From an uncultured Gammaproteobacteria bacterium (GTDB lineage: Bacteria; Patescibacteriota; Microgenomatia; Levybacterales; UBA12049): DNA of 64,000 nt. Positions 1 through 64,000 of the stretch are shown here, one piece after another. The translations under genes were made by a program, and so were the position numbers. How positions within the stretch are numbered: the first letter of the stretch is position 1; each line of letters opens with the position of its first letter. The DNA lies in NCBI GenBank assembly GCA_964540055.1, contig CAZILC010000001.1, positions 40,045 to 104,044 of the forward strand, read 5' to 3'. The notes below the pieces were generated by a model. That model saw nothing but the letters and a program-made list of their open reading frames with translations. It ran no database searches and had not been told where the DNA came from.

Positions 1-513
1 TGCTTCTATAAGTTTGAGTTTTGAATAACTATCTTTAAAAAGTTTTTTACCCATTCCTAAAACGACCGGATAAACGAGAATTCTAAATTCATCAACCAAA
101 CCAAGCTCCAAAAGAAAATTCACCAGTTGCCCGCTACCATAGACAATAATATCTTTCCCCTCTTTCCCCTTTAATCGTGCGATCTCTTTGGCAACATCTT
201 TTTTAATAATCTCAGAATTTTCCCACTCTGCTTTTTTAAGCGTTTTTGACACAACATATTTTTTCATGCTATTAAATTTTTTCCCGAACTCATCTTCCTG
301 CATCTTAGGCCAGGCAATCGCGAATGCCTCATACGTAATTCTGCCTAGAAGTTGTGCATCTGCTGCCTTAAGTTCCTCACTTTTAAAATTCATGAATTCA
401 TCATTGCCATAGTTCATTGTCCACCCCTCATATTTAAACCCTGATCCGTCAGGACCCGGTGCTTCAAAAACCCCATCAAGTGACATAAATTCTGTGACAA
501 CAATTCTTCTCAT
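1..513 (-). CDS. dihydrofolate reductase-family protein (RibD C-terminal-like); C-terminus cut by window edge
   Basis: Absent from the ORF track because it runs off the window. ATG at 513..511. Translation MRRIVVTEFMSLDGVFEAPG...LLGRITYEAFAIAWP...IIVYGSGQLVNFLLELGLVDEFRILVYPVVLG fits the YwjB/YyaP DHFR-like family. Confidence 0.7.
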   Translation of the reverse strand, partial: MRRIVVTEFMSLDGVFEAPGPDGSGFKYEGWTMNYGNDEFMNFKSEELKAADAQLLGRITYEAFAIAWPKMQEDEFGKKFNSMKKYVVSKTLKKAEWENSEIIKKDVAKEIARLKGKEGKDIIVYGSGQLVNFLLELGLVDEFRILVYPVVLGMGKKLFKDSYSKLKLIEA

Positions 514-589
514 AAGATAACAGAAACTTTTTACTGGGAAAGTATACCTCTACTATAGCATATCTGTTAGTTTAAATCAGTAATAAAAC

Positions 590-615
590 AAACAAATCCG
601 GCCGGATTTTTAATT
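590..615 (-). terminator. rho-independent terminator candidate
   Basis: Perfect hairpin AAATCCGG/CCGGATTT (594..609) followed on the minus strand by a T-rich run, just after the stop at 623. Confidence 0.6.
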
Positions 616-622
616 AAAAAAA

Positions 623-1129
623 TTATTTCCCCGCATAAGCTTTTTTCAGCTCTGCGATATCAAATTTTTTCATTCGTAAAAAGCAAGCTGTAACTCGCTC
701 AACTTTTTTCTTATCTGCATCAGCCAACATTTCACTTAAGACTGTCGGAACAATTTGCCATGTGACTCCGAATTTATCTTTGCACCACCCGCACTGTTCT
801 GCTTGTGGAACGGCAGATAATTTTTTCCAAAAAGTATCAATTTCTTCTTGTGTGTCACACATAACGACAAATGAAATAGCGGAAGTGTTAAGATCAAATT
901 GTGGAATTTTACCACCGTTTAAAAATTGAAAATTCACTCCGTCAAGCTCTAGATCAACAGACATGATACTTCCTGCCGGCATTCCCACAACTGATTCTGC
1001 CGCTTCAGGATACTTTTGCATAGCTTTAATTTTGCTATTCTTAAATACGGAAACATAATATTCAGCTGCATCTTCAGCTCCCTTTTCAAACCATAAAAAT
1101 GGTGTTATTTTTTGTGTAATTTTTGCCAT
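623..1129 (-). CDS. VOC-superfamily protein, PhnB / 3-demethylubiquinone-9 3-methyltransferase-domain type
   Basis: ORF 623..1162. Start moved to ATG 1129 because AGGAGGTG lies 6 nt upstream. The N-terminus ITPFLWFEKGAEDAAEYYVSVF is typical of this family. Confidence 0.7.
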   Translation of the reverse strand: MAKITQKITPFLWFEKGAEDAAEYYVSVFKNSKIKAMQKYPEAAESVVGMPAGSIMSVDLELDGVNFQFLNGGKIPQFDLNTSAISFVVMCDTQEEIDTFWKKLSAVPQAEQCGWCKDKFGVTWQIVPTVLSEMLADADKKKVERVTACFLRMKKFDIAELKKAYAGK

Positions 1130-1249
1130 ACTTATCACCTCCTCTACCTTGATTATTCTCATCTAAAATCGAGGATGCCGAAATGGTTTAACCTTTCGGC
1201 GCCTTCCTCTGAATGTCTCCCTCCCTTGAGAGAGACAGTCAGAGAGTAA

Positions 1250-1657
1250 TTACTTTTTTGCAGTAATATTTACCATCCAGTGAATTCCGAATTTATCGGT
1301 AAGTTGACCATAGGTGTCTCCCCAAAATTGTTTTGCCAAAGGCATATCTTCTTTTCCTCCTTCTGAAAGTTTGTTGAAGTATTCTGTTAATTTTACTTCA
1401 TCATCTCCCATCAGACACATATGAACACTATTACCTGGGGTGACTTGATGTTCTTCATTGCCGTCACTAGCATAGAATGTTATCCCTTCGGCGATTAACG
1501 AACCATGCATAAGATAATCCTTTTGGGCATCATTTTTTGCCTGACCTGAATCACCATAACTTTGTATGTCTAGCTTTCCACCGAAAATCGAATGATAAAA
1601 TTTCATCGCTTCGGTTCCTTTTCCCATAAAATTTAAATACGGATTTAGTTGCACCAT
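1250..1657 (-). CDS. VOC/glyoxalase-family protein (PhnB-like)
   Basis: 135 aa. LNPYLNFMGKGTEAMKFYHSIFGG ... FGIHWMV pattern of PhnB-like VOC proteins. Confidence 0.7.
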   Translation of the reverse strand: MVQLNPYLNFMGKGTEAMKFYHSIFGGKLDIQSYGDSGQAKNDAQKDYLMHGSLIAEGITFYASDGNEEHQVTPGNSVHMCLMGDDEVKLTEYFNKLSEGGKEDMPLAKQFWGDTYGQLTDKFGIHWMVNITAKK

Positions 1658-1660
1658 GTA

Positions 1661-2461
1661 TTATTCACCCCCTTCCTTAAAAAACTTCTTTAACTGAGGA
1701 ACAAGCACTTTTGCGTTAACAATATGAGTTTGCCCTTCCAGAATTGTATATTTTGCCTTCAAAACTTCTGCTAATGCTTTCATGCCATTTTTCATCCAAA
1801 CCGGACTTTTACTACCATTCATTACTAGCTTTGGAATCTTCACGTTATCCCATTCTTTCTTAGATAGTGCTTTGCCTTTTTGGTTTTCAATGGTGATGGC
1901 AAAATCATAAGGAAGCGTATGCGCGACACCGGTTAATTTTTTCCACATTGGCATAAACGGCATAAGAAAAAGAAAAAATGCAGGTACTCCCACAGTCTTC
2001 ATAAATAATTTCACTGCATCACCTTGACGATTATCAGTAATCAACTTTTTCATTTGCATCAAATATGCATCGGATAGTGGTTCATGTGTGTTATCAATGA
2101 AAAACGGAGCTTCATATAATGCAATTTTTTTAATTCCTTTTACACGAATGGCAGTAGCAAGAACCAATGCAGCGCCTGAAGACTGTCCAAAAAGAAAAAC
2201 AGAACCACCCAGTTCTTTTATAATAGCCTCTAAATCTTCTATTTCCTTTTCAACAGTATATGGCTGAGTGTCGCTACTATCTCCTCTTCCACGCCGATCA
2301 TAGGTAATTACTGAAAAATCTTCTGCTAGGAGATTGGCAATTGCTGGACTTGGCCCGAAAGATCGATAACATAACGCCCCATCGACCAGAATTACAACTG
2401 GACCGATACCAACCTTGTCATATACTATTTTTGTTCCGTCTTTTGAGATTGCTTTATTCAT
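1661..2461 (-). CDS. alpha/beta hydrolase
   Basis: 266 aa. Nucleophile elbow GQSSG, size and layout of the alpha/beta fold. 3-nt gap to the downstream gene. Confidence 0.75.
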   Translation of the reverse strand: MNKAISKDGTKIVYDKVGIGPVVILVDGALCYRSFGPSPAIANLLAEDFSVITYDRRGRGDSSDTQPYTVEKEIEDLEAIIKELGGSVFLFGQSSGAALVLATAIRVKGIKKIALYEAPFFIDNTHEPLSDAYLMQMKKLITDNRQGDAVKLFMKTVGVPAFFLFLMPFMPMWKKLTGVAHTLPYDFAITIENQKGKALSKKEWDNVKIPKLVMNGSKSPVWMKNGMKALAEVLKAKYTILEGQTHIVNAKVLVPQLKKFFKEGGE

Positions 2462-2516
2462 AGTTTTGAAAAATAAACCATATTTTGGAGGCAGCGGCTA
2501 ACTGCCCCCTAAATTT

Positions 2517-2990
2517 TTAAGCCTTCTGTAAAAATGTTCCTAATTTATCCAGTTGCATGTTCCAGCCCATCTCCATACCGGAAAGTGGCCCGGCTGCTTC
2601 CGGAGTTGCGATGGTGACAACGATATGAACTTTCATATGTGTCTTATCACCATCTTCTTCAAATGTTACCGTTGCAAGATGTTGCAAAACTTCTTTGCCG
2701 TCCACAATCGCATTACCGATAAAAACCAATTTATTAGGTTCTTCAATTTCTTTAAATTCACCCGTCATCGGCCATTTTTGGCCGCTCATCGGTCCTAATT
2801 CTTCACCGGCAAGCATCACCAAGTCAATATTTCCTCCAGGGTAAGTTTCCCATTTGTTTACTGTATTGGTAACGCCATTTGGTCCCCACCACTCCTTCAC
2901 CATTTCTGGATCGGTCCAGGCTTTGAAAACCAAATCACGCGGTGCATCAAAGGTCCTTTCAAGAGTTAATTCTTTTTTACTTTCTTCCAT
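2517..2990 (-). CDS. SRPBCC-domain protein (AHSA1/Aha1-like)
   Basis: 157 aa. LTLERTFDAPRDLVFKAWTDPEMVKEWWGP is the typical AHSA1 N-terminus. Overlaps the ArsR gene by 14 nt, a well-known ArsR-SRPBCC pairing. Confidence 0.8.
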   Translation of the reverse strand: MEESKKELTLERTFDAPRDLVFKAWTDPEMVKEWWGPNGVTNTVNKWETYPGGNIDLVMLAGEELGPMSGQKWPMTGEFKEIEEPNKLVFIGNAIVDGKEVLQHLATVTFEEDGDKTHMKVHIVVTIATPEAAGPLSGMEMGWNMQLDKLGTFLQKA

Positions 2991-3315
2991 GTTTACTCAC
3001 CTCCTTGTGTTTTTTTCTTTGCAAAAATGCATCAAGTCTATTAAAACGCTCTTCCCATATTTTGCGGTATTTTTCAAGCCATACATCTATTTCTTTAAAT
3101 TTTTGTGGAGATAATTCGTAAATTCTTTGATTTGCCTGAGGATGTACCTCAACAATCCCTGCATCAGCCAGAACTTTAAGGTGTTTTGAAACTTGCGGCT
3201 GGCGGATATGCAATGTATCGACTAGTTCGTTAACTCCTCGTGGCCTATCACGTAAAAGTTCTACAATTTGAAAACGATTCGGTTCAGCAAGAGCTTGAAA
3301 TGTCATTGGATTCAT
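2977..3315 (-). CDS. ArsR/SmtB-family transcriptional regulator
   Basis: 112 aa. FQALAEPNRFQIVELL...VNELVDTLHIRQPQVSKHLKVLADAGIV winged-HTH signature. Confidence 0.85.
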   Translation of the reverse strand: MNPMTFQALAEPNRFQIVELLRDRPRGVNELVDTLHIRQPQVSKHLKVLADAGIVEVHPQANQRIYELSPQKFKEIDVWLEKYRKIWEERFNRLDAFLQRKKHKEVSKHGRK

Positions 3316-3324
3316 AGTAAACTG

Positions 3325-3354
3325 AATATATCATATGAGGAATATTCTTGTCAA
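3325..3354 (-). promoter_or_regulatory. arsR promoter: TTGACA-18-TATATT, with the ATG 9 nt downstream (leaderless type)
   Basis: Minus-strand read: TTGACA (3354..3349), TATATT (3330..3325), cagtttact, ATG (3315). Confidence 0.6.
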
Positions 3355-3361
3355 GGAATAT
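3342..3361. promoter_or_regulatory. inverted repeat ATATTC-N8-GAATAT over the arsR -35 (candidate ArsR operator)
   Basis: The perfect 6-bp arms are centred on the TTGACA box. A GGAATAT direct repeat is also present. Confidence 0.45.
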
Positions 3362-3378
3362 AGTAAATTGTTTACTTA

Positions 3379-3786
3379 TTACTTTTTTTGAGGTATTGCG
3401 GCTGTACAAAAAGCGCAACGGGTTGCTTTGATATTAATTTCTGAAAAACAATACGGACATTTTTTCGTCGTTGGATCAAGTGTTTTTCCCTTATTGGAGA
3501 GTTCCTGTAATTTATTCATCGGCAGAACTACTAAAAAATAAATAACAACAGCTACTATCAAAAAAGAAATCAGAGCGTTAATAAAATCTCCATAGGTAAT
3601 TTTTACCGATCCTATTGAAAAATAAAGAGAAGCGAGTTTACCATTTCCACTTATGAAGGTCTCAATTGGAGTAAAAAAGCTCTTAACAAAAGAAGAAACT
3701 ACCGTATTAAAAGAGGCACCAATGACCACACCGACAGCCAGATCTACAACATTTCCCCGTAAAATAAACTTTTTAAATCCATCCAT
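3379..3786 (-). CDS. mscL: large-conductance mechanosensitive channel MscL with C-terminal Cys4 tail
   Basis: FKKFILRGNVVDLAVGVVIGASF is the MscL hallmark. C-terminus has CPYC...CAFC. Confidence 0.85.
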   Translation of the reverse strand: MDGFKKFILRGNVVDLAVGVVIGASFNTVVSSFVKSFFTPIETFISGNGKLASLYFSIGSVKITYGDFINALISFLIVAVVIYFLVVLPMNKLQELSNKGKTLDPTTKKCPYCFSEINIKATRCAFCTAAIPQKK

Positions 3787-3795
3787 ACTAAGCTT

Positions 3796-3823
3796 ATTCT
3801 AACAGACTTTCCTGATGAGTCAA
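3796..3823 (-). promoter_or_regulatory. mscL promoter: TTGACT-16-TAGAAT, with the ATG 9 nt downstream
   Basis: Minus-strand read: TTGACT (3823..3818), TAGAAT (3801..3796), aagcttagt, ATG (3786). Confidence 0.6.
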
Positions 3824-3908
3824 TTATTAATAAAATAGTAATCTAAAGCATATTTTAAGTTTTTTCAGATATCTTAAAATACTCTTTAGTAATTAATACT
3901 TTACAAGT

Positions 3909-3937
3909 TTGTTAGAATAAAGTATTATTTTTTATAT
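3909..3937 (+). promoter_or_regulatory. promoter: TTGTTA-17-TTATAT, with the ATG 6 nt downstream
   Basis: TTGTTA at 3909..3914, TTATAT at 3932..3937, ctttct, ATG at 3944. Confidence 0.5.
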
Positions 3938-3943
3938 CTTTCT

Positions 3944-4492
3944 ATGTCGAAATCAGCAACTCATATAGTCTATATAGTTATTATTGTCATTCTCCTCGCC
4001 GGATTGGGCGGCGAATACATGTACTTCCACAACAAGCAACAGCAGCAACAAGCAATGATGGCGACTAGTAAACCTGCTATGAATAATCAAATGATGATGA
4101 AACCTAAAGGTGGCAAAGGCTCAGATATGATGGCGATGATGATGGCGCCAGTCACTCCTCCACCTGTGAGTGATCAACAGCAATCGCAACTAACCGCGGG
4201 CACCGAAAAAACATCTACTACAAAAACGTTTAATATAACAGGCGGCAACTATTATTTTGTTCCGGACAAAATTACTGTCAATGAAGGAGACAAAGTTACA
4301 TTTGTTATGACTAACGCGGGAGGATTTCATAATCTGGTCATTGATGAACTTGGTGTCAAAACCCCGATGATCAAAACCGGAGAGGCAGTAACAGCTACTT
4401 TTACCGCCAGTAAAAAAGGCACATTCACCTACTACTGCAGTGTTAAAGGACACAAGCAAAAAGGCATGTTCGGAACACTTACCGTTCAATAA
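3944..4492 (+). CDS. membrane-anchored cupredoxin (type-1 blue copper protein) with Met/Gln-rich linker
   Basis: N-terminal TM helix. Linker QQQQQAMMATSKPAMNNQMMMKPKGGKGSDMMAMMMAP. The C-terminal domain carries GGFHN ... YYCSVKGHKQKGM, i.e. His ... Cys-x4-His-x4-Met ligands as in auracyanin-type cupredoxins. Confidence 0.75.
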   Translation: MSKSATHIVYIVIIVILLAGLGGEYMYFHNKQQQQQAMMATSKPAMNNQMMMKPKGGKGSDMMAMMMAPVTPPPVSDQQQSQLTAGTEKTSTTKTFNITGGNYYFVPDKITVNEGDKVTFVMTNAGGFHNLVIDELGVKTPMIKTGEAVTATFTASKKGTFTYYCSVKGHKQKGMFGTLTVQ

Positions 4493-4518
4493 TCTTCATA
4501 ACCACACTTCCTTCACTA

Positions 4519-4547
4519 TTGACTATTTTTGCTGAGCAATATAATAT
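4519..4547 (+). promoter_or_regulatory. promoter: TTGACT-17-TAATAT, driving a ~120-nt leader
   Basis: TTGACT at 4519..4524, TAATAT at 4542..4547. Unlike most units in this window the ATG (4676) lies far downstream. Confidence 0.55.
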
Positions 4548-4553
4548 ATCTTC

Positions 4554-4675
4554 TATATTCTTTCGGGGATTTGTGTAAATCAAAATCGGTGGTAAACTCC
4601 ACGAGTTTCGAAAAGAAACACGAGTCTGTGTAACTCAGACAGCGACCGTACAGTCGGGATGAAAGAAAGAATTTT
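4554..4675 (+). promoter_or_regulatory. candidate structured 5' leader (unclassified cis-regulatory RNA)
   Basis: TTCTTTC (4558..4564) can pair with GAAAGAA (4661..4667) just before the ATG. Internal hairpins: GTTTC-gaaaa-GAAAC, GTCTG-tgtaact-CAGAC, CGAC-cgtaca-GTCG. CACGAG occurs twice. Confidence 0.3.
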
Positions 4676-5584
4676 ATGAAAAAGCTGTTAGCCTTTGGTC
4701 CGCTGTTTATTATTATTGCTGCTCTGTTATGGGCGTTTGATGGAGTACTGAGAATCAGTCTCTATTCCCTACCGCCTGCAGTTATTGTTTTCTACGAGCA
4801 TGTTTTGGGTTTTTTCGTGCTTCTCTTCTTCGTTTCAAAATGGTTTGGAGAATTGAAAAAAATGAAACGCAAGGAATGGATTGCGATCATTGCAGTTTCA
4901 TTGTTCTCAGGAGCTCTGGGCACTATCTTTTATACATCAGCACTTCAACTCGTACAATATACCCAATATTCAGTAGTAGTACTTTTACAACAACAGCTTC
5001 AGCCAATCTGGGCAATTTTGGTTGCTGCAATTTTACTAAAAGAAAAATTAACAAAGCATTTCATACTCTGGGCGATAGTTGCTTTAGTAGGAGCCTATTT
5101 TATTACTTTTAAGGACCTTCATGTCAATTTGGCAACAGGTAGCGGCACTCTTGAGGCAGGATTATTGGCAATTGGAGCGGGATTTATGTGGGGAAGCACA
5201 ACTGCTATCAGTAAATTTACCCTCAACAAAGTTTCACATGTCGCTGCAACTGCTCTACGATTTTTCTTCGCACCAATTTTTGCATTCATTTTTGTCGTGA
5301 GTTTTAATCAAACTTCGGCTCTTTTTACCCTTAATCAACAACAATGGCTAACGCTCCTTCTTATTACTTTCACAACCGGCATGGTCGCAATACTTATTTA
5401 TTATTACGGCCTACGTAAAGTACAGGCGAAGGCAAGTGCTATATATGAACTAACATTCCCCGCTGCAGCAATTTTCATTGATTTCTTTTTGTATCATAAG
5501 ACACTTTCGTTCTCTCAAGTTATGGGTGTGGGTATTCTTATCCTTGCAATGGCTCAGGTGACTAAAAACTTTAAAAAGAGTTGA
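4676..5584 (+). CDS. EamA/DMT-family transporter
   Basis: 302 aa, about 10 TM helices, duplicated EamA-like halves. Confidence 0.8.
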   Translation: MKKLLAFGPLFIIIAALLWAFDGVLRISLYSLPPAVIVFYEHVLGFFVLLFFVSKWFGELKKMKRKEWIAIIAVSLFSGALGTIFYTSALQLVQYTQYSVVVLLQQQLQPIWAILVAAILLKEKLTKHFILWAIVALVGAYFITFKDLHVNLATGSGTLEAGLLAIGAGFMWGSTTAISKFTLNKVSHVAATALRFFFAPIFAFIFVVSFNQTSALFTLNQQQWLTLLLITFTTGMVAILIYYYGLRKVQAKASAIYELTFPAAAIFIDFFLYHKTLSFSQVMGVGILILAMAQVTKNFKKS

Positions 5585-5610
5585 CAAAGAAAATTAAAGT
5601 CTGCTATCGT
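5581..5610 (+). promoter_or_regulatory. promoter: TTGACA-18-TATCGT, with the ATG 6 nt downstream
   Basis: TTGACA at 5581..5586 overlaps the EamA stop codon. TATCGT at 5605..5610. ATG at 5617. Confidence 0.45.
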
Positions 5611-5616
5611 TAGTAC

Positions 5617-6213
5617 ATGGATCAGAAACCCGAAGATCAAAAACAAGACCCAGCACAAACCCCGCCTTCAACGGATCAGGCATCTGCTGCAAGCGGAACC
5701 GAAACTCCTCCTGCAAGTAATCCGGAAACTCCCTCGCCGGTCACTTCAGATAAACCAACTCCCACACCCGCAACTGATGCTACCAGTACTGACGCATCAA
5801 CAACTCCAACACCAGCTCCAACCGATGCAGCAACTCCTGCTACTCCTCCTGCTCCATCTACAGCGCCGACAACTCCTCTAGCTCCACCAGCTAAAGGCAA
5901 ACCAAAGGCAATGATTGTAATTATTGTAATGGTGTTAGTTTTCATTGCTGCTGCGGGTGGATACCTTTATATGACGATGCAAAATCAACAAAAGCCTATG
6001 GCTCCCAAAGCACCACCGGCCGTTGTAAACCCAACTGCAGTACCAGTTACTGCTCCTCCAACTCCGGCAATTTCACCTGTAACAACCGGTAATGTTGATT
6101 CAACACTGAATAATAGTGATGCAAAAGTTAAAGAAGCTACTGATCAAGCACAAACTGATCTGAATAGCGTCAAGAAAGTTAATTCTTCACAAGACAGTAC
6201 TTCAGGGTTATGA
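5617..6213 (+). CDS. hypothetical single-pass membrane protein, Pro/Thr/Ala-rich
   Basis: 198 aa. Low-complexity PT-rich N-terminal half, one TM helix (MIVIIVMVLVFIAAAGGYLYM). No recognisable domain. Confidence 0.5.
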   Translation: MDQKPEDQKQDPAQTPPSTDQASAASGTETPPASNPETPSPVTSDKPTPTPATDATSTDASTTPTPAPTDAATPATPPAPSTAPTTPLAPPAKGKPKAMIVIIVMVLVFIAAAGGYLYMTMQNQQKPMAPKAPPAVVNPTAVPVTAPPTPAISPVTTGNVDSTLNNSDAKVKEATDQAQTDLNSVKKVNSSQDSTSGL

Positions 6214-7091
6214 AAAAAATAGTTTATTTTATTACTGCAGTCCTCGCCTGCGGAAGTATCTCATTTGCTCAAGCTGTAGTTCCTGCCTTTGCGGCTAATA
6301 CTCTGGGTGGGCAGAAATTGTTGAATGCTACCAATAAAATAGAAGAACATAAACAAGAAATGTCCAGCAAATCGGCAGATAAATCGGCAAATCAGCTAGA
6401 TAATATCAAAAGCAGAGCCGATGCATTAATAATGAACAGGCTTGATTCATTAAATGAGTTATTAAACCGCGTACAGAATGATTCGAGGCTGACTACACCT
6501 GAAAAAAGCAGTCTAACACAAAATATTCAACAAAGTGTAAGTGGATTAACAACGTTAAAGGCAAAAATCGATGCAGATACCAATGTGACCACGGCACGTG
6601 CGGATGCTAAAACAATTATTACTGGTTATTACGTATACGCAGTCTTTGAACCTAAGATAAGGTTGTTAGTCACCTTAAATAATTTACAAACAACAGCAGG
6701 CTATGTGCAAGCTCTCGTCCCGCAATTGCAAAATGTGATAAATAATGTAAAATCACAAGGAAAAGATACTACTCAATTACAACAATCACTTGACGATGTA
6801 TCAACGCAACTAAAAACTATTAATACAACGTTGATTAGCGATATCACCGCAGTTCAAAATATATCTACCACAACCAAACGTAACTCGCAGGACTTTAGTA
6901 AAGTGCAACAGGACATCGCGCAAATTGTCAGAAGTGGATTTGCTAAAATCCGCGCCGACTTTGCCTCGATGAGACCTGAGTTCAAACAAGAAATCGGATC
7001 AGTTTCTGTAACTCCAGGAACACCAACAAATGTCCCCCCAACTGAAACGGTTTCAGTGACTCCCACCACATCACCCGCTCCCACACAATAA
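6210..7091 (+). CDS. hypothetical secreted protein (signal peptide, helical/coiled-coil, PT-rich tail)
   Basis: 293 aa. ATGA overlap with the upstream gene. Signal peptide MKKIVYFITAVLACGSISFAQA. Confidence 0.5.
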   Translation: MKKIVYFITAVLACGSISFAQAVVPAFAANTLGGQKLLNATNKIEEHKQEMSSKSADKSANQLDNIKSRADALIMNRLDSLNELLNRVQNDSRLTTPEKSSLTQNIQQSVSGLTTLKAKIDADTNVTTARADAKTIITGYYVYAVFEPKIRLLVTLNNLQTTAGYVQALVPQLQNVINNVKSQGKDTTQLQQSLDDVSTQLKTINTTLISDITAVQNISTTTKRNSQDFSKVQQDIAQIVRSGFAKIRADFASMRPEFKQEIGSVSVTPGTPTNVPPTETVSVTPTTSPAPTQ

Positions 7092-7099
7092 AGGTCTTG

Positions 7100-7108
7100 T
7101 GTTATACT
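7100..7108 (+). promoter_or_regulatory. extended -10 promoter TGtTATACT, with the ATG 8 nt downstream
   Basis: TG at 7100..7101, TATACT at 7103..7108, ATG at 7117. Confidence 0.45.
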
Positions 7109-7116
7109 AAAAAACT

Positions 7117-7695
7117 ATGTTAAATGCGTCAAACATTATTTTATTATTCTGGGTGATTTTTCTCGGCTATTGGATTATTAATTGGAAATCGGTAAAACCG
7201 ACGAAAGAAACAGCATGGCGCGCACCCGGGTTTCGATGGACGATTTTGTGGATAGTTATACTTTTAGTTTTGGCTTCACGGTTTCTTTTTCATACAAACG
7301 GATTTCATATTTTTACTTTTTCAACAAAACCGATCACACTCCTGGATATCATAGGAATTATTTTTGCTGGAATCGGATTGTATATCGCAATTGCTGCCAG
7401 AAAAACTCTTGCTGATAACTGGAGCAGCGATGTGGAATTAAAAAAAGATCACAAATTAATTACTCATGGAGTTTATAAATTAGTTCGACATCCGATTTAT
7501 ACTGGAATAATATTCATGGGCTTGGGCTCGATTATTGTTGACCAATCGATATTAGTCGCTCTTTTTTATACAGGTATGACAGCTTTTCTCATATTCAAAA
7601 TGAGAAAAGAAGAAAAGCTTTTGTACAAACATTTTCCCAAAGAATACCCTCAGTATATCAAAAAAACGAAAGCACTCATTCCTTTCATTTATTAA
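7117..7695 (+). CDS. isoprenylcysteine carboxyl methyltransferase (ICMT/PEMT)-family membrane methyltransferase
   Basis: 192 aa multi-TM protein. HGVYKLVRHPIYTGIIFMGLG matches the ICMT-family motif. Confidence 0.7.
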   Translation: MLNASNIILLFWVIFLGYWIINWKSVKPTKETAWRAPGFRWTILWIVILLVLASRFLFHTNGFHIFTFSTKPITLLDIIGIIFAGIGLYIAIAARKTLADNWSSDVELKKDHKLITHGVYKLVRHPIYTGIIFMGLGSIIVDQSILVALFYTGMTAFLIFKMRKEEKLLYKHFPKEYPQYIKKTKALIPFIY

Positions 7696-7699
7696 TAAT

Positions 7700-8137
7700 A
7701 TGCACCATGATACACACGTTTCGAATAGAAAACTTGCAGCACAAACAACACTACATTGTTTGTTAGGTTGTGGTGTTGGAGATATACTTGGAGTAATCAT
7801 AGGTACATTTTTAGGCTTGCCGTACGTCACAAGAATAGTAGTTGGTGTCATTTTTGGTTTTATTTTTGGTTTTATTTTCAGTGCGATTCCTCTACTTAAA
7901 GCAAACACATCTTTTGCAAATGCAGCAAAAATAATTTTGACTACAGAAACGTTAAGCATTCTGGCGATGGAAGCGGCAGAAGCAGGAACAGAATTACTTT
8001 TTCCTGGGATGAGAAGGATGGGACTTGTGCATATCCAATATTGGATCGGATTATTTACTGCTCTTGCAGCTGGATTTGTTGTAGCTTTTCCTGTTAATTA
8101 TGCATTGGTAAAACGAGGTATCCGGCATCACCACTAA
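7700..8137 (+). CDS. DUF4396-domain membrane protein
   Basis: 145 aa. TLHCLLGCGVGDILGVIIG resembles the conserved DUF4396 N-terminal motif. Confidence 0.6.
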   Translation: MHHDTHVSNRKLAAQTTLHCLLGCGVGDILGVIIGTFLGLPYVTRIVVGVIFGFIFGFIFSAIPLLKANTSFANAAKIILTTETLSILAMEAAEAGTELLFPGMRRMGLVHIQYWIGLFTALAAGFVVAFPVNYALVKRGIRHHH

Positions 8138-8139
8138 TT

Positions 8140-8661
8140 TCAAGCAGCTCCGCAATCTTCACTTTTCTTACCTTCCTGTTCAATTTGAGCTCTTGTAACT
8201 GCTTGTTTCAAATCTTTTTGCACATTATTTTTACCTATTAAAAATACTACACTGTCAAAAGGTTTAATAACCTGATCCTGAATATCTTGTGTTTGCTGTC
8301 CATTGACATATGCAGTTACTTTAGACCAGTCAATCGGATAACTGATATTGACGAAAAGATCTTTCCATTTCCCGCCGGTTCTTTCAACATGCACTACATT
8401 TCCGACATAATCATGAAGATGCGCTTTATCATGCTGAATTGCTTCTGGACTATCATCTTCTGTCGCATGCAATGTACAGGGACTAACACTCATATATCTT
8501 GCACTTGAAAAATCAATTTTTTTATCGTTAATAAATAATACAAAACCTGCATGGTAGTGAGTTTTTTGAGGAGTTGTAAACGTTTTATATTCTTTGACAC
8601 CAAAAGTAGCGATGAGGGCAACAATAACTACAACGAGAATCCTGATAATCCACTTCTTCAT
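8140..8661 (-). CDS. hypothetical membrane-anchored His-rich protein
   Basis: 173 aa. N-terminal TM helix. HYHAGF...FINDKKIDFS...HDKAHLHDYVGNVVHVE pattern. No named family recognised. Confidence 0.5.
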   Translation of the reverse strand: MKKWIIRILVVVIVALIATFGVKEYKTFTTPQKTHYHAGFVLFINDKKIDFSSARYMSVSPCTLHATEDDSPEAIQHDKAHLHDYVGNVVHVERTGGKWKDLFVNISYPIDWSKVTAYVNGQQTQDIQDQVIKPFDSVVFLIGKNNVQKDLKQAVTRAQIEQEGKKSEDCGAA

Positions 8662-8691
8662 AAGTTCACCTATTGTAGCGCAACAATTGTT

Positions 8692-9399
8692 TTATGCCAA
8701 GTGCTTTTTCTTCGAAGATTGTTTTTGCACAACATCATGAATAATTTTTCCATCAAACAGCTCAATTTGCCTATCTGCAATTTTTGCATAATCCTTCTCA
8801 TGAGTAACCATAACGATAGTAAGTTTCTCTTCTTTATTTAGCCTTAAAAAAGTCTCCAATATTGTTTTTGATGACTCGGAGTCGAGATTGGCTGTCGGTT
8901 CATCGGCAAAGAGAATTTTGGGATTATGGACAATTGAGCGTGCAATACTCACCCGTTGCTGCTGTCCTCCTGAAAGTTGATTTGGGAGATTATCAAATTT
9001 TTCCGCCAAATCTACACGTTTGAGCGCCTCTTCGGCTTTGTCTGACACTTCGGATTGATTAATCCCTTGCATAAGCATTGGTAGCATTACATTTTCCTTC
9101 GCGGTGAGAGTCGGAAGTAAAGCATAATCCTGGAATATAAAACCGAAATTATTTAGCCGATAAATAACCCGTGCTTTGTCATCAAGTTGCGCAACATTTT
9201 GCCCGTCAATAATCACCTCACCTGCTGTTGGTTTATCAAGCAAACTAATATTATAAAGAAGTGTGCTTTTTCCGGCTCCTGAACGGCCTGTTATGGAAAT
9301 AAACTGACCGGTTGGAATTTCAAAACTCAAATTATTCAAAACAACCAATTCAGTTTCCCCCATTAAAAATTGCTTACGTAAATTTTTTATTTGAATCAT
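8692..9399 (-). CDS. ABC transporter ATP-binding protein (MacB/LolD type)
   Basis: Walker A GRSGAGKST, signature LSGGQQQR, Walker B ILFADEPT. Confidence 0.9.
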   Translation of the reverse strand: MIQIKNLRKQFLMGETELVVLNNLSFEIPTGQFISITGRSGAGKSTLLYNISLLDKPTAGEVIIDGQNVAQLDDKARVIYRLNNFGFIFQDYALLPTLTAKENVMLPMLMQGINQSEVSDKAEEALKRVDLAEKFDNLPNQLSGGQQQRVSIARSIVHNPKILFADEPTANLDSESSKTILETFLRLNKEEKLTIVMVTHEKDYAKIADRQIELFDGKIIHDVVQKQSSKKKHLA

Positions 9400-9400
9400 A

Positions 9401-10672
9401 TTATCTTCCTAAAATCGCATCCAATGTATTTTGTTTTGTAACGAGCCAGGCAGGAATAAATCCTGAAATAAAAGAAGTAATAATCAACGCCAATCCATTG
9501 TAAAAAACATTGCTGTAACCGATTGCGAGGGATGCATTTATGCTTGCAAAATTAAACGGATGTAAATCGACGTAGGGTTTAAGAAGTCCCATGATAAAAA
9601 TTGTTGAAATCGTTATTCCAGCTATTGCATAAAATAACGCTTGCAGAATATAGGAAATCTCTATAGCACGAGATGAAATACCAATACCTTTGAGAATTCC
9701 AATAAATTTTCTTCTTGTGATCGCGTTTACGTAGATAACGATAAATATCGTAACAGCACTTACCATCAAGGCAATTGCACCAACGAGATTACCTAACTTA
9801 CCAAGCGCCTGAATGATTGTGTAAATACTGCTTGGCAGTGCCTCTTTAGAAGTTTCGACGAGAACATTTTCATTCTTTGGTAAATTCCTGATGATAAATT
9901 GTTTTGCGGCTTCTTGATCAGTGTTTGGCTTAAGACGTATGGCAATTTCATTTGCATTAAGACTTTGATTTTGGGTCATTTCCCGAAAAGTAGACTCAGT
10001 CATATAAATACGAGAATCTACAAAAACACTGTTAGTGGTAAAAACACCTTTTATCGTCACCTCTTTTTGCACACCGTTAATGGTAAGTCTTACCCGTGAG
10101 CCAACATCAGCTTGCTGCAAAACTTTTGACCCTACTGCAAGTACAGCGCCTCTGACAGTTGCATATTTTTGAATAAGATTTGAACCGATGATAATTTCAT
10201 CAGCATCTGCGGGATTAAGATATGACCCCGCAACCATTGCCGTTGCTAATTTGCTCATATTATCTTCAGCAATCGGATCAATACCTGCTGCCGTTCCTGA
10301 TGCGGATTCTGACAAATCTGTGGGTCGTAATTTATTTTGATAATTGTACTCAAGAAGCCCTGTTGAAGTCTCCCTCGTTGAGACTGCCTTTACCGTCGGC
10401 AAACTATTTACCACATTCAAAATAGTATCGGTATCTTCAATATACGTTTTATTCGTCGCCGGAACGATAAATACATCGCCTGAATAATATTGCGGATACG
10501 TGCCAATTGCAGCACCTGCAAAACCGAGAAGAATGCCGCTCAGAAAGAGCATATTAAAAAAAGTTAGGCTAATGACAATGATAATGAGTGCAGTCGTCCA
10601 AGGATTATTTCGACGTATTTCACGAATTGCCAAGAAGAATCCAACAAAGAATGAGTTGTCTTTCCATAACAT
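9401..10672 (-). CDS. ABC transporter permease, FtsX/MacB-like
   Basis: 423 aa. TM1, a large extracytoplasmic domain, and a C-terminal FtsX-type three-TM bundle. 1-nt gap to the ATPase gene. Confidence 0.8.
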   Translation of the reverse strand: MLWKDNSFFVGFFLAIREIRRNNPWTTALIIIVISLTFFNMLFLSGILLGFAGAAIGTYPQYYSGDVFIVPATNKTYIEDTDTILNVVNSLPTVKAVSTRETSTGLLEYNYQNKLRPTDLSESASGTAAGIDPIAEDNMSKLATAMVAGSYLNPADADEIIIGSNLIQKYATVRGAVLAVGSKVLQQADVGSRVRLTINGVQKEVTIKGVFTTNSVFVDSRIYMTESTFREMTQNQSLNANEIAIRLKPNTDQEAAKQFIIRNLPKNENVLVETSKEALPSSIYTIIQALGKLGNLVGAIALMVSAVTIFIVIYVNAITRRKFIGILKGIGISSRAIEISYILQALFYAIAGITISTIFIMGLLKPYVDLHPFNFASINASLAIGYSNVFYNGLALIITSFISGFIPAWLVTKQNTLDAILGR

Positions 10673-10683
10673 AGTTAAATAAA

Positions 10684-11925
10684 TTACTCCGGATTCGCCA
10701 CAATGACCATTCCAACATCTAACCCACTGACAATCTCCGTCTTCGCAACACCCTTCTGTCCAAGAGTCACTGGAATTTGCTTATGACTATTTGCGGCCAA
10801 AACATAGGTATTGCCGTCTTTTGAAACGATGGCAGAATTTGGAACATCTATGACTCCATCGCGCCGAAGCGTTTCAATGGTTACAAGTGCCGTCATATTT
10901 GGCTTAATGCTTGGAGGTAATGGCGATGTCTCAATTCTTGCTGCATATGTGACTACGCCTTGGATATTGGTCCCGACTGTTGCTAACGTTGAAACTCTCG
11001 CAGGATAGGTATCGTTTCTCAATGCATCAAAAGTGACACTTGCCGGTTGGCCTTCCATCACGCGTGTAGCGTAATCTTCACTAATATTTACACTGATATA
11101 TGGGTCGGACAAATTTGCAATCACTAATACTGGTTGGGGTGTATTTGTTGAAATTGCCGCTTGACCGGTAGCAGATCCAGCAATTGTAACAGCAGTACTT
11201 GGAACGGTAACTGAATCTCCGACTCTATCTTGAAGATTAACTACTTTTCCATTTGCTGATGCATAAACAGTCGCGCTCTTTGTCTCATCATACTCACGCT
11301 TGGTTTGAGTTACTTTTGCTTGTGCTGCTGTAATTGCCGTGTCTGCCTGATTGTATTTCGTCTCATCCGCAGTAAATGTTTCATGGGCACTTGTGAGCTT
11401 AGACTCCGAGCTATCTACTTCATTTTTATTATAACCTGATCCGGTATTGGGATTGGTTTTGGTGCCGCCATACCCAGCAACCGTTAAATTATACGCATCT
11501 TGTGCATCAATAACGGACTGCCGATCTTTTTCCAAAGTCGCTTGGGCAGTTTGTTTAGCCTGTACAGCAGTTTGATACGTGCTTATTGCTGCAGTATAAT
11601 CGGTATAAGCTGCGTTCATTTGATCTGTTGTTGCTGTACTTTCAACATGAAAAAGGGTATCGCCTTTTTTGACAGAATCTCCATTCTTAACATACAGTTG
11701 AGAAATTATCCCGTTCGCAGGTGAAGTGACAATTGTTTGAGCTGCTGTTGTGTAGGTTCCACTTACTTGAACGGTATCTACCAAATCTTCTTTTTTAACG
11801 GTATAGGGAATATCCGGACTGGGTTTCTGAAGGATAATTGTACGAACAATAAGAAATATTGTGATACCAATAATTGGAACAAGAAACAATTTCCTTTTAT
11901 GAATTTCGGACAGAATACTATTCAT
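10684..11925 (-). CDS. HlyD-family periplasmic adaptor (MacA-like)
   Basis: The ORF track starts at GTG 11928. I prefer ATG 11925, which lies 8 nt after a TATAAT. N-terminal TM, coiled-coil hairpin, beta-barrel C-terminal part. Confidence 0.75.
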   Translation of the reverse strand: MNSILSEIHKRKLFLVPIIGITIFLIVRTIILQKPSPDIPYTVKKEDLVDTVQVSGTYTTAAQTIVTSPANGIISQLYVKNGDSVKKGDTLFHVESTATTDQMNAAYTDYTAAISTYQTAVQAKQTAQATLEKDRQSVIDAQDAYNLTVAGYGGTKTNPNTGSGYNKNEVDSSESKLTSAHETFTADETKYNQADTAITAAQAKVTQTKREYDETKSATVYASANGKVVNLQDRVGDSVTVPSTAVTIAGSATGQAAISTNTPQPVLVIANLSDPYISVNISEDYATRVMEGQPASVTFDALRNDTYPARVSTLATVGTNIQGVVTYAARIETSPLPPSIKPNMTALVTIETLRRDGVIDVPNSAIVSKDGNTYVLAANSHKQIPVTLGQKGVAKTEIVSGLDVGMVIVANPE

Positions 11926-11933
11926 CACATTTT

Positions 11934-11966
11934 ATTATAGAACAGGTAGAACTAAAAACTCTACCT
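11934..11966 (-). promoter_or_regulatory. pump promoter (-10 TATAAT) with overlapping inverted repeat AGGTAGA-N9-TCTACCT
   Basis: TATAAT (minus) at 11939..11934. The 7-bp-arm inverted repeat at 11944..11966 covers the -35/spacer position. Confidence 0.5.
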
Positions 11967-11972
11967 AAATTT

Positions 11973-11989
11973 ATTCAACACTGTTGAAT
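11973..11989. promoter_or_regulatory. perfect palindrome ATTCAACA-C-TGTTGAAT (candidate TetR operator)
   Basis: 17-bp dyad in the 119-bp divergent region between the pump operon and tetR. The half-site TTGAATTATTT recurs at about 12011. Confidence 0.55.
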
Positions 11990-12044
11990 TATTTTTGTCA
12001 AGTATTCTTGAATTATTTATACCTTTGTATTATGCTTGTGAACA

Positions 12045-12644
12045 ATGGATGCACTCAAAAAGGCCGGAAGACGTCCCGGAAAAACTGCAACGAAAGAACA
12101 AATCATTTCTGCTGCACAAACGTTTTTTGCAAAAACCAGCTACGATCAGACGACAATCCGGGACATTGCCAAACAAGCACACGTCGATCCGGCACTCATA
12201 ATGCACTATTTCAGAACAAAACAAGAACTTTTTATCTCGGCAATGACTCCCCCACAACAAGTGCCCCAAAAAATTGCAAAAGCTCTTGAAGGCGATGCAG
12301 AAACTCTTGGATTACGACTCGCAACACTTTTTGTAGGTCTATTAGAAGCAAAAGCGACAAATCAAATTGTTATTGGAGTCTTACGCGCGGTAATTCACGT
12401 ACCAGAGGCTGCTTCACTCCTCAAAACAATACTGGTGAGTCCAATCCTAACTGTGTTTAAAAAATCAGGAAAACTTGATAATCCCGAACTTCGGGCAACA
12501 CTCGTACAGACACAACTAGTCGGATTAGTCATAACTCGATATATTCTCAAAATTGAACCGATCGCATCACTTCCGAAGGACGAATTAATTTCCTACATCG
12601 CACCCACATTGCAAAGATATCTTACAGTAGAGTTAAAGAAATAA
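12045..12644 (+). CDS. TetR/AcrR-family transcriptional regulator
   Basis: 199 aa. KEQIISAAQTFFAKTSYDQTTIRDIAKQAHVDPALIMHYFRTKQELF is a typical TetR HTH. Confidence 0.85.
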   Translation: MDALKKAGRRPGKTATKEQIISAAQTFFAKTSYDQTTIRDIAKQAHVDPALIMHYFRTKQELFISAMTPPQQVPQKIAKALEGDAETLGLRLATLFVGLLEAKATNQIVIGVLRAVIHVPEAASLLKTILVSPILTVFKKSGKLDNPELRATLVQTQLVGLVITRYILKIEPIASLPKDELISYIAPTLQRYLTVELKK

Positions 12645-12647
12645 TTT

Positions 12648-12676
12648 TTGACTTTGCAATAAAACACTTTTATACT
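12648..12676 (+). promoter_or_regulatory. promoter: TTGACT-17-TATACT, with the ATG 9 nt downstream
   Basis: TTGACT at 12648..12653, TATACT at 12671..12676, tagaacact, ATG at 12686. Confidence 0.65.
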
Positions 12677-12685
12677 TAGAACACT

Positions 12686-13174
12686 ATGGCAGAAGGCGAC
12701 GCAGAAATCCAACATGGGAAACAGGAACCTCCAGAATCTATTGCAAATAGATTGAGAAAAGCTGAAGGATCTGTTAAGGGAGTGACTAAATCTGATCTAG
12801 CTCGGGAGATTGCTAGATTTGCAGAGGAACAAGATGCTGATGGCATACGAGATTTATATAGTGCCTACGCAGATTGGGAAAGTCGCGGTAATGGTTTTAA
12901 AGGAGAAGAAATGAGAAGAGTTACTCCTCGGAGCCCTGACGTATTGGAGCAAGATATAAACAAGAATCTCGACACAGCAGCAGCACTTGCAGATGCTCTC
13001 ATTGCCAATAACGGAGATGAGTATTTAGCATTTAAAGCAATAGCAGATGGTACCGGACTAAACACAGTGGGAACGATAAGACAATATTATCGTGAGACCG
13101 TGGGATATGAACCAGCTCCTGAAATGCAACCAATACTTCAATATCAAGCGGCCCCAGATAATCCCCTCGAATAA
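12686..13174 (+). CDS. hypothetical protein (ORFan A), acidic
   Basis: 162 aa intact ORF with its own consensus promoter. No family recognised. Possible HTH-like segments GVTKSDLAREIARF and GLNTVGTIRQYY. Confidence 0.5.
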   Translation: MAEGDAEIQHGKQEPPESIANRLRKAEGSVKGVTKSDLAREIARFAEEQDADGIRDLYSAYADWESRGNGFKGEEMRRVTPRSPDVLEQDINKNLDTAAALADALIANNGDEYLAFKAIADGTGLNTVGTIRQYYRETVGYEPAPEMQPILQYQAAPDNPLE

Positions 13175-13177
13175 TAT

Positions 13178-13822
13178 TTACGAATTGGTATTTTCCATGA
13201 GTAACAAAATCTTATGCGTTGTTGTATAGTTTCGGATAGTCAGGTCTTTATATATTTTTCGGCTGGCAAGTTTGGTAAAACCACTTTGTGTCAAACCGCT
13301 CATCTTTGTTGTCATATACATAACTCCATTGCCTGCTTTGACCGAGTCTACGCCTTCTTTTAGTGTAACCTCTTTAATAACATCTTCTACTTTGACAGGT
13401 TCTTTGATAAATGCCAGATAACAACGTAAATCATTTTCTTTTTTCCACTCTATTGGTACCTCTTCAATCACCTTTTTAACCTGCGAATATGAGCGAATAA
13501 CGATTCGTGAATGTACATTGAATGTTGTCAAAACCGTTTCTTCTAATTTCTTAGCTATCATTTCAGTATCTTTTGCATCAGATGAGAAAACCACGTTGCC
13601 GCTTTGAATAAAGGTAGTCACATCGGCAAATCCGCACTTTTCAAAAGCAACTTTAAGATCAGCCATTTTGATAATGCTGTTACCTCCTACATTTATACCG
13701 CGTAATAAAGCCAAGTATTTAATGAAATTTTTCTCCTTTCCTAAGCATTGCCAGTATCTTCTCCATTCTTTTTTGTCTGGTCTCTGGAGTTTTGGCTGTT
13801 TGTAAACGCCAGACAATCGCAT
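13178..13822 (-). CDS. DUF1697-domain protein
   Basis: YLALLRGINVGGNSIIKMADLKVAFEKCGFADVTTFIQSGNVVF is the DUF1697 N-terminus. The true start is probably near 13723 (ATT, with AAGGAG 9 nt upstream), not 13822, which overlaps ydeI by 104 nt. Confidence 0.65.
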   Translation of the reverse strand: MRLSGVYKQPKLQRPDKKEWRRYWQCLGKEKNFIKYLALLRGINVGGNSIIKMADLKVAFEKCGFADVTTFIQSGNVVFSSDAKDTEMIAKKLEETVLTTFNVHSRIVIRSYSQVKKVIEEVPIEWKKENDLRCYLAFIKEPVKVEDVIKEVTLKEGVDSVKAGNGVMYMTTKMSGLTQSGFTKLASRKIYKDLTIRNYTTTHKILLLMENTNS

Positions 13823-14297
13823 ATGTATTTGTCTTATTCAACGATTTGAAAAAAGACTCTGCAGATGTATTTTTTGCAAGTTCCTGTAAAAAATCTTTTG
13901 GAATCTGCATTTCAGTTGAACTGTCATATGCATTGTGCCAACTTCCGTTTGCTTTTGCTATTTCAATCGCAACCAAACCAGCAGGCTGCATTTTCCCCTC
14001 CATTATCAACGTTTCAACATGCTCCACATTCTTTTTTGACCAGACACTTTTTGCTTTACGTGGAGTAAATCGTATTACATAATGCTTATCATCAAATTTG
14101 TTCAACAGACCATCGATCCAACCAAAACACAACGCAACTTCCAAGGCTTCATCATAAGAGATTGAAACAACACCGCTATTTTTTTTGGCAAATTTTATCC
14201 AGACAGCAGAAAACTTATCGTGATTTTTTGAGAGCCAATCCTCCCATTCATTTGGAGTTTCAAACAGAAATACGGGTGTGTCTTTATGCAGTTCCAC
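13719..14297 (-). CDS. YdeI/OmpD-associated family protein
   Basis: 192 aa. WEDWL...WIKFAKKNSG...ISYDEALEVALCFGWIDG...FTPRKAKSVWSKKN pattern of the YdeI family. Confidence 0.75.
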   Translation of the reverse strand: MELHKDTPVFLFETPNEWEDWLSKNHDKFSAVWIKFAKKNSGVVSISYDEALEVALCFGWIDGLLNKFDDKHYVIRFTPRKAKSVWSKKNVEHVETLIMEGKMQPAGLVAIEIAKANGSWHNAYDSSTEMQIPKDFLQELAKNTSAESFFKSLNKTNTYAIVWRLQTAKTPETRQKRMEKILAMLRKGEKFH

Positions 14298-14337
14298 AAG
14301 AAGATTATAGCAAGTTATAAAAAATTTTAAACGTTAT

Positions 14338-15792
14338 TTAGTATCCTGAAACAGACTCAATAGCGCTTGCCATCGCGCTATAACCAGATGCATTTGGGTG
14401 GAAGTCAGATGGGCTTGCACAGAAATTTGTGAGCGAACAAACGTTACTCGAGTTAAAGATACTGTAGGTATTTGCTTCACGGAGGCCTCGTGATGAGGCT
14501 TCATTATCAACAATTTGATTAATTCCGCTCACCAAAGCATCAGAGCTATCGTAATATACGGGATCAGGAGATTTGATCAAAATTATTCGTGCACTAGGGG
14601 CAGCTTTTTGCAATGCATTGAGAATTGTGTCGTAATTTTGTTTTTCAGTATTCAGAACATTTTGTGTGCGTTGACTATAGCAGCTTGCTGGATTGGATTG
14701 AGCTTGACAGGTATTTGAAAGATTTATCGCGTCATTTACACCGATATCAATTGTCACGACAGAGGATGGATTTTGCTGCAAATAATTTACAGCTGCTTGA
14801 AGTTGCACTTGGTTCGTCGGATAACTGCTGTGAAGTGAGCTTGTACTTGAATGAAATGCGCATCCCCCATTTACAAAACTTCCTGAAGTTTCTCCAGGAC
14901 AGGAATAATTAACTTCGTTAATCCCACTGAGTTTACCTTTGAGATAATTATAAAAATCTGTGTCATATCCATCATTAAATGATGATGCACTGTAGGTATG
15001 ATTGGCAATCTCCTGATTGTATTGTGCTAGATGATAACCAAATGCGAAAGAATCACCAAGTGCAAGATAGTGCGCTGATCCTTGTGTCGGGGTTGGTGTA
15101 GTAGTAGGAGTTGGCGTCGCTGTTGGCTTTATTGTCGGCGTGGCAGTTGGAGTAAATCCGGATGTTGGGGTTGGCACAGCAGATCCACCGCTATAACAAG
15201 ACCAACTATATGGATTGTTTGGTGAATCTTCCTGAGCAAAAGCCGAAGAATTTGCGTATTGCCACTGACAGGCACCATTCATATTAATTGAAGAACCCGA
15301 TGGCGTACAAACCCAAGTTGATCCGTTTAAGCTCGAATTGCTTTGCCCAATACTCTGACAGTAACCACCTAAATTCATGCCTCCCAATCTAACGCTTGTT
15401 ACGGAGGTCGTGGGTGTTGGAATAGCACTTGCTGTGGGGGTGGGTAAAACCGTTTGTGTAGGAGTTGCAGTTGGCGTCACTGGTGCAGACCCGGCATAAC
15501 AAGTCCAGGAATAAGGATTTCCGGGAGAATCTTGTGATGCAACGGCATTTTGTCCAGGATATTGCCATTGACAGGCAGCATTCATATCTAATGCATTATT
15601 TGAAGGAGTGCAAACCCAAGTGGAACCGTTTAAAGAAACACCGTTCTGTCCAATACTTGAACAGTAGCCGCCGAGATTCATTCCACCGAGTCGTTGTCCA
15701 GCTGCTGTTGCTTGTTGAAGAGAAACGCCGAAGAAAGCGAATATAAAGATAGTTAAAACTATAAGGATGAAATAAGTTCTCACTCGCGCCAT
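14338..15792 (-). CDS. secreted SGNH/GDSL hydrolase with two N-terminal Cys-rich repeats and PT linkers
   Basis: Start taken at ATG 15792 (MARVRTYFILIV, a signal peptide). 66-aa repeats at 15496..15693 and 15193..15390. Catalytic block LALGDSFAFGY and C-terminal DFHPN (GDS...DxxH). Confidence 0.75.
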   Translation of the reverse strand: MARVRTYFILIVLTIFIFAFFGVSLQQATAAGQRLGGMNLGGYCSSIGQNGVSLNGSTWVCTPSNNALDMNAACQWQYPGQNAVASQDSPGNPYSWTCYAGSAPVTPTATPTQTVLPTPTASAIPTPTTSVTSVRLGGMNLGGYCQSIGQSNSSLNGSTWVCTPSGSSINMNGACQWQYANSSAFAQEDSPNNPYSWSCYSGGSAVPTPTSGFTPTATPTIKPTATPTPTTTPTPTQGSAHYLALGDSFAFGYHLAQYNQEIANHTYSASSFNDGYDTDFYNYLKGKLSGINEVNYSCPGETSGSFVNGGCAFHSSTSSLHSSYPTNQVQLQAAVNYLQQNPSSVVTIDIGVNDAINLSNTCQAQSNPASCYSQRTQNVLNTEKQNYDTILNALQKAAPSARIILIKSPDPVYYDSSDALVSGINQIVDNEASSRGLREANTYSIFNSSNVCSLTNFCASPSDFHPNASGYSAMASAIESVSGY

Positions 15793-15892
15793 GTTATTAA
15801 GCTTCTCAGGGCAGCGTAAAGCTATAATACAAATCTTATAATATCTCCGTGAAAAATGCAACAGCAATTTTCATGAAAATAATCTATGGCTC

Positions 15893-16468
15893 TTAGGAAA
15901 ACTCTGCGAGCCCCTCTTTTAAAGCAACAATTGCCAGAACTATCGCCATCAAATGATCAGCCCACCACCAACCAAATACTGCGTTCAAAAAAAGACCAAG
16001 CAACACAGCTGCGGCAAGTCCTCCATCGATAAGGGTAAATTTAGCATCAGCAAGCACTGTTTCACTTCCCATTTTATTGCCGATATGTTTCTTAATAAGA
16101 CCCAAACTAGCCATCATTAGTATTGTCAGGACGATAAAGATAATTCCCAGAAATGAGGAATCAGGATGTTTATGTGAGGATAATCCTGCTATTGCTTGGA
16201 TAAAAATATAAATTGAAACGATAAAATATGCAATGCCGATTAATTGTAAAGCAACTTTTTCTCGTTTTTTTGTACCTCCTTTAAGATCCCAGACAACAAC
16301 ACTTGATGCAAAAATTTCAACGCCTGATTCAAGGCCGTAAGCAAGAAGAGCACTTGAACCGATTAGAACTCCAATTGTGATGCATACTATCCCTTCCAGA
16401 AGATTCCAGGCGATAGTGAGATATTCATAGAACAATGCTTTTTTAAGGAGTTTCTGCTGCATGTACAC
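15893..16468 (-). CDS. cation-transporter-like membrane protein (CDF TM-domain-like)
   Basis: 191 aa, 5-6 TM helices. YEYLTIAWNLLEGIVCITIGVLIGSSALLAYGLESGVE resembles short 'cation transporter' proteins. Confidence 0.55.
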   Translation of the reverse strand: MYMQQKLLKKALFYEYLTIAWNLLEGIVCITIGVLIGSSALLAYGLESGVEIFASSVVVWDLKGGTKKREKVALQLIGIAYFIVSIYIFIQAIAGLSSHKHPDSSFLGIIFIVLTILMMASLGLIKKHIGNKMGSETVLADAKFTLIDGGLAAAVLLGLFLNAVFGWWWADHLMAIVLAIVALKEGLAEFS

Positions 16469-16684
16469 TTATTTCACTTTTTTATTTTTCTGGAAGAACA
16501 ATATATATATGATTGGTAAAATACCAACAGTATTAAAAATAGCGACAGCAATAAACCATCCTAACTGATTATTTCTGGCAGCTTTCCACATGGCAATTGT
16601 TTTCCAAACTATATCCCACAGAAGTAAAATGATTATTATCGGATTTGATACAATATTTATAATTTGTTCATGAACAACTTCCAT
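16469..16684 (-). CDS. DUF5652-family small membrane protein
   Basis: 71 aa. WDIVWKTIAMWKAARNNQLGWFIAVAIFNTVGILPIIYI motif. AGGAGGTG SD 4 nt upstream. Confidence 0.6.
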   Translation of the reverse strand: MEVVHEQIINIVSNPIIIILLLWDIVWKTIAMWKAARNNQLGWFIAVAIFNTVGILPIIYILFFQKNKKVK

Positions 16685-16734
16685 AAGTCACCTCCTCTCA
16701 TATAATACAATATTTTATATTTCTCTGCAGTGAT

Positions 16735-17493
16735 CTACATCAAAATAACTTTAATAAGTAATCCAACACACACAAGTATAGTAACGAATTTAATTAATCT
16801 TTCACCCCTTTTAATCGCAATATGTGCGCCTAAATAGCCTCCAATGATACTTCCTACAAAAAGCGGGATGCCGTATTGATAATCAACAACACCCTTAACT
16901 GTAAATGTAGCCGCTGAAATAATAGTAATGAGTACAGCTAATATATTCATAAGAGCTGCGCTTTCTAAATAAGTAAGACTCATGAATTTTCTTAAAACAA
17001 ATGCCAAGAAAATCCCACCACCAATTCCAATTGATCCTTGATAAAGACTGACAATAAACGACCAAACGAGTGCTCCAATTGAAGGAATATGAGAAGTATT
17101 TGTAGAAGTATTGCCTAATGGCTTTTTATTATTTTGAGGAATAATTGTTAAAACAAGAATTATTGCTGTTGCGATCAGAATAATATACTTTAAAACATGT
17201 TCATTAATACTAAGAGTCAGGTTAGCGGCGATAATAGCACCAATTGAAACAACAATTGCCAAAACAACTAACGCTTTATTCCATATGATTATTTTGGCTT
17301 TATAATATTTTGCGCCGCCAGTAAGGAGCCCACCAATAGGAATAAATTTGCTGGTTGCAAGTGATGCGTAGGGATTGAGTCCTAATGCAAGTAATAATGG
17401 CGTAGTTATTAACCCGCCTCCCCCGCCTGTTACATTGATAAAACCGTTGGCAATTCCGATCAATAACAAGACTATAAGGGAAAAAAGATGCAT
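16735..17493 (-). CDS. TauE/SafE-family sulfite/anion exporter
   Basis: 252 aa, about 8 TM helices, Gly-rich TM motifs (GGGGGLITTPLL, GIGGGIFL). Confidence 0.75.
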   Translation of the reverse strand: MHLFSLIVLLLIGIANGFINVTGGGGGLITTPLLLALGLNPYASLATSKFIPIGGLLTGGAKYYKAKIIIWNKALVVLAIVVSIGAIIAANLTLSINEHVLKYIILIATAIILVLTIIPQNNKKPLGNTSTNTSHIPSIGALVWSFIVSLYQGSIGIGGGIFLAFVLRKFMSLTYLESAALMNILAVLITIISAATFTVKGVVDYQYGIPLFVGSIIGGYLGAHIAIKRGERLIKFVTILVCVGLLIKVILM

Positions 17494-17548
17494 GGTACAA
17501 GTATATCAGAGGCTTTAGACTTAACTAAATAAGGTTATCGGAAATGCC

Positions 17549-18331
17549 TTAATATAAATTTGACATCCGAGCACTACGCAGTGCTTGATCCGGTGCTATG
17601 TTAAAACTTACTACTTCTGTTACTGCAGCTACTGTTTTTATTTCATTTAAATTTTCACCTAATGGTCCTAATTCACCTACAATGACAACTTGAGCTCCGG
17701 CTTCCATTGCATGATGAGCTTGTTCCAATAATGCAAGTGGGCCCTGATTGCCTCGTACCTCAACATAAATCGGCACAGGAGAACTTGGTATGGCTTGCAT
17801 AGCGTTCTCAGTATACCTAAGGCCAACTGCATCTACTCTCATTTCAGCCATTTTACCAATAACATCAGTTATTCTTCCGGTCGAAGATCTCGTATTCATT
17901 TGAAGAAGCGGTACAACTGGCATATCACCATCTAGGACAGATGGCTCACGTATGGCTTTCTGAAGTATGCTTTGTTGCGTATCTGACGCCCCTCCACCGG
18001 GATCATAATGGCCTGGGGGAATTTCAACTGCAAGGGCATGTGCTTTTACACGTCCTGCGCGAATATCTATAAAGCCCTGTTCCTTGTCTAATACAGATCG
18101 GCCTGCCATTCGATCTTGTACCAGAAGAATTCTGCCATGTGTTTCATATGCTGGATTAAAACCTAATGCATCAGCCGAACCCATCATTCCATTGGCTACT
18201 CGATTTGCAGCTGCAGCACGAGCACTTACTGCATCGGCTGCGAGCGAAGGAAGATCTAATCTGACAATGACACCACGACCCTTACCACCATGAATCTTTT
18301 CCATCCGACCTTGTTTAAGTGATTCCGCCAT
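17549..18331 (-). CDS. hypothetical protein (ORFan B), Ala/Gly/Val-rich, soluble
   Basis: 260 aa intact ORF with its own consensus promoter. No family, motif or TM helix recognised. Confidence 0.5.
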   Translation of the reverse strand: MAESLKQGRMEKIHGGKGRGVIVRLDLPSLAADAVSARAAAANRVANGMMGSADALGFNPAYETHGRILLVQDRMAGRSVLDKEQGFIDIRAGRVKAHALAVEIPPGHYDPGGGASDTQQSILQKAIREPSVLDGDMPVVPLLQMNTRSSTGRITDVIGKMAEMRVDAVGLRYTENAMQAIPSSPVPIYVEVRGNQGPLALLEQAHHAMEAGAQVVIVGELGPLGENLNEIKTVAAVTEVVSFNIAPDQALRSARMSNLY

Positions 18332-18339
18332 TTGGGTAA

Positions 18340-18368
18340 ATTCTAAAATTTGTTGCTGGCAAAGTCAA
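18340..18368 (-). promoter_or_regulatory. promoter: TTGACT-17-TAGAAT, with the ATG 8 nt downstream
   Basis: Minus-strand read: TTGACT (18368..18363), TAGAAT (18345..18340), ttacccaa, ATG (18331). Shares the 10-mer TTGACTTTGC with the promoter at 12648. Confidence 0.65.
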
Positions 18369-18383
18369 CAATGAAATTTCTAT

Positions 18384-18956
18384 TTACGCGGCAAAATGTT
18401 GGTTATGTGTATGTATTCTCTCGACAATTTCCTCAATCATTTTTTTGTTAAATGCAGGTATATCATTTGGTTTTCGTGAGGTTATCAGACCGTTATCAAC
18501 GACAACTTCTTCATCAACCCACGTTGCTCCCGCATTCTTCAAATCAGACTTAAGTGATGGCCAGGAAGTCATTGTGCGACCTTTTACTGCGCCTGTTTCG
18601 ATCAGTGTCCATTGTCCATGACAGATTGCTGCTATAGGTTTGCCACTTCGGACAAACTCTTTAACGAATGCCACCGCATCCGGATTCATACGTAATGTAT
18701 CTGGACTCATGACTCCACCGGGTAACATAAGCGCGTCATAATTATCCGCGTTTGCTTTTTCAAGACGCACATCAGCATCAAATCTGTCACCCCACTCGGT
18801 ATGTTGCCAGCCTTTTACCATATCGTTACCGGGTGTAATAAGATGTGTTATTGCTCCTTCTTCTTCAAGAGCTTTTCTAGGGGCTGTCATTTCAATTTGC
18901 TCAAAGCCATCCGCAACGAGAATTGCCACTTTTTTACCGTTTAATTTTCCTTGCAT
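18384..18956 (-). CDS. DJ-1/PfpI-family protein (type 1 glutamine amidotransferase-like)
   Basis: Start moved to ATG 18956 (AGGAGGTG 6 nt upstream). Nucleophile elbow AAICHGQW. Confidence 0.85.
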   Translation of the reverse strand: MQGKLNGKKVAILVADGFEQIEMTAPRKALEEEGAITHLITPGNDMVKGWQHTEWGDRFDADVRLEKANADNYDALMLPGGVMSPDTLRMNPDAVAFVKEFVRSGKPIAAICHGQWTLIETGAVKGRTMTSWPSLKSDLKNAGATWVDEEVVVDNGLITSRKPNDIPAFNKKMIEEIVERIHTHNQHFAA

Positions 18957-19048
18957 AACAATCACCTCCTCTCATAAATGTAGTAAACAAAACTTTACCT
19001 TCCCGGGGTAAGATCACTTTGAAAATTAGGTAAGTATTGCTAAAGAAG

Positions 19049-19702
19049 TTATTTAACTATAAAAACGAATGTTGCTGACGCCTGGTCCGGAGTCTTGGTA
19101 ACGTTATGCATTTGAAGAGTCGGATTATAAATTGCATCATGAACATTTGTTGCTAAACCTGGAATATATAACTGTGTCGTCAAAATAGGACTTGAACTGC
19201 TTGCGCGCACTTTTACGTGAATATGTGGTGTTCGACCGGGATACTCACCCGGTACGACAGTAGTTAAAGTAAACTTTCCATTCATATCAGTATATTGGTG
19301 TCCACGTAAGGTATATCCATTATTATCATAGTGTCCATTGCCATTTGCTTGCCAAAAATCTAACCACACATTCGCTAATGGATTACAATTTGTATCTAAA
19401 ACATAGCCGGTCAAAACAAACTTTTTACCGGGAATAGATTGGTTATAGAGACTTGACTTTTGTGGTGAGCCTTCTTTGTAATACGGTCCTTCTTCTTCAG
19501 CAATTGTAGGTTTTCCATTGCAGGGAATCAGTGTAGGTTTTGGAGCAACTACTGAATCACTCAGAGCATGAAAAATTGGAATTTGTTGTTGTCGAATATG
19601 AAAAAAGACAAAAAATACACTACCAATGATCAGGACTGCAAATAAAATAAAAACTCCCCATTTCATAAGTGACATATTACCATAATAACTAGCTCGGTTC
19701 AC
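19049..19702 (-). CDS. membrane-anchored intradiol ring-cleavage dioxygenase-like protein
   Basis: EGPYY...WQANGNGHYD...GRTPHIHVKV motifs of the intradiol dioxygenase fold. N-terminal TM helix. Start uncertain: GTG 19702, or ATG 19675/19666. Confidence 0.7.
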   Translation of the reverse strand: MNRASYYGNMSLMKWGVFILFAVLIIGSVFFVFFHIRQQQIPIFHALSDSVVAPKPTLIPCNGKPTIAEEEGPYYKEGSPQKSSLYNQSIPGKKFVLTGYVLDTNCNPLANVWLDFWQANGNGHYDNNGYTLRGHQYTDMNGKFTLTTVVPGEYPGRTPHIHVKVRASSSSPILTTQLYIPGLATNVHDAIYNPTLQMHNVTKTPDQASATFVFIVK

Positions 19703-20369
19703 CAGCTATTTCAGCAATAATTTCATACGTATCACTACTTTTCAAATGAAAACTATTATGTCCCCAACTTGGAAGCTGATAGTTTTTTACGCCATCCATT
19801 CTGGCATATTTATACGGGACAAGTTCATCGGACCTTGCAGTGAGCGTTACCATTTTCTCTTTCGGGAAAGGTTTCTTATGAAGTTTTTTAATAAACCTAC
19901 TCCCCGGAACCATTGCTCTTCCTTTGCTGGTAAACGTTATCAGCCACGCGGTTATTGTCCCCTGAACAGGTCCGCCAATACTGATGAAACGATGAATCTC
20001 ATCCCATTTTTTATATTCTGTAAGATAATTCCAACAAACAAGTACACCTGAGCTGATACCCACAATTGTATAATTTTCCAAACCGTGGTCTGCGATAAAT
20101 GACGCAAGTCGTTTTGTCGTCGTATCAAAACTTTCCCGGGCAAAAGGAAGATCGATAAGAAACGTTCTGAATCCAACTTTTTCCAGAAAAGATACCCAAT
20201 ATTTATGATAGGTATTAGCGTTAAACCAGCAGCCAACCAGAATAATCGTTCCCTTTGGCTGTGGATTGCGGTAAATATTGGGATGGAGAAACCATTTAAC
20301 AAAGGGATACGTTATAGCAAGATAATATTCTTTGCTAAAAGTTGCTAACATATTCCAGGTATTTTTCAT
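19689..20369 (-). CDS. alpha/beta hydrolase (lipase/esterase-like)
   Basis: GISSG nucleophile elbow. Start moved from GTG 20396 to ATG 20369, which lies 10 nt after a TATAAT. Confidence 0.65.
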   Translation of the reverse strand: MKNTWNMLATFSKEYYLAITYPFVKWFLHPNIYRNPQPKGTIILVGCWFNANTYHKYWVSFLEKVGFRTFLIDLPFARESFDTTTKRLASFIADHGLENYTIVGISSGVLVCWNYLTEYKKWDEIHRFISIGGPVQGTITAWLITFTSKGRAMVPGSRFIKKLHKKPFPKEKMVTLTARSDELVPYKYARMDGVKNYQLPSWGHNSFHLKSSDTYEIIAEIAGEPS

Positions 20370-20379
20370 GCTACCTGCA

Positions 20380-20385
20380 ATTATA
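20380..20385 (-). promoter_or_regulatory. -10 box TATAAT, 10 nt upstream of ATG 20369
   Basis: Minus-strand read: cagTATAATtgcaggtagcATG. Confidence 0.4.
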
Positions 20386-20476
20386 CTGTTGAGCACATAA
20401 AAACCCGTTAAAAATGAGTAAGGAAATTGTTAATGGTTATGCAGCAATTATTTCTTTTGTAAACTTTCAGGAGAAT

Positions 20477-20836
20477 TTAATGATAGAGGTTTTCACTAAA
20501 TTGAGAATAGCGTTTGATAATATAAAAACCTGTTAAGCTTGAGAGGGTATCAAATATAGGCTGTATTTCAGAATAAATCTCTCCTGCATCCGATCCATAC
20601 AAATAAAACGAAATACTATCTCCTTCATCATTTTCAGCAAATTCATTTCCACCGTATGTCCCAACTTTAGATGTTTCTATTACATCTCTCAGAATCGCAT
20701 CCAATTCAAAAACAGCATTGAGTGCTTTCTTTTCTTGTAGTTTGCCGATCGGAAATTGCAAGCAAATGATAACTGCTTGCTTCCTGCCATCGTTTCCTTC
20801 GGGCGAATTATCAAATAATTCCTCCGTCAGATCCAT
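20477..20836 (-). CDS. hypothetical protein
   Basis: The ORF track starts at TTG 20875. ATG 20836 (MDLTEELF) is preferred. No family recognised. Confidence 0.4.
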   Translation of the reverse strand: MDLTEELFDNSPEGNDGRKQAVIICLQFPIGKLQEKKALNAVFELDAILRDVIETSKVGTYGGNEFAENDEGDSISFYLYGSDAGEIYSEIQPIFDTLSSLTGFYIIKRYSQFSENLYH

Positions 20837-20893
20837 ACTCTTCTTTATTGTGAAAAAGTTTCGTGAAAAATGCAAGAGGAAAAATGAGGCTGA

Positions 20894-21580
20894 CTACCAT
20901 ACTATCTTATGATTAAAGTCGTGATCAATTGTTGATGGAAGTGTTACATCACTATTTATTCTTCGTAGTTGTGCCAGAACCTCTTCATCGCTAACTTGTT
21001 TAAAATCAGCATAATACTTCCCTATTGCCTCAAACTTTTCGGGATGTTCAAGACACGTAATTGAATCAACCATGGATCGTATATGCATCGCTGTTTCTTG
21101 AGCACAAACCGGGACAGCAAAAATTATTTTTTTCGGGTGATGTTTTTTAAGTGAAAGAATCGCGGCTCGAGCCGTGACACCCGTTGCCAAACCATCGTCA
21201 ACAAGAATTACTGTCCTATTGGTCAAAAGTCCGATGGGCTTTCCATTTCGGTATAATTGACGTCTCCTATCCAGCTCAGCCATTTCACGTTCCTGTATCA
21301 AATGAAGCGTGCTGTTTGATATCTGAAAGTATTCAAGCATTTCCTGGTCCAGATATACCACCCCATCTTCAGCAATTGCACCTATACCAAGTTCCAAATT
21401 CTGTGGTGCTCCCAATTTTCTGACAATTTCTACTTCAAGTGGCGCATGCAGTTCTTTTGCGATAGGAAATCCAACTGCAACTCCTCCTCGTGGGAGTGCT
21501 ACAATAAGAGGACTATCATTCTCATATTTTTTTAGCCTTTGTGCTAATTGTTTACCTGCTTCTACTCTATCTTCGAACAT
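20894..21580 (-). CDS. phosphoribosyltransferase-family protein
   Basis: MFEDRVEAGKQLAQRL N-terminus and the PRPP-binding loop VILVDDGLATGVT. Confidence 0.8.
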   Translation of the reverse strand: MFEDRVEAGKQLAQRLKKYENDSPLIVALPRGGVAVGFPIAKELHAPLEVEIVRKLGAPQNLELGIGAIAEDGVVYLDQEMLEYFQISNSTLHLIQEREMAELDRRRQLYRNGKPIGLLTNRTVILVDDGLATGVTARAAILSLKKHHPKKIIFAVPVCAQETAMHIRSMVDSITCLEHPEKFEAIGKYYADFKQVSDEEVLAQLRRINSDVTLPSTIDHDFNHKIVW

Positions 21581-21755
21581 ATAATCCTTTCTTGTAAAAC
21601 TACTTTGATACTACAGAAGTAATATGAACAACTTGTAAGAATCCCAGAAGAATTAGTATAAAAGAGCCCATCATAAACCTTTTATTAACTTTTCTATGGT
21701 ATACTAAGCCTTAAATCGCTCCCGTGTCTTTCACCTAGGGTTACACTCTAAGACA

Positions 21756-22853
21756 TTGTCACAAACCTCATCTTTTGTTATCATGAATTTTTATACTATG
21801 AATATACCAAGCAAACATCTAGTAAAGTCTCCCCATCGAGTCCATTGGATAGACATTGCCCGAGGAATCGGGATAATTCTTGTGCTTTACGGGCATCTTT
21901 TTGTTTCTGATAAAAATAATTATCTGATCTTCGCTTTTCATATGCCACTTTTTTTCTTTATTTCCGGTCTGGTTTTCCATCCTACATCAAAGTCACTTTG
22001 GGAAATAACGAAAAAATATTTCAAGCAATTGTTAATTCCTTATTATATTTTCGCTATACTGACGTACGCATTTACTCTCATTTCTCAAACAGCAGGAGAT
22101 GTCAGTCTCGGAGGAATTAGCTATCAATTATTTGGAATGCTCTACGGAAGCGGCAGTGATGGCATGCTTGGATATAATGTCGTCTTGTGGTTTCTTCCTT
22201 GTCTTTTTATCACAAAGCTCACTTTTGCCACTATTACGAAAAAAGTATCCAGGACAAAATCGCTTCTGTTTATATTACTCGCCAGTGGAATCACTGGTTA
22301 TTTACTTTCGTTATATGTCCCCTGGCTTAAACTGCCTTTTAACTTTGAAATCGCACTAACTGGAATAACTTTTTTTGGAGCGGGCTTTTTATTACAGCAA
22401 AATCAGCATATTTTCAAAATATTTGCCAAACAAAAACCACTTCTTGCAACAACAGCTCTGCTATTTACCATTGTAATCGCGACTTTACATTATCATGCCA
22501 CAGGTTCAAAAGTTGATCTGAGAAGCAACCAGTTAAACAATTTCTTCTTGTTTTATATGGGCGCATTTGGCGGAATTATCAGCTGGATTACTATTAGTCG
22601 CATAATTGCAAAAAATACCATTCTTGAATATATTGGCAGACATTCAATCATCATTTTTGCTTGGCATAATGTGATAGCAACGGATCTGCAAAATACTGTC
22701 AATTCGCTACTGGCCCAGGATTTACTTAATAATATTAAATATCTCTTACCGACAATTTATGTTTTTATCTTAACGAGTATTATACTTTTCAGTAGAATGG
22801 TGTTCTTAAAAATAAAAAGAGTTTACGATTTTACCAACTATTTTAAAATATAA
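21756..22853 (+). CDS. acyltransferase family 3 membrane protein
   Basis: RVHWIDIARGIGIILVLYGH motif, about 10 TM helices. Start uncertain: TTG 21756, ATG 21783 or ATG 21798. Confidence 0.7.
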   Translation: MSQTSSFVIMNFYTMNIPSKHLVKSPHRVHWIDIARGIGIILVLYGHLFVSDKNNYLIFAFHMPLFFFISGLVFHPTSKSLWEITKKYFKQLLIPYYIFAILTYAFTLISQTAGDVSLGGISYQLFGMLYGSGSDGMLGYNVVLWFLPCLFITKLTFATITKKVSRTKSLLFILLASGITGYLLSLYVPWLKLPFNFEIALTGITFFGAGFLLQQNQHIFKIFAKQKPLLATTALLFTIVIATLHYHATGSKVDLRSNQLNNFFLFYMGAFGGIISWITISRIIAKNTILEYIGRHSIIIFAWHNVIATDLQNTVNSLLAQDLLNNIKYLLPTIYVFILTSIILFSRMVFLKIKRVYDFTNYFKI

Positions 22854-22857
22854 AACA

Positions 22858-22886
22858 ATAAACTCCCCCGAAGGAGAGTTTATTTA
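22858..22886. terminator. bidirectional terminator candidate
   Basis: Hairpin AAACTCCCC-gaa-GGAGAGTTT flanked by T/A runs, between the convergent genes ending at 22853 and 22918. Confidence 0.55.
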
Positions 22887-22917
22887 TCAATTCTAAACCT
22901 AAATACTATTCCTCATC

Positions 22918-23394
22918 TTACTGTCCACCAGTCGGTGCGTTTTGAGCGCCTCCGCGTCTGAAGAACATATTGCCGTTACCAATCAGGACTGTCTGAGCAG
23001 TCACACTGCCATCAGAACCCGCTGATCCAATAGCGGTTACATCTTCACCCGATTTCAAATCACTTGTTGTACCGGTTGTTGTTTTACTAATAGTTGTAGA
23101 TCCAGTAAGATTGACAATCTTACTACTTCCATCGTTCATTTTAACTGTTATGGAACCGTTTGATTGGCTGACTATTTGGCCACGAACGGGCATCATGCCA
23201 CCCGCTCCTTGTCCGCCACCGAAACCTCCCGGTCCGCTTCCACCTTGTCCAAATCGACGAGCAAACTGTCCGTTTGCTCCACCGGCAAAACTCGCACGGG
23301 TTTGACTCTTCTGATATTGCATACCACCATAAAATGCAGCTGCCGCAAAGACAACTACTAAAATAAGTACATACATTGGTTTAATAGGTTTCAT
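22918..23394 (-). CDS. Gly-rich membrane-anchored protein (DUF5666-like beta domain)
   Basis: 158 aa. TM anchor, Gly-rich stretch, then GQIVSQSNGSITVKMNDGSSKIVNLTGSTTISK...DLKSGEDVTAIG. AAGGGGGTGAG SD upstream. Last gene of the pump operon. Confidence 0.5.
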   Translation of the reverse strand: MKPIKPMYVLILVVVFAAAAFYGGMQYQKSQTRASFAGGANGQFARRFGQGGSGPGGFGGGQGAGGMMPVRGQIVSQSNGSITVKMNDGSSKIVNLTGSTTISKTTTGTTSDLKSGEDVTAIGSAGSDGSVTAQTVLIGNGNMFFRRGGAQNAPTGGQ

Positions 23395-23418
23395 ATACTC
23401 ACCCCCTTTCGAAAATTG

Positions 23419-24639
23419 TTATTCATATCTCAAAGCTTCAATTGGTTCAAGACCAGCTGCTTTTTGAGCTGGATACCAACCGAAAAGCACACCGATTCCG
23501 GCACTGACGACAAACGCAAGTAAAATTGAACCTGGTGAAAGGACAAATAACGAATGAGCAAAGAGTGAAATAATGTACGATAAAATAATCCCCAACATTA
23601 CGCCAATTATGCCGCCGGCAAATGTCAGAATAATTGATTCCGTGAGAAACTGAGTAATGATCGTTTTTTTCTTAGCACCAAGTGCTTTACGTAATCCGAT
23701 TTCACGAGTTCTTTCGGTAACAGTAACCAGCATAATATTCATAATCCCAATTCCCCCAACCAGAAGTGAAATCGCAGCAACTCCTGAAAGTAATGTGGTA
23801 AAGGTACCGGTAGTGGCAGATGCCGCATTTAGGATATCCTGTTGAGAAAAGATTGAAAAATCTGCTTGCGTTGGATCTGAAATTTTATGCCGGCTCATAA
23901 GTAAATAACCGACTTGGTTCTCAGCATCGGTCATAACATCCTGGTTTTTTGCCTCCAATGCAATGCTACTCAAATAAGGTTGACCAAATACTTGAAGCTG
24001 AGCTGTGCTTAAAGGAATATAGAGAATATTATCCTGATTACCAAAGCCCGTTCCGCCTTTTGAAACAGTCATACCCACAATACGAAAAGACATTCCTTTG
24101 ATACGAATTGTTTGTCCGACCGGATCAGTACTGTTGGGGAAGAGATTTTGTGCAGCTGTTGGACCGATAACAGCAACTTTTGCTGAACTTGCATTATCCT
24201 GATCTGTCAAAAAATTTCCTGTATCCATAGTAATTTTATGTACCTCAGCATATGCCCCTGTCGCACCGATTACCTGGATATTGGCGTTGCTTGCACCAGC
24301 CGTAACTTGTGCCCTGCTTTGTATTTCAGGAGAAACATTGGTAATATCAGTAACCGATGCAGATGTCTGAATTGCTTTCGCATCATCTGCAGTCAAGGTC
24401 GTTCCTCCTCCGGCAGCTCCACGAACCGCACCTGCATTTTGTGATCCGGGGATGACAGTCAATAAGTTGGCACCCAAAGATTGAATTTGATTTTGAACAG
24501 ACTGCTGTGTTGCCTGTCCTAATGAAACAAGAGCGATTACACTGCCAATGCCGATAACAATCCCCAAAATTGCCAAACCGGTACGCATTTTGTTAACGGT
24601 CAAGGTTGTCAGACTCTCGATAATTGTTTCTTTTTCCAT
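23419..24639 (-). CDS. ABC transporter permease, MacB-like (MacB_PCD + FtsX)
   Basis: 406 aa. TM1, periplasmic core domain, and a C-terminal FtsX bundle ending ...PAQKAAGLEPIEALRYE. Confidence 0.85.
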   Translation of the reverse strand: MEKETIIESLTTLTVNKMRTGLAILGIVIGIGSVIALVSLGQATQQSVQNQIQSLGANLLTVIPGSQNAGAVRGAAGGGTTLTADDAKAIQTSASVTDITNVSPEIQSRAQVTAGASNANIQVIGATGAYAEVHKITMDTGNFLTDQDNASSAKVAVIGPTAAQNLFPNSTDPVGQTIRIKGMSFRIVGMTVSKGGTGFGNQDNILYIPLSTAQLQVFGQPYLSSIALEAKNQDVMTDAENQVGYLLMSRHKISDPTQADFSIFSQQDILNAASATTGTFTTLLSGVAAISLLVGGIGIMNIMLVTVTERTREIGLRKALGAKKKTIITQFLTESIILTFAGGIIGVMLGIILSYIISLFAHSLFVLSPGSILLAFVVSAGIGVLFGWYPAQKAAGLEPIEALRYE

Positions 24640-24641
24640 AG

Positions 24642-25379
24642 TTATGTAGATGCAAACGAACTCATACCTCCTGCGGCTGATTTTGCTTTTGTGGGATGTG
24701 GATTGGCTTTATCACTTAACAATTTCCCATCTTTCACCATAATAATTCGCTTTGCATGAGCAGCAATATCCGGTTCATGCGTAATCATAACGACCGTGTG
24801 TCCTTTTTCATTGATATTCTGAAAAATTGCCATAATTTCTTCGGCTTGGGCACTGGCAATATTGCCTGTTGGTTCATCGGCCAAAAGAATAGCCGGATCC
24901 ATTGTCAGAGCACGGGCAATTGCAACGCGTTGCTGCTGTCCGCCTGAAATTTGATTGGAAGTATGATCTAACCGCTCACCAAGTCCAACCATTTTTAAAT
25001 ATTTTGTTGCACGAGCCTGTCGTTCTACTTCAGGAAGACCTGCGTAGCGCATTGGAAGCATGACATTTTGCAGAACTGTTGTCCGGGGAAGTAAATTAAA
25101 TGCCTGGAAAATAAATCCTATTTTTCGGTTTCGAATATCAGCAAGTTCATCATCAGTCAAATTTTCAACATTTTCACCATCAAGAATATACGTGCCACTC
25201 GTTGAGGTATCCAGACATCCTAAAAGATGCATAAGCGTTGATTTTCCGCTTCCTGAAGGCCCCATAATGGCAACGAATTCGCCCTTTTTTATGGAAAAAG
25301 AAACGTCATCAAGAGCAATAGTCTCACCTGCTGCCGTGGTATAAATTTTCGAAAGATGTGATACGTCGATAATATTCAT
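24642..25379 (-). CDS. ABC transporter ATP-binding protein (MacB type)
   Basis: Walker [10 protein letters not shown], signature ISGGQQQR, Walker B LLADEPT. Confidence 0.9.
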
Positions 25380-25403
25380 TGTTCATGTTTAAATCTCAAA
25401 AAA

Positions 25404-26807
25404 TCATCCTCCTCTTCTGAACAACACAGCACCGCCGCCGCCACCGCCTCCGCGGGCTCCTCCACCGAATCCTCCGCTAAAAGGTGATGTTGTTGCTGAA
25501 GATCCAGTTGCTGTTGCATTCGTTCCAGTAATGACGACGTCTCCTTCACTAATGCCAGACTCAACTTCAGTATTGGTATCATCAGAAATTCCAGTTGTTA
25601 CTTGGACAGTGGAAACTTTACCGTTTTTCAAAACTCGGACATATGAGGCACCATTCGATGACTGAATTGCGGCTGTTGGTACGGTAATCACATCGTCATG
25701 TCGGGCAGTCTGAATTGCAATTGAAGCCGTCATGCCAGGTTTGATAGTCGATGGTGGTGACACTAAATCGATATAGACGTTATATGTCACCACATTTGAA
25801 CTGGTCGTTCCGACGCTATCCACATTGACGACTTGCCCGACAAAGGTTTGATCCGGAAATGCATCAAGCGTGACGGTCGCGTTTTGCCCGACTTTTACCT
25901 TTGGAATATCAACTTCATTAACTTGTGCAACAACAGACAACTGAGAAAAATCTCCAATGACCATAATTGTTGAACCATTGGATGTTGATGATCCCGAAGA
26001 TGAAGAGGAGCCGGATCCAGAAGTTGAAGTCGAACCGGTACTGCTGCTTCCAGATGAATTGGATGAATTCGATGAATTGCTACTTCCGGTACCCGATGCT
26101 GTAACACTATTTCCCTGGCTTACGGATAAATTAGCAACTGTCCCCTCAATTGGTGCTGTAACGACTGAATCCTGTGTCGCTTGATACGATAACGATGCAG
26201 CCGTCAACGCTGCTTGCGCTTGTGAGATCACACCTGCCTGATTGTTATAATCCGCCTGCGCTTGCAGCCAATCAGCATTTTCTTCAATATAAACGGGATC
26301 GGTTTTCTGCAAATCTGATGGATTTGGAACTCCCTTATCATTGATAAATGTCTGATTTGCTTTAAATAACGCTGACTGCAAAGAATTCATTTTTGCCTGG
26401 GCGGTATTTAGATTATTTTGAGCACTCAAATAACTTGCGTATGCCGTTGCCTTGTCCTGCTGATTTGCAGTTGCTTTTACTTTAAACAAATTTTCTCCCT
26501 GAGTTACATGGTCTCCATTTTTGACATATACGGCCTCAATAATACCAGTTGAAGGAGAAGTTACACTTGTTTGAGAATCCGCACTGACATTTCCACTCTC
26601 TGAGATTGTTGAAATGATAGTTTGTCGCTGTGCTGTTGCTGTTTGGTATTGTGAACCGGAGCTTTTCTGTCCGAACACTTTTGTTCCGGCAAACCAGAGA
26701 AGTAATAAAACGACGACGAGAATTAGTGCCTTTTTAATTACAGACAAACTGCGAATGCGGGCAAGCAATGATTGTGGCTTATTTTTAGCCAAACTTGCTG
26801 AACTCAT
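25404..26807 (-). CDS. HlyD-family adaptor with Ser-rich insert and Gly-rich C-terminus
   Basis: 467 aa. TM anchor, lipoyl/coiled-coil/beta-barrel layout, internal SSNSSNSSGSSS... tract, C-terminus GGFGGGARGGGGGGGAVLFRRGG. Confidence 0.8.
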   Translation of the reverse strand: MSSASLAKNKPQSLLARIRSLSVIKKALILVVVLLLLWFAGTKVFGQKSSGSQYQTATAQRQTIISTISESGNVSADSQTSVTSPSTGIIEAVYVKNGDHVTQGENLFKVKATANQQDKATAYASYLSAQNNLNTAQAKMNSLQSALFKANQTFINDKGVPNPSDLQKTDPVYIEENADWLQAQADYNNQAGVISQAQAALTAASLSYQATQDSVVTAPIEGTVANLSVSQGNSVTASGTGSSNSSNSSNSSGSSSTGSTSTSGSGSSSSSGSSTSNGSTIMVIGDFSQLSVVAQVNEVDIPKVKVGQNATVTLDAFPDQTFVGQVVNVDSVGTTSSNVVTYNVYIDLVSPPSTIKPGMTASIAIQTARHDDVITVPTAAIQSSNGASYVRVLKNGKVSTVQVTTGISDDTNTEVESGISEGDVVITGTNATATGSSATTSPFSGGFGGGARGGGGGGGAVLFRRGG

Positions 26808-26816
26808 GATACTAAA

Positions 26817-26822
26817 ATTATA
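26817..26822 (-). promoter_or_regulatory. -10 box TATAAT, 9 nt upstream of ATG 26807
   Basis: Minus-strand read: cgcgaaatTATAATtttagtatcATG. Confidence 0.45.
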
Positions 26823-26892
26823 ATTTCGCGATACTTAATTAATGCTTTATGAACCATAATTGAATTATAAACTAAAACTCAAGTGCCAGCTA

Positions 26893-27639
26893 CTAACTGC
26901 TAATTACGAATCGTCCAAACCTACTTGTCATTGTCGCAGTACCTTTATCATCAATCATATACCCATCATAACCAGGTAACTTTTCAATGAACCGAATGCC
27001 TTTCTCACCCATTGCAAATGCAGCTGTTGCAAACCTATCCGCGTCATATACTGTCGGGCCGATAACCGTCATGCTGGCAATCCCTTTAAGGGGATCATCC
27101 GGTTTGTGGGGATTGTAAATATGTTGTCCTCTGACATAGAGTCCTGACGTTGCAATCCCCTTGTTTTCAAGCCAAACGACTTTAACAATTTCTTCCCGGT
27201 TAAAAGGATTTCGAATACCGACGGTCCATCGCTCAGTCTTTTCATTTCTCCCCGAAACCTGGATGTCTCCACCTGCATCAACAAAAAAATTATGAAATCC
27301 TTGATTTTTTAACAGTCCATAGGCGTTATAAATTGCCCAACCTTTCACAATTCCTGACGGGTCAATAATGCCGTTGTGCGCAATATTAAAATAGCCGTTT
27401 GATTCTCTTCTTGTATCATCGGCCAGTTGAAGGATCTGGCGAACATCAGTGCTTACTTGCTTTTTAGTTATTTCGCCGGAGTTAAGTCGAGAAATTTCAC
27501 TGTCTTTTTTGTATGTGCTGAACATGCGGTCAATGGATGCAAAATAATCAAAGACGCCCGCAATGTCGGATTCGGTCACCTGTGGATCGACAACTTCAAT
27601 TGTAATTGGCATGCCCATGAGAAGTCGAGTACGCTTCAT
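26893..27639 (-). CDS. apbE: FAD:protein FMN transferase (ApbE family), no signal peptide
   Basis: 248 aa. Starts directly at the conserved LMGMPITIEV block. ApbE motifs FDPSGIVKGWA-like (IDPSGIVKGWA) and ATSG are present. Confidence 0.8.
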   Translation of the reverse strand: MKRTRLLMGMPITIEVVDPQVTESDIAGVFDYFASIDRMFSTYKKDSEISRLNSGEITKKQVSTDVRQILQLADDTRRESNGYFNIAHNGIIDPSGIVKGWAIYNAYGLLKNQGFHNFFVDAGGDIQVSGRNEKTERWTVGIRNPFNREEIVKVVWLENKGIATSGLYVRGQHIYNPHKPDDPLKGIASMTVIGPTVYDADRFATAAFAMGEKGIRFIEKLPGYDGYMIDDKGTATMTSRFGRFVISS

Positions 27640-27641
27640 AT

Positions 27642-28076
27642 TTATTTCGCTTGTGATAATGCGCTAGCCAAAGACTGCATAAAAGCCTGGCTGGAATCAG
27701 TTGCACCTGAAACGATATCAACGTTTGCGGATTGCGCCTGAATTGCTTCTTGCTTAAGTACCGGCATGGCTTGCTGATTTATTTGAATTGAATCATCTCT
27801 GTCGTTTGGATACTGCAAGAACTGCACATCCGAAATTTTCCCGTTTTGAATCGTTGCCTGCACTTGGATTGTACCGTATATAGCATCCGCTGCTGAACCA
27901 GTATATGTCCCGTCTTTATACGCCCTTTGAGAAGTATTTACGCTTGCTTCTGTTGCTGTAGTATCTGATGTATTTTTATTTGTTGAAACCGGTACCGCAG
28001 TTGTGGAATTATTGTGATAAATCGAATATAAAACAAAAACTACAATAACAAATCCAACCAATAATAATTTCTTCAT
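27642..28076 (-). CDS. membrane-anchored FMN-binding-domain protein (flavinylation substrate)
   Basis: N-terminal TM helix. FMN_bind domain with the flavinylation motif DIVSGATDSS (Thr codon at about 27699..27701). Confidence 0.8.
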   Translation of the reverse strand: MKKLLLVGFVIVVFVLYSIYHNNSTTAVPVSTNKNTSDTTATEASVNTSQRAYKDGTYTGSAADAIYGTIQVQATIQNGKISDVQFLQYPNDRDDSIQINQQAMPVLKQEAIQAQSANVDIVSGATDSSQAFMQSLASALSQAK

Positions 28077-28138
28077 GTACTTATTTTATTGCGTATTCCT
28101 TTAATCTTGCTTAAACACAACGAGATAATCTAAACAAA

Positions 28139-28172
28139 AACAGCCCCGATTAGATCGGAGCTGTTCTCATCG
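28139..28172 (-). terminator. rho-independent terminator
   Basis: Minus-strand read: AACAGCTCCGAT-cta-ATCGGGGCTGTT followed by TTTGTTT, 20 nt after the stop at 28188. Confidence 0.7.
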
Positions 28173-28187
28173 CTGCCAAAGCTTTTT

Positions 28188-28703
28188 TTACGGAGTTGGC
28201 GTTACTGTCGGCATGTTATGCCCACCAAACTTTCCAAACCGTCCTTTCCCAGGCCCAAACGGACGAAGATATTGTAATGGAATATTATTCTGACTCGCCC
28301 AATTCTTCAGGTCCTGCATATTCGACTGCATTTGCGCACGCCTTTGCGCAGGAGTCATAGTTTTGAGATTTTGTTTATCACTTTGCATCTGACTCAGAAG
28401 CTCGTTATGTTTATCCAAAATCAGTTGTTTCTGAGAAGATGTGATCTTCCCCGTATCAACTAAATTCTGCAGATAATTTTCATAATTTGCTTCTCTTTGA
28501 GTCTGCATCTCCTTTTGATGTTGCGTAAAAACTGACTGCACATCATCCTTGTTGAGATGAAATTTATCGGCAATTTCCTGTATAAGAGATGAAACCCCAT
28601 TTTGCCCATTAGCAGGAGTTTGAGCAAATGCGTTCGTAGCGACAACCAGCCCGCCACTTAAGACACTTATAGCCGCAACAGTTAATATTAATTTCTTTGT
28701 CAT
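28188..28703 (-). CDS. secreted LTXXQ-motif protein (Spy/CpxP/ZraP-like, tentative)
   Basis: Signal peptide. Helical and Gln/Met-rich. LTXXQ-like motifs ITSSQ and MTPAQ. GAGGTGAG SD upstream. Confidence 0.45.
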   Translation of the reverse strand: MTKKLILTVAAISVLSGGLVVATNAFAQTPANGQNGVSSLIQEIADKFHLNKDDVQSVFTQHQKEMQTQREANYENYLQNLVDTGKITSSQKQLILDKHNELLSQMQSDKQNLKTMTPAQRRAQMQSNMQDLKNWASQNNIPLQYLRPFGPGKGRFGKFGGHNMPTVTPTP

Positions 28704-28867
28704 TCACTCACCTCACTTTCATTGATAAGAATCGATAAAATAATAAGCGATGCCGCAATGTCTTTAGATTCGCGGCGCCCCTCATTAAGTTTTGGGAGTA
28801 TATAAAGGAGAACTTAAAAATCGCTTTAACTAAATTAACAACAACAAAGTTTGGTGGAGCGAGGTAC

Positions 28868-28936
28868 AAAAATTTTTCGGTTGCACTTGAACGCGGTGAA
28901 TTGCAACGGAGAAAATTTTTTCGTGCCGAGCGGCAC
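28868..28936 (-). terminator. terminator region after the two-component operon
   Basis: Minus-strand read after the stop: GTGCCG-ctc-GGCAC, then a long hairpin AAAATTTTCTCCGTTGCA ... TGCAACCGAAAAATTTTT ending in a T run. Confidence 0.5.
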
Positions 28937-28937
28937 T

Positions 28938-29939
28938 CTAGGAAGCTATTACTGGAAGCGTAATCGTAAAAGTAGTTCCTTTTTTCGAAGTATTTTCTAC
29001 TTCTATTGAACCATTATGAGCATTGATAATTTTCTTTGCAATCGAAAGCCCTAAGCCATGTCCATCTGCCTGAGAGCGGGACTTATCTGCACGATAAAAC
29101 CGATCAAAAATATGCGGTAAATCAGCATCAGCTATGCCAATTCCTTGATCAACAATTGCAATTGCCACTACATTTTTCCGTCTCTTGGAAGAAACGCTTA
29201 CCGTAGTTTTCGAATGACTATATTTAATCGCATTATCAAATAAATTGATGAAAACTTCAGTAAGTCGTTGCATATCGCCCTTCACCATACCCTCAATGGT
29301 AAAAATAGTAAAAGTAATGCGTTTCTTTTTGGCCATAGGCGATACTTTTTTATACGCAGCTTGAATAACTTCCTGCAAAACAACTTTATCAGTTACTTCC
29401 TCATCTTTTTTATGCACATGCGCCAATTGCAAAAGTCTGTTGGCAAGCTGCTGCAATTTCCCCAATTCTTCCAGATTGCTTTCTATCAAATTTCGTGCGT
29501 CTTTATCATTCAAATGCTTTTCCAGAAGTGTTGCTTCCATTTCCGCTCTGAGGGTTGCAATTGGCGTCCTGAGTTCATGCGATGCGTCTGAAATGAATTG
29601 GTTTTGTTCATCTACCATCACCTGAATAGGACGAAGCGTCCTCCCTGCAAGAAAATAGCCCGCACCTCCTGCAAGAACAAATATAATGCCATTAATGATA
29701 ATCAGTGAAATCTGAAGCCTCGTCTTCACATCCTGCAGTTGATCAAGGGTAATAATTGCATTAGGCGGAGTCGGCAATTGTAGCTGATTGCTCTGCTGCT
29801 GCAAATAATGAATTCTATCAATCACCCGTTGAATTTCAAACGTCGATTCCCGATAAAAAGCAAGACTAAAGGTAATACTCACGAGCATAGTAATAAGGAG
29901 ATACCAAGCAGTTAATTTGAGGCGTGCGGATTGGAACAT
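28938..29939 (-). CDS. sensor histidine kinase (HisKA + HATPase_c)
   Basis: Two TM helices. H-box SHELRTPIA, N-box NLFDNAIKY, G-boxes DQGIGI and GHGLGLSI. Confidence 0.85.
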   Translation of the reverse strand: MFQSARLKLTAWYLLITMLVSITFSLAFYRESTFEIQRVIDRIHYLQQQSNQLQLPTPPNAIITLDQLQDVKTRLQISLIIINGIIFVLAGGAGYFLAGRTLRPIQVMVDEQNQFISDASHELRTPIATLRAEMEATLLEKHLNDKDARNLIESNLEELGKLQQLANRLLQLAHVHKKDEEVTDKVVLQEVIQAAYKKVSPMAKKKRITFTIFTIEGMVKGDMQRLTEVFINLFDNAIKYSHSKTTVSVSSKRRKNVVAIAIVDQGIGIADADLPHIFDRFYRADKSRSQADGHGLGLSIAKKIINAHNGSIEVENTSKKGTTFTITLPVIAS

Positions 29940-29946
29940 AATTGGC

Positions 29947-30615
29947 TCACTCTCTAATCGTATAACCGCGGCCGCGAATGGTGTAAATCAAAGAGTCATC
30001 ACCGGTAATATCAATCTTATCACGAAGATGCTTCACATGCACTTCAATAGTGCTGGGTAAAACATCTGATTCATAATCCCAAACGTGGGAGATAATTTGA
30101 TCTTTTGTCATAACGACATTTTTATTGCGCAATAAATATTCAAGCAGTGAAAATTCTTTTGCGGATAACTCAATCATTTTGCCATTGCGCTTGACAGTGA
30201 ACGTTTTTGGATCAAGTGTCAGATCTTTTATTCCCAACACAGGATCATTTGTTTGTTGTGGTCTTCGAACCAATGCCCTGATGCGCGCAAATAATTCTTC
30301 AAATGAAAATGGCTTGACCATATAATCATCCGCTCCGACATCAAGTCCCGTTACTTTATCCGAAATTTGACCTTTTGCAGTTAACATCAAAACTGGTGTA
30401 TGAATACCTTCGGTTCGTATACGTTTGCAGATCTCAATACCATTCATTCCGGGTAGCATAATGTCTAAAATAATTAAACTAAACTCCTCACCGATCGCGA
30501 AATCCAACCCATCCTTACCATTATTCACAACATCAACAGCATATTTCTGAAGCTCAAGTGCACGCTTCATCGCGTGCGCCAATTTCATTTCATCCTCAAC
30601 AATTAAGATTCTCAT
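29947..30615 (-). CDS. OmpR/PhoB-family response regulator
   Basis: Receiver domain (ILIVEDE...LIILDIMLPGMNG) plus a winged-helix C-terminus (LSAKEFSLLEYLL...IYTIRGRGY). Confidence 0.9.
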   Translation of the reverse strand: MRILIVEDEMKLAHAMKRALELQKYAVDVVNNGKDGLDFAIGEEFSLIILDIMLPGMNGIEICKRIRTEGIHTPVLMLTAKGQISDKVTGLDVGADDYMVKPFSFEELFARIRALVRRPQQTNDPVLGIKDLTLDPKTFTVKRNGKMIELSAKEFSLLEYLLRNKNVVMTKDQIISHVWDYESDVLPSTIEVHVKHLRDKIDITGDDSLIYTIRGRGYTIRE

Positions 30616-30674
30616 GTGATAATTGTAAAACTGTAAACTTTACGTTCGCTTAAGATTTGAGTATTGTACCGTGA

Positions 30675-31400
30675 TTACTTCTGTTTTTCAATATTTTGTA
30701 TTGCATCCCAGATGATGTTGAAGAAAAATTGATTGGCATAATCACTCGGATGAGCGCCGTCTCGTGCTACGAATTTTTTACGAGTTTTCTTATCATAATA
30801 ATCATTTCCCCGTTTACGGTAAAAATTAAGATACGTGACACGTGGCACTTTCTTTGCTAGTTCTGCATACACCTTGCTCAATTCTTCAGTTCGGTAATCA
30901 AAAACATAATCGAAGGGAAAGAGAAAAAAACCTACATTTCCGATATTTACACTGTGACATAAAATAATATGATCTGTTATTTTACTTGTTTGCTGTAAAA
31001 AAGTTAGTAAGCGCTTTTGCAGAGTTTTATAATTACTAAAAAACATAATATCGTTTGCTCCAATTCCTATGACAATATATCCATACTGGTTGTAGCGAGC
31101 TTTCTCAATTTGTTTTACCAAATCGGAAACCTTTGCGCTGTTTTCTGCTAAAACTTCAACCGTTGCATTATTTTCTTTTGAGGCAATAAGAGCTCCAAAA
31201 GTTTTTTTAGTATGCTCAATCCCCGCTCCATACATTGAACTATCCCCCAGAAGAAGAATATGCTTAGAAGGATTTTTATTAGATACGTAAAACGTGGGAA
31301 ATGATTTATTTGTTTTGATAAGTTTATTCACTCGTCCAAATCGGACTGCCATTATTCCGCAATAAAAAATAAATAATGCAAGTAAGATAATTCCAAGCAT
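30675..31400 (-). CDS. SGNH/GDSL hydrolase-family protein, N-terminal TM anchor
   Basis: ILLLGDSSMYGAG (GDS block), GANDI block, and DGAHPS near the C-terminus. Confidence 0.7.
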   Translation of the reverse strand: MLGIILLALFIFYCGIMAVRFGRVNKLIKTNKSFPTFYVSNKNPSKHILLLGDSSMYGAGIEHTKKTFGALIASKENNATVEVLAENSAKVSDLVKQIEKARYNQYGYIVIGIGANDIMFFSNYKTLQKRLLTFLQQTSKITDHIILCHSVNIGNVGFFLFPFDYVFDYRTEELSKVYAELAKKVPRVTYLNFYRKRGNDYYDKKTRKKFVARDGAHPSDYANQFFFNIIWDAIQNIEKQK

Positions 31401-31442
31401 GCTAGTAGTGTATCAAAAACAAAAAAAAACATCTTTTCATTC

Positions 31443-31471
31443 TTGACGGGACAAATGAAAAAAGATAATAT
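31443..31471 (+). promoter_or_regulatory. promoter: TTGACG-17-TAATAT, with the ATG 9 nt downstream
   Basis: TTGACG at 31443..31448 (the TTG is mis-used as a start by ORF 31443..31736). TAATAT at 31466..31471. ATG at 31481. Confidence 0.6.
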
Positions 31472-31480
31472 AAAAATCTC

Positions 31481-32044
31481 ATGCCAAAAGAAGAAAAGGA
31501 TAAAAAAGAAGAAGTTTGCCCCAAATGCGGCTCCAAACTTGGAGAAGTTATGGAGACCAGAACAGGAAAAAAGCTCCAGCGCTGCTCAGCCGGATCATGG
31601 GATCCAGAAACTAAGAAAAATGTCGGCTGTGATTATGTTAAATGGCTTCAAGTCGAAGATAAACCTCTTGATGAGAAATGTCCAAAATGCGGAAATCCCC
31701 TCATCCTCGCAACCACTCGCTTTGGTAAAAAGATGAAAAAATGTTCAACGGGCAAATGGAACAGCGAAACGAAAAAAGTCGAAGGCTGCGACTATGTAGA
31801 ATGGATCAACGGAACAACAGAACCGCTAGATGAGGAGTGTCCCGACTGCGGAAACAAATTGGTACTCTTTACTACAAATGCCGGTAAAAAGATGAAAAAA
31901 TGCTCAACAGCAGGCTGGGATTCCAAAAAACGCAAAGCAACGGGATGCCCTTATATTTACTGGCTCAAACCAAGTGAATATCCACAAAAAGAAAATCTCG
32001 ACAGCGGCGGTGAAGAATTCCTTCCTCCAGAACCGGAAGAGTAA
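31481..32044 (+). CDS. stand-alone triple zinc-ribbon protein (topoisomerase-type C4 fingers)
   Basis: Three ~55-aa repeats of CPxCG-x17/18-C-x13/14-GC(D/P)Y: CPKCGSKL...RCSAGSWDPETKKNVGCDYVKW, CPKCGNPL...KCSTGKWNSETKKVEGCDYVEW, CPDCGNKL...KCSTAGWDSKKRKATGCPYIYW. Confidence 0.65.
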   Translation: MPKEEKDKKEEVCPKCGSKLGEVMETRTGKKLQRCSAGSWDPETKKNVGCDYVKWLQVEDKPLDEKCPKCGNPLILATTRFGKKMKKCSTGKWNSETKKVEGCDYVEWINGTTEPLDEECPDCGNKLVLFTTNAGKKMKKCSTAGWDSKKRKATGCPYIYWLKPSEYPQKENLDSGGEEFLPPEPEE

Positions 32045-32045
32045 T

Positions 32046-32924
32046 TTATCTTATTAATACTCCCCCCAAAGCAATTGCCTGATCTATGACTCTATTATAT
32101 TCCTCTTTGTTTTGATGCGGATTTGCATGTCCTTGATTGCCGCCCAATCCGAATACTCGCATATGGGGAAAAGAAGGACGAAGATCACGTTCGGCTGCTT
32201 GAAAATTAATTACCGGATCTTTTTTTGGATCTTGTGGATGTAAAACATTTACTATGGTATTATCACGATTTACAACGGCTGCCAAAGGTGGCAGAAATCT
32301 TTTCCCATGATAGAGCATCTGTCCCTGATCCCATAAAAGATCAGGCATAGCGGCATAACCTGCAAATGGATCATGATATGCTTCTATATCAAAAACTTCG
32401 GTCAGAAGTGTACCTCCGTGATATTCAGGAATTCCCGCAATTGCCTGTGCGACTCCATTAAAACGTGTATCTTTCAAATCAGGGGTTGGATCATCCATAA
32501 AGATCATGGGGAACCGAAATTTGTCGCCAACATGTTGTGTTATTGCCCCCGCTATCTGCACTCCCATGCTATGACCATAAATAGAAAGATACTCAACACC
32601 GAGTTCTTCTTTTATTGCAAGAAGATCTTTGGCGAGTCGAGGAATTTGTAGTCCTGTTTGTGCGTAATGTGCATACATGACCGGACCGAGTTGCTTAAGT
32701 GCAGGGAGATCCTGGGCAAGACCTTTTGAATCACTCACCGTAACCCCACCAAGCACCAGAACTGCAGATTCTGATCGTCTTTTCTCACCTGGCAGAAATC
32801 TTATGGAGGATCTTGTATCCAGCATTTCCGCAAGCTTTGGCAGCTGATCAACTACAACAGCACCTCCTAGTGCCTTTGCACCTGTGCCCAAAAACCACCG
32901 TCTGCTTCTTAATTTTTCACTCAT
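32046..32924 (-). CDS. Tat-signal alpha/beta hydrolase (esterase/lipase-like)
   Basis: Twin-arginine motif SRRWFLGTGAKALGG. Nucleophile elbow GHSMG. Confidence 0.6.
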   Translation of the reverse strand: MSEKLRSRRWFLGTGAKALGGAVVVDQLPKLAEMLDTRSSIRFLPGEKRRSESAVLVLGGVTVSDSKGLAQDLPALKQLGPVMYAHYAQTGLQIPRLAKDLLAIKEELGVEYLSIYGHSMGVQIAGAITQHVGDKFRFPMIFMDDPTPDLKDTRFNGVAQAIAGIPEYHGGTLLTEVFDIEAYHDPFAGYAAMPDLLWDQGQMLYHGKRFLPPLAAVVNRDNTIVNVLHPQDPKKDPVINFQAAERDLRPSFPHMRVFGLGGNQGHANPHQNKEEYNRVIDQAIALGGVLIR

Positions 32925-32935
32925 AGTATTTTTTC

Positions 32936-34069
32936 TTATTCCAAATACTTTTTGTAAAATGCGACGGTGTCTTGCATAGCTTCATCAAAACTTGGTCCTG
33001 AAATATTGTGTCCGCCTGTAGGAAACTCATTCATCCTATGCACAACAGTTGTCGCATCAAACAATTTTATAAGATCCCTATTATATCCTATATTAACGAC
33101 TGTGTCATCCTGCGCCTGATCGATCTGAATCGCGCCCTTTAAATCGGAAAGATAACTCACCGGTGCAAGATCGTGCCAGAAATGATTTTTCAGATCGGGC
33201 TTGCCATAAAGTCTTTGTAATTGTCTACGGAGTCTAAAACTCGCAGATGTAGTCGCTTCAGGATCTGTCGGGCTTGGCTGATAACTCGGATCATTTAATT
33301 TATATTTTTGTAAATCAGTGTAGGTATATCCAGCTCCGGACCAAATGACAACTGCAGGGATATCAGGTTTTGTCGCCCATGCACGCATGACAATATTCCC
33401 TGCCATACTATGTCCCCAGAGACCGATTTTTTTTGGATTAATTTGTAAATCCTCTCCTGGTGTCGCACTAACAATCGGAGTTGCTGAAGTAGATGCTATA
33501 TGCGTTGCCTGTAAAGCAGCATAAGCATTTAGTGTATCCTTTACATATCCTGCCGAATAATATGCACCAGCAGGCTCCCCTTCTGAATCACCATTGCCGC
33601 GTAAATCAATTTTGAAAACCACAAATCCATTCCGCGCCAAATAATCTACGTAATCAACATAGCGACCAAGCGTCGTATACTCTTTTGGCGGAATATATCC
33701 GTGAACAAAAACAATTGCCGGCCAACCTCCATCCGGTGGTGTGCCTGTCGGTACAGTGAGTAAACCATTTATTTTTAATCCATCCGATAAATAGCTGGTG
33801 AGATAAGAAATATAATTTGCATTCTGATCAATTTGCTGCAAATCGCTGAGACTACTTTTATAGGTCAATTGACGTAAGTATGGAATCGTCAGATCTTCAT
33901 AAGGATACGGTGTGGGAGTTGGAACGATTATGGTTTTGTAAACCACTTTCTGAATCGTTTTTCTTAATTCAACTGCAGGAGCAGCATTACTTTGCCGAAG
34001 GTAAAACACGCCAACAGTAAGACCAAAAAGCACAACAAATGAAATCCAGAACCGTTTACCCCTATTCAT
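32936..34069 (-). CDS. alpha/beta hydrolase (S9 peptidase / dienelactone hydrolase-like), membrane-anchored
   Basis: N-terminal TM helix. VFVHGY, GLWGHSMAG nucleophile elbow, and a C-terminal GGHN block. Confidence 0.7.
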   Translation of the reverse strand: MNRGKRFWISFVVLFGLTVGVFYLRQSNAAPAVELRKTIQKVVYKTIIVPTPTPYPYEDLTIPYLRQLTYKSSLSDLQQIDQNANYISYLTSYLSDGLKINGLLTVPTGTPPDGGWPAIVFVHGYIPPKEYTTLGRYVDYVDYLARNGFVVFKIDLRGNGDSEGEPAGAYYSAGYVKDTLNAYAALQATHIASTSATPIVSATPGEDLQINPKKIGLWGHSMAGNIVMRAWATKPDIPAVVIWSGAGYTYTDLQKYKLNDPSYQPSPTDPEATTSASFRLRRQLQRLYGKPDLKNHFWHDLAPVSYLSDLKGAIQIDQAQDDTVVNIGYNRDLIKLFDATTVVHRMNEFPTGGHNISGPSFDEAMQDTVAFYKKYLE

Positions 34070-34123
34070 ACTTGAGGTTACATTATAACAGCGGATTTAT
34101 AACATGCAAAAGGGAAATCGTCT

Positions 34124-35038
34124 TTACAAACTCTCAGCTCGAGGACGTTGAAATTGCAAATATTTTTCTTTGCAGACTTTTTTGTCAAATGCCAATCCCG
34201 TTTCCTTATCGCGACAAGCCAAACAGCAAATATAATGATAGTGACACAAGTCATATTCACAATTGACGTACGAATCGCAGGCAACTCCGCAATGCATGCA
34301 TTTCCCAACGATTTCATGCTCTGAAGATTCGGTATTAAATCCAACCGTCAGGCGCTTATCAAACACATATAATTTACCTTTAAAATGCTGATTGGGATAT
34401 TTTTCCATATAAGTAACAATCCCATCTTTGAGTTGATAGACATCATTAAATCCATTATCAACCAAAAATCCTGAAGCTTTTTCACATCTAATTCCGCCTG
34501 TACAAACTGTGACTACGGTTTTGTTCTTTAAATGTTCCAATCGTGGTAGCACATCCGGCAAATCATAAAAATTATGAATTCCAGACGGTATAAAATTTTC
34601 AAAGTAACCCGAAATATATTCGTAGTCATTTCGCATATCAACAATGTAAAACTCTTTTCCATTCTCAAACCATGCGTGTAGTTCTTCTGCTAAGAGATAT
34701 TTTCCAGTAACTTGGTTTGGGTTTAATCCTTTAATCTTTGTTGTTACAACTTCAGGACGATATTTTACTGATAATTTCGGAAAAGCCTCACCTGTCCCTT
34801 TACTTTTTTTATAAGAAATCCCTTTGAAATAGGTACTTTTCTCCATTGCTTTGATATATTTTTCGGTGTCCTCAACGGTACCTTCAACAGTCCCATTAAT
34901 TCCCTCGTCAGCGACAATAATACGGCCTTTCAAATTAAGTTTCAAACACAAATCCCGCTGCTCGTCCCGAACGTTTTCTGCTTCAGGAATTGAAATATAT
35001 TTATAATAAAGTAACACTTGATACTGAGGCTTTTTCAT
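34124..35038 (-). CDS. trhO: rhodanese-domain protein UPF0176 / tRNA uridine(34) hydroxylase TrhO
   Basis: YQVLLYYKYISIPEAE...LKGRIIVADEGINGTVEG N-terminus. Rhodanese loop CTGGIRCEKA. Cys-rich C-terminus. Confidence 0.8.
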   Translation of the reverse strand: MKKPQYQVLLYYKYISIPEAENVRDEQRDLCLKLNLKGRIIVADEGINGTVEGTVEDTEKYIKAMEKSTYFKGISYKKSKGTGEAFPKLSVKYRPEVVTTKIKGLNPNQVTGKYLLAEELHAWFENGKEFYIVDMRNDYEYISGYFENFIPSGIHNFYDLPDVLPRLEHLKNKTVVTVCTGGIRCEKASGFLVDNGFNDVYQLKDGIVTYMEKYPNQHFKGKLYVFDKRLTVGFNTESSEHEIVGKCMHCGVACDSYVNCEYDLCHYHYICCLACRDKETGLAFDKKVCKEKYLQFQRPRAESL

Positions 35039-35061
35039 ATGACTGATTATAGCAAAAAAAG

Positions 35062-35805
35062 CTACACGGCTCTAGTTACGAGGAAAATAAAGATAACACC
35101 GGCAATTGTTAGGAATAACATTTTAAATGACGAGTGATGGCTATGTGCTTCGGGAAGCAACTCACTTGCGCCAATATACAAAAGAAATCCGGCAAAAAAT
35201 CCTAAATAGAGTTGCAAAATGTTATCAGGGATCAGAAATATAAATGTTGAAAGTACTCCAAGAACAGGAGCTATAGCATCAAGAATAAGAAGTCTAAAAG
35301 ATTTCTGTATCGTGTTTTTATTTGTCAGCATGAGCGTCACTGTATTGAGTCCGTCTGAAAAATCATGGGCTATAACCGCAATCGCTATTAATAAACCTAC
35401 CTGTTGATTTACATGAAATCCCAACCCAATTCCGACGCCGTCGAGAAAACTATGGAATGATAATCCAAGAGCACCGAAAAGTCCGACTGCTTCACTATGA
35501 TGATCAAAATGATGCTCCTCAGTGTTGTGATCCATTTCGTGAGAATGATGAATGATGATAGTTTTCTCCAAAACATGGAACGCGAGAAATCCGACGACAA
35601 CGGCAATAAAAGCATTAATTATTGGAAATCCTTTTTCAGCACTCAATGAAACAACTTCTGGGAGAATGTCAAAAAAACAAACTGCCACCAGAACGCCTGC
35701 AGTAAAACTCATTATATAATGCAATTTATCCCGATTCTTAATTCCGAATATCCCGCCAATAAACGTTGAAAGAAAGGAGCAAATTGATAAAAGAATAGCT
35801 TCCAT
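35062..35805 (-). CDS. ZIP-family zinc/metal transporter
   Basis: 247 aa, 8 TM helices, His-rich loop HHSHEMDHNTEEHHFDHH, HDFSDG motif. 1-nt gap after the Zur-like gene. Confidence 0.85.
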   Translation of the reverse strand: MEAILLSICSFLSTFIGGIFGIKNRDKLHYIMSFTAGVLVAVCFFDILPEVVSLSAEKGFPIINAFIAVVVGFLAFHVLEKTIIIHHSHEMDHNTEEHHFDHHSEAVGLFGALGLSFHSFLDGVGIGLGFHVNQQVGLLIAIAVIAHDFSDGLNTVTLMLTNKNTIQKSFRLLILDAIAPVLGVLSTFIFLIPDNILQLYLGFFAGFLLYIGASELLPEAHSHHSSFKMLFLTIAGVIFIFLVTRAV

Positions 35806-35806
35806 A

Positions 35807-36235
35807 TTATTTTTGACAATTAGGGCAAAGACCGAAGAACTCGAGGCTATGCCGTTTTATTACTAATTTTTTCTTCTGTTGAATTTCTTTTTCAAGTTCA
35901 TCGATATGACAATCGGAAATATCTTCAATTTCACCGCACTTTTCACAGATAAAATGATGATGATCAGCTGCCGGACCATATTCATATCTGAATTTCCCTT
36001 CATTAAACTGGACTGGAACAACCAATCCCTTTTCAGCGAACGTATTAATTATCCTGAAAATTGTCGCTTGATCTGCCTTGATTTGTTTTCTATCTAAATA
36101 TCCTGAAACAGTGGCAATATCGACAGGTTTAGCTGATCTTTCAAGTACTTGTAAAACTCCAAGACGCGCGGGAGTAACTTTAAGATTTGCGTTTTTTAAT
36201 TCAACTTTACAATCGTGGATTTGTGACTTGGCCAT
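35807..36235 (-). CDS. zur: Fur-family repressor (Zur-like)
   Basis: 142 aa. LKVTPARLGVLQVL winged helix. HHHFICEKCG ... CPNC metal sites. Operon with the ZIP transporter. Confidence 0.8.
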   Translation of the reverse strand: MAKSQIHDCKVELKNANLKVTPARLGVLQVLERSAKPVDIATVSGYLDRKQIKADQATIFRIINTFAEKGLVVPVQFNEGKFRYEYGPAADHHHFICEKCGEIEDISDCHIDELEKEIQQKKKLVIKRHSLEFFGLCPNCQK

Positions 36236-36256
36236 AAATGCAACTCAATTGCATTT
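36236..36256. promoter_or_regulatory. 21-bp palindrome AAATGCAA-ctcaa-TTGCATTT (candidate Zur box)
   Basis: Lies exactly between the -10 and the ATG of the zur-ZIP operon. A third half-site TTGCATTT sits at 36273..36280, next to the -35. Confidence 0.55.
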
Positions 36257-36285
36257 AGTATATGCGACTTACTTGCATTTGTCAA
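36257..36285 (-). promoter_or_regulatory. zur promoter: TTGACA-17-TATACT
   Basis: Minus-strand read: TTGACA (36285..36280), TATACT (36262..36257). The ATG lies 21 nt downstream. Confidence 0.6.
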
Positions 36286-36647
36286 GAAGCATCTATCTCT
36301 GAATCGACTGTGGTGAGGAGATTGTTAATGTCAAAAGGTTTGGGAAGAAATTTATTAGCTCCTGAGGCAATTACTGATTTTCGAGCCGTAGGATGTGCGG
36401 AAATCATTACAATTGGAATCCGCTTAGTCCGCTCGGAATGCTTAAGTTTTCGGCAAATTTCCCGACCGTCTTTACCCGAAAGTAAGACATCAAGGATTAT
36501 GAGTTCTGGTAATTTTGATTCATCCGAAAGCCGCTCGGCATGTCCCCCGTCTTTACAGGTCTTCACTGTATAACCGGCGTCTTCCAGGACACATTGCAGG
36601 GCATCCAGAATGTCTGAGTCGTCATCAACGACAAGGATTTGTTCCAT
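36282..36647 (-). CDS. single-domain response regulator (CheY-like receiver)
   Basis: 121 aa. ILVVDDD ... LIILDVLLSGKDG ... ISAHP receiver motifs. No output domain. Confidence 0.8.
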   Translation of the reverse strand: MEQILVVDDDSDILDALQCVLEDAGYTVKTCKDGGHAERLSDESKLPELIILDVLLSGKDGREICRKLKHSERTKRIPIVMISAHPTARKSVIASGANKFLPKPFDINNLLTTVDSEIDAS

Positions 36648-36801
36648 AAAGAAAAGATGATTATACTTATACGCTAATGGAAATTCGATGAGAATTGGGT
36701 AAGAATTCGCTTAAAAAACGTATTATATGATCTTTGTGTTGCAACAGAATTAATTATTTTGTTAGACTAAGAACACTATCAATAAAATCTAACGTACTGC
36801 C

Positions 36802-38085
36802 ATGGGATATATAAAAAATTACGACCAGCTCGCGACCAATGACAACAGAAAAATTGTTCTTGACCTCATCGAAGTAGCATATGCGGCAATTCAACCGCAA
36901 CTAGTCTTTGAGCATAACTTTTCACTTGATGGTGATACTCTTACAATCTTGGATAAAAAATTTGACCTGAGTAAATTTGACGGCATCTTTTTACTCGGTT
37001 TTGGTAAAGGGAGTGCCGGAAACTGCAAATTGCTCGAGGAGAAACTCGGCGATCGCATTATCGATGGCTATGATATCGATGTTGTTGAAGATCCTCAATT
37101 TAAAAAAGTACACTACACCAAAGGCACTCATCCCCTGCCTTCAGAAGAAAATATCGCGTTTACTAAGCATGCAATTGAACATTTTGAAAGCTCAGGAGAA
37201 AATCATTTGGTAATAATCGTCACCTGTGGTGGTGGATCGGTACTTTTTGAAGCGCCAAATAAACTTTCACTTGATGAAATAACTGCGGTAAATAAAGCAT
37301 TACTTGAATCCGGTGCCGACATCACTGAAATGAATTCGATTCGCAAACATCTCTCACGTGTTAAAGGCGGCGGACTCGCCAAAATTCTTTATCCATCAAC
37401 TGTTGTCAACCTTATCTACTCCGATGTCCCAGGAAATGATTTATCTGTTATAGCATCAGGACCACTTGTTTCGGATCACTCAACCATGGATGATGTTAAA
37501 AATATTATCAAGAAATATGATCTTACAAAAAAAGTAACTGTCCCCGACGATGCATTTTCCGAGACTCCAACCGATCCGAAATACTTCAAAAACGTGCATA
37601 ATATTTTAATGCTTAGTAACCATACAGCACTAACAGCCATGGAAAAAGTTGCCAAAGAAAAAGGGATAAATGTACATATATTTTCAGATAAATTGCAGGG
37701 TGATGCAAGAACACTTGGTGAAAAATTACTTAAAGAAACTGCTCCCAAACAACTATTGCTCGCAGGCGGGGAATCAACAATTAAAGTCACCGGACATGGC
37801 AAAGGTGGACGAAATCAGGCTCTGGTTCTTAACGCGCTCTCTCATATAAGTGGAGATACAATTCTCGCCTCATTTGGCTCTGATGGATGGGATTTTTATG
37901 AGCTCGCCGGCGCTCTTGCCGATGGCGAAACCCATACAAAAATGCAGGAAATGAACTTGGATCCAAAGCCTTTTATCGAAGATGATAATAGTTACGAATT
38001 CTGGATGAAAACAGGTGATGGAATCCAAACAGGCCATCTGGATTCAAATGTCTCTGATTTATATATCGTTTTTAAACCCTCTTAA
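36802..38085 (+). CDS. glycerate 2-kinase (DUF4147 + MOFRL family)
   Basis: 427 aa. TCGGGSVLFE, RKHLSRVKGGGLA, GGESTIKVTG.GKGGRNQ motifs of MOFRL glycerate kinases. Confidence 0.8.
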   Translation: MGYIKNYDQLATNDNRKIVLDLIEVAYAAIQPQLVFEHNFSLDGDTLTILDKKFDLSKFDGIFLLGFGKGSAGNCKLLEEKLGDRIIDGYDIDVVEDPQFKKVHYTKGTHPLPSEENIAFTKHAIEHFESSGENHLVIIVTCGGGSVLFEAPNKLSLDEITAVNKALLESGADITEMNSIRKHLSRVKGGGLAKILYPSTVVNLIYSDVPGNDLSVIASGPLVSDHSTMDDVKNIIKKYDLTKKVTVPDDAFSETPTDPKYFKNVHNILMLSNHTALTAMEKVAKEKGINVHIFSDKLQGDARTLGEKLLKETAPKQLLLAGGESTIKVTGHGKGGRNQALVLNALSHISGDTILASFGSDGWDFYELAGALADGETHTKMQEMNLDPKPFIEDDNSYEFWMKTGDGIQTGHLDSNVSDLYIVFKPS

Positions 38086-38086
38086 T

Positions 38087-38194
38087 AATTTTCAATTCTC
38101 AATTTTCATTGAATGATTCAATTAATTAATTTTCAAATTTGAAACATTGGTCATTGAAAATTGATTGAAAATTAGAAATTGTAAATTGAAAATT
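38087..38194. repeat. AT-rich array: three reverse and three forward copies of ATTGAAAATT around the palindrome TTTCAAATTTGAAA
   Basis: AATTTTCAAT at 38087..38096, AATTTTCAtT at 38101..38110, AATTTTCAAa at 38128..38137. Palindrome at 38131..38144. ATTGAAAATT at 38153..38162, 38164..38173 and 38185..38194. Confidence 0.7.
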
Positions 38195-38230
38195 GCTCTC
38201 ATATTTCCTAATTCATAATTTGATAAAAGC

Positions 38231-38239
38231 TGCTATAAT
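38231..38239 (+). promoter_or_regulatory. extended -10 promoter TGcTATAAT upstream of tkt
   Basis: TG at 38231..38232, TATAAT at 38234..38239. ATG 38253 lies 13 nt downstream. Confidence 0.5.
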
Positions 38240-38252
38240 GACTCTGTTTTAC

Positions 38253-40082
38253 ATGAAAAATCTTGAGGAATTAGCTAAATTAATCCGTTACTTCATACTT
38301 CTTTCAACAACAGAAGCCGGCTCAGGTCACCCTACATCTTCACTCTCAGCAGTCGAGCTCATGACAGTGCTCTTTTTCGATGGTATTTTTCGCTATGATT
38401 TTGATACTCCCAAAAATCCCAACAACGACCGCTTGATCTTTTCAAAAGGCCATGCATCCCCGCTTTTTTATGCACTGTTTGCAGCCGCTGGTGCAATCAC
38501 AGAAGATGAGTTGAAAACGCTTCGAAAATTCGGCAGCCGACTCGAAGGCCACCCAACTCTTGAATTTCCATTCACTCAAGTTCCAAGTGGATCTCTCGGT
38601 CAAGGGCTTTCAAACGGAATCGGTATGGCAATTAACGCAAAATATTTAGAGAAAATTCCAGCAAAGACCTATGTCCTTTTGGGTGATAGTGAAATTGCAG
38701 AAGGATCAGTTTGGGAAGCGTTAGAGATTGCAAAGCATTATAAACTTAACAATCTTATCGGCATTATCGATGTTAACCGTCTCGGACAAAGCAGAGAGAC
38801 TCTTGATGGACATGCTATTAAAACCATTGCCAAAAAAGTTGAAGCTTTTGGTTGGGAAACAATCATCGTTGATGGACATTCGATTCCTCAAATCCAAAAA
38901 GCCTTTGCCAAAGCCGAAACAGTAAAAGACAAACCAGTCATGATCGTTGCAAAAACATTCAAAGGTCATGGCATCTCCTTTCTCAATGACAAAGAAAACT
39001 GGCACGGCAAAGCGCTCAGTCCTGACCAATTTCAAGACGCCTTAAAGGAATTAGGGAAAATAGAGTACAAACTTCGAGGCAAAGTTCTTAAACCAAAAGT
39101 GGTGAGACAAACACCCATAAAGCCACACACGGTTAAAATGACACCGTATGAAAAAGACCAAAAAGTCGCCACCCGTAAAGCATACGGTGATGCGCTGAAA
39201 TGTCTTGTAGCAATGGACCCGAACGTCGTTGTGTTGGACGCCGAGACAAGTAACTCGACTTTTTCAGCAAAAGCCAGCGAAGTTGCACCTGAAAGATTTT
39301 TTGAGATGTACATTGCAGAGCAAAATATGGTAGGTGTTGCAGTTGGATTGTCACGAGTTGGTAAGATTCCATTTGTTTCAACGTTTGCTGCATTTTTCTC
39401 ACGCGCTTTTGATCAGATTCGGATGGGACAATATGCAGATGCAAATGTCAAATTCGTCGGCTCACATGCCGGTGTCTCAATCGGCGAAGACGGCTCCTCG
39501 CAGATGGGACTTGAAGACATTGCTATGTTCCGAACGCCAATGGGAAGCGTAGTTCTTTATCCCAGCGATGCTGTCTCAACGGAAATGTTGGTCATGCAGG
39601 CTGCCAAACACCACGGCATGGTCTATATCAGAACAACCCGAGCCGACACCCCGGTACTCTATGGTAAAAATGAGATGTTCCCCATCGGCGGCAGTAAAAC
39701 ACTTCAAAGCAGTAAAAACGATGTAGTCACTGTAGTTGGCGCTGGAATTACTCTTCATGAAGCTCTCAAGGCGTATGAGGAATTAAAAAAAGAAAACATT
39801 TTGATTCGTGTTATCGACTTGTACAGTATCAAACCATTAGATATTAAAACACTTGTTAAAGCAGGTAAGGAAACCAAAGCCATCGTCACTGTTGAAGATC
39901 ATTTCGAAGAAGGCGGCATCAGTGAAGCAGTAAAGGCTGCATTGGTCAATGAAAACGTATACGTCTATTCACTCGCTGTTACCAAAATGCCACACAGTGG
40001 CAAACCCCAGGAGCTCCTTGATTATGAAGAAATTTCCAGCAACGCCATTGTCAAAAAAGTAAAACAACTCCTCAAGAAATAA
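38253..40082 (+). CDS. tkt: transketolase, fused short (mammalian-like) type
   Basis: Start at ATG 38253 (MKNLEEL...). EAGSGHPTSSLS, RLIFSKGHASP, LGDSEIAEGSVWEA...NRLGQS, FKGHGISF...WHGKAL closely parallel ~620-aa transketolases. The C-terminal half carries the pyrimidine-binding and C-terminal domains. Confidence 0.85.
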   Translation: MKNLEELAKLIRYFILLSTTEAGSGHPTSSLSAVELMTVLFFDGIFRYDFDTPKNPNNDRLIFSKGHASPLFYALFAAAGAITEDELKTLRKFGSRLEGHPTLEFPFTQVPSGSLGQGLSNGIGMAINAKYLEKIPAKTYVLLGDSEIAEGSVWEALEIAKHYKLNNLIGIIDVNRLGQSRETLDGHAIKTIAKKVEAFGWETIIVDGHSIPQIQKAFAKAETVKDKPVMIVAKTFKGHGISFLNDKENWHGKALSPDQFQDALKELGKIEYKLRGKVLKPKVVRQTPIKPHTVKMTPYEKDQKVATRKAYGDALKCLVAMDPNVVVLDAETSNSTFSAKASEVAPERFFEMYIAEQNMVGVAVGLSRVGKIPFVSTFAAFFSRAFDQIRMGQYADANVKFVGSHAGVSIGEDGSSQMGLEDIAMFRTPMGSVVLYPSDAVSTEMLVMQAAKHHGMVYIRTTRADTPVLYGKNEMFPIGGSKTLQSSKNDVVTVVGAGITLHEALKAYEELKKENILIRVIDLYSIKPLDIKTLVKAGKETKAIVTVEDHFEEGGISEAVKAALVNENVYVYSLAVTKMPHSGKPQELLDYEEISSNAIVKKVKQLLKK

Positions 40083-40130
40083 TATAACTTCATATATCGT
40101 AAAAGCTTGACGTCTTCTTATTTTTAAGAG

Positions 40131-41018
40131 ATGATAAGTAGTAACTTACATTTTATGCTTGCAGATTTATACGAAGATAAATTAAAAGATCTTGAGGAAA
40201 AAGCTGAACATGCGCGCGAACTTGTCATCAACTCGCTTCTCGAAGCTGGATCGGGACACTCAGCTGGACCACTCGGGATGGCAGATGTCTTTACAGCGTT
40301 CTATTTTCATATTCTCAATCATGACCCCAAGAATCCTGATTGGGAAGACCGCGATAGACTTGTGCTTTCAAATGGCCACATCTGCCCGATCCGCTACGTT
40401 TCTATGGCTCAAGCTGGATACTTTCCTATTGAAGAATTAAAAACACTCAGAAAAATAAACTCACGCCTTCAAGGACATCCGCACAGAACTGCTTTACCGG
40501 GATTGGAAACAACATCTGGGCCGCTAGGTGAAGGCATCGGACAGGCAATCGGCATTGCACTCGCTGCGGATCTGGACAAAAAGAAATACTATACCTATGT
40601 CATAACTGGTGACGGTGAATTGGATGAAGGAAATATTTGGGAATCGGTGATGTTTGCCGGAAAAAATAAGATTAATAATCTCATTATGGTGATTGACCGA
40701 AACAATATTCAAATTGACGGCTTCACCGAAGATGTCATGCCGCTTGAACCACTCAAAGAAAAATTTGAAGCATTTGGCTGGCATGTGCTAGAATCCGATG
40801 CGCATAATATCAAACAATTCGTTGATAGAGTCAATGAAGCACATGCGATTTATGAAAAACCAACAGTAATCATCGCACACTCAATCCCGGGCAAAGGCGT
40901 TGATTTTATGGAAAAAGACTTCCACTGGCACGGAAAACCCCCAAATGCAGATGAAGCGAAAAAAGCGCTTGAAGAAATAAGAACGCTTGGCGGAAAAATT
41001 GAAAGTGAACATAAATAA
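40131..41018 (+). CDS. transketolase, N-terminal subunit (split type)
   Basis: 295 aa. EAGSGHSAGPLG, LSNGHICP, TGDGELDEGNIWES...DRN (ThDP motif), WHGKPP. The start could instead be ATG 40155. Confidence 0.85.
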   Translation: MISSNLHFMLADLYEDKLKDLEEKAEHARELVINSLLEAGSGHSAGPLGMADVFTAFYFHILNHDPKNPDWEDRDRLVLSNGHICPIRYVSMAQAGYFPIEELKTLRKINSRLQGHPHRTALPGLETTSGPLGEGIGQAIGIALAADLDKKKYYTYVITGDGELDEGNIWESVMFAGKNKINNLIMVIDRNNIQIDGFTEDVMPLEPLKEKFEAFGWHVLESDAHNIKQFVDRVNEAHAIYEKPTVIIAHSIPGKGVDFMEKDFHWHGKPPNADEAKKALEEIRTLGGKIESEHK

Positions 41019-41021
41019 ATT

Positions 41022-42011
41022 ATGTTAAATCCTAACCTAAAACTAAACGAAAAACTCTTTGATGAAGACGTCGAGGTTCAACCTACACGTGCTGGTTTTG
41101 GCAGTGGACTTTTGGCATTGGGAGAAATTAATCCAAATGTCGTCGCTCTCGCTGCGGATTTGACCGAATCAACACAGGCGCATAAATTTGCAGAGAAATT
41201 CCCAGAAAGATTTTTCCAGGTCGGCATTGGTGAACAAAATATGGCGGCAATTGCAGCAGGACTCGCAGAAAGTGGAAAAATCGCTTTTATTTCATCGTAT
41301 GCAACATTTTCACCGGGGAAAAATTGGGAGACACTTCGCACAACAGCAGTTTATAATGAGGCAAATGTTAAAATTGCAGGACACCATTCAGGGATCATGA
41401 CTGGACCTGACGGGGCAACCCATCAAGCAACTGAGGATATCGCAATCACCCGCTGCTGGCCCAAAATGCATGTCTATGTCCCCTGTGACGCGATTGAATC
41501 ACGAAAAGCGACAATTGCGTCAGTTGATATCAGCACTCCAGTGTATCTGCGTTATACGAGAGACAAAACGCCTGTCATGACAACCGAAAATACTCCATTC
41601 AAAGTCGGCAAAATGCAGACGTTTTGGGTAACCGAACATCCCAAAGCAACAATTTTCGCAACAGGTTATATGCTGTATTATGCGCTTGTTGCAGCAAAAG
41701 AACTTGAAGAAGAAAAAATTCCTGTGCTTGTTGTAAATGCGGCAACAATCAAACCGCTTGATGAAGAAGGAATTCTCGAATCAACTCGCGTATCTCAAGC
41801 TGCAGTAACGGTTGAAGACCATCAAGTTGAAGGTGGAATGGGCTCGGCAATTGCTGAACTACTTGCCAAAACCACTCCACTTCCGATAGAATTTATAGGG
41901 TTGCAAAATACTTTTGCCGAATCCGGAACTCCGAAAGAGTTAATCGAAAAATACGGAATGGATGTAAAAGCTATCAAGCAAGCCGTTAAAAGAGTAATTA
42001 GGAGAAAATAA
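41022..42011 (+). CDS. transketolase, C-terminal subunit (split type)
   Basis: 329 aa. PERFFQVGIGEQNM, GPDGATHQATEDIA motifs. 3-nt gap after the N-terminal subunit. Confidence 0.85.
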   Translation: MLNPNLKLNEKLFDEDVEVQPTRAGFGSGLLALGEINPNVVALAADLTESTQAHKFAEKFPERFFQVGIGEQNMAAIAAGLAESGKIAFISSYATFSPGKNWETLRTTAVYNEANVKIAGHHSGIMTGPDGATHQATEDIAITRCWPKMHVYVPCDAIESRKATIASVDISTPVYLRYTRDKTPVMTTENTPFKVGKMQTFWVTEHPKATIFATGYMLYYALVAAKELEEEKIPVLVVNAATIKPLDEEGILESTRVSQAAVTVEDHQVEGGMGSAIAELLAKTTPLPIEFIGLQNTFAESGTPKELIEKYGMDVKAIKQAVKRVIRRK

Positions 42012-42020
42012 ACTAAAACC

Positions 42021-43700
42021 ATGGATGCTGCCCTTCTCGAAGAATTAAAAACTATTATAAAAGGTGACGTTGCGACTGATGATGAAACGCTTATGAAACA
42101 TAGTCATGACGCGAGTCTTTTTGAGGTCAAACCACAAGTCGTCGTCTATCCAAAAGACGCATCAGACGTAGAAGCTCTTATCAAATTCGTCTCCAAACAC
42201 AAAAAAGCTCATCCTCACCTCTCTCTTACTGGACGCTCGGCCGGAACTGATATGGGCGGAGGTTCGATCAATGATTCAATCATTGTCGACTTCATGAAAT
42301 ATTTCACCCGCATCGGTGCAATAAAAAATAATGTCGGTACCGTAGAACCCGGAGTTTTCTATCGAGATTTTGAGAAAGAAACTTTGAAACAAGACCTCAT
42401 TTTTGCTTCCTATCCTGCTTCCCGTGAACTTTGTGCGATTGGCGGAATTGTTAACAATAACTCAGGTGGTGAAAAATCACTCATGTACGGCAAGACAGAA
42501 AATTTCGTCAAAAGAACCAAAGTCGTTCTCGCAGATGGAAATACCTATGAACTTAAACCTCTAACTCGTCAAAAACTCAGAAGTAAATTGGCGAAGAATG
42601 ATTTTGAAGGAAAAGTCTACAAAGGTATTTATAATTTAATTAAGAAAAACTACGCGCTTTTGGAAAAAGCCAAACCTCAGGTTAATAAAAATTCTGCTGG
42701 TTATTTTCTCTGGAATGTATGGGACAAAGAAAAAGATATATTCGATTTGAACAAACTTTGGACAGGTGCACAAGGAACGCTTGGCATGATGCTTGAGGCT
42801 GATTTGGAATTGGTGCAGGTCCACAAACATCGAGAGATGGAAATCATTTTCCTTCATGATCTGACACATCTGGGAGAAATTATAGATGCAGTTTTGCCGC
42901 TCAAACCTGAAAGTTTTGAAAGTTATGATGATAATACCCTCAAACTAGCACTTCGATTCTTCCCCGAATTCGCCAAACAGCTTGGTCCGGTCGGACTTGT
43001 TCAATCCGGACTTGCTTTTGCACCGGCCTTTATGGAAATGTTTGTCGGTAAGCTTCCCAAACTCATATTGCAGATCGATTTTACCGGTAATGATCCTGAA
43101 GAATTAAAACAAAAAATTGCTCAATTGCGAGAGAAATTAAAGCCGCTGCATCCTGAAACAAAAATTGCAATTGAAGATCAGGAAAAACGCTATTGGCTGG
43201 TGAGACGCGAAAGCTTTAACCTTCTTCGAAACAAGATACGTGATAAACATACAGCACCGTTCATCGATGATTTTGTCATTAATCCTCATGATATCGGTGA
43301 AGTGCTTCCCCAAATTACCGATGTCGTCAAAAAGCATCCTGAATTTATTTATACAGTAGCCGGTCATATCGGGGACGGCAATTTTCATATTATCCCACTA
43401 GTAGATATTACAAATCCCAAAGTTCTTGAGGCTATTCCAGTTATTTCTGATGAGGTATACAAAATTATCAGTAAATATCATGGATCAATTACCGGCGAAC
43501 ACAATGATGGCCTCATTCGCACTCCCTATCTTGAAGGAATGTACGGGAAAGAAATTATCAAACTCTTTGAGCAAACCAAACACATTTTTGATCCCGATGG
43601 TATTTTCAATCCCCGCAAAAAAGTTCATGGCAACCTCACCTATGCCATGGATCACATCCGCACCAACTGGGACACCATCAAAGTGCCAGCAGTAAAATAA
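42021..43700 (+). CDS. FAD-binding oxidoreductase (GlcD / D-lactate dehydrogenase-like)
   Basis: 559 aa. FAD_binding_4-type N-terminus (LTGRSAGTDMGGGS) and a C-terminal GxITGEHNDG block. Confidence 0.75.
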   Translation: MDAALLEELKTIIKGDVATDDETLMKHSHDASLFEVKPQVVVYPKDASDVEALIKFVSKHKKAHPHLSLTGRSAGTDMGGGSINDSIIVDFMKYFTRIGAIKNNVGTVEPGVFYRDFEKETLKQDLIFASYPASRELCAIGGIVNNNSGGEKSLMYGKTENFVKRTKVVLADGNTYELKPLTRQKLRSKLAKNDFEGKVYKGIYNLIKKNYALLEKAKPQVNKNSAGYFLWNVWDKEKDIFDLNKLWTGAQGTLGMMLEADLELVQVHKHREMEIIFLHDLTHLGEIIDAVLPLKPESFESYDDNTLKLALRFFPEFAKQLGPVGLVQSGLAFAPAFMEMFVGKLPKLILQIDFTGNDPEELKQKIAQLREKLKPLHPETKIAIEDQEKRYWLVRRESFNLLRNKIRDKHTAPFIDDFVINPHDIGEVLPQITDVVKKHPEFIYTVAGHIGDGNFHIIPLVDITNPKVLEAIPVISDEVYKIISKYHGSITGEHNDGLIRTPYLEGMYGKEIIKLFEQTKHIFDPDGIFNPRKKVHGNLTYAMDHIRTNWDTIKVPAVK

Positions 43701-43720
43701 GCGCAGACTTCAACTTGTTA

Positions 43721-43752
43721 TTGCAATTCCGGCAAAAACACTATAGTATAAT
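43721..43752 (+). promoter_or_regulatory. promoter: TTGCAA-17-TAGTAT(AAT), with the ATG 7-10 nt downstream
   Basis: TTGCAA at 43721..43726. Overlapping -10 candidates TAGTAT (43744..43749) and TATAAT (43747..43752). ATG at 43760. Confidence 0.55.
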
Positions 43753-43759
43753 TACATAA

Positions 43760-44806
43760 ATGGATCAGGACATTCTCCAAAAAACAGCAAAAGCAATGGT
43801 CGCCCCAAGTAAAGGTCTCCTCGCAGCGGATGAAAGTGACAAGACATGCCAGAAACGATTTGACAGCGTTGGCGTGGAGTGTACCGAGGAAACGAGACGT
43901 GAATATCGAGGTATTTTACTTACTACACCTGGCGCAAATGAACACATGAGCGGTGTCATTCTTTATGATGAAACCTTCTGGCAAAAGACTGATGAGGGAA
44001 AAGATTTTACAAAATATTTGGAAGAAAATGATATTTTGCCGGGAATTAAAGTCGACAAAGGACTTATTGATATCCCCGATCATCCGGGAGAAAAAGTTTC
44101 CCAAGGACTGGATGATTTACCGGAGCGTATAAGAAAGTATGCAGATGCTGGCGCAAAATTCGCAAAATGGCGATCAGTTATCGCAATTGGTGAAGGCATC
44201 CCAACGGATGATTGTATCAATGCCAACGCCGACGTTCTCGCACAATACGCCTTTATCTGCCAACAGGTAAATGTCGTACCGATTGTAGAACCCGAAGTTC
44301 TCTTTGATGGCACGCATACGAGCCAGGAATGTGAAGAAGTAATGGCCAAAACGTTTGAGGCGCTTTTTAAAGCGATGAAACAAAAAAATATATTTATGCC
44401 TGGTGCAATTTTAAAAACCAGTATGGTCCTTCCTGGTAAAGAAAGCGGAACCTCGATTGATCATGATGATGTATCTGAAAGAACTGTCAGAGTACTTCAT
44501 GATCATGTACCGAATGATCTGGGTGGTGTAGTATTTCTAAGTGGTGGGCAAACGAGTAACGATGCTTTTATCAATCTCAATCGCATCGCCAAAAAAGGCC
44601 CACATCCATGGGGTGTCACCTTCTCTTATTCACGTGCGCTGCAAGATCCAGTTCTCAAAGCCTGGGCGAAATCCCGAGATGACAAAGAATCTGTCCAAAA
44701 ATTATTTGCGAATCAGTTGAATTTTGCAGGAAGAGCAAGCAAAGGCGAACTCGATGAATCCCAACTGCACAACGATGACTTCGTGACAAAATCCCAGGAT
44801 CTCTAA
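43760..44806 (+). CDS. fructose-bisphosphate aldolase, class I
   Basis: 348 aa. KGLLAADESDKTCQKRF, GILLTTPG, GIKVDKG, and the Schiff-base region LKTSMV typical of class I (PF00274-type) FBA. Confidence 0.85.
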   Translation: MDQDILQKTAKAMVAPSKGLLAADESDKTCQKRFDSVGVECTEETRREYRGILLTTPGANEHMSGVILYDETFWQKTDEGKDFTKYLEENDILPGIKVDKGLIDIPDHPGEKVSQGLDDLPERIRKYADAGAKFAKWRSVIAIGEGIPTDDCINANADVLAQYAFICQQVNVVPIVEPEVLFDGTHTSQECEEVMAKTFEALFKAMKQKNIFMPGAILKTSMVLPGKESGTSIDHDDVSERTVRVLHDHVPNDLGGVVFLSGGQTSNDAFINLNRIAKKGPHPWGVTFSYSRALQDPVLKAWAKSRDDKESVQKLFANQLNFAGRASKGELDESQLHNDDFVTKSQDL

Positions 44807-44812
44807 GTACTC

Positions 44813-45622
44813 ATGGACTACACACCCTTTATTTCTTCTGTCCTTTCTAAAGCTTCAGAGATAAGCATAAATAACTTTGGGGAAATTCAGGGGGCGACAA
44901 AAGCAGGAGATAATAATCAAGTGTTAACAAAAACAGATCTCGAAGTGGGAAAGTATATCGTTGGAAAAATAAAAGAAGAATACCCGAAACACAATATAAT
45001 TGATGAGGAAGCTGGTGTAATTGATAATAATTCAGAATATACTTGGGTGATTGATCCAATTGATGGTACAAGTAATTTTGCTAGCGCTTCTCAGCTTTTT
45101 GCAACAATTGTTGGCTTGCTCTATCAAGATCAACCTATTGCCGGTGGCATGGTACTTCCCTATTTCAAAGAAATATACACTGCTGAAAAAGGGAAAGGAA
45201 GTTTTTGCAATGGTAAACAAATTCACGTAAGTGAGGAACCAAACATGCTAAACATGTTAATTAGTTATAATGTGGATGGTTTCCAGAATAACCCGGAAAA
45301 AACAGAGTTAGAATCGCACATCATAAAAGATATTATTTTGAACTGCAGAAATTTACGTAGCAGTGGAAGTATGCTTGATTGCATGCTTGTCGCACGCGGC
45401 ACTTATGGTGGTGCACATCATAAAAATACAAAAATCTGGGATGTCGCAGGCACACAAGTTCTCGTTGAAGAAGCAGGAGGAGTATTCACAAACTATAATG
45501 GCGAAAAATTAAACTACAAGGATCACTTACAAAGAGCAAAAGAGCTTTTTCCCTTTTGTGCGGGTACGCCTGAGATCCATAAAAAACTCCAGGAAATCAT
45601 TCACAGATATATAGATAAATAA
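44813..45622 (+). CDS. inositol monophosphatase-family phosphatase (possible IMPase/FBPase)
   Basis: 269 aa. EEAG...WVIDPIDGTSNF and WDVAG motifs. Adjacent to FBA. Confidence 0.8.
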   Translation: MDYTPFISSVLSKASEISINNFGEIQGATKAGDNNQVLTKTDLEVGKYIVGKIKEEYPKHNIIDEEAGVIDNNSEYTWVIDPIDGTSNFASASQLFATIVGLLYQDQPIAGGMVLPYFKEIYTAEKGKGSFCNGKQIHVSEEPNMLNMLISYNVDGFQNNPEKTELESHIIKDIILNCRNLRSSGSMLDCMLVARGTYGGAHHKNTKIWDVAGTQVLVEEAGGVFTNYNGEKLNYKDHLQRAKELFPFCAGTPEIHKKLQEIIHRYIDK

Positions 45623-45624
45623 GT

Positions 45625-46602
45625 TTATTTCACCTTCTCTTCCATCTTTTCTTTCGTCAACAATCCGGCCTGTGCACCGACTTTTCCGACTACCGATGCA
45701 GCATTATAAGAACCCCATTCCATTGCTTCCGACACAGACTTTTTCTGAAATGTAGCAGCAATAAATCCTGCAGTGAACCCATCCCCTGCTCCTGTCCTCT
45801 CCACGACTTCACAATCAAAAATACTCTGGTGATGGAAATCGCCTTTCTCATCCAATGCAAACGAGCCTTGTTTGCCATCGGTAATAACGATAATTTTCGG
45901 ACCTAATTTCTTAATTTTTGTTAGCATCTCTCGTATATAGGTCATTTCATGATCCTGTGTTTCTTTTCCAAACAACAGGAGTTCCGCCTCCTCTTTATTT
46001 ACAAAAAACATTTGTGTCTGTTGTACTACCTCATGTACAAGATCTTTTCCTTCTCTAAGCTGACGGGAACCCGGATTGAATGCTATTTTTGCCTTACATT
46101 TATGTGCGAATTCAAGTGCAGTTCTATATGGTTTTTCCCAAACATTGCCAAGACTTGTAATATATACCATATCTGTTGTGAAGTCCTGGAAATCAAATTC
46201 GTGTTTGCGGGTTACATCTTCAACAAAAAGCGTTCTGTCACCTTTGAAATTTATAATAACTGAAAAATTTGAAGGACCACTCACCTGATGAACCAACACG
46301 CGCTCAACATGTTCATTTGCAAGACAATTACGGATCTTCAGAGAAAATTCATCATCGCCTGTTTCGGTACACAGTGTAGCTTTAACTCCCAATCTTGATA
46401 ACCCAACCGCTACATTTGTCGCATTCCCGCCAATCGCAAAATCATACCGGTCAACGTCAATTTTTTCTCCAAACCGAAAACACAACCCGCCGCTTGCTTT
46501 ATCCAGATGCACATCCGACTTAGCGTGCGCCATAGTCATAAAAGCATCAATCGTCGATTCTCCAACAGTTATTACATTATAATGCCGATGTGGTTCTTCC
46601 AT
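45625..46602 (-). CDS. PfkB-family carbohydrate kinase
   Basis: 325 aa. GGNATNVAVGLSRLG and the C-terminal TGAGDGFTAGF motif. Confidence 0.8.
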   Translation of the reverse strand: MEEPHRHYNVITVGESTIDAFMTMAHAKSDVHLDKASGGLCFRFGEKIDVDRYDFAIGGNATNVAVGLSRLGVKATLCTETGDDEFSLKIRNCLANEHVERVLVHQVSGPSNFSVIINFKGDRTLFVEDVTRKHEFDFQDFTTDMVYITSLGNVWEKPYRTALEFAHKCKAKIAFNPGSRQLREGKDLVHEVVQQTQMFFVNKEEAELLLFGKETQDHEMTYIREMLTKIKKLGPKIIVITDGKQGSFALDEKGDFHHQSIFDCEVVERTGAGDGFTAGFIAATFQKKSVSEAMEWGSYNAASVVGKVGAQAGLLTKEKMEEKVK

Positions 46603-46666
46603 ACTATACTCTAGCGTAGCATTTGGAAAAATAAAATGTCAAAGAGGAAAATTACCAGTCAAATCG

Positions 46667-47317
46667 TTAACGTTTTCCGGCCTGACCACGGGGTTGTATT
46701 TGCGGTAAAATTGGGGGAAATAACTGTGCAGGCTGAATTTTTGGTACTTCTGCCGGGACATGTCCCGGAACATCAAATCGAAATGATGGATTGATAAAAT
46801 CACCGAAAAGCCCAATGAGCATTTTTGCTCCAAATTTTGCTTGATCAGTTCTAAATCCATTTACTAAATTTCTTAACTCATCATTTCCAGTCGTTACAAC
46901 GTCGAACCAGCGATTAAGTTTGTCAGGTCTAACGCGCATATGTGCAGTAAAATCACCAGCTCTGGGAATCGTTATTTCAGGAAGCTTTTCCCCTTTTGCT
47001 TCAACCGGAATTCTCAAAACCCTGTGCGCAGCGGCGATACCTAACGTTCTTGATATGGCCAAAGTCCTATCATCGTGATCATCATACCAGGTATGTGACG
47101 CTTGATCATAAAGGTACTTGGCTCCGTCTCTCATATGGGATTTTTCACTAGCTCGTATGTCTTCCTTTTTCGCTAGAGCGACAACTTCAGCATTTAATTC
47201 CGCCGTAAATTGGAGCCATAAAGCATCAGGTGGAGGTTCAACCCGATGAATACCGTACAATTCTAATTGAGGATGCAGCATAACCGCAAGCTCACTCTCA
47301 AGTCCTCTACCAGCCAT
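46667..47317 (-). CDS. hypothetical protein (ORFan C)
   Basis: 216 aa intact ORF with its own extended -10 promoter. Pro/Gln-rich C-terminal tail. No family recognised. Confidence 0.5.
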   Translation of the reverse strand: MAGRGLESELAVMLHPQLELYGIHRVEPPPDALWLQFTAELNAEVVALAKKEDIRASEKSHMRDGAKYLYDQASHTWYDDHDDRTLAISRTLGIAAAHRVLRIPVEAKGEKLPEITIPRAGDFTAHMRVRPDKLNRWFDVVTTGNDELRNLVNGFRTDQAKFGAKMLIGLFGDFINPSFRFDVPGHVPAEVPKIQPAQLFPPILPQIQPRGQAGKR

Positions 47318-47326
47318 GGTAGAGCC

Positions 47327-47336
47327 ATTATAACAA
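47327..47336 (-). promoter_or_regulatory. extended -10 promoter TGtTATAAT, with the ATG 9 nt downstream
   Basis: Minus-strand read: ttTGTTATAATggctctaccATG (ATG at 47317). Confidence 0.55.
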
Positions 47337-47364
47337 AATATGGCTAATATACAATAAAAACGTT

Positions 47365-47392
47365 TTGCAATTCTCCGGCTGATCCTTATAAT
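47365..47392 (+). promoter_or_regulatory. promoter: TTGCAA-16-TATAAT, with the ATG 6 nt downstream
   Basis: TTGCAA at 47365..47370, TATAAT at 47387..47392, ggaaca, ATG at 47399. Confidence 0.6.
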
Positions 47393-47398
47393 GGAACA

Positions 47399-48601
47399 AT
47401 GATCCGGCTATTTAAAATTTTTTTGGGGTTGATGGTGGTACTCTACGTTATTTGGTTTTATTTTAGTAAAACCTATCCCCAAACTCCATTTCAAACTTCT
47501 ATTCTCTATTTCCTGGAACATAGTTATACACCTCATGTCGATTATAAAAATTATGTCATTGGCTTTTTGCCCTATTGGAAGATGGATCAAATACAAAATA
47601 TTGAGCCAAATAAACTATCCGAGCTTAATTATTTTAGCCTCTCTGTTGGACCAGATGGCCATTTGCTAACAGTAACCAACGGTCAGGCTGATCCAGGCTG
47701 GAACAGCTGGACCAAACAATCAACGAAAGACTTTCTCACTAAATCTAAAATTATGGGAGCAAAAGTTACCGTTACTATTGCAGCTCAGGACAATCAGCTC
47801 ATTGATAATATCCTCAATAATAATTCATTCCAACAAAATCTCATCTCAGATATCCTTAAGCAAGTAAAAGTAAACAAACTCGACGGCATTAACATAGATT
47901 TTGAATATACCGGCGAGCCAGATGACACTCTCCCGCCGAAATTCACCTATTTCAGTAAGAGACTCTCAACCGCGCTTAAAAACCAGGATCCAAATGCGCA
48001 GTTATCTCTAAGTATCATGCCACTATCCGCACGAAATAAAGATTTGTATATCTTCGAGCAGCTAGTGCCGATATATGATCGATTCATTGGGATGTCTTAC
48101 GATTATTATGGACAAAGTTCTGATATTGCCGGACCCGTTGCACCGATGAATGGATTCAAAGACAATACGTATTTCTTTGATGTAACCACCACTTATTTTG
48201 ACTACCTCAAGTATATCCCGAAAAGCAAACTTGTTATGGGAGTTCCCACCTACGGCTGGGAGTGGGCAGTTACTAACGGATCGGTTAAAAACAGCAGAAC
48301 ATATGCCTCAACGAGTCCAAATAGCTATGCCGCAGTCATATCATATGCGCGTGCTCGTGAAGACACCGATCTCAAACCTGCACAATGCAACTGGGATACT
48401 ATATCAGAAGAGACATGGTGCTGGTTTACTGATAAGCAAACTGGTATTGATCATCAAGTATGGATCGCTGATAATCGAATGCTCCAATCCCGATTTGATT
48501 TTGCCAATAAATACAACCTAGGAATAGCTTTATGGACAGTGGGACTTGATAAAAATTACCCGGATATTTGGGACAAACTTAATGCCACTTTTGGAAATTA
48601 A
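47399..48601 (+). CDS. glycoside hydrolase family 18 protein, membrane-anchored
   Basis: 400 aa. N-terminal TM helix. Catalytic DGINIDFEY (DxxDxDxE) motif. Confidence 0.8.
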   Translation: MIRLFKIFLGLMVVLYVIWFYFSKTYPQTPFQTSILYFLEHSYTPHVDYKNYVIGFLPYWKMDQIQNIEPNKLSELNYFSLSVGPDGHLLTVTNGQADPGWNSWTKQSTKDFLTKSKIMGAKVTVTIAAQDNQLIDNILNNNSFQQNLISDILKQVKVNKLDGINIDFEYTGEPDDTLPPKFTYFSKRLSTALKNQDPNAQLSLSIMPLSARNKDLYIFEQLVPIYDRFIGMSYDYYGQSSDIAGPVAPMNGFKDNTYFFDVTTTYFDYLKYIPKSKLVMGVPTYGWEWAVTNGSVKNSRTYASTSPNSYAAVISYARAREDTDLKPAQCNWDTISEETWCWFTDKQTGIDHQVWIADNRMLQSRFDFANKYNLGIALWTVGLDKNYPDIWDKLNATFGN

Positions 48602-48637
48602 GTCTTCTTTTGTATTACTATGACCTTTTTTGTCATC

Positions 48638-48666
48638 TTGACGAAGCTCTACAATAATGATTATAT
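48638..48666 (+). promoter_or_regulatory. promoter: TTGACG-17-TTATAT, with the ATG 6 nt downstream
   Basis: TTGACG at 48638..48643, TTATAT at 48661..48666, aaacag, ATG at 48673. Confidence 0.6.
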
Positions 48667-48672
48667 AAACAG

Positions 48673-49531
48673 ATGAGATTATTCTCGAGAATTTTTCTCC
48701 TCTTCTCTTAGTCTACGCCCTAGGCGTAGTTATTTTTATTTCCGGTAGAGAACTACAGACTGCCAGAACAGCAACAAATGGTACAAACGTTGTTATCTCA
48801 CAAGTGCAAATAACCGGAATTAAAGCAAACGACGAATTTGTTGAACTCTTTAATCCGACAAATTCCGCGATCGATCTTACCGCATGGCGGGTTCAAAGAA
48901 GAACCGCAAGTATAAGCGCTACAACAGCCAATCTTGTTGCGAGTCTTTCAGGTATAATTGCGCCCGTGGCTATTATCTTATTACCTCAAAAGAATCCCCT
49001 GCCAGTGGTTCTGCTGACAAAGTATATAGTACCTCAAATCATATTGCAGCAAATAATACCGTCCTCTTATTTAGTGATGCAGGTACAACGCTGGTAGACA
49101 AACTTGGATTGGGAACAGCTCAAGACAATGAAACCGCTTCTTTTACCACCAATCCAACTGCCGGACAAAGTGTTATTCGAAAAGCATTTTCCAATTCAAC
49201 TGCAATTTCCCTTGCCCCTGGGGGAGCTGATGTTTTATTTGGAAACGGCTTTGATACCGATGATAATGCAACAGATTTTGTTTTACTGACTTCAGCAAAT
49301 CCAAGAAATGCATCGAGTCCGGCTGCAGAATTAACTCCTACGCCAACAATTGCAACACCTACGCCAACTCCTACGTTAACTCCAACACCTACTCCAACTT
49401 CCGAAATAATTGTAAATGAACCTGTTAGACCTGGTGTGAGATTTATCTGCGAACAAACCAATCATGTAATTACCATTGCAGGTTTCCATTTCTCGATCCC
49501 CAGCATCCAGTGTCATTTTGTCCGCGAATAA
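48673..49531 (+). pseudogene. lamin-tail-domain (LTD) exoprotein gene interrupted by two -1 frame changes
   Basis: ATG 48673 (MRLFSRIF...) hits a stop after 12 codons. The TM anchor and LTD N-terminal half (…VVISQVQITGIKANDEFVELFNPT...IDLTAWRV) continue in the frame of ORF 48804..49097. The remainder (GYYLITS...VDKLGLG...) is in the frame of ORF 48884..49531. The breaks map to T5 (48692..48696) and C3 (48963..48965). Confidence 0.65.
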
Positions 49532-49643
49532 GCAACTTTTCTTAAAATAAGTGAATGCTACTTGATTCTTACAACCACTTTACCCTGCTCTTAATTTCAT
49601 CCTTTATGATAAAGCCCTGTTATTGAAAGGGGGTGAAAACGAT

Positions 49644-49829
49644 ATGGTAGACAATAAAAGACAACAAGACAATGCACAGGATGAAGATATGGGTCAAATG
49701 GGAGATCAATCTTCCTACTCAGGGCAAAAAGGAGGTCAAGCACAGAGTGATTTCAACTCTGATACTTCCAACACTGGTAGATCAAACGATCCTACAAGTG
49801 ATTCATCACTGAGTGATGAAGATCTCTAA
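49644..49829 (+). CDS. small acidic Ser/Asp/Gln-rich protein (KGG-repeat stress-protein-like, tentative)
   Basis: Start at ATG 49644 (GGGGGTGA 7 nt upstream). Contains SGQKGGQAQS. Low complexity. Confidence 0.4.
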   Translation: MVDNKRQQDNAQDEDMGQMGDQSSYSGQKGGQAQSDFNSDTSNTGRSNDPTSDSSLSDEDL

Positions 49830-49867
49830 AGTATCTTCGCACAATACATAAAATGAAATGAGAGCAA

Positions 49868-49906
49868 GGCAGGTGGTCAATAGGCTACCTGCCAATAGCT
49901 TTTTTT
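49868..49906 (+). terminator. rho-independent terminator
   Basis: GGCAGGT-ggtcaataggct-ACCTGCC followed by aatagcTTTTTTT. Confidence 0.65.
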
Positions 49907-49926
49907 GAATCATAGATATAAGCGAA

Positions 49927-50068
49927 GCATAAAGATTTTTTTCTGTTTCACTAGGGGGCGGACTGAGCTAAAGCGAGGGAGCCCGCCTGCGAGCGTAGCG
50001 AGACAGGGGTGGGAATCTCAAAATAAGGATCAATATCCCGCCTGAAACCAAGAAAAAAATTTTTATGC
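49927..50068 (+). ncRNA. candidate structured RNA or MITE-like element: GC-rich core between 19-20 nt inverted repeats
   Basis: GCATAAAGATTTTTTTCTG (49927..49945) pairs with CAAGAAAAAAATTTTTATGC (50049..50068); this gives an 18-bp helix containing one G-U that exists only on the plus strand. The core holds hairpins GGCGG/CCGCC and GGTGGGA/TCCCGCC, the latter also with a plus-strand G-U. Confidence 0.3.
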
Positions 50069-50124
50069 GTAGCTTTACGCTACACAACATCCAAACTCAG
50101 CTAAAAATTCATATTTCAAACTCA

Positions 50125-50138
50125 TGGTATGCTAAGAT
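50125..50138 (+). promoter_or_regulatory. PBP promoter: TGgTATGCT or TAAGAT -10 candidates, 7-12 nt upstream of ATG 50146
   Basis: catGGTATGCTAAGATagagtatATG. Confidence 0.45.
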
Positions 50139-50145
50139 AGAGTAT

Positions 50146-52419
50146 ATGCATCCCCGCTCAAGACTTCGGAGACGTTCCGTCACCGACTTTAAATTTAAAA
50201 ATAAGACTGCAAAAAAATCCAAACCAGGTATAAAAACTTCTATTAAAAACATCTTTAAAAATAAAAGGCGTAAATTGCTTTATGTTTTTCTCATTTTCCT
50301 CCTCATCATGCTTCTTATTCCACCTGCAACCTATTTATATTTCGCGAAAGATCTGAAAAGTAAAGACAGTGTCATGAATCGTCAGCAGACAGGACTCACA
50401 CTCATGGACAGAGACGGTCAAATTTTTTATACCTTTGATCTGGCAAAATCATTTACCTATATTCCAATTTCAGACATCCCCAAAACAGCACAGGACGGCG
50501 CAGTCGCAACCGAAGACAAAAATTTCTATACCAATCCTGGATTTTCCGTAACCGGTATTGCAAGAGCGTTTCTGACGGATATATTCGCTGGAAAAGTTAT
50601 AGAAGGAGGATCGACAATCACTCAGGAACTTGCGAAAAATGCTTTCCTGAGTCAATCCAGAAACGTCCTTCGGAAATATCAGGAGCTTGTACTTGCAGCA
50701 GAGCTCAATCGAAAATTCAGCAAGCAGGATATCCTGGAAATGTATCTTAATTCTGTTTATTTTGGTGAAGGAGCTTTCGGAATCCAAAACGCAGCCGAGG
50801 CATATTTTGGTAAACCCGCAAAAGATCTGGATTTAGCCGAATCGGCTCTTCTTATCGGTGTTCTTCCAGCTCCATCAGTCTATTCTCCTCTTTCCAATCC
50901 GCCGGACAAAGCTCTCCAGCGTCAGCACATTGTACTTTCGGAGATGGTTCAGGATGGATATATCACACAAAGCGACGCCGATGCTGCAGAAAATGAAACA
51001 TTGAAATACAATCCAAACAAATCAACACTCGATAATTTCATTGCGCCGCATTTCGCAATGTATGTCCGTGATCAATTATACAAACAGTATGGCGAGGAAC
51101 GCGTTATCCGAGACGGTTTCCGGGTCACTACAACGCTTGACCGAGATCTACAAACGTTTGCCGAAGGATCTGTTAAAACCCAGGTAACACGACTTACCTA
51201 CAATCACGCAAGTAACGGCGCTGCAGTTGCTTTGGATCCCAAAAACGGTCAGATCCTCGCCATGGTCGGCAGTTATAATTTTTATGATCCGAAATTTGGC
51301 CAAACCAATATGGGCCTCACTCCCCGCCAGCCGGGTTCATCATTCAAACCCATCATCTATGGCCGGGCTATTGATGACAGACTCATTACACCTGCGACAA
51401 TTCTTAAAGATGTGAAGACAACGTTTGATGGCGGATATACGCCGCACGATTACGATCAGCGTTATCGTGGTGATGTAACAGTGCGTCGGGCACTCGCGAA
51501 TTCTCTTAACATTCCAGCTGTTGAAGTTATGCAAATGGTCGGTACCGGGAACGGGCTTAATCAGGCACAGAAATTCGGCATCGATACACTTGATCCCAAT
51601 CACAATTACGGTTTATCTCTCGTCCTTGGCTCAGGCGAAGTGCCACTTCTTGAAATGACTGATGCTTATGCAGTTTTTGCCGCACAAGGTGTGTATCATA
51701 AAACAAATGACGTCATCTCAATTAAAGATAAATATGGCAATACTGTCCAAGCACCTTCTAATTTCTTTTCCTTCCTTGATGTATTAAATCCGATGAACTT
51801 AATTAATCCCTCCGCACAGAATGGCAGTCAAGTTATGAGTAAAGAAGCTGCATATCTTATCACATCGATACTATCAGATAACAATACGCGTGCGGAAGAA
51901 TTTGATGGTGCTCTTACTATCAATCGGCCTGCAGCTGTGAAGACAGGTACAACAGAAGACTTTCGCGATGCGCTGACAATTGGTTATACACCAAGTCTTG
52001 TTGTAGGTGTCTGGGTTGGTAATAATGACAATACGCCGATGGATAATATCGCAGGATCACTGGGTGCTGCTCCTATCTGGAGAAATATGATGGAAGACTA
52101 CTTGGTGGGTAAACCTGTTGAACAATTCCCCCGTCCGACGTTTATCGTAAGTCAAATAGTCTGCCCGGGCGCTGCAGCCGGGTATCTGCATACCTATACT
52201 GAATACTTCATCTCAGGAACACTAGCCAATTCCTGCGGCCAGCCCACAATCGCGCCAACGTTTACGCCAACTCCGACGAGCAAACTAACGCCAACTCCGA
52301 CAAATAAACCAAATCAACCAACCTCAACACCAGCACCAACGCCTACAACTGCGTTACAATCAACACCGACATCCTCTGCACCCACTATTTCCATCCCTAC
52401 TCCAACGATTCAGTTATAA
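50146..52419 (+). CDS. penicillin-binding protein 1A family (GT51 transglycosylase + transpeptidase), PT-rich C-terminus
   Basis: Start taken at ATG 50146 (MHPRSRLRRR, then a TM helix). EDKNFYTNPGF, GGSTITQELAKN, RKYQE (GT51). GSSFKP (SxxK), KTGTT. Confidence 0.85.
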   Translation: MHPRSRLRRRSVTDFKFKNKTAKKSKPGIKTSIKNIFKNKRRKLLYVFLIFLLIMLLIPPATYLYFAKDLKSKDSVMNRQQTGLTLMDRDGQIFYTFDLAKSFTYIPISDIPKTAQDGAVATEDKNFYTNPGFSVTGIARAFLTDIFAGKVIEGGSTITQELAKNAFLSQSRNVLRKYQELVLAAELNRKFSKQDILEMYLNSVYFGEGAFGIQNAAEAYFGKPAKDLDLAESALLIGVLPAPSVYSPLSNPPDKALQRQHIVLSEMVQDGYITQSDADAAENETLKYNPNKSTLDNFIAPHFAMYVRDQLYKQYGEERVIRDGFRVTTTLDRDLQTFAEGSVKTQVTRLTYNHASNGAAVALDPKNGQILAMVGSYNFYDPKFGQTNMGLTPRQPGSSFKPIIYGRAIDDRLITPATILKDVKTTFDGGYTPHDYDQRYRGDVTVRRALANSLNIPAVEVMQMVGTGNGLNQAQKFGIDTLDPNHNYGLSLVLGSGEVPLLEMTDAYAVFAAQGVYHKTNDVISIKDKYGNTVQAPSNFFSFLDVLNPMNLINPSAQNGSQVMSKEAAYLITSILSDNNTRAEEFDGALTINRPAAVKTGTTEDFRDALTIGYTPSLVVGVWVGNNDNTPMDNIAGSLGAAPIWRNMMEDYLVGKPVEQFPRPTFIVSQIVCPGAAAGYLHTYTEYFISGTLANSCGQPTIAPTFTPTPTSKLTPTPTNKPNQPTSTPAPTPTTALQSTPTSSAPTISIPTPTIQL

Positions 52420-52426
52420 TAAATTC

Positions 52427-52455
52427 TTGACTTCTTGCCTTTTTTCATTAATGAT
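52427..52455 (+). promoter_or_regulatory. promoter: TTGACT-17-AATGAT, with the ATG 6 nt downstream
   Basis: TTGACT at 52427..52432, AATGAT at 52450..52455, taatct, ATG at 52462. Confidence 0.5.
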
Positions 52456-52461
52456 TAATCT

Positions 52462-52791
52462 ATGGCAAAGAAAAAGAAATTGCCCACCTGGGCAACCACT
52501 GTTACACCGTTTTCCAAATTTCTCGCACTTTGCATTCTTGTTATTTTCCCCATTCTTGGATTTTATTTTGGTATTTATTATCAAAAGCAAATGGATGATT
52601 ACAAACAGGATAATGAAATGATCGTGTATAAAACTTCCAACACATGTGCCCAACCACCCGATGGTCAAGTCGCATGCCGCACAAACAAAGATTGTCCTTC
52701 AAATTATTACTGTGGTCAATCAGGCCCAATGCGCGCAGACAAACAAAATCATAAATCCTGTTTTAAAAATGGCGATGCAATGCCTATGTAA
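52462..52791 (+). CDS. hypothetical membrane-anchored Cys-rich small protein
   Basis: 109 aa. TM anchor, then an ectodomain with 6 Cys (CAQPPDGQVACRTNKDCPSNYYCGQ...SCF). Confidence 0.5.
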   Translation: MAKKKKLPTWATTVTPFSKFLALCILVIFPILGFYFGIYYQKQMDDYKQDNEMIVYKTSNTCAQPPDGQVACRTNKDCPSNYYCGQSGPMRADKQNHKSCFKNGDAMPM

Positions 52792-52803
52792 AGTAGTCGT
52801 AAA

Positions 52804-53379
52804 CTACGAATGACGACCTCTCAGGTAGAGATTTCCTGAAGCACCCCTTCGTCTAGGTATTACTCTAGCCTCCTGTAATCTGCCAATGCCACTAGGTGTC
52901 GTTTGAAAACCCATATCTTGAAACACTGCTATTCTACCCGGTTCTTTGACATTTCGTGACAAAACCACAATATCTCCAGCGGGCTGCAACAAGCCAGTTT
53001 CCAATAGCTGATCTCTAGTTTCGTAAATGCTAGCTAGTGAATGGCTATCACCTCCTGAATCAAGCATTACGGCACCTGTATAAATATCCATAGCTGTCGT
53101 TGGCCTAGCTGCCATATAAAGAGTAAAAGGGCCATAATCTCCTCTTGCTAAATCTGCATCAAAAGCTCTTCCCACCCTTTCAATTCCGCCTGCTGCCAAA
53201 ATTCTTTGCTGTGCGGAGGAATATCTTGTTTTCCCGTCATCAGAGACAAGTGCTGTGACAAAGCGTGATGTATGACGCGATTGTTCGGAGGGTGGATTAA
53301 ACCACGAACTTGCAGCCGGATACATTTCCGCTGCTTTTACAGTATCAATAGTTAATATATCGGATTCAAATTCTGCCAT
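52804..53379 (-). CDS. hypothetical protein (ORFan D)
   Basis: 191 aa intact ORF. Basic C-terminus RRRGASGNLYLRGRHS. No family recognised. Confidence 0.45.
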   Translation of the reverse strand: MAEFESDILTIDTVKAAEMYPAASSWFNPPSEQSRHTSRFVTALVSDDGKTRYSSAQQRILAAGGIERVGRAFDADLARGDYGPFTLYMAARPTTAMDIYTGAVMLDSGGDSHSLASIYETRDQLLETGLLQPAGDIVVLSRNVKEPGRIAVFQDMGFQTTPSGIGRLQEARVIPRRRGASGNLYLRGRHS

Positions 53380-53597
53380 AGGTATTTTAGGTAACTCTAT
53401 TCTTACTATATAGGGATGAATTTTGTGTATAGTATTGGTAAAAGGTCTGTAAAAGATTTGTCAAAAATCGACAACTTAGGTATTTTTTAAAAAAACATTT
53501 GTTAAACAACGCAATTCGCTCAACAGCAATCTTTGTAAGAAAATGTTCGCATTATTTCTAATCCTTATCGTAGCCTCAAATTTCGAGCCTGATCAGC

Positions 53598-53626
53598 TTG
53601 ACTTACTTGCCTAAAATAATTAGAGT
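53598..53626 (+). promoter_or_regulatory. promoter: TTGACT-17-TAGAGT, with a ~50-nt leader containing tandem CCGTAAGA
   Basis: TTGACT at 53598..53603, TAGAGT at 53621..53626. CCGTAAGA at 53638..53645 and 53649..53656. ATG at 53682. Confidence 0.5.
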
Positions 53627-53681
53627 AAATCATAGATCCGTAAGAATCCCGTAAGACGAGATTCACAGAATTTATCTCTTT

Positions 53682-54257
53682 ATGATTCAGAATTTATCAA
53701 CCGCTGCCAGCACATTTCGTCCTAATTGGAAACTATTACAACCCGAAGTACAAAAATACTTTGTTGAAAATATGTTTTCTCTGGCTATAACTCAGAAAAG
53801 GACGAGTACCAAAATAACTATGGACGTACTTTATAATCAATTAAATACAGCTGAAATTCCCTATGTAATCGAACTCTTGGAAGAAAATTTGCCGTCTGTT
53901 CTTTTGACAAAATGCTATAACGACATGGGACTTCCCTTTGATGTTGAAGTCCGCAATACAGAACTCGGTCATCTTTTTGAGCACATCCTTCTTGAATATC
54001 TCTGCCAACACAAAATCGCAAAAGGAGCGCGAGCAGCAACATATGCCGGAAGGACCCGGTGGAACTGGAACCGTGATCCGCTTGGCCGCTTTCACATCCA
54101 TCTAACGTGCGGTAAAAAAGATTCCGATATTTTGCCGCCCGCGCTTGAGAAATCTGTAAGTCTTATGAAATTACTTCTCGGGTATAACAAACCTTTATTT
54201 GTGACAGATGTCAATCTCACTGCGAATGGATTAAAGAATGGAGAAAGGAGGTGTTAA
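53682..54257 (+). CDS. hypothetical protein (contains an HxxEH motif)
   Basis: 191 aa. ELGHLFEHILLEY contains HLFEH. No family recognised with confidence. Confidence 0.45.
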   Translation: MIQNLSTAASTFRPNWKLLQPEVQKYFVENMFSLAITQKRTSTKITMDVLYNQLNTAEIPYVIELLEENLPSVLLTKCYNDMGLPFDVEVRNTELGHLFEHILLEYLCQHKIAKGARAATYAGRTRWNWNRDPLGRFHIHLTCGKKDSDILPPALEKSVSLMKLLLGYNKPLFVTDVNLTANGLKNGERRC

Positions 54258-54262
54258 TGATG

Positions 54263-55255
54263 TTACTTAAATTTCCTAAAGAGATTATAGATATGCTTTT
54301 TGCTTTGTTCAGTAACTTTAACGACGACAATGCCTACGTCAAACTGCCCGTAGAGCACAATACTTTGGAGTGGAGCAAAGAGTATCGCCGGAATCGCCAG
54401 TAAATCTTCTTCTCCTGAGACGACTATCAGTTGCTCTGCGTGCGTCGTTTCAAAATCTGAAATCGCTTCCTTTATAGTTTTCGCTGCATCATAGGAAATT
54501 GTTCCGGGAGCATTATGAGTAGCTCTTTTATATAAATTATCAAAAGAAACGGCGTGATCTTTGTCTAACAGATGCCTGCGTGTTCGTCCGTCGATGATAG
54601 TGATATCGGCTGTTCTTCCTGCCTGTGCAGCCGATAGCGACACAATATCACCGACTGTAATCAACATAGATTGCGAATCTAAGGACCCGAGGAGAGTTTG
54701 CATATCTGTTGCAATAGACCCGATGGGAGTCTGGAGTTCTGCGCGAAGAGAGTCAGGGAGTACAAACTCCAATTGACCCTCAAACACTTTCGCGTAGGAC
54801 TTCCCTTCCCGATTAGTTACACCTCGACGAATCCGCTCAGAAGAAATAATCTCATTATCATCACCTATTACAAATGGTACCGTAATAATCTCAAGTTTTT
54901 TGAAACTTTTTTTCTCACGCTCTTCATTTATTTTTTCTGCATTCAATTTGGTTTTTTCCGTAACAAAAATAGCATCAATATGTTCATCATCCAAACTATT
55001 GCCAAAAATATCGTGAATTGGGATAATCTTTGATCGTCTAGTCAAACCATGGGTAACCAGAAAAACTGAGACTGCATGTTCACGGGTTTTATAATCTTCA
55101 ATTAACTTCGCGAAATTTTTATCTTTAAACAATGCATCAGTCGCGATACCTATCGTGACATGTTCAGATTGTTCAAAGGCAGCAGTCAATAACGCTTGAT
55201 GTCCTACATGAAATCGATCAAAAGTTCCCCCGACAATTGCATTTTTAAACTTCAT
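54263..55255 (-). CDS. fusion of archaeal/eukaryotic-type phosphopantetheine adenylyltransferase (cytidylyltransferase fold) and DUF359 (GTP-dependent dephospho-CoA kinase-like)
   Basis: Start at ATG 55255 (MKFKNAIVGGTFDRFHVGHQALL, i.e. GxFxxxHxGH). The C-terminal half carries the DUF359 hallmarks ITVGDIVS, ITIIDGRTRR, VSGEEDLLAIPAILFAP...VLYGQFDVGIVVVKV. Confidence 0.7.
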   Translation of the reverse strand: MKFKNAIVGGTFDRFHVGHQALLTAAFEQSEHVTIGIATDALFKDKNFAKLIEDYKTREHAVSVFLVTHGLTRRSKIIPIHDIFGNSLDDEHIDAIFVTEKTKLNAEKINEEREKKSFKKLEIITVPFVIGDDNEIISSERIRRGVTNREGKSYAKVFEGQLEFVLPDSLRAELQTPIGSIATDMQTLLGSLDSQSMLITVGDIVSLSAAQAGRTADITIIDGRTRRHLLDKDHAVSFDNLYKRATHNAPGTISYDAAKTIKEAISDFETTHAEQLIVVSGEEDLLAIPAILFAPLQSIVLYGQFDVGIVVVKVTEQSKKHIYNLFRKFK

Positions 55256-55262
55256 AATCCAA

Positions 55263-55291
55263 AGTATACTGGGAAGGTTTGGAATCCGCAA
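55263..55291 (-). promoter_or_regulatory. promoter: TTGCGG-17-TATACT, with the ATG 7 nt downstream
   Basis: Minus-strand read: TTGCGG (55291..55286), TATACT (55268..55263), ttggatt, ATG (55255). Confidence 0.55.
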
Positions 55292-55322
55292 CTGGAATGA
55301 ATTCATTTTTCTATTGATTTGT

Positions 55323-55331
55323 TGCTATAAT
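55323..55331 (+). promoter_or_regulatory. extended -10 promoter TGcTATAAT, with the ATG 6 nt downstream
   Basis: TG at 55323..55324, TATAAT at 55326..55331, cccgat, ATG at 55338. Confidence 0.55.
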
Positions 55332-55337
55332 CCCGAT

Positions 55338-55859
55338 ATGTTAAGCGAGGCTTCACAATATCAAAAAGATTTAGGTGTTACAAAAGCTATTGTAAAAAAA
55401 ATAGGTATCGAATCAAACCTTTCAAATAATACTATCTCACAAGCGGTTGAGGCAATAGACTTTCAAGCAGAGATATCTCCAGGTTCTACAAGGGTTTTTG
55501 AACTAGGTACGGCAAGAGTAAGATTTAGGCCTGCGGAATATGGTAGAGCGATAACTGTCTTTGATAGTATTGCCCGACCTAACGGAGTAGAGCTAAAAAA
55601 TCACTATAGAGTAGTAAAAGAACTTGAAGATAGACTACCTCGACGAGAAAGCAAATTAGAGGTAAGGCGCGAGCAAACCTTAGATAAACAGGCTTCTGAC
55701 GAAATTACTTTTCGTCCGCAATTTCTGATTCCTGCTATAGTTTGTGGCTATTATGCCTGGCAAGCAATAAAAGAAAAAGATTACGCCTCGGCTTATTTTT
55801 GGGGATCGACAGCTATTGCGAATTTAGTTGGAGTATTTGTACCAATCGAAGATGATTAA
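55338..55859 (+). CDS. hypothetical protein (ORFan E), C-terminal membrane hairpin
   Basis: Start moved from TTG 55314 to ATG 55338 on promoter geometry. 173 aa. Two C-terminal hydrophobic helices (FLIPAIVCGYYAWQAI, WGSTAIANLVGVFVPI). Confidence 0.5.
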   Translation: MLSEASQYQKDLGVTKAIVKKIGIESNLSNNTISQAVEAIDFQAEISPGSTRVFELGTARVRFRPAEYGRAITVFDSIARPNGVELKNHYRVVKELEDRLPRRESKLEVRREQTLDKQASDEITFRPQFLIPAIVCGYYAWQAIKEKDYASAYFWGSTAIANLVGVFVPIEDD

Positions 55860-55866
55860 TAAAGAA

Positions 55867-56265
55867 CTAATAAAAAATTTTGGAAAGATAATAGAATAAA
55901 ACTCCCGCAAATCCCCAAAAAGGTACAGTCAAAAAACTTGTATTTCCATTAAGAGAAAATCTATGATAGGTCCATAATTTTTGACCCACAATTGCTTCAT
56001 ACGCAAATCCTATGCTCCATTCTCCTATTGGCCCTAAAATGGCAAAAAGAAGAAAAATCCGTAAAGCATCAAGTCCGACAAAATAAGTACTCATAACTAC
56101 TCCCACTAAGGGAAACAATATGAGATACACGTATCTGATAAAAGCAAAATGCCGACGAACTGAAGGCTTTTTATGCTTGAAATACATGCGGGCAAATATT
56201 CCTTCAAAAAAGATCCCGGTGAGGATTAGTAATAAGAGAAAAACTGCTTCCTGTTCAAGGCGCAT
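55867..56265 (-). CDS. small integral membrane protein (4 TM), unassigned
   Basis: 132 aa. Weak resemblance to the DUF1113 / putative ABC-transporter type IV family. Confidence 0.5.
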   Translation of the reverse strand: MRLEQEAVFLLLLILTGIFFEGIFARMYFKHKKPSVRRHFAFIRYVYLILFPLVGVVMSTYFVGLDALRIFLLFAILGPIGEWSIGFAYEAIVGQKLWTYHRFSLNGNTSFLTVPFWGFAGVLFYYLSKIFY

Positions 56266-56271
56266 ATAAAA

Positions 56272-56300
56272 AGTATAAAATGCATAAGCAAAAGAAGCAA
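56272..56300 (-). promoter_or_regulatory. promoter: TTGCTT-17-TATACT, with the ATG 6 nt downstream
   Basis: Minus-strand read: TTGCTT (56300..56295), TATACT (56277..56272), ttttat, ATG (56265). Confidence 0.55.
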
Positions 56301-56394
56301 CAGTGAGGCTGTTGTATAATGACTCTCATCGCCAAACCTGAAAGTAATTATCTTACGACCACAAGAATCATTATAATCACAATTTATTCTGTAG

Positions 56395-56400
56395 TATAAT
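56395..56400 (+). promoter_or_regulatory. -10 box TATAAT, 6 nt upstream of ATG 56407
   Basis: ctgtagTATAATtaccttATG. Confidence 0.45.
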
Positions 56401-56406
56401 TACCTT

Positions 56407-56733
56407 ATGGCGTTACCGGAACATGGCGGGGTAAGTGGTGATGTGCGACATCTTATCGATTCTGCATTTACGACCCAAGCTCCTAGAGTAATAAAATATA
56501 CTGATGAGACAGTCGCTGGTGCTCATCAAAGAAGAGTTCATGATCGAAGAGTTGCAGGTGTAGAAACTGTTGTTTATCCACCTCCTCAACAAATCTATCG
56601 CCTACGAGATCATCTACAAGAGTTAGGAGTGTCTTTAGTAGATTTTGCAACAGTCGCTACACTTTATACTATTAGTGGTTTTGCAAACAGACTGCGTACA
56701 CAAAATCCCAAAAATAACCATCAAAAAAAATAA
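56407..56733 (+). CDS. hypothetical protein (ORFan F)
   Basis: 108 aa. C-terminal hydrophobic segment LVDFATVATLYTISGF. Its stop codon abuts the uppS stop with no gap. Confidence 0.45.
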   Translation: MALPEHGGVSGDVRHLIDSAFTTQAPRVIKYTDETVAGAHQRRVHDRRVAGVETVVYPPPQQIYRLRDHLQELGVSLVDFATVATLYTISGFANRLRTQNPKNNHQKK

Positions 56734-57423
56734 TTACTTCCCAAACCTTCTTTCCCTATTTTCAAACTCCTCAATCGCCTTATCAAATCCGTTCACCCCA
56801 AAATCCGGCCAATAGGTGTCAGTGAAATATAATTCGCTGTAGACACTTTGCCAAGGAAGATAGCCACTCAATCGTACTGATCCACCCGTGCGGATTATCA
56901 AGTCAGGATCCGGCTGACCTGCTGTGTATAAATATTTTTCAAACTCAACTTCAGAAATTTCAGATTCCTTTACAGTATTTGAAACAATTTGCTTAACCGC
57001 ATGCAAAATTTCTTCCCTTCCTCCATAATTCAAAGCAATATTTATCTGAATTCCTGTATTATTTTTTGATTTTTCAATGGCTTCACCTATCATTTTTTGA
57101 ATATCCTCAGGAAAAGCCCTAATATTTCCCAACACACAAATTTTGCCTCCCTTTTTGAGCAATTTATCAAACAATTTTCCTTTGAAAATTTTACGGAATA
57201 AATTTAATAAATAACTAACTTCATCCTCGTTTCTTTTCCAATTTTCAGTTGAAAATGCCCAGAAAGTAATATATCGGATACCCAAATCTTGTGCGCGTGT
57301 CACAATTTTTTCAATTTGCTGATATCCCTTTTGATGTCCTGCAAAAGCCGGAAGATTTCTCTTTCTCGCCCAACGGCGATTCCCATCCATAATTAGTGCG
57401 ACATGCTGTAACATACATTTCAA
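56734..57423 (-). CDS. uppS: undecaprenyl-diphosphate synthase (cis-prenyltransferase)
   Basis: HVALIMDGNRRWA, FSTENWKR, ...RTGG..RLSG/N motifs. Confidence 0.9.
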   Translation of the reverse strand: MKCMLQHVALIMDGNRRWARKRNLPAFAGHQKGYQQIEKIVTRAQDLGIRYITFWAFSTENWKRNEDEVSYLLNLFRKIFKGKLFDKLLKKGGKICVLGNIRAFPEDIQKMIGEAIEKSKNNTGIQINIALNYGGREEILHAVKQIVSNTVKESEISEVEFEKYLYTAGQPDPDLIIRTGGSVRLSGYLPWQSVYSELYFTDTYWPDFGVNGFDKAIEEFENRERRFGK

Positions 57424-57426
57424 ATA

Positions 57427-57948
57427 TCAAAATGTTAAAACTTTTTTTAATTCCTCAACCTGCCATTTACACCAGAGCGAATATCTATCCGGATCATCCT
57501 TCAAACGAGTGAGAAACTCTTCCCATTCAACCCACTCATATACTTCAACTTCTTTCGAATTTGGCTTTGGATCTTTTGAAACTACAGCTGTGTAAACAGG
57601 ACAAATCTCATTCTCAACAATGCCATTCATTTCAGCTCGATATCGGTACTTTGGTAAAACCACTTTAATTTTCTCAGGAGTCAAACCAAGTTCGAATTGC
57701 AAACGTCTTTTTATCGCATCCTCTGTTGTCTCCCCCGGACCAGGATGACCACAGCAGGTGTTGGTCCAAACACCCGGGAAAACTTTTTTACTCAAAGCAC
57801 GCTGCGTGAGTAGAAACTTCCCTTCTTTATTAAAAACGTAAACTGAAAACGCCCGGTGCAATGGCGTGCGAGCATTATGCGCTTCCGTTTTCTCCATCGT
57901 ACCGATCTGTTCATTGTTATGATTAACTAAGACTACTAATTCCTGCAT
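57427..57948 (-). CDS. idi: isopentenyl-diphosphate delta-isomerase, type 1
   Basis: 173 aa Nudix fold. LHRAFSVYVFN, WTNTCCGHPGPGE (catalytic Cys) and ENEICPVY (catalytic Glu region). Confidence 0.85.
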   Translation of the reverse strand: MQELVVLVNHNNEQIGTMEKTEAHNARTPLHRAFSVYVFNKEGKFLLTQRALSKKVFPGVWTNTCCGHPGPGETTEDAIKRRLQFELGLTPEKIKVVLPKYRYRAEMNGIVENEICPVYTAVVSKDPKPNSKEVEVYEWVEWEEFLTRLKDDPDRYSLWCKWQVEELKKVLTF

Positions 57949-57949
57949 A

Positions 57950-58927
57950 TTAAAATAGATGTTTTCCCACCAATCGTGTTCCTCTACACGGATAATTCAT
58001 TATAATTTGTTTTACTTCTTTGATCTCTGATACATTTTTCATCACCTTTGGAAAATCATTCTTTTTACATAAAAGATGAATATCTTGACCCGTATTCATT
58101 GTAAAGTAAACCTGCAAACCTTCACTTCGCCATTTTTTAACAGCAAGCATTACACGAACTGTTCCTGGCAGCCAGTAAATAAGTGACGGTATTGATGTGA
58201 GCATAATTGCATGTAACTCCAACGCTTCCGCCTCTACAAGTTCTCCAAATGCCGGAAAATCTTTTTGCTTCATGAATTTTTTTGCCAACGTAATCTTTTG
58301 CTGTATGTGCGAGCGCCTCACCTGAAAAAAAGGACTTGATGAAGCTTTCTTCATACCCTCACTTGTTGCGATATCTTTGGGGCCGACATTTGTTACCGCA
58401 ATGACATCAACAATATCCCAATACTCAGGTTCGTATAAAGAAACTGCGTACGAGGATTCACTTGTATCGCCATCGAGCCATTCGACAAATCCATTGGGAA
58501 TTGACCGACAAGCAGAACCTGATCCCTGTCTAGCCAGGATGCTCAATGCTTTTTCAGAAAGCTTTAAACCTGCAGCTGCTGCTCCTGCTACAGTAAGAGC
58601 AGCAAAACCGGACGCAGAAGAAGAAAGACCCGTTCCAGTCGGGAAATTATTTTCTGTTACGATTTTTACTTTTTTTTTAATTTTTGCAATTTTTCTAATC
58701 CTGTCAATATGTTTGATCGCCCGGTTATTTTCAAAAGCTTCTTTTTTACCGTTTAACAGTATCGAATCGTCTTGTAACGATTCGTCAAATGCAACCGTTG
58801 TCGTGGTAAGCAGGTTGCTTAAATTCATTGAGATGCTGCCGTTCTCGGGAAGCCTCAAAACTTCATCCTTTTTACCCCAATATTTAATAAACGCAATATT
58901 TGATGGCGCTATTGCTGTTGCTTTCAT
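57950..58927 (-). CDS. mvaD: diphosphomevalonate decarboxylase
   Basis: APSNIAFIKYWGKKD, NGSISMNL, FPTGTGLSSSASGFAAL motifs. Confidence 0.85.
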   Translation of the reverse strand: MKATAIAPSNIAFIKYWGKKDEVLRLPENGSISMNLSNLLTTTTVAFDESLQDDSILLNGKKEAFENNRAIKHIDRIRKIAKIKKKVKIVTENNFPTGTGLSSSASGFAALTVAGAAAAGLKLSEKALSILARQGSGSACRSIPNGFVEWLDGDTSESSYAVSLYEPEYWDIVDVIAVTNVGPKDIATSEGMKKASSSPFFQVRRSHIQQKITLAKKFMKQKDFPAFGELVEAEALELHAIMLTSIPSLIYWLPGTVRVMLAVKKWRSEGLQVYFTMNTGQDIHLLCKKNDFPKVMKNVSEIKEVKQIIMNYPCRGTRLVGKHLF

Positions 58928-59418
58928 AATACTCCTACTAACTTTAAAGCTTCTCGGGCAAACATACTTAATGGCACTCCATTTTTTATAATCTCACGTT
59001 TTTTCATAAAAATTGCCTCATCAATTTCTTCTTTGTTAATTGTAAAAGCACCGTTATAAGTTGCTTTGAAAATACAATCATATTCTGTTTCTTTAGGAAA
59101 ACGAATCATCAATTTTTTAACAAATGTTAACTCGGTAGTAATACCTATTTCTTCTAGCATTTCTCGTTGAGCCGCCTGGATATATGACTCACCTTTTCCT
59201 ACATGACCTGAAACGGCAATATCATATTTTCCGGGATCGGTATCCTTATTCTTACTTCTTTTTTGTAAAAGAATCTCTCCTTTGTCATTAAAGATAACAA
59301 TTCCTATTGCTCTATGAATAAGTGTTTTATTGTGATGACAATCATACCTCGTCCGATACCCCAAAATAGTATCGTCCTCATCAACGACTACAAATAATTC
59401 ACTCTGTTCATCTTTCAT
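58924..59418 (-). CDS. Nudix hydrolase, IDI-paralogous but lacking the IDI catalytic Cys
   Basis: Complete Nudix box GHVGKGESYIQAAQREMLEEIGI. The segment YDIAVSGHV aligns with WTNTCCGHP of the neighbouring IDI. 4-nt overlaps on both sides. Confidence 0.75.
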   Translation of the reverse strand: MKDEQSELFVVVDEDDTILGYRTRYDCHHNKTLIHRAIGIVIFNDKGEILLQKRSKNKDTDPGKYDIAVSGHVGKGESYIQAAQREMLEEIGITTELTFVKKLMIRFPKETEYDCIFKATYNGAFTINKEEIDEAIFMKKREIIKNGVPLSMFAREALKLVGVL

Positions 59419-60389
59419 TTCTCAATTCTGACTCCTTCTGCATTTGTTTTTACGTGAATGATTTCTCCTCCTGCAACGACAATTGCTTTTTCAATTGCTT
59501 TTCTTTTATCATTCGGAGAAATCGCAATCATACAATCTCCTCCTCCAGCTCCGGACAATTTAGCACCGTATGCACCGGCATTTCGGGCCGCATGATTCAT
59601 CACCGCAAGTTTGTCTGTTTCGACACCATAAGAAGCAAGAAGGCCTTCGTTGATATTCATCATTTCTCCAAATTTTTCAAAATCTTTATTTTGCAATGCC
59701 TTTTTCCCGATCTCAACACAATCTGTGCTGACATCAAAAAGAACAGGATAAATTTGGGGATATTGCTGCAATTTCGCACCAACCATTTTAACCAAAGTAG
59801 AAGTATCTCCTTTACTTCCACTGTAGCCAACAATCAACGGGAAATTTGCAACGGAAATTGGCTTGATTACTTTGCCGCCTCCAACAAAATATAAAATGCC
59901 GCCGTAAATACCTGCTGCGATGTCAAATCCTGAACCAACTCCCTGAATATCAATAACCGTTTGATACGCAAGCTTGAATAATGACTTGTTATCCAACTTC
60001 GTGCCGGTTAATTCGGCAAGGGCTTTCATCGTACAGACAGTTGAGGCAGATGAGGAACCAAATCCGACACTTGATGAGAAAGCCGATTTTGTCTCAATCC
60101 GCAAGCCACCCATTAGTTTATATTTTTTCAGGAAATTCTTAACCGCAATTTCAACGAACTTTGCTCCTTTTGGTATATCTCCCTGACCGAGGTCTTTCAA
60201 ATCTTTTTTGTAGCCAGTTATCTTTACATCAGGAGCTTCTATTTGTAGCTCTGGAGTATCTATAATCTCTATTTGCAACTTCATCCGCTGATCAACAGCA
60301 GTTACCAAACAAGGCCTGTTATGCACGACCGCATGATCTCCCAATAACATCAACTTCCCCGGTGCTGACACAATAACATTTTTCATCAA
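59415..60389 (-). CDS. mvaK2: GHMP kinase, probable phosphomevalonate kinase
   Basis: APGKLMLLGDHAVV, GFGSSSAS, GSGFDIAAGIYGG, GAKLSGAGGGDC. Second GHMP kinase in the operon. Confidence 0.65.
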   Translation of the reverse strand: MMKNVIVSAPGKLMLLGDHAVVHNRPCLVTAVDQRMKLQIEIIDTPELQIEAPDVKITGYKKDLKDLGQGDIPKGAKFVEIAVKNFLKKYKLMGGLRIETKSAFSSSVGFGSSSASTVCTMKALAELTGTKLDNKSLFKLAYQTVIDIQGVGSGFDIAAGIYGGILYFVGGGKVIKPISVANFPLIVGYSGSKGDTSTLVKMVGAKLQQYPQIYPVLFDVSTDCVEIGKKALQNKDFEKFGEMMNINEGLLASYGVETDKLAVMNHAARNAGAYGAKLSGAGGGDCMIAISPNDKRKAIEKAIVVAGGEIIHVKTNAEGVRIEK

Positions 60390-61363
60390 TCGACTCTTAC
60401 TCCCTCACAACCAAGCTCGATGCTATCATATTCATGATCCTTCAGATAGCCAATAAGCATTCCTGTCCCTTTTGTTTTTCCTCCACCGCCACTCATCTTT
60501 GCAGCGCCCCCTGCTTTTTCAATGGCTCTTATGATCTTCTTGACTGAAGACGAAACAACACCCAAGTTTTCCAAATTTTTCTCACCTTTTTTGATGATTT
60601 CCAAAACAGCATCAGTATTATGCTGCAATGCGAATAATAAATCTTTCGCCAACGCTTCCTGCTCATCAAAAATTTTTTTCGCCTTTCTAGGATTTTGATC
60701 AATAAATTTTTTTACTAACCCAACCATTTCTCCTGTCGTTTCCTCCGGTTTTCCGGTATCAAGAAGAAAAAAGTTTTGCTTCACTTCTTCTGAAAGATCC
60801 AACGGGATCTGCTGAATAATTTTCAAATCATCCGTTTCTTTTCTAAACCATACAAACCCGCCAAAAACAGACGCGCTATTATCTCCACCGGAAGATGTCC
60901 CATGAACTAATTGTTCCGCAAGAAAGGCAATTTTGTTGATCTTTTCTTTATCAAAATTTTCTTTAAGAAAAAGAGTTATTGCTCCGACGATTGCGACTGC
61001 TATTGCCGCAGATGAACCAAGTCCCCACCCTTCAGGTATTTGATTGTTAATAACTAGTGAAAAACCTGATGAAAAATGTTTTTTATAAGAACGCAATGCT
61101 TGCTGCAAAATCAAAATCACATAATCAAGCTGTAGAGAAATTTTTGTATCTTTTGCAAGAATTTCTTCTTCAGTGATTGTTATAAAATCAGGAGTATTAT
61201 TGGCTATCAACACAATTTTTTTGTCATCCCGTTTTGTCAGTTCAACAAAACATCGTTTATCGACAGCTGCAAGGAGTGCTGGTTTACCGTATACGACCGA
61301 ATGCTCACCCATCAAATGGATCTTGCCTGGAGCAGAAACAATGATACTACTCTGCATCTTCAT
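60386..61363 (-). CDS. mvk: mevalonate kinase
   Basis: APGKIHLMGEHSVVYGKPALLAAV and GLGSSAAIAVA motifs. Confidence 0.8.
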   Translation of the reverse strand: MKMQSSIIVSAPGKIHLMGEHSVVYGKPALLAAVDKRCFVELTKRDDKKIVLIANNTPDFITITEEEILAKDTKISLQLDYVILILQQALRSYKKHFSSGFSLVINNQIPEGWGLGSSAAIAVAIVGAITLFLKENFDKEKINKIAFLAEQLVHGTSSGGDNSASVFGGFVWFRKETDDLKIIQQIPLDLSEEVKQNFFLLDTGKPEETTGEMVGLVKKFIDQNPRKAKKIFDEQEALAKDLLFALQHNTDAVLEIIKKGEKNLENLGVVSSSVKKIIRAIEKAGGAAKMSGGGGKTKGTGMLIGYLKDHEYDSIELGCEGVRVD

Positions 61364-61656
61364 AGTGGTTTTACTTTTAATCCATAAGAGATAACATCTT
61401 CGCTACCGGCTGTACCGATCCGCCGGACAACTGTCACTACCTTTTGCCCGACTTTTAACTGGTCTTCAGTAAAATCGACAACTTGTAATGTTTGCCTTTT
61501 TTCTCCAAATGATACTATCGCAACCACATATGGTACCTGCTGGGAAAAGCCTTCCGGCGCGACGAATATTTTTGTCCATACGACAATGTTGCCTGTTTTT
61601 CCAAGCTCTTTGTGTAATCCTTTTATTGTTCTCCACGATGCTATCGTATTGTTCAT
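61360..61656 (-). CDS. DUF35 OB-fold protein (thiolase/HMGCS scaffold type), no zinc ribbon
   Basis: 98 aa. GNIVVWTKIFVAPEGFSQQVPYVVAIVSFGEKRQTLQVVD...VGQKVVTVVRR...ISYGLKVKP matches the DUF35 OB-fold part. No CxxC pairs. Confidence 0.7.
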   Translation of the reverse strand: MNNTIASWRTIKGLHKELGKTGNIVVWTKIFVAPEGFSQQVPYVVAIVSFGEKRQTLQVVDFTEDQLKVGQKVVTVVRRIGTAGSEDVISYGLKVKPL

Positions 61657-61664
61657 AGTATTAA

Positions 61665-62810
61665 TTAAACTTGTAAAATATGCACAACAGCGGTTGCTCC
61701 AGTGCCACCAACATTTTGCGTTAAACCTACTTTTACACCATCTACTTGTTTTTTCCCACCCCGGCCGATAAGTTGCTCATAAACTTCAACAAGTTGTTTG
61801 ACTCCCGTCGCACCTACAGGGTGGCCACAAGCTTTTAGTCCTCCCGAAGTATTTACAGGTTTTTTGCCGCCAAGTTTGGTCGCACCGCTTGCGACAAATG
61901 CACCTCCTTCTCCTTTTGCACAAAATCCTAAATCCTCCATAGCCAATATTTCAGCTATCGTAAAACAATCATGCACTTCCATAATATCGACATCTTTATG
62001 AGTAATTCCCGCTTGTTTAAAAGCTTTCATTCCAGCATCTTTGGTCGCGGCTAGCTCCGTCAAACTAACTCTTCCGGACAATGAAAGTGAATCTGTTACG
62101 ACACTGCTTGCAGAAATAAAAACATCTTTGCGGTCTTTCTGTTTTGTTGGTTGTGCCCGTAAAACTAGCGCAGCAGCTCCATCAGTAATCGGCGAAGAAT
62201 CGAGAAGCGTAAAAGGATCAGTTACTTTTGAACTGTTAAGAACTTTTTCAATTGAGATTTCAAAGGGAAATTGTGCTTTTGCATTGAGGCTTGCATGATA
62301 ATGATTTTTTACCGCAACCTGTGCCATATGTTCGCGTGTTGTTCCAAATGCTTGCATATGTGTTTTTGCCAACAATGCATAGAGTGCCGGGAATGTTAAA
62401 CCTGCAAGTCTTTCTTCTTCGGATCCGGCTCCCATTAAAAGCGCACTAATTTTCTCTGGTGCAAAATCTGTCATTTTCTCAGCACCTACTACAAGAACCG
62501 TTTTATATGTTCCAGCCAGAAGAGATTGAACAGCAAGATGCACAGCAAGTCCGCCAGATGCACAAGCGCCTTCGACTTTGAATCCTCCCGATCGAATTCC
62601 TAAGGAGGATGCAACAGCAGCACCGATATGCTCCTGGTTTTGTAAACTTCCCGAAAGCATATTACCAACAAAAACAGCTTCAATTTCTTTCACATTACTT
62701 TGCGCATCTCTAATCGCTTCCAAAGAAGCTTCCGTTGCCAGATCAAGAAGGGTTTTATCCCAATGTTCTCCAAATTTCGTAACTGCCGCTCCGGCGATGT
62801 ATGCTTTCAT
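61665..62810 (-). CDS. acetyl-CoA acetyltransferase (archaeal/SCP-x-type thiolase)
   Basis: 381 aa. EGACASGG (nucleophile Cys), a C-terminal ...GGLKACGHPVGATG (His), and NVGGTGAT in place of the usual Cys-containing thiolase block. Confidence 0.85.
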   Translation of the reverse strand: MKAYIAGAAVTKFGEHWDKTLLDLATEASLEAIRDAQSNVKEIEAVFVGNMLSGSLQNQEHIGAAVASSLGIRSGGFKVEGACASGGLAVHLAVQSLLAGTYKTVLVVGAEKMTDFAPEKISALLMGAGSEEERLAGLTFPALYALLAKTHMQAFGTTREHMAQVAVKNHYHASLNAKAQFPFEISIEKVLNSSKVTDPFTLLDSSPITDGAAALVLRAQPTKQKDRKDVFISASSVVTDSLSLSGRVSLTELAATKDAGMKAFKQAGITHKDVDIMEVHDCFTIAEILAMEDLGFCAKGEGGAFVASGATKLGGKKPVNTSGGLKACGHPVGATGVKQLVEVYEQLIGRGGKKQVDGVKVGLTQNVGGTGATAVVHILQV

Positions 62811-63841
62811 ATATTTTTGGTTTTTTTCAAATAATCGAGATAATCAATGGTGATCTTATTCTCGATAAACTGTTTGACAGTAGCATCTGATGCTTTCCTT
62901 TCAATGTGTTTGGTCGTCTCGAAAATAAATCCATCAGATCCAGCTCCAGATCCGTAGGAAACAAAAAAGATTTTTTGGTGAGGTTTGGCAATATCTAGCA
63001 CACCTGCCAGCCCTACAAGTGCTGATGCGGTATAGGGATTCCCGATTGATTCTACGATCAAAGACGGCTTGATCTGCGCATCGGTGAATCCTAATTTCTT
63101 TGCAGCATTACGCGGGAATTTACCATTTGGCATATGAAAAACACAATAATCAAAATCTGAAGGCTGCATGCCACTCTCTTGCAATAACTTTTTTCCTTCA
63201 CTTAACACATGATTGAAATACGCCGGCTCCCCGGTGAAACGTCCTGCATGTGAAGGATATCGCGCTCCGTCACGCCGCCAGAAATCCGGAGTATCGGATG
63301 TATACGAAGACATAGAAAGAATCTGCGCAATTACGTCGGCTTTATCATCACCCACAACATATGCTGCTGCTGCACTACCCGCAGTAAATTCCAATACATC
63401 TCGAGGTTTGGCCTGTGCGGTATCGGCTCCAATGACCAACCCATACTTAATTTTCTTGCTGTCAACCAATCCTGCCGTAATTTCCATTCCAGTTGTAGCA
63501 GCTTTGCAAGCAAATTCCAAATCCGCTGCAAAATAATCATTGCCTACCCCAAGAATTTCTGCAATTGTCGATGAAGACGGATTAACTGCATAAGGATGAC
63601 TTTCTGATCCGACAAATAAGCTTTGTATAGCATGGGCGTCTAATTTTGCGCGCTTAAGAGCTATTAAACTTGCCTCAACTCCTATGGTAATAGCATCTTC
63701 ATCAATAGCAGGAACTGCTTTCCCCTTAATTTGCAAAGCCCCGATAATTTCCATAGGCTGTTTATCCCATGCCAAAGCAATATCTTCAAGTGAAATTCTG
63801 TATCGGGGTATATACACCCCATATGATAAAATGCCAGCCAT
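62807..63841 (-). CDS. mvaS: hydroxymethylglutaryl-CoA synthase (short archaeal-type, 344 aa)
   Basis: GILSYGVYIPRYRI, FACKAAT (active-site Cys region), CVFHMPNGKF, SYGSGAGSD. Confidence 0.85.
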   Translation of the reverse strand: MAGILSYGVYIPRYRISLEDIALAWDKQPMEIIGALQIKGKAVPAIDEDAITIGVEASLIALKRAKLDAHAIQSLFVGSESHPYAVNPSSSTIAEILGVGNDYFAADLEFACKAATTGMEITAGLVDSKKIKYGLVIGADTAQAKPRDVLEFTAGSAAAAYVVGDDKADVIAQILSMSSYTSDTPDFWRRDGARYPSHAGRFTGEPAYFNHVLSEGKKLLQESGMQPSDFDYCVFHMPNGKFPRNAAKKLGFTDAQIKPSLIVESIGNPYTASALVGLAGVLDIAKPHQKIFFVSYGSGAGSDGFIFETTKHIERKASDATVKQFIENKITIDYLDYLKKTKNI

Positions 63842-63843
63842 AA

Positions 63844-64000
63844 TTACCTTCCCAACTGCTTATGAGCTTTTCCCAAACTTCCTTCTGCCAAACTCGCTAA
63901 TAGTGAAATTTCTCCGGCTAGAACTCCGGCTGCAATAATTTCAGCAAACTTTTCGACTTTTCCATCACCAGACACACCAAGAAGCTTTAGTGCCTCCTGT
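63844..64000 (-). CDS. HMG-CoA reductase, C-terminal fragment (N-terminus beyond window)
   Basis: The minus-strand translation ends ...QEALKLLGVSGDGKVEKFAEIIAAGVLAGEISLLASLAEGSLGKAHKQLGR*. The stop lies 2 nt before the HMGCS ATG. Confidence 0.65.
   Translation of the reverse strand, partial: QEALKLLGVSGDGKVEKFAEIIAAGVLAGEISLLASLAEGSLGKAHKQLGR

Follow-up and report, generated by a model that had tools for sequence, protein, structure and literature searches.

A fused archaeal-type phosphopantetheine adenylyltransferase and DUF359 dephospho-CoA kinase as the probable enzyme of the last two CoA synthesis steps in a CPR bacterium

A single gene in the 64,000-nucleotide stretch of DNA analyzed here (the window) encodes a protein that joins an archaeal-type phosphopantetheine adenylyltransferase (PPAT) to a DUF359 dephospho-CoA kinase (DPCK). 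We consider it very likely that this protein is a bifunctional "CoA synthase" assembled from archaeal components that replaces CoaD and CoaE in a CPR bacterium, and that the gene probably came from archaea in its fused form. Because bacteria were believed to use CoaD and CoaE uniformly for the last two steps of the essential CoA pathway, these steps serve as drug targets. The gene and its features are located as follows.

54263..55255, minus strand: PPAT-DPCK gene, 330 aa, stop codon at 54263-54265 (ORF listing, translation, both Pfam domains, homologue starts)
55256..55306, minus strand: in-frame 5' extension of 17 codons to an alternative ATG at 55306 (no homologue counterpart to the 17 residues)
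54776..55255, minus strand: N-terminal half, residues 1-160, archaeal-type PPAT, Rossmann-like nucleotidyltransferase (NF001985, 3DO8, Foldseek)
55199..55231, minus strand: GGTFDRFHVGH, nucleotidyltransferase HxGH motif (H16, H19), residues 9-19 (conservation in alignment)
54827..54847, minus strand: ISSERIR, second nucleotidyltransferase motif, ISxxRxR type (conservation in alignment)
54266..54775, minus strand: C-terminal half, residues 161-330, DUF359/arCOG04076 DPCK including its N-terminal helix (PF04019, NF041125, 8JVC, Foldseek)
54647..54649, minus strand: Asp203, equivalent to TK1697 Asp48 (aligned; invariant in 18 homologues)
54590..54592, minus strand: Asp222, equivalent to TK1697 Asp67, inside IIDGRTRR (aligned; invariant)
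54404..54406, minus strand: Asp284, equivalent to TK1697 Asp125, inside GEEDLL (aligned; invariant)

The open reading frame is intact, and all motifs quoted in an earlier interpretation made from the letters alone (the sequence-only reading) were recovered within 54263-55255, on the minus strand, which that reading had not given. In the ORF listing, the maximal frame extends over 54263..55306 (347 aa). Position 55255 corresponds to the Met of 'MKFKNAIVGG', where homologues begin in the alignment, and the segment upstream of it (55256..55306) is probably a noncoding 5' leader or promoter. Promoter-like hexamers detected by the promoter scan on the minus strand (55389-55455) lie upstream of both ATGs, so that the choice of start is a matter of homology only. 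The letters of another putative promoter, TTGCGG-17-TATACT, are present between the two ATGs but scored below the promoter-scan threshold and were not relied on. An identical 330-aa product is present in a protein database, and the NCBI names for the protein mention PPAT alone.

The N-terminal half belongs to the archaeal type of PPAT and not to CoaD, as the sequence-only reading had proposed. The archaeal-type subfamily model NF001985 matched residues 19-170 of the 347-aa frame with 138.3 bits (E 2.2e-40; curated cut-off, 104 bits), while the bacterial CoaD model TIGR01510, whose cut-off is 103 bits, gave no more than 16-17. The broader family PF01467 was also matched above its cut-off (39 versus 21 bits; E 1.2e-9). 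The best solved relative is the Archaeoglobus fulgidus PPAT (PDB 3DO8; E 5e-13 by sequence, ~24% identity), and Foldseek comparison of the AF2 model gave TMt values of 0.70-0.81 to 3DO8 versus about 0.6 to Escherichia coli CoaD. Both PPAT signature motifs are present, with 11 residues invariant and 2 at least 90% conserved across 18 diverse fused homologues (42-65% identity). The invariant positions are G9, G10, T11, F12, D13, H16, G18, and H19 in the first motif and R141, I142, and R143 in the second, in which I137 and S139 are the two highly conserved residues. From these features, the N-terminal half is predicted to adenylylate 4'-phosphopantetheine.

Likewise, the C-terminal half was confirmed as a DUF359 protein. 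It matched PF04019 over profile positions 2-125 of 126 with 107.8 bits (E 3.8e-31; cut-off, 25 bits) and the GTP-dependent DPCK structure 8JVC at E 1e-19 by sequence. The AF2 model of the 330-aa protein (pLDDT 91.7, pTM 0.87) aligned with 8JVC in Foldseek over 173 columns (E 6.4e-16, TMt 0.85), showing a thiamine-pyrophosphokinase-like derived Rossmann fold. The match to the Thermococcales enzyme equivalog model NF041125, 98.8 bits across residues 181-345 (numbered in the 347-aa frame), fell far short of the 300-bit cut-off; as this model is order specific, the score shows only that the protein is a distant family member and not an equivalog. Four motifs were located in this half: TVGDIVS (residues 200-206), IIDGRTRR (220-227), GEEDLLAIP (281-289), and LYGQFDVGIVVV (301-312). 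The three catalytic Asp residues are invariant among the 18 fused homologues, as are R227 and all of G281, E282, E283, D284, L285, and L286, with T225 conserved in at least 90% of them.

The citation given in the sequence-only reading for DUF359 as the archaeal DPCK (Shimosaka et al. 2019, PMC6650551) is correct. In Thermococcus kodakarensis TK1697, the D48A exchange nearly abolished complementation, the phenotypes of the D67A and D125A mutants have been described, and mutagenesis thus identifies the three Asp residues as important (PMC6650551). By analogy with TK1697, the kinase half described here probably prefers GTP as its donor, an extrapolation from one archaeal protein that shares about 33% identity with it.

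The host is a soil CPR (Microgenomates-type) bacterium; class A PBP and UppS genes on the contig of the fusion and a negative search for ribosomal protein L30 mark it as bacterial. Its assembly is 82.6% complete, consists of 62 contigs, and has uneven GC content. The DNA comes from soil metagenomes. Profile searches of this 82.6% complete assembly returned no CoaD above the TIGR01510 cut-off and no PF01121 (CoaE) match, in either the PPAT-DPCK protein or the rest of the assembly; there is a single DUF359 gene and no second PPAT candidate. Because of the incompleteness of the assembly, the missing CoaD and CoaE are weak evidence when the host genome is taken by itself, and the argument is carried by the pattern across the class and by closed genomes. 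In a sample of 151 genomes from the host's class, DUF359 was detected in 37, always in a frame of fused size, whereas CoaE and CoaD were each found in 6 and one or both of them in 7. None of the 151 genomes combined DUF359 with CoaD or CoaE. The fusion holders include two single-contig genomes (G443 and G516), and in roughly one-quarter of the host's CPR class the fusion is the form normally seen. In a wider sample of the CPR phylum, DUF359 occurred in 9 of 401 genomes, always fused and concentrated in one class. The suggestion in the sequence-only reading that one polypeptide takes the place of CoaD and CoaE is therefore supported: neither a C-terminal half without a DUF359 match nor coaD and coaE alongside a fusion common in ordinary bacteria, the two results it had named as contrary to its view, was found.

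The N-terminal PPAT would convert 4'-phosphopantetheine and ATP to dephospho-CoA, and the C-terminal DUF359 domain would phosphorylate its 3'-OH to yield CoA, with GTP as the probable donor. The fused enzyme would be the only recognizable route for the last two steps in the host and would represent a nonorthologous displacement of CoaD plus CoaE.

The fusion itself is already known from archaea and is not unique to the host genome. [quoted passage not shown] 2019, PMC6650551). The DUF359 family is part of the pan-archaeal core (454 of 524 genomes; PMC6393860). Of 101 MGII phylum genomes, 97 carried it, in most cases as a standalone gene; the count was 36 of 101 in a DPANN phylum, where about half of the copies were fused. 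The fused and standalone forms thus occur side by side in these archaea. The protein described here resembles the archaeal fusions in domain order (PPAT, then DUF359), length (about 330-350 aa), and catalytic motifs, with homology extending over the whole of the two halves; over its full length, it is 30-36% identical to the fused copies of Poseidoniales, Thalassarchaeaceae, and Aenigmatarchaeota. It differs from them in belonging to a CPR bacterium that carries peptidoglycan genes and has bacterial-type PanC and CoaBC upstream in the pathway, and in its position on its own side of the tree; all of the fused forms are known from sequence. A literature search found no paper on DUF359 or on this fusion in CPR or other bacteria.

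A search with the PPAT-DPCK protein at E values of ≤1e-30 reached 705 clusters defined at 50% identity. All 111 related loci carried both halves, as one ORF in 110 and with the N-terminal half split over two frames in the remaining one (L096). In the full-length tree, a branch with an SH-aLRT value of 92 separated the bacterial rows from the fused DPANN and MGII clades, a split which fits the transfer of an already fused gene. Phylogenies of the separate halves, which the sequence-only reading had proposed as a check, agreed with each other in their archaeal clades and in the nearest neighbor. However, the backbone did not resolve in the single-half trees or in the tree with standalone archaeal DPCKs, and a single transfer and its direction are thus not demonstrated. 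The N-terminal tree was built without a standalone archaeal PPAT outgroup, as a search with this half gave only fragments of CPR fused proteins. For MAGs labelled Gammaproteobacteria, Pseudomonadales, or Weeksellaceae, kinship was judged from the missing CoaE and ribosomal protein L30, from genome size, and from their interleaving with named CPR rows; L30 was not found in the host assembly. The host's protein does not cluster with proteins of its own GTDB family, which points to transfer within CPR bacteria or to a taxonomic or binning oddity.

These trees bear on an alternative in which the protein is a bifunctional PPAT-DPCK with an ATP-using or promiscuous kinase, and the fusion has been inherited vertically in CPR bacteria since ancient times. 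The donor specificity of a DUF359 DPCK has been tested in one archaeal enzyme only (PMC6650551), the CPR rows occupy their own side of the branch in the full-length tree, as reported for the CPR mevalonate enzymes (PMC6107057), and the backbone lost its resolution once standalone forms were added. Nevertheless, we regard this alternative as unlikely. The gene is patchy in the CPR phylum sample (9/401, one class) and near universal in the sampled archaeal phylum (97/101) and the archaeal core (454/524; PMC6393860), and CPR bacteria show the derived fused state alone, whereas archaea show both states. Acquisition from archaea is the reading that we prefer: judged from the sequences, CPR bacteria most likely acquired the gene as a ready-made fusion, with archaea as the source that we infer.

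As PF01467 is a broad superfamily, the N-terminal half might instead be another nucleotidyltransferase (acting, for example, on NMN, FMN, or glycerol-3-phosphate), with the DPCK coupled to a different reaction. Models of FAD synthetase, NMNAT, and TagD did match this half weakly, and some relatives carry a second nucleotidyltransferase domain. However, these other subfamily models scored 12-37 bits, and NF001985 was the only one to exceed its curated cut-off. The closest solved structure is an archaeal PPAT, the genome offers no other PPAT candidate, and a PPAT joined to the enzyme that follows it in the pathway is a classic arrangement. We therefore consider a different substrate highly improbable.

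The remaining CoA pathway genes of the host are of bacterial type. PanC and CoaBC are encoded next to each other on another contig (C17), and the archaeal PPS was not found in the host. Contig C17 has a GC content of 34.5%, against a comparison value of 38.9%, and plausibly belongs to the same organism. Of 285 ORFs from contigs of low GC content, only 35 had a full-length homologue on those of high GC content, in nearly all cases at <50% identity, and a mixture of two related genomes in the MAG is for this reason not supported. The gene of a 163-aa P-loop kinase (AAA_33/gluconokinase-like; Walker A GLPGAGKT), located at C17:21213-21701, shares a 4-nt overlap with panC and faces coaBC in convergent orientation. 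In the profile search with PF03630 (type II PanK), the control matched in no genome.

The position of this small Walker A kinase beside panC and coaBC could suggest that it is the true DPCK and that the DUF359 half has a regulatory or other role, the more so as CoaE itself is a small P-loop kinase. However, it has no CoaE match, its best NCBIfam matches being gluconokinases at about 41 bits, and it occurs in 6 of the 151 class genomes versus 37 for the fusion. Five of these six genomes have CoaBC, four with the kinase directly beside coaBC, and in one (G441) it is found together with the canonical CoaD/CoaE pair, a distribution which fits a pantothenate kinase and not a DPCK. As the DUF359 half also retains all three catalytic Asp residues, the kinase was rejected as the DPCK on the basis of its distribution, and we give this explanation slightly less credence than a different substrate of the N-terminal half. 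The 163-aa protein is a candidate pantothenate kinase, and the host pathway would then be a bacterial/archaeal hybrid, running from bacterial-type PanC, CoaBC, and the candidate kinase to the archaeal-type PPAT-DPCK.

That the gene is foreign to the host, lying on a misbinned archaeal contig or decaying as a nonfunctional recent acquisition, is least probable of all, even though both halves represent families that are elsewhere typically archaeal, the MAG is in 62 contigs of uneven GC content, and two identical records (L077, "archaeon"; L078, "Kaiserbacteria") show that labels or bins can be wrong: a class A PBP (PBP1a) lies 2 kb away and UppS is on the same 120-kb contig, the GC content around the gene is typical of that contig, the single-contig CPR genomes also carry the fusion, and the 705 clusters, intact frames, and invariant catalytic residues indicate long-term purifying selection.

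Compared with T. kodakarensis, in which DPCK (TK1697; PDB 8JVC) and PPAT (TK2128) are encoded by two genes, the host joins both activities, as predicted, in one polypeptide. The families and folds are the same as those of TK1697 and the A. fulgidus PPAT (3DO8), and D48, D67, and D125 of TK1697 are conserved, while identity is only ~33% and 24%, respectively, and scores stay far below the Thermococcales equivalog cut-offs. Eukaryotic COASY is also a single polypeptide with PPAT followed by DPCK, and its PPAT half is of the archaeal/eukaryotic type. However, the kinase half of COASY is a P-loop CoaE homologue with a fold unrelated to DUF359, and the CPR fusion has no CoaE signal; the two are analogous fusions that arose independently. 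Bacterial CoaD and CoaE catalyze the same two reactions as those proposed here, and CoaD has the nucleotidyltransferase superfold in common with the fusion (TMt about 0.6), but CoaD/CoaE and the fusion, which lacks a PF01121 match, are mutually exclusive in the class sample.

CoaBC was present in 13 of the 151 class genomes, 12 with the fusion and 1 with CoaD and CoaE, and was thus missing from 25 of the 37 fusion holders (about two-thirds). In these genomes, the enzyme would most likely salvage imported 4'-phosphopantetheine, and many CPR cells may live on this supply. A bolder scenario, which we advance tentatively and expect to fail somewhat sooner than to hold, combines a single transfer of the fused gene from DPANN-like archaea to early Microgenomates-type CPR bacteria, its service as the main CoA-finishing enzyme of the class, two-step salvage of host-derived 4'-phosphopantetheine where it is the sole CoA pathway gene found (25/37), and the first GTP-dependent CoA synthesis in Bacteria. 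More generally, a whole CPR branch would finish CoA with a single protein that combines enzymes of archaeal type and unrelated structure, a clean and testable case of nonorthologous displacement across domains. Metabolic reconstructions that score such CPR genomes as CoaE-less would need correction, and the compact fused protein of a mesophile may suit tests of GTP dependence and channeling better than the enzymes of hyperthermophiles.

CoA would feed, among other uses, the adjacent mevalonate operon at its thiolase, HMG-CoA synthase, and HMG-CoA reductase steps; the HMG-CoA reductase gene lies ~9 kb from the fusion gene on the same contig. The sequence-only reading had linked the two as archaeal-derived metabolism, a link that did not hold up: CPR mevalonate enzymes form their own clade in published trees (PMC6107057), and in the class sample the co-occurrence of the fusion with HMG-CoA reductase was strong but not strict. 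Sixteen genomes of this sample have HMG-CoA reductase without known enzymes for the last CoA steps and, if the bolder scenario is true, would import CoA or dephospho-CoA or possess a further enzyme.

The fusion gene lies in an intact minus-strand open reading frame with a maximal extent of 54263..55306 (347 aa). Translation from the methionine of MKFKNAIVGG at position 55255 yields a 330-aa product (P0001), and the 17 codons upstream have no counterpart among the aligned relatives. Because the fused homologues begin at this methionine in the alignment and a gene caller had already output the identical 330-aa protein, the shorter frame is the best predicted gene model. The gene and its neighbors are as follows.

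54263..55255 (−): PPAT-DUF359 fusion gene, 330 aa
53682-54257 (+): 191-aa ORF directly downstream of, and convergent with, the fusion gene; sub-threshold match (24.6 bits; cut-off, 27) to a cyanophycin synthase-like N-terminal domain
52804-53379 (−): ORF with no family match
55314-55859 (+): ORF with no family match

The sequence-only reading had recognized an archaeal PPAT rather than CoaD in the N-terminal half and DUF359 in the C-terminal half. Profile searches bear out both assignments, and the motifs it quoted all occur where it placed them. The window protein matched PF04019/DUF359 with 107.8 bits (Pfam cut-off, 25; E = 3.8e-31) and PF01467 with 39 bits (cut-off, 21). On the N-terminal half, the NCBIfam model of the archaeal-type PPAT subfamily (NF001985) scored 138.3 bits (cut-off, 104), versus 16 bits for bacterial CoaD (TIGR01510) on the window protein. 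The C-terminal half aligned over its whole length with the Thermococcales model for GTP-dependent dephospho-CoA kinase (DPCK), an order-specific equivalog, at a score far under its cut-off. Sequence matches to solved structures were Archaeoglobus PPAT (3DO8; E = 5e-13) for the N-terminal half and the GTP-dependent DPCK TK1697 of Thermococcus kodakarensis (8JVC; E = 1e-19) for the C-terminal half. In the latter alignment, D48, D67, and D125 correspond to D203, D222, and D284 of the window protein; mutation of the same three aspartates in TK1697 impaired complementation (Shimosaka et al., PMC6650551).

Across 18 fused homologues (42 to 65% identity), the motifs GGTFD-x2-H-x-GH, SSERIR, GD, D-x2-T-x-R, and GEEDLL are invariant or nearly so. 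An AlphaFold2 model built from this alignment was confident throughout (pLDDT, 91.7; pTM, 0.87), and Foldseek searches with it returned 8JVC/8JVG first (E = 6e-16; TMt, 0.85 to 0.88), 3DO8 second (TMt, 0.70 to 0.81), and then bacterial CoaD structures (TMt, about 0.6). The predicted functions, archaeal-type PPAT and DUF359 DPCK, thus rest on sequence, motifs, and modeled fold together; on every feature that could be tested, the protein falls within these two families and outside CoaD and CoaE. Dependence of the window protein on GTP would be an extrapolation from one archaeal enzyme.

The contig carrying the fusion is bacterial, since a class A penicillin-binding protein (transglycosylase and transpeptidase) is encoded 2 kb from the fusion gene, with UppS and mevalonate genes just past it. 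The nearest named relatives of the fusion protein belong to Levyibacteriota, Roizmanbacteria, and other Microgenomates. A search of the same genome did not find bacterial ribosomal protein L30, the lack of which is a CPR trait. The assembly (1.58 Mb, 62 contigs) derives from soil metagenomes. At roughly double the size of other members of its family, it is the only one with CoaBC and HMG-CoA reductase, and its contigs range from 31 to 43% GC.

Neither CoaD (above cut-off) nor CoaE was found in this 82.6% complete assembly, which holds one copy of DUF359. As one incomplete MAG is little proof, 151 genomes of the window's class were sampled.

Occurrence of late CoA synthesis genes among 151 genomes of the window's class
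DUF359: 37/151; open frame always 320 to 400 aa, with one exception of 611
CoaE: 6/151; no overlap with the DUF359 set
CoaD above cut-off: 6/151
Neither route: 107/151
CoaBC: 13/151; 12 with the fusion, 1 (G441) with CoaD and CoaE

CoaD, CoaE, or both were present in seven genomes, none of which encoded DUF359, and each of the 13 CoaBC holders had one route or the other but not both. In G443 and G516, each assembled as a single contig, the fusion occurs together with CoaBC and HMG-CoA reductase, and CoaD and CoaE are absent. The class genomes are related, non-independent observations, and therefore no statistics are given. This complementary distribution is the pattern predicted by functional replacement; the proposal that the fusion stands in for CoaD and CoaE agrees both with their absence from the window's own assembly and with the lack of overlap across the class. 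Two other genomes of the class (G083:C3:55389-56405 and G501:C4:96800-97819) have bacterial-type CoaD and CoaE matches 12 nt apart in one 380-aa open frame. These frames look like fused bacterial-type CoaD and CoaE, an arrangement that would parallel both the archaeal-type fusion and eukaryotic COASY.

Most Microgenomates carry mevalonate enzymes, which form a separate CPR clade (PMC6107057). HMG-CoA reductase was found in 38 of the 151 class genomes, 22 of them with the fusion and 16 without, while 15 genomes had the fusion only. Although strong, the association is not strict, and the earlier suggestion of one joint archaeal-derived module is therefore not supported. None of the 16 reductase-only genomes (G200, G411, G413, G424, G435, G437, G444, G450, G380, G455, G463, G473, G481, G506, G508, and G514) encodes CoaD or CoaE; these must either take up CoA or one of its late precursors or rely on an unrecognized enzyme.

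Upstream steps are encoded outside the window, on contig C17 of the same assembly (C17:20365-22930, equivalent to locus L004:138-2703), by panC, a 163-aa P-loop kinase gene overlapping the end of panC by 4 nt, and a convergent coaBC. The GC content of C17 is 34.5%, versus 38.9% for the contig of the window. Its membership in the same genome is plausible, because no duplicated housekeeping genes were found between low- and high-GC contigs and its CoaBC is closest to those of CPR in the window's class. Pantothenate kinases of types I and III and archaeal phosphopantothenate synthetase were searched for in the assembly and not found. A Walker A motif (GLPGAGKT) is present in the P-loop kinase, which shows only weak gluconokinase/AAA_33 similarity. 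This kinase occurs in six of the 151 class genomes, five of which also have CoaBC, and directly adjoins coaBC in four (G000, the window's own assembly; G426; G441; and G523). Judged from sequence and context, it is a candidate pantothenate kinase of an undescribed type in genomes lacking types I and III. It was rejected as a rival DPCK on its distribution: it is present in far fewer class genomes than the fusion, adjoins coaBC, and coexists with canonical CoaE in G441. CoaBC was not found in 25 of the 37 fusion holders in the class sample, for which salvage of 4'-phosphopantetheine would be the simplest reading.

The fused-protein family comprises 736 matches among 90%-identity clusters and 705 clusters at 50% identity (E <= 1e-30), with relatives in at least 569 species genomes. 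Both halves share one ORF in 110 of 111 related loci; in the other, L096, the N-terminal half is split over two frames and looks frameshifted. Fused copies were also found beyond CPR, in Poseidoniales/Thalassarchaeaceae (MGII) and in DPANN archaea, among them Aenigmatarchaeota. DUF359 itself is part of the pan-archaeal core, being present in 454/524 genomes (PMC6393860).

DUF359 in sampled phyla
Phylum of an MGII genome: 97/101; mostly standalone, about 17 fused-size frames
Phylum of an Aenigmatarchaeota genome: 36/101; about half fused-size frames
CPR phylum: 9/401; mainly in the window's class, only fused

Twenty-five fusion records are labeled Gammaproteobacteria, Pseudomonadales, or Weeksellaceae (suspect loci L037, L039, L041, L047, L051, L053, L055, L056, L061, L063, L065, L067-L069, L072, L073, L080, L081, L089, L090, L096, L098, L104, L105, L110, and L113). 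These labels are probably wrong, because the records interleave with named CPR rows in the tree and the sampled genomes among them measure 1.0 to 1.4 Mb, with neither CoaE nor ribosomal protein L30. MAG completeness and taxon labels are imperfect across the samples used.

A quick LG+G4 search without mixture models on a full-length alignment of 106 rows and 337 columns gave a tree in which a branch with an SH-aLRT of 92 separates all bacterial rows, plus one ambiguous pair, from the fused clades of DPANN (100) and MGII (100). Adding standalone archaeal DPCKs collapsed the backbone. Phylogenies of each half, which had been proposed as a check, agreed, in quick searches, on the archaeal clades and on the nearest neighbor, and the halves therefore traveled together. 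These results are consistent with an already fused gene having passed from archaea to CPR and then having spread and been lost among CPR lineages, with the number and direction of transfers inferred from distribution rather than proven by a rooted tree. The window protein groups with L036 and Levyi-/Roizman-type sequences, not with copies from its own GTDB family, which suggests exchange within CPR.

The fused architecture has been described in archaea, where fusions in uncultured members provided the clue to DUF359 function in 2019; PSI-BLAST in that study gave archaeal members only (PMC6650551). CPR copies in databases bear pipeline labels such as "pantetheine-phosphate adenylyltransferase" or "PPAT/UPF0218". 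We found no paper on the family in bacteria, although literature coverage was incomplete and the absence of one is unproven. What this analysis adds is a host from another domain, a pathway that combines bacterial and archaeal enzymes, and the mutual exclusion of the fusion and CoaD/CoaE across the class. Many genes are already known to be shared between CPR genomes and archaea, which keeps the interest moderate; the fusion is a clean case open to direct tests.

Several structural variants were observed. Some CPR relatives of about 500 to 555 aa (P0120 and P0083; L046, L053, L054, L057, L059, L070, L071, L074, L089, and L105) have a second, cytidylyltransferase-like PF01467 domain N-terminal to PPAT-DUF359. 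In Roizmanbacteria and relatives (L043, L044, L047, and L049), about 100 additional residues separate the PPAT half from the DUF359 conserved core, and the C-terminal HMM match begins at profile position 72 to 79 or so. The fused proteins of L077 (labeled a Norongarragalinales archaeon) and L078 (labeled Kaiserbacteria) are virtually identical, which points either to a mistaken bin or label for one of them or to a very recent transfer. P0163, a 155-aa protein on a 60-kb contig (not a short one), is 75% identical to the N-terminal half only and may come from a close relative in which the fusion has been split or frameshifted.

Follow-up and report, generated by a model that had tools for sequence, protein, structure and literature searches.

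A lineage-typical mevalonate operon of a Microgenomates bacterium with archaeal-type thiolase and HMG-CoA synthase, a DUF35 protein lacking the zinc ribbon and an IDI-like Nudix hydrolase

A mevalonate gene cluster of CPR bacteria was described by Hoshino & Gaucher (2018, Mol Biol Evol; PMC6107057), who reported archaeal AACT and HMGS next to a lower half of the classical type, synteny of the cluster with a cis-prenyltransferase and often also with IPK, and AACT and HMGS trees in which a clade congruent with the CPR phylogeny was recovered. Neither of the words DUF35 and Nudix occurs in that paper (0 occurrences). The window considered here, which is the whole 64-kb stretch of DNA that was analysed, resembles the published cluster in its gene clustering, its cis-prenyltransferase synteny and its host lineage, as it likewise groups archaeal AACT, HMGS, HMGR-I, MVK, a second kinase, a decarboxylase and IDI-I; it differs in that a syntenic IPK is missing. 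For the upper half of the pathway, the closest solved relative of each of the three proteins concerned is found in the Methanothermococcus thiolase/HMGCS/DUF35 complex (6ESQ), with which the window shares the three adjacent genes and the intact catalytic residues, but the window host is bacterial. The mevalonate pathway of Chloroflexi (Anaerolinea, Roseiflexus) also comprises archaeal-type HMGCS, thiolase and DUF35 and provides the closest solved relative of the window decarboxylase; unlike in the window, however, the zinc ribbon is kept in most of the Chloroflexi DUF35 proteins examined. One Anaerolinea locus carries a 104-aa reading frame without cysteine.

Ten co-directional and tightly packed genes on the minus strand extend from position 56734 to the window end, in the order HMGR, HMGCS, thiolase, DUF35, GHMP kinase A, GHMP kinase B, Nudix, decarboxylase, IDI-1 and UppS (Table 1). 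Their positions, strand and identities had been proposed in a first-pass annotation and were recovered in full, whereby family matches were obtained for all ten genes and the identities agree with family and cut-off matches. Also the tight packing claimed therein (4-nt overlaps or gaps of at most 8 nt) was found, with neighbouring genes being joined by 4-nt overlaps or separated by 1-8 nt (HMGCS and thiolase overlap by 4 nt, thiolase and DUF35 are 8 nt apart), save for the gap of 3-12 nt between IDI and UppS, which amounts to 12 nt if UppS begins at the gene-caller ATG and then comprises 226 aa. On the operon strand no terminator-like sites were found inside the operon, and the promoter scan points neither way, because sigma-70-like sites were fewer than in shuffled sequence. 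The HMGR gene runs off the window; on an identical Logan contig (L001, 387-1523) its full length of 378 aa is encoded, which matches TIGR00533 (443 bits, cut-off 442) and also PF00368, and on this contig it opens the operon, the gene ahead of it being a divergently oriented sigma-70 gene. The surroundings are bacterial, as had been stated before, PBP1A, UppS and MscL being present, the latter recognised by its motif only. Within the 64 kb neither rRNA nor tRNA genes, MEP genes, IPK, FPP synthase or a trans-prenyltransferase were found, and among ORFs of at least 150 aa no AA_kinase family protein (IPK) was identified. Taken together, the ten genes form a genuine operon, which serves the synthesis of isoprenoid precursors and of the lipid carrier for the cell wall.

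Table 1. Features of the window with their coordinates and the profile matches or other grounds for their recognition
Feature	Length	Coordinates	Strand	Basis
Class-I (NADPH) HMGR, C-terminus	51 codons + stop	63844..64000	-	reading frame; runs off window
Archaeal-type HMG-CoA synthase (HMGCS)	344 aa	62807..63841	-	TIGR00748 430 bits, cut-off 353
SCP2-type (archaeal AACT) acetoacetyl-CoA thiolase	381 aa	61665..62810	-	NF004720 464 bits, cut-off 420
Short DUF35 scaffold-like protein	98 aa	61360..61656	-	PF01796 36.8 bits, cut-off 27.1
GHMP kinase group A	325 aa	60386..61363	-	TIGR00549 180 bits, cut-off 163
GHMP kinase group B	324 aa	59415..60389	-	TIGR00549 186 bits, cut-off 163
IDI-like Nudix hydrolase (Nudix2)	164 aa	58924..59418	-	PF00293
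Mevalonate 5-diphosphate decarboxylase (probable)	325 aa	57950..58927	-	TIGR01240 266 bits, cut-off 171
Type-1 IDI	173 aa	57427..57948	-	NF002995 237 bits, cut-off 127
Undecaprenyl-diphosphate synthase (UppS, cis-prenyltransferase)	229 aa	56734..57423	-	PF01255 274 bits
PBP1A		50065-52419		
MscL		3379-3786		recognised by eye from sequence motif

The suggestion that HMGCS, thiolase and DUF35 form an archaeal-type trio was borne out by structural database searches, in which each of them has a 6ESQ chain as best PDB match, namely 6esq_I for HMGCS (364 bits, whereas PhlA gives 182 and bacterial MvaS 75), 6esq_A for the thiolase (283 bits, thiolase II reaching ~53) and 6esq_E as the sole significant sequence match of DUF35. 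By profile, too, HMGCS is archaeal rather than MvaS-like, since TIGR00748 is passed and NF003274 gives 479 bits, whereas the bacterial MvaS-type model TIGR01835 reaches only 124 bits versus a cut-off of 360. The catalytic tetrad of HMGCS (Glu80, Cys112, His236, Asn268) as well as Cys83 and the HDCF motif (His280) of the thiolase are kept. The 98-aa reading frame lies above the PF01796 cut-off, and its product is free of cysteine and consists of an N-terminal helix with a conserved WR motif followed by an OB fold, two elements which are retained from the 6ESQ subunit. Its AF2 model (pLDDT 81) comprises the helix and a five-strand OB fold, with 6esq_G/E/F being the best fold match (E=1.7e-6) and PhlB and MucC being fold matches as well. 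The earlier claim that the zinc-ribbon half is missing thus proved correct, as the alignment documents a clean deletion of the rubredoxin-like CxxC..CxxC zinc ribbon (~32 residues, including all four cysteines), for which there is no room upstream either. As judged from its sequence, the window protein is an archaeal DUF35 minus the zinc ribbon, and it is part of a family of short, ribbon-less DUF35 proteins that, at 50% identity, comprises at least 115 clusters, the zinc-ribbon motif being found in 0/115 of the short representatives. Most likely, the short DUF35 would bridge thiolase and HMGCS as in the archaeal complex 6ESQ; what speaks against scaffolding by a ribbon-less form is that zinc is bound by every structurally characterised DUF35 (PMC6996347).

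As PhlA and PhlC appear as second-tier PDB matches and PhlB and MucC as fold matches of the DUF35 model, the trio might also be read as a repurposed PhlABC/MucABC-type Friedel-Crafts acyltransferase that does not form HMG-CoA. We ascribe next to no probability to this reading, since the HMGS tetrad and the thiolase HDxF motif, which were reported to be lost in the repurposed complexes (PMC12960953), are kept in the window, the 6ESQ chains score about twice as high as the Phl proteins and the trio genes reside between HMGR and the mevalonate kinases. A different question is that of the origin of the trio. The operon had initially been called chimeric, and of this view the observation of an archaeal trio amid bacterial genes stands, whereas the arrangement itself turned out to be the standard Microgenomates cluster, found in 51 loci and already published. 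Sequence comparison indirectly assigns the host to the Microgenomates, as a Levybacteria-like CPR bacterium, the best named relatives of its HMGCS and DUF35 coming from Levy-, Gottesman-, Woese- and Shapirobacteria and the "Patescibacteria group". The short DUF35 adjoins the thiolase in 51 related loci from several candidate phyla (median length 100 aa, median distance 4 nt after the thiolase). Several genomes of the type covered in PMC6107057 (RIFCSP Levy- and Gottesmanbacteria) are represented among the related loci. Core gene order is the same in all of the 40 related loci which reach the decarboxylase, with both kinases present in 38 and UppS following downstream on the same strand in 22 of them, and in one locus (L088), which has PBP1A and BacA in its vicinity, all ten genes follow one another in an identical order. 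A one-off chimera, resulting from recent horizontal transfer of an archaeal trio cassette into a bacterial mevalonate operon, would account for archaeal-type proteins next to bacterial UppS, PBP1A and MscL, but it is very improbable considering that the trio with a ribbon-less DUF35 occupies the same position in the 51 Microgenomates loci, that HMGCS shares 55-77% identity with its CPR homologs but only ~50% with archaeal ones, that the operon, with a GC content of 0.38-0.43, does not stand out from the window and has the base composition of its remainder, and that the published AACT/HMGS clade is congruent with the CPR phylogeny (PMC6107057). The operon is therefore a lineage-typical, already published Microgenomates arrangement and not a one-off chimera; what is new here is only the zinc-less DUF35 and the extra Nudix hydrolase as hitherto undescribed details.

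In the lower half of the pathway, kinase B comprises 324 aa when translated from TTG and 323 aa from the gene-caller ATG one codon downstream. Phosphomevalonate-kinase models are reached by neither kinase, the second one giving 101 bits with TIGR01220 (cut-off 166) and 77 bits with NF040957 (cut-off 500). Within the related loci, kinases A and B split into two clean orthologous groups which form separate clades. Kinase A is probably the mevalonate kinase, and kinase B, an MVK paralog, probably acts as phosphomevalonate kinase; the latter role is suggested by group B being lost from loci that have IPK, as seen in two cases (L046 and L047) in which IPK takes the place of the second kinase and only the group A kinase is kept. 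The best PDB matches of kinase B are archaeal mevalonate kinases (132 bits), and the finding that group B is nearer to the characterised archaeal MVKs than group A counts against the assignment of kinase A as MVK.

Of the classical lower pathway proposed in the first-pass annotation, two kinases and a decarboxylase passing TIGR01240 were found, whereas the designation as classical is inferred, with both kinases being MVK-like and the decarboxylase being nearest to the Anaerolinea PMD. Here a haloarchaea/Chloroflexi-type route has to be weighed, in which the decarboxylase would be a PMD making isopentenyl phosphate, IPK would be encoded elsewhere and one of the kinases would have another role. 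Such a route is consistent with the best solved relatives of the decarboxylase being the Anaerolinea PMD structures 6N0Z (297 bits) and 6N0X (292 bits), as compared to 214 bits for the nearest MDD, that of Enterococcus, with the presence of Arg25 and Thr/Ser at positions for which Arg and Thr were listed for PMDs by Dellas et al. (PMC3857490), with two Microgenomates loci having one kinase, the decarboxylase and IPK, and with IPK homologs being common in CPR (PMC6107057). We nevertheless regard it as clearly unlikely. The Chloroflexi pathway involves one kinase plus IPK, but the window encodes two translationally coupled kinases, has no AA_kinase/IPK among the ORFs of at least 150 aa within 64 kb and carries the MDD-type Lys/Met pair in its decarboxylase. 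These residues, Lys19 and Met192, correspond to those of MDDs and of the variant 6N0Z, which deviates from the wild-type 6N0X by exactly two changes, the Lys/Met positions, though across Microgenomates having both kinases the pair varies. Moreover, the PMD model NF040704 stays far below its cut-off (187 versus 475 bits), whereas TIGR01240 is exceeded. The enzyme is probably a mevalonate 5-diphosphate decarboxylase, as far as its Lys/Met pair and TIGR01240 tell, whereas Arg25 and Thr are PMD-like; the occurrence of diphosphate-type residues on a decarboxylase closest to a Chloroflexi PMD is an undescribed detail.

An IDI-like Nudix hydrolase (Nudix2) is encoded in the slot that separates kinase B from the decarboxylase gene; it overlaps each neighbouring gene by 4 nt and possesses a canonical Nudix box (residues 71-93) together with residues that align with the His and Glu metal ligands of IDI. 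Its classification as type-1 IDI was considered and rejected on account of this box, of a score of 84 bits versus a cut-off of 127 with the IDI model NF002995 and of the absence of the catalytic Cys, which in the alignment is replaced by Ser (VSGHV in place of CGHP). The IDI-1 encoded further downstream exhibits the TCCGHP motif in the alignment and matches TIGR02150 (156 bits, cut-off 106); the adjoining UppS gives 253 bits with TIGR00055 (cut-off 110). The top PDB match of Nudix2 is E. coli YfcD (2FKB), but the YfcD model is not reached (78 versus 152 bits). An IPP/DMAPP-specific Nudix hydrolase of Methanosarcina mazei (NCBIfam NF041653) was reportedly described by Ishibashi et al. in 2022; with NF041653, Nudix2 scores 69 versus 300 bits. 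Nudix2 resembles these IDI-like Nudix hydrolases in its fold family, its Nudix box, its lack of the catalytic Cys and its location in a mevalonate gene context. The slot between kinase and decarboxylase is filled alike in three further loci (L083, L085 and L088; Roizman-, Davies- and Levybacteria-like), a related Nudix is also located within an IPK-IDI-Nudix cluster, and in other Microgenomates lineages a Cof-type HAD phosphatase occupies this slot. An IDI-like Nudix hydrolase in this position in several Microgenomates phyla has not been described before. Based on homology and gene context, the substrate of Nudix2 would most likely be a C5 isoprenoid diphosphate, with IPP or DMAPP being cleaved to the monophosphate.

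In our view it is likely that the locus represents a lineage-typical Microgenomates mevalonate operon with the following reaction sequence. The SCP2-type thiolase would form acetoacetyl-CoA, which the archaeal-type HMGCS would convert into HMG-CoA, with the short DUF35 tethering both enzymes as in the archaeal complex; it is proposed that the unfavourable thiolase step would be pulled forward by thiolase and HMGCS being held together. Class-I HMGR would then yield mevalonate, which would be phosphorylated twice, by kinase A as MVK and kinase B as PMK, before the decarboxylase would release IPP, from which IDI-1 would form DMAPP. Nudix2, translationally coupled to the decarboxylase, may convert IPP/DMAPP into the monophosphate and thus serve as an overflow or regulatory valve. 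Finally, UppS would provide undecaprenyl diphosphate for peptidoglycan synthesis; as this enzyme requires an allylic primer, a trans-prenyltransferase would necessarily be encoded elsewhere. The dependence of the cell-wall carrier supply on the pathway of the operon, as suggested earlier, is plausible. An IP/IPP cycle has been proposed in plants. As a tentative idea, which we hold to be possible though rather doubtful, Microgenomates might use a streamlined channeling complex with a ribbon-less DUF35 as bridge, and their mevalonate operons might in addition include a hitherto unrecognised phosphohydrolase step (IPP/DMAPP or MVAPP to the monophosphate), carried out by an IDI-derived Nudix or, in sister lineages, by a Cof-type HAD hydrolase, which together with IPK would constitute such a cycle; if true, the IP/IPP cycle would explain the presence of the "enigmatic" CPR IPK beside a complete classical pathway.

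The ten minus-strand ORFs between position 56734 and the window end, joined by 4-nt overlaps or by gaps of 1-12 nt, were identified with Pfam and NCBIfam models and their cut-offs, and the HMGR, of which the window holds the C-terminus, was recovered whole from an identical 12.8-kb Logan contig. There it is a class I enzyme of 378 aa (TIGR00533, 443 bits, cut-off 442) and the first gene of the operon, with a divergent sigma-70 gene upstream. With all ten ORFs identified and HMGR completed, the ten-gene mevalonate-to-UppS operon described in the first-pass annotation is fully confirmed. Scans for promoters and terminators in 55800-64000 and upstream of HMGR yielded fewer sites than shuffled sequence and were uninformative. 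The operon strand has a terminator-like hairpin at 56314-56298, and a plus-strand ORF of 108 aa (56407-56733) without family match, which the gene calls on the Logan contig also include, is convergent with UppS, its last base directly preceding the UppS stop codon.

Genes of the operon and of two related loci carrying isopentenyl phosphate kinase (locus coordinates are those of the respective contigs)
Feature	Coordinates	Strand	Model match
UppS	56734 onward	minus	Pfam/NCBIfam
Type-1 IDI		minus	NF002995, 237 bits, cut-off 127
Mevalonate-diphosphate-decarboxylase family protein		minus	TIGR01240, 266 bits, cut-off 171
Nudix2 (Nudix protein)	58924-59418	minus	Pfam/NCBIfam
Two GHMP kinases	A, 60386-61363; B, 59415-60389	minus	Mevalonate-kinase model TIGR00549, A 180 bits, B 186 bits, cut-off 163
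DUF35 OB-fold protein, 98 aa		minus	PF01796, 36.8 bits, cut-off 27.1
SCP2-type thiolase		minus	NF004720, 464 bits, cut-off 420
Archaeal-type HMG-CoA synthase (HMGCS)		minus	TIGR00748, 430 bits, cut-off 353
HMGR C-terminus	at window end	minus	Pfam/NCBIfam
L046: single group-A kinase, decarboxylase and isopentenyl phosphate kinase	9616-12337
L047: single group-A kinase, decarboxylase and isopentenyl phosphate kinase	12745-15349

HMGCS, thiolase and DUF35 each find their best PDB match in the corresponding chain of 6ESQ/6ET9 (364, 283 and 39 bits), the thiolase/HMGCS/DUF35 complex of Methanothermococcus thermolithotrophicus, as compared to 75 bits for bacterial MvaS and about 53 bits for thiolase II. 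The operon HMGCS passes TIGR00748 and reaches only 124 bits with the bacterial MvaS model (cut-off 360); the archaeal type assigned to this trio at first reading is upheld. Relatives of the trio, PhlABC and MucABC, were repurposed as Friedel-Crafts acyltransferases and have lost catalytic residues of HMGCS and thiolase (PMC12960953). These residues are present in the window, where HMGCS retains the tetrad Glu80, Cys112, His236 and Asn268 and the thiolase retains Cys83 and the HDxF motif, hence a Friedel-Crafts function of the trio was rejected.

A search with HMGCS against one genome per prokaryotic species returned 221 relatives, the best named of which (55-66% identity) belong to Levybacteria, Gottesmanbacteria, Woesebacteria, Shapirobacteria and MAGs of the 'Patescibacteria/Microgenomates group', followed by archaeal and Anaerolineae proteins at 46-52%; the record title of the single best match (77%) looks mislabelled. 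When the window's proteins were mapped onto 80 related loci, a short DUF35 (median 100 aa) was found directly 3' of the thiolase in 51, and 40 of these loci reach the decarboxylase, all with the core order HMGR-HMGCS-thiolase-DUF35-kinase A-(kinase B)-decarboxylase, both kinases being present in 38 and a same-strand UppS following downstream in 22. The exact ten-gene order of the window recurs in an additional locus on a 597-kb contig (L088), with PBP1A and BacA/UppP nearby. Considering this conservation and a GC content that matches the remainder of the window, the operon is vertically inherited and lineage-typical and no recent chimera, so that the one-off chimera implied by the earlier view does not hold. 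That archaeal upper-pathway enzymes feed a bacterial-type lower pathway and UppS was already reported for CPR bacteria (Hoshino & Gaucher 2018, PMC6107057); the main message has thus been known for the same lineage since 2018 and the window is a further example of it, without a new principle. DUF35 and Nudix, both present in the window operon, are however not mentioned for the CPR cluster described there (PMC6107057). The new elements are modest: a DUF35 that lacks the zinc ribbon throughout the clade, an IDI-like Nudix hydrolase encoded within the operon, for which some loci have a HAD hydrolase instead, and a decarboxylase that stands between phosphomevalonate decarboxylase (PMD) and mevalonate diphosphate decarboxylase (MDD). 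Many MAGs with the Microgenomates operon (L002, L003, L007 and others) bear the titles 'uncultured Gammaproteobacteria' or 'Candidatus Acidiferrales', which probably are placeholders or wrong public taxonomy.

The 98-aa ORF matches the DUF35 model above its cut-off, and the loss of its zinc-ribbon half, as initially proposed, is borne out; the protein contains no cysteine at all. Alignment with homologs drawn from the related loci of CPR, archaea, Gemmatimonadota and Chloroflexi revealed an archaeal DUF35 with a clean deletion of about 32 residues, the rubredoxin-like CxxC..CxxC ribbon, just past the conserved N-terminal 'WR' motif. The OB fold is kept, as is a YG.K motif at the C-terminus. 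An AlphaFold2 model based on 27 homologs (mean pLDDT 81) comprises one N-terminal helix and a five-stranded barrel, and in a Foldseek search of the PDB its top matches were the DUF35 chains of 6ESQ (E=1.7e-6, 34% identity), followed by the scaffold subunits PhlB, the DUF35-type subunit of benzoylsuccinyl-CoA thiolase (7PXP), ChsH2-DUF35 and MucC; one JGI homolog is auto-annotated 'scaffold protein (connect acetoacetyl-CoA thiolase and HMG-CoA synthase)'. A mis-called start as the cause of the shortness was rejected, because only 8 nt separate the ORF from the thiolase stop in the window, and a median of 4 nt in the 51 loci, where the rare longer ORF calls overlap the thiolase. A short-DUF35 profile retrieved 222 proteins at E<=1e-10 from 1.84 billion representatives; among the best 150 of these, 115 are 90-115 aa long and none of the 115 carries CxxC..CxxC. 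Archaeal, Gemmatimonadota and most Chloroflexi loci encode a DUF35 of 123-152 aa with a four-Cys ribbon. A small number of homologs, P0196 and P0212 among them, combine a CPR-like N-terminus (SP.KIWR) with a zinc ribbon, and homologs of this kind may be intermediates that could date the deletion. According to a structural study (PMC6996347), every DUF35 protein yet characterised binds zinc, and no paper linking DUF35 with CPR was found in the literature searched. The zinc-less DUF35 proteins, a large family in nature, lend themselves to testing whether the thiolase/HMGCS complex requires the ribbon for its assembly.

Within the lower pathway, kinases A and B fall into two cleanly separated orthologous groups, and group B is closer to the characterised archaeal mevalonate kinases (132 vs 74 bits). 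Neither passes the phosphomevalonate-kinase (PMK) models of NCBIfam. A mevalonate kinase (MVK) is needed in every route and PMK becomes dispensable where PMD and isopentenyl phosphate kinase (IPK) are used. Two Microgenomates loci, L046 and L047, keep only the group-A kinase besides decarboxylase and IPK (NF040647, 197 bits, cut-off 120, in L046; a PF00696 AA_kinase match only in L047), and for these reasons it is reasonably likely that A is the MVK and B an MVK-derived PMK; the second kinase had been called PMK-like, which agrees with this assignment. As a consequence of L046 and L047, both mevalonate routes seem to exist within the Microgenomates lineage. The best solved relative of the decarboxylase is the PMD of Anaerolinea thermophila (6N0X 292 bits, 6N0Z 297 bits), as against 214 bits for the closest genuine MDD. 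The sequences of 6N0X and 6N0Z differ solely by Asn to Lys and His to Met, and mutagenesis was reported to convert PMD specificity to that of the diphosphate decarboxylase (PMC9254496). The window enzyme possesses Lys19 and Met192, as do the 6N0Z variant and the Enterococcus and Staphylococcus MDDs. Of the residues listed by Dellas et al. (PMC3857490), those of MDD (Tyr, Lys, Ser-Gly-Ser) are present, with Arg25 and a Thr being PMD-like. The 6N0X/6N0Z residue pair was rejected as a marker of two-kinase versus IPK operons, since it gives no separation across Microgenomates: in both kinds of operon the first position is mostly K/R and the second M, Q or H, and residues of the Lys/Met type are therefore not decisive. 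We infer that the classical lower route, as first annotated, is quite probable and better supported than the PMD route, because two kinases are present and no IPK was found in the 64-kb window; the part that sits less well with it is the PMD as closest solved relative.

No MEP-pathway gene and no trans-prenyltransferase were found in the 64-kb window, so that the synthase supplying the UppS primer must be encoded elsewhere. That supply of the cell-wall lipid carrier hinges on this operon, as first proposed, is plausible. A transketolase-like ORF (629 aa, 38193-40082) was rejected as DXS (NF004559 872 bits vs dxs 185, cut-off 466); transketolase occurs twice in tandem on the plus strand (38193-42011), as this fused form and then as a split pair of N- and C-terminal halves. 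In a Roizmanbacteria locus (L083), IspG/GcpE of the MEP pathway (1993-3048; TIGR00612, 296 bits, cut-off 280) lies between DUF35 and the mevalonate kinases, and a trans-prenyltransferase (10970-12013) follows UppS. PBP1A and MscL, noted before among the surrounding genes, are present, the latter (minus strand, 3379-3786, 135 aa, C-terminal CxxC..CxxC tail) being an MscL-like channel protein assigned from a motif read by eye. Downstream of the operon by 1.4 kb and on the same strand, one ORF (54263-55306, minus) joins a phosphopantetheine adenylyltransferase of archaeal type (NF001985 138 bits, cut-off 104) to a DUF359/GTP-dependent dephospho-CoA kinase domain (NF041125 99 bits, below cut-off), the two activities with which CoA synthesis of the archaeal style ends; in L002, the window's closest relative, the ORF directly after UppS (16953-17987) has, by eye, a closely similar N-terminus. 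An FMN riboswitch (RF00050, plus strand, 4555-4674, 90 bits, gathering score 66) directly precedes an EamA-family transporter (4676-5584), presumably a riboflavin importer.

Nudix2 overlaps each neighbour by 4 nt and is one of the IDI-like members of the Nudix clan, scoring 84 bits with the IDI model (cut-off 127), 78 with YfcD (cut-off 152) and 69 with NF041653 'Nud_hyd_Meth' (cut-off 300); its best PDB match is YfcD (2FKB). The residues aligning with the His and Glu-x-Glu metal ligands of IDI are retained, and the protein is predicted to be a hydrolase and no second isomerase, because its Nudix box is perfect (residues 71-93, GHVGKGESYIQAAQREMLEEIGI) and Ser replaces the catalytic Cys of IDI-1. 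JGI pipelines label its homologs 'IDI type 1', an automatic label that would miscount IDI in pathway surveys. Its homologs, about 164 aa long, form more than 100 clusters, and those that are named come from Roizmanbacteria, Daviesbacteria and the 'Patescibacteria group'. The arrangement kinase-Nudix-decarboxylase is kept in L088 and in one locus each of Roizmanbacteria and Daviesbacteria; it is absent from L002. A Cof-type HAD hydrolase of 283 aa occupies the slot between kinase and decarboxylase in the Levybacteria-like loci L017 (15076-15927), L018, L029 and L030, identified by Pfam and NCBIfam scanning of the L017 copy and by near-identical N-termini in the others, and may be a non-orthologous replacement of Nudix2 by another phosphohydrolase. 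In L089 (4797-7519), an IPK (NF040647, 176 bits, cut-off 120), a 238-aa protein of unknown function, an IDI-1 (215 bits, cut-off 127) and a Nudix2 homolog are clustered, with no other mevalonate genes nearby. An IDI-like Nudix enzyme of Methanosarcina mazei is reportedly specific for IPP/DMAPP, and plants pair such hydrolases with IPK. On these two analogies, hydrolysis of IPP/DMAPP (or MVAPP) is tentatively put forward as the most likely activity of Nudix2. The conserved Nudix/HAD slot next to the decarboxylase, together with the IPK-IDI-Nudix cluster, suggests a concrete hypothesis, open to testing, on why CPR bacteria carry IPK homologs, which have so far lacked an explanation.
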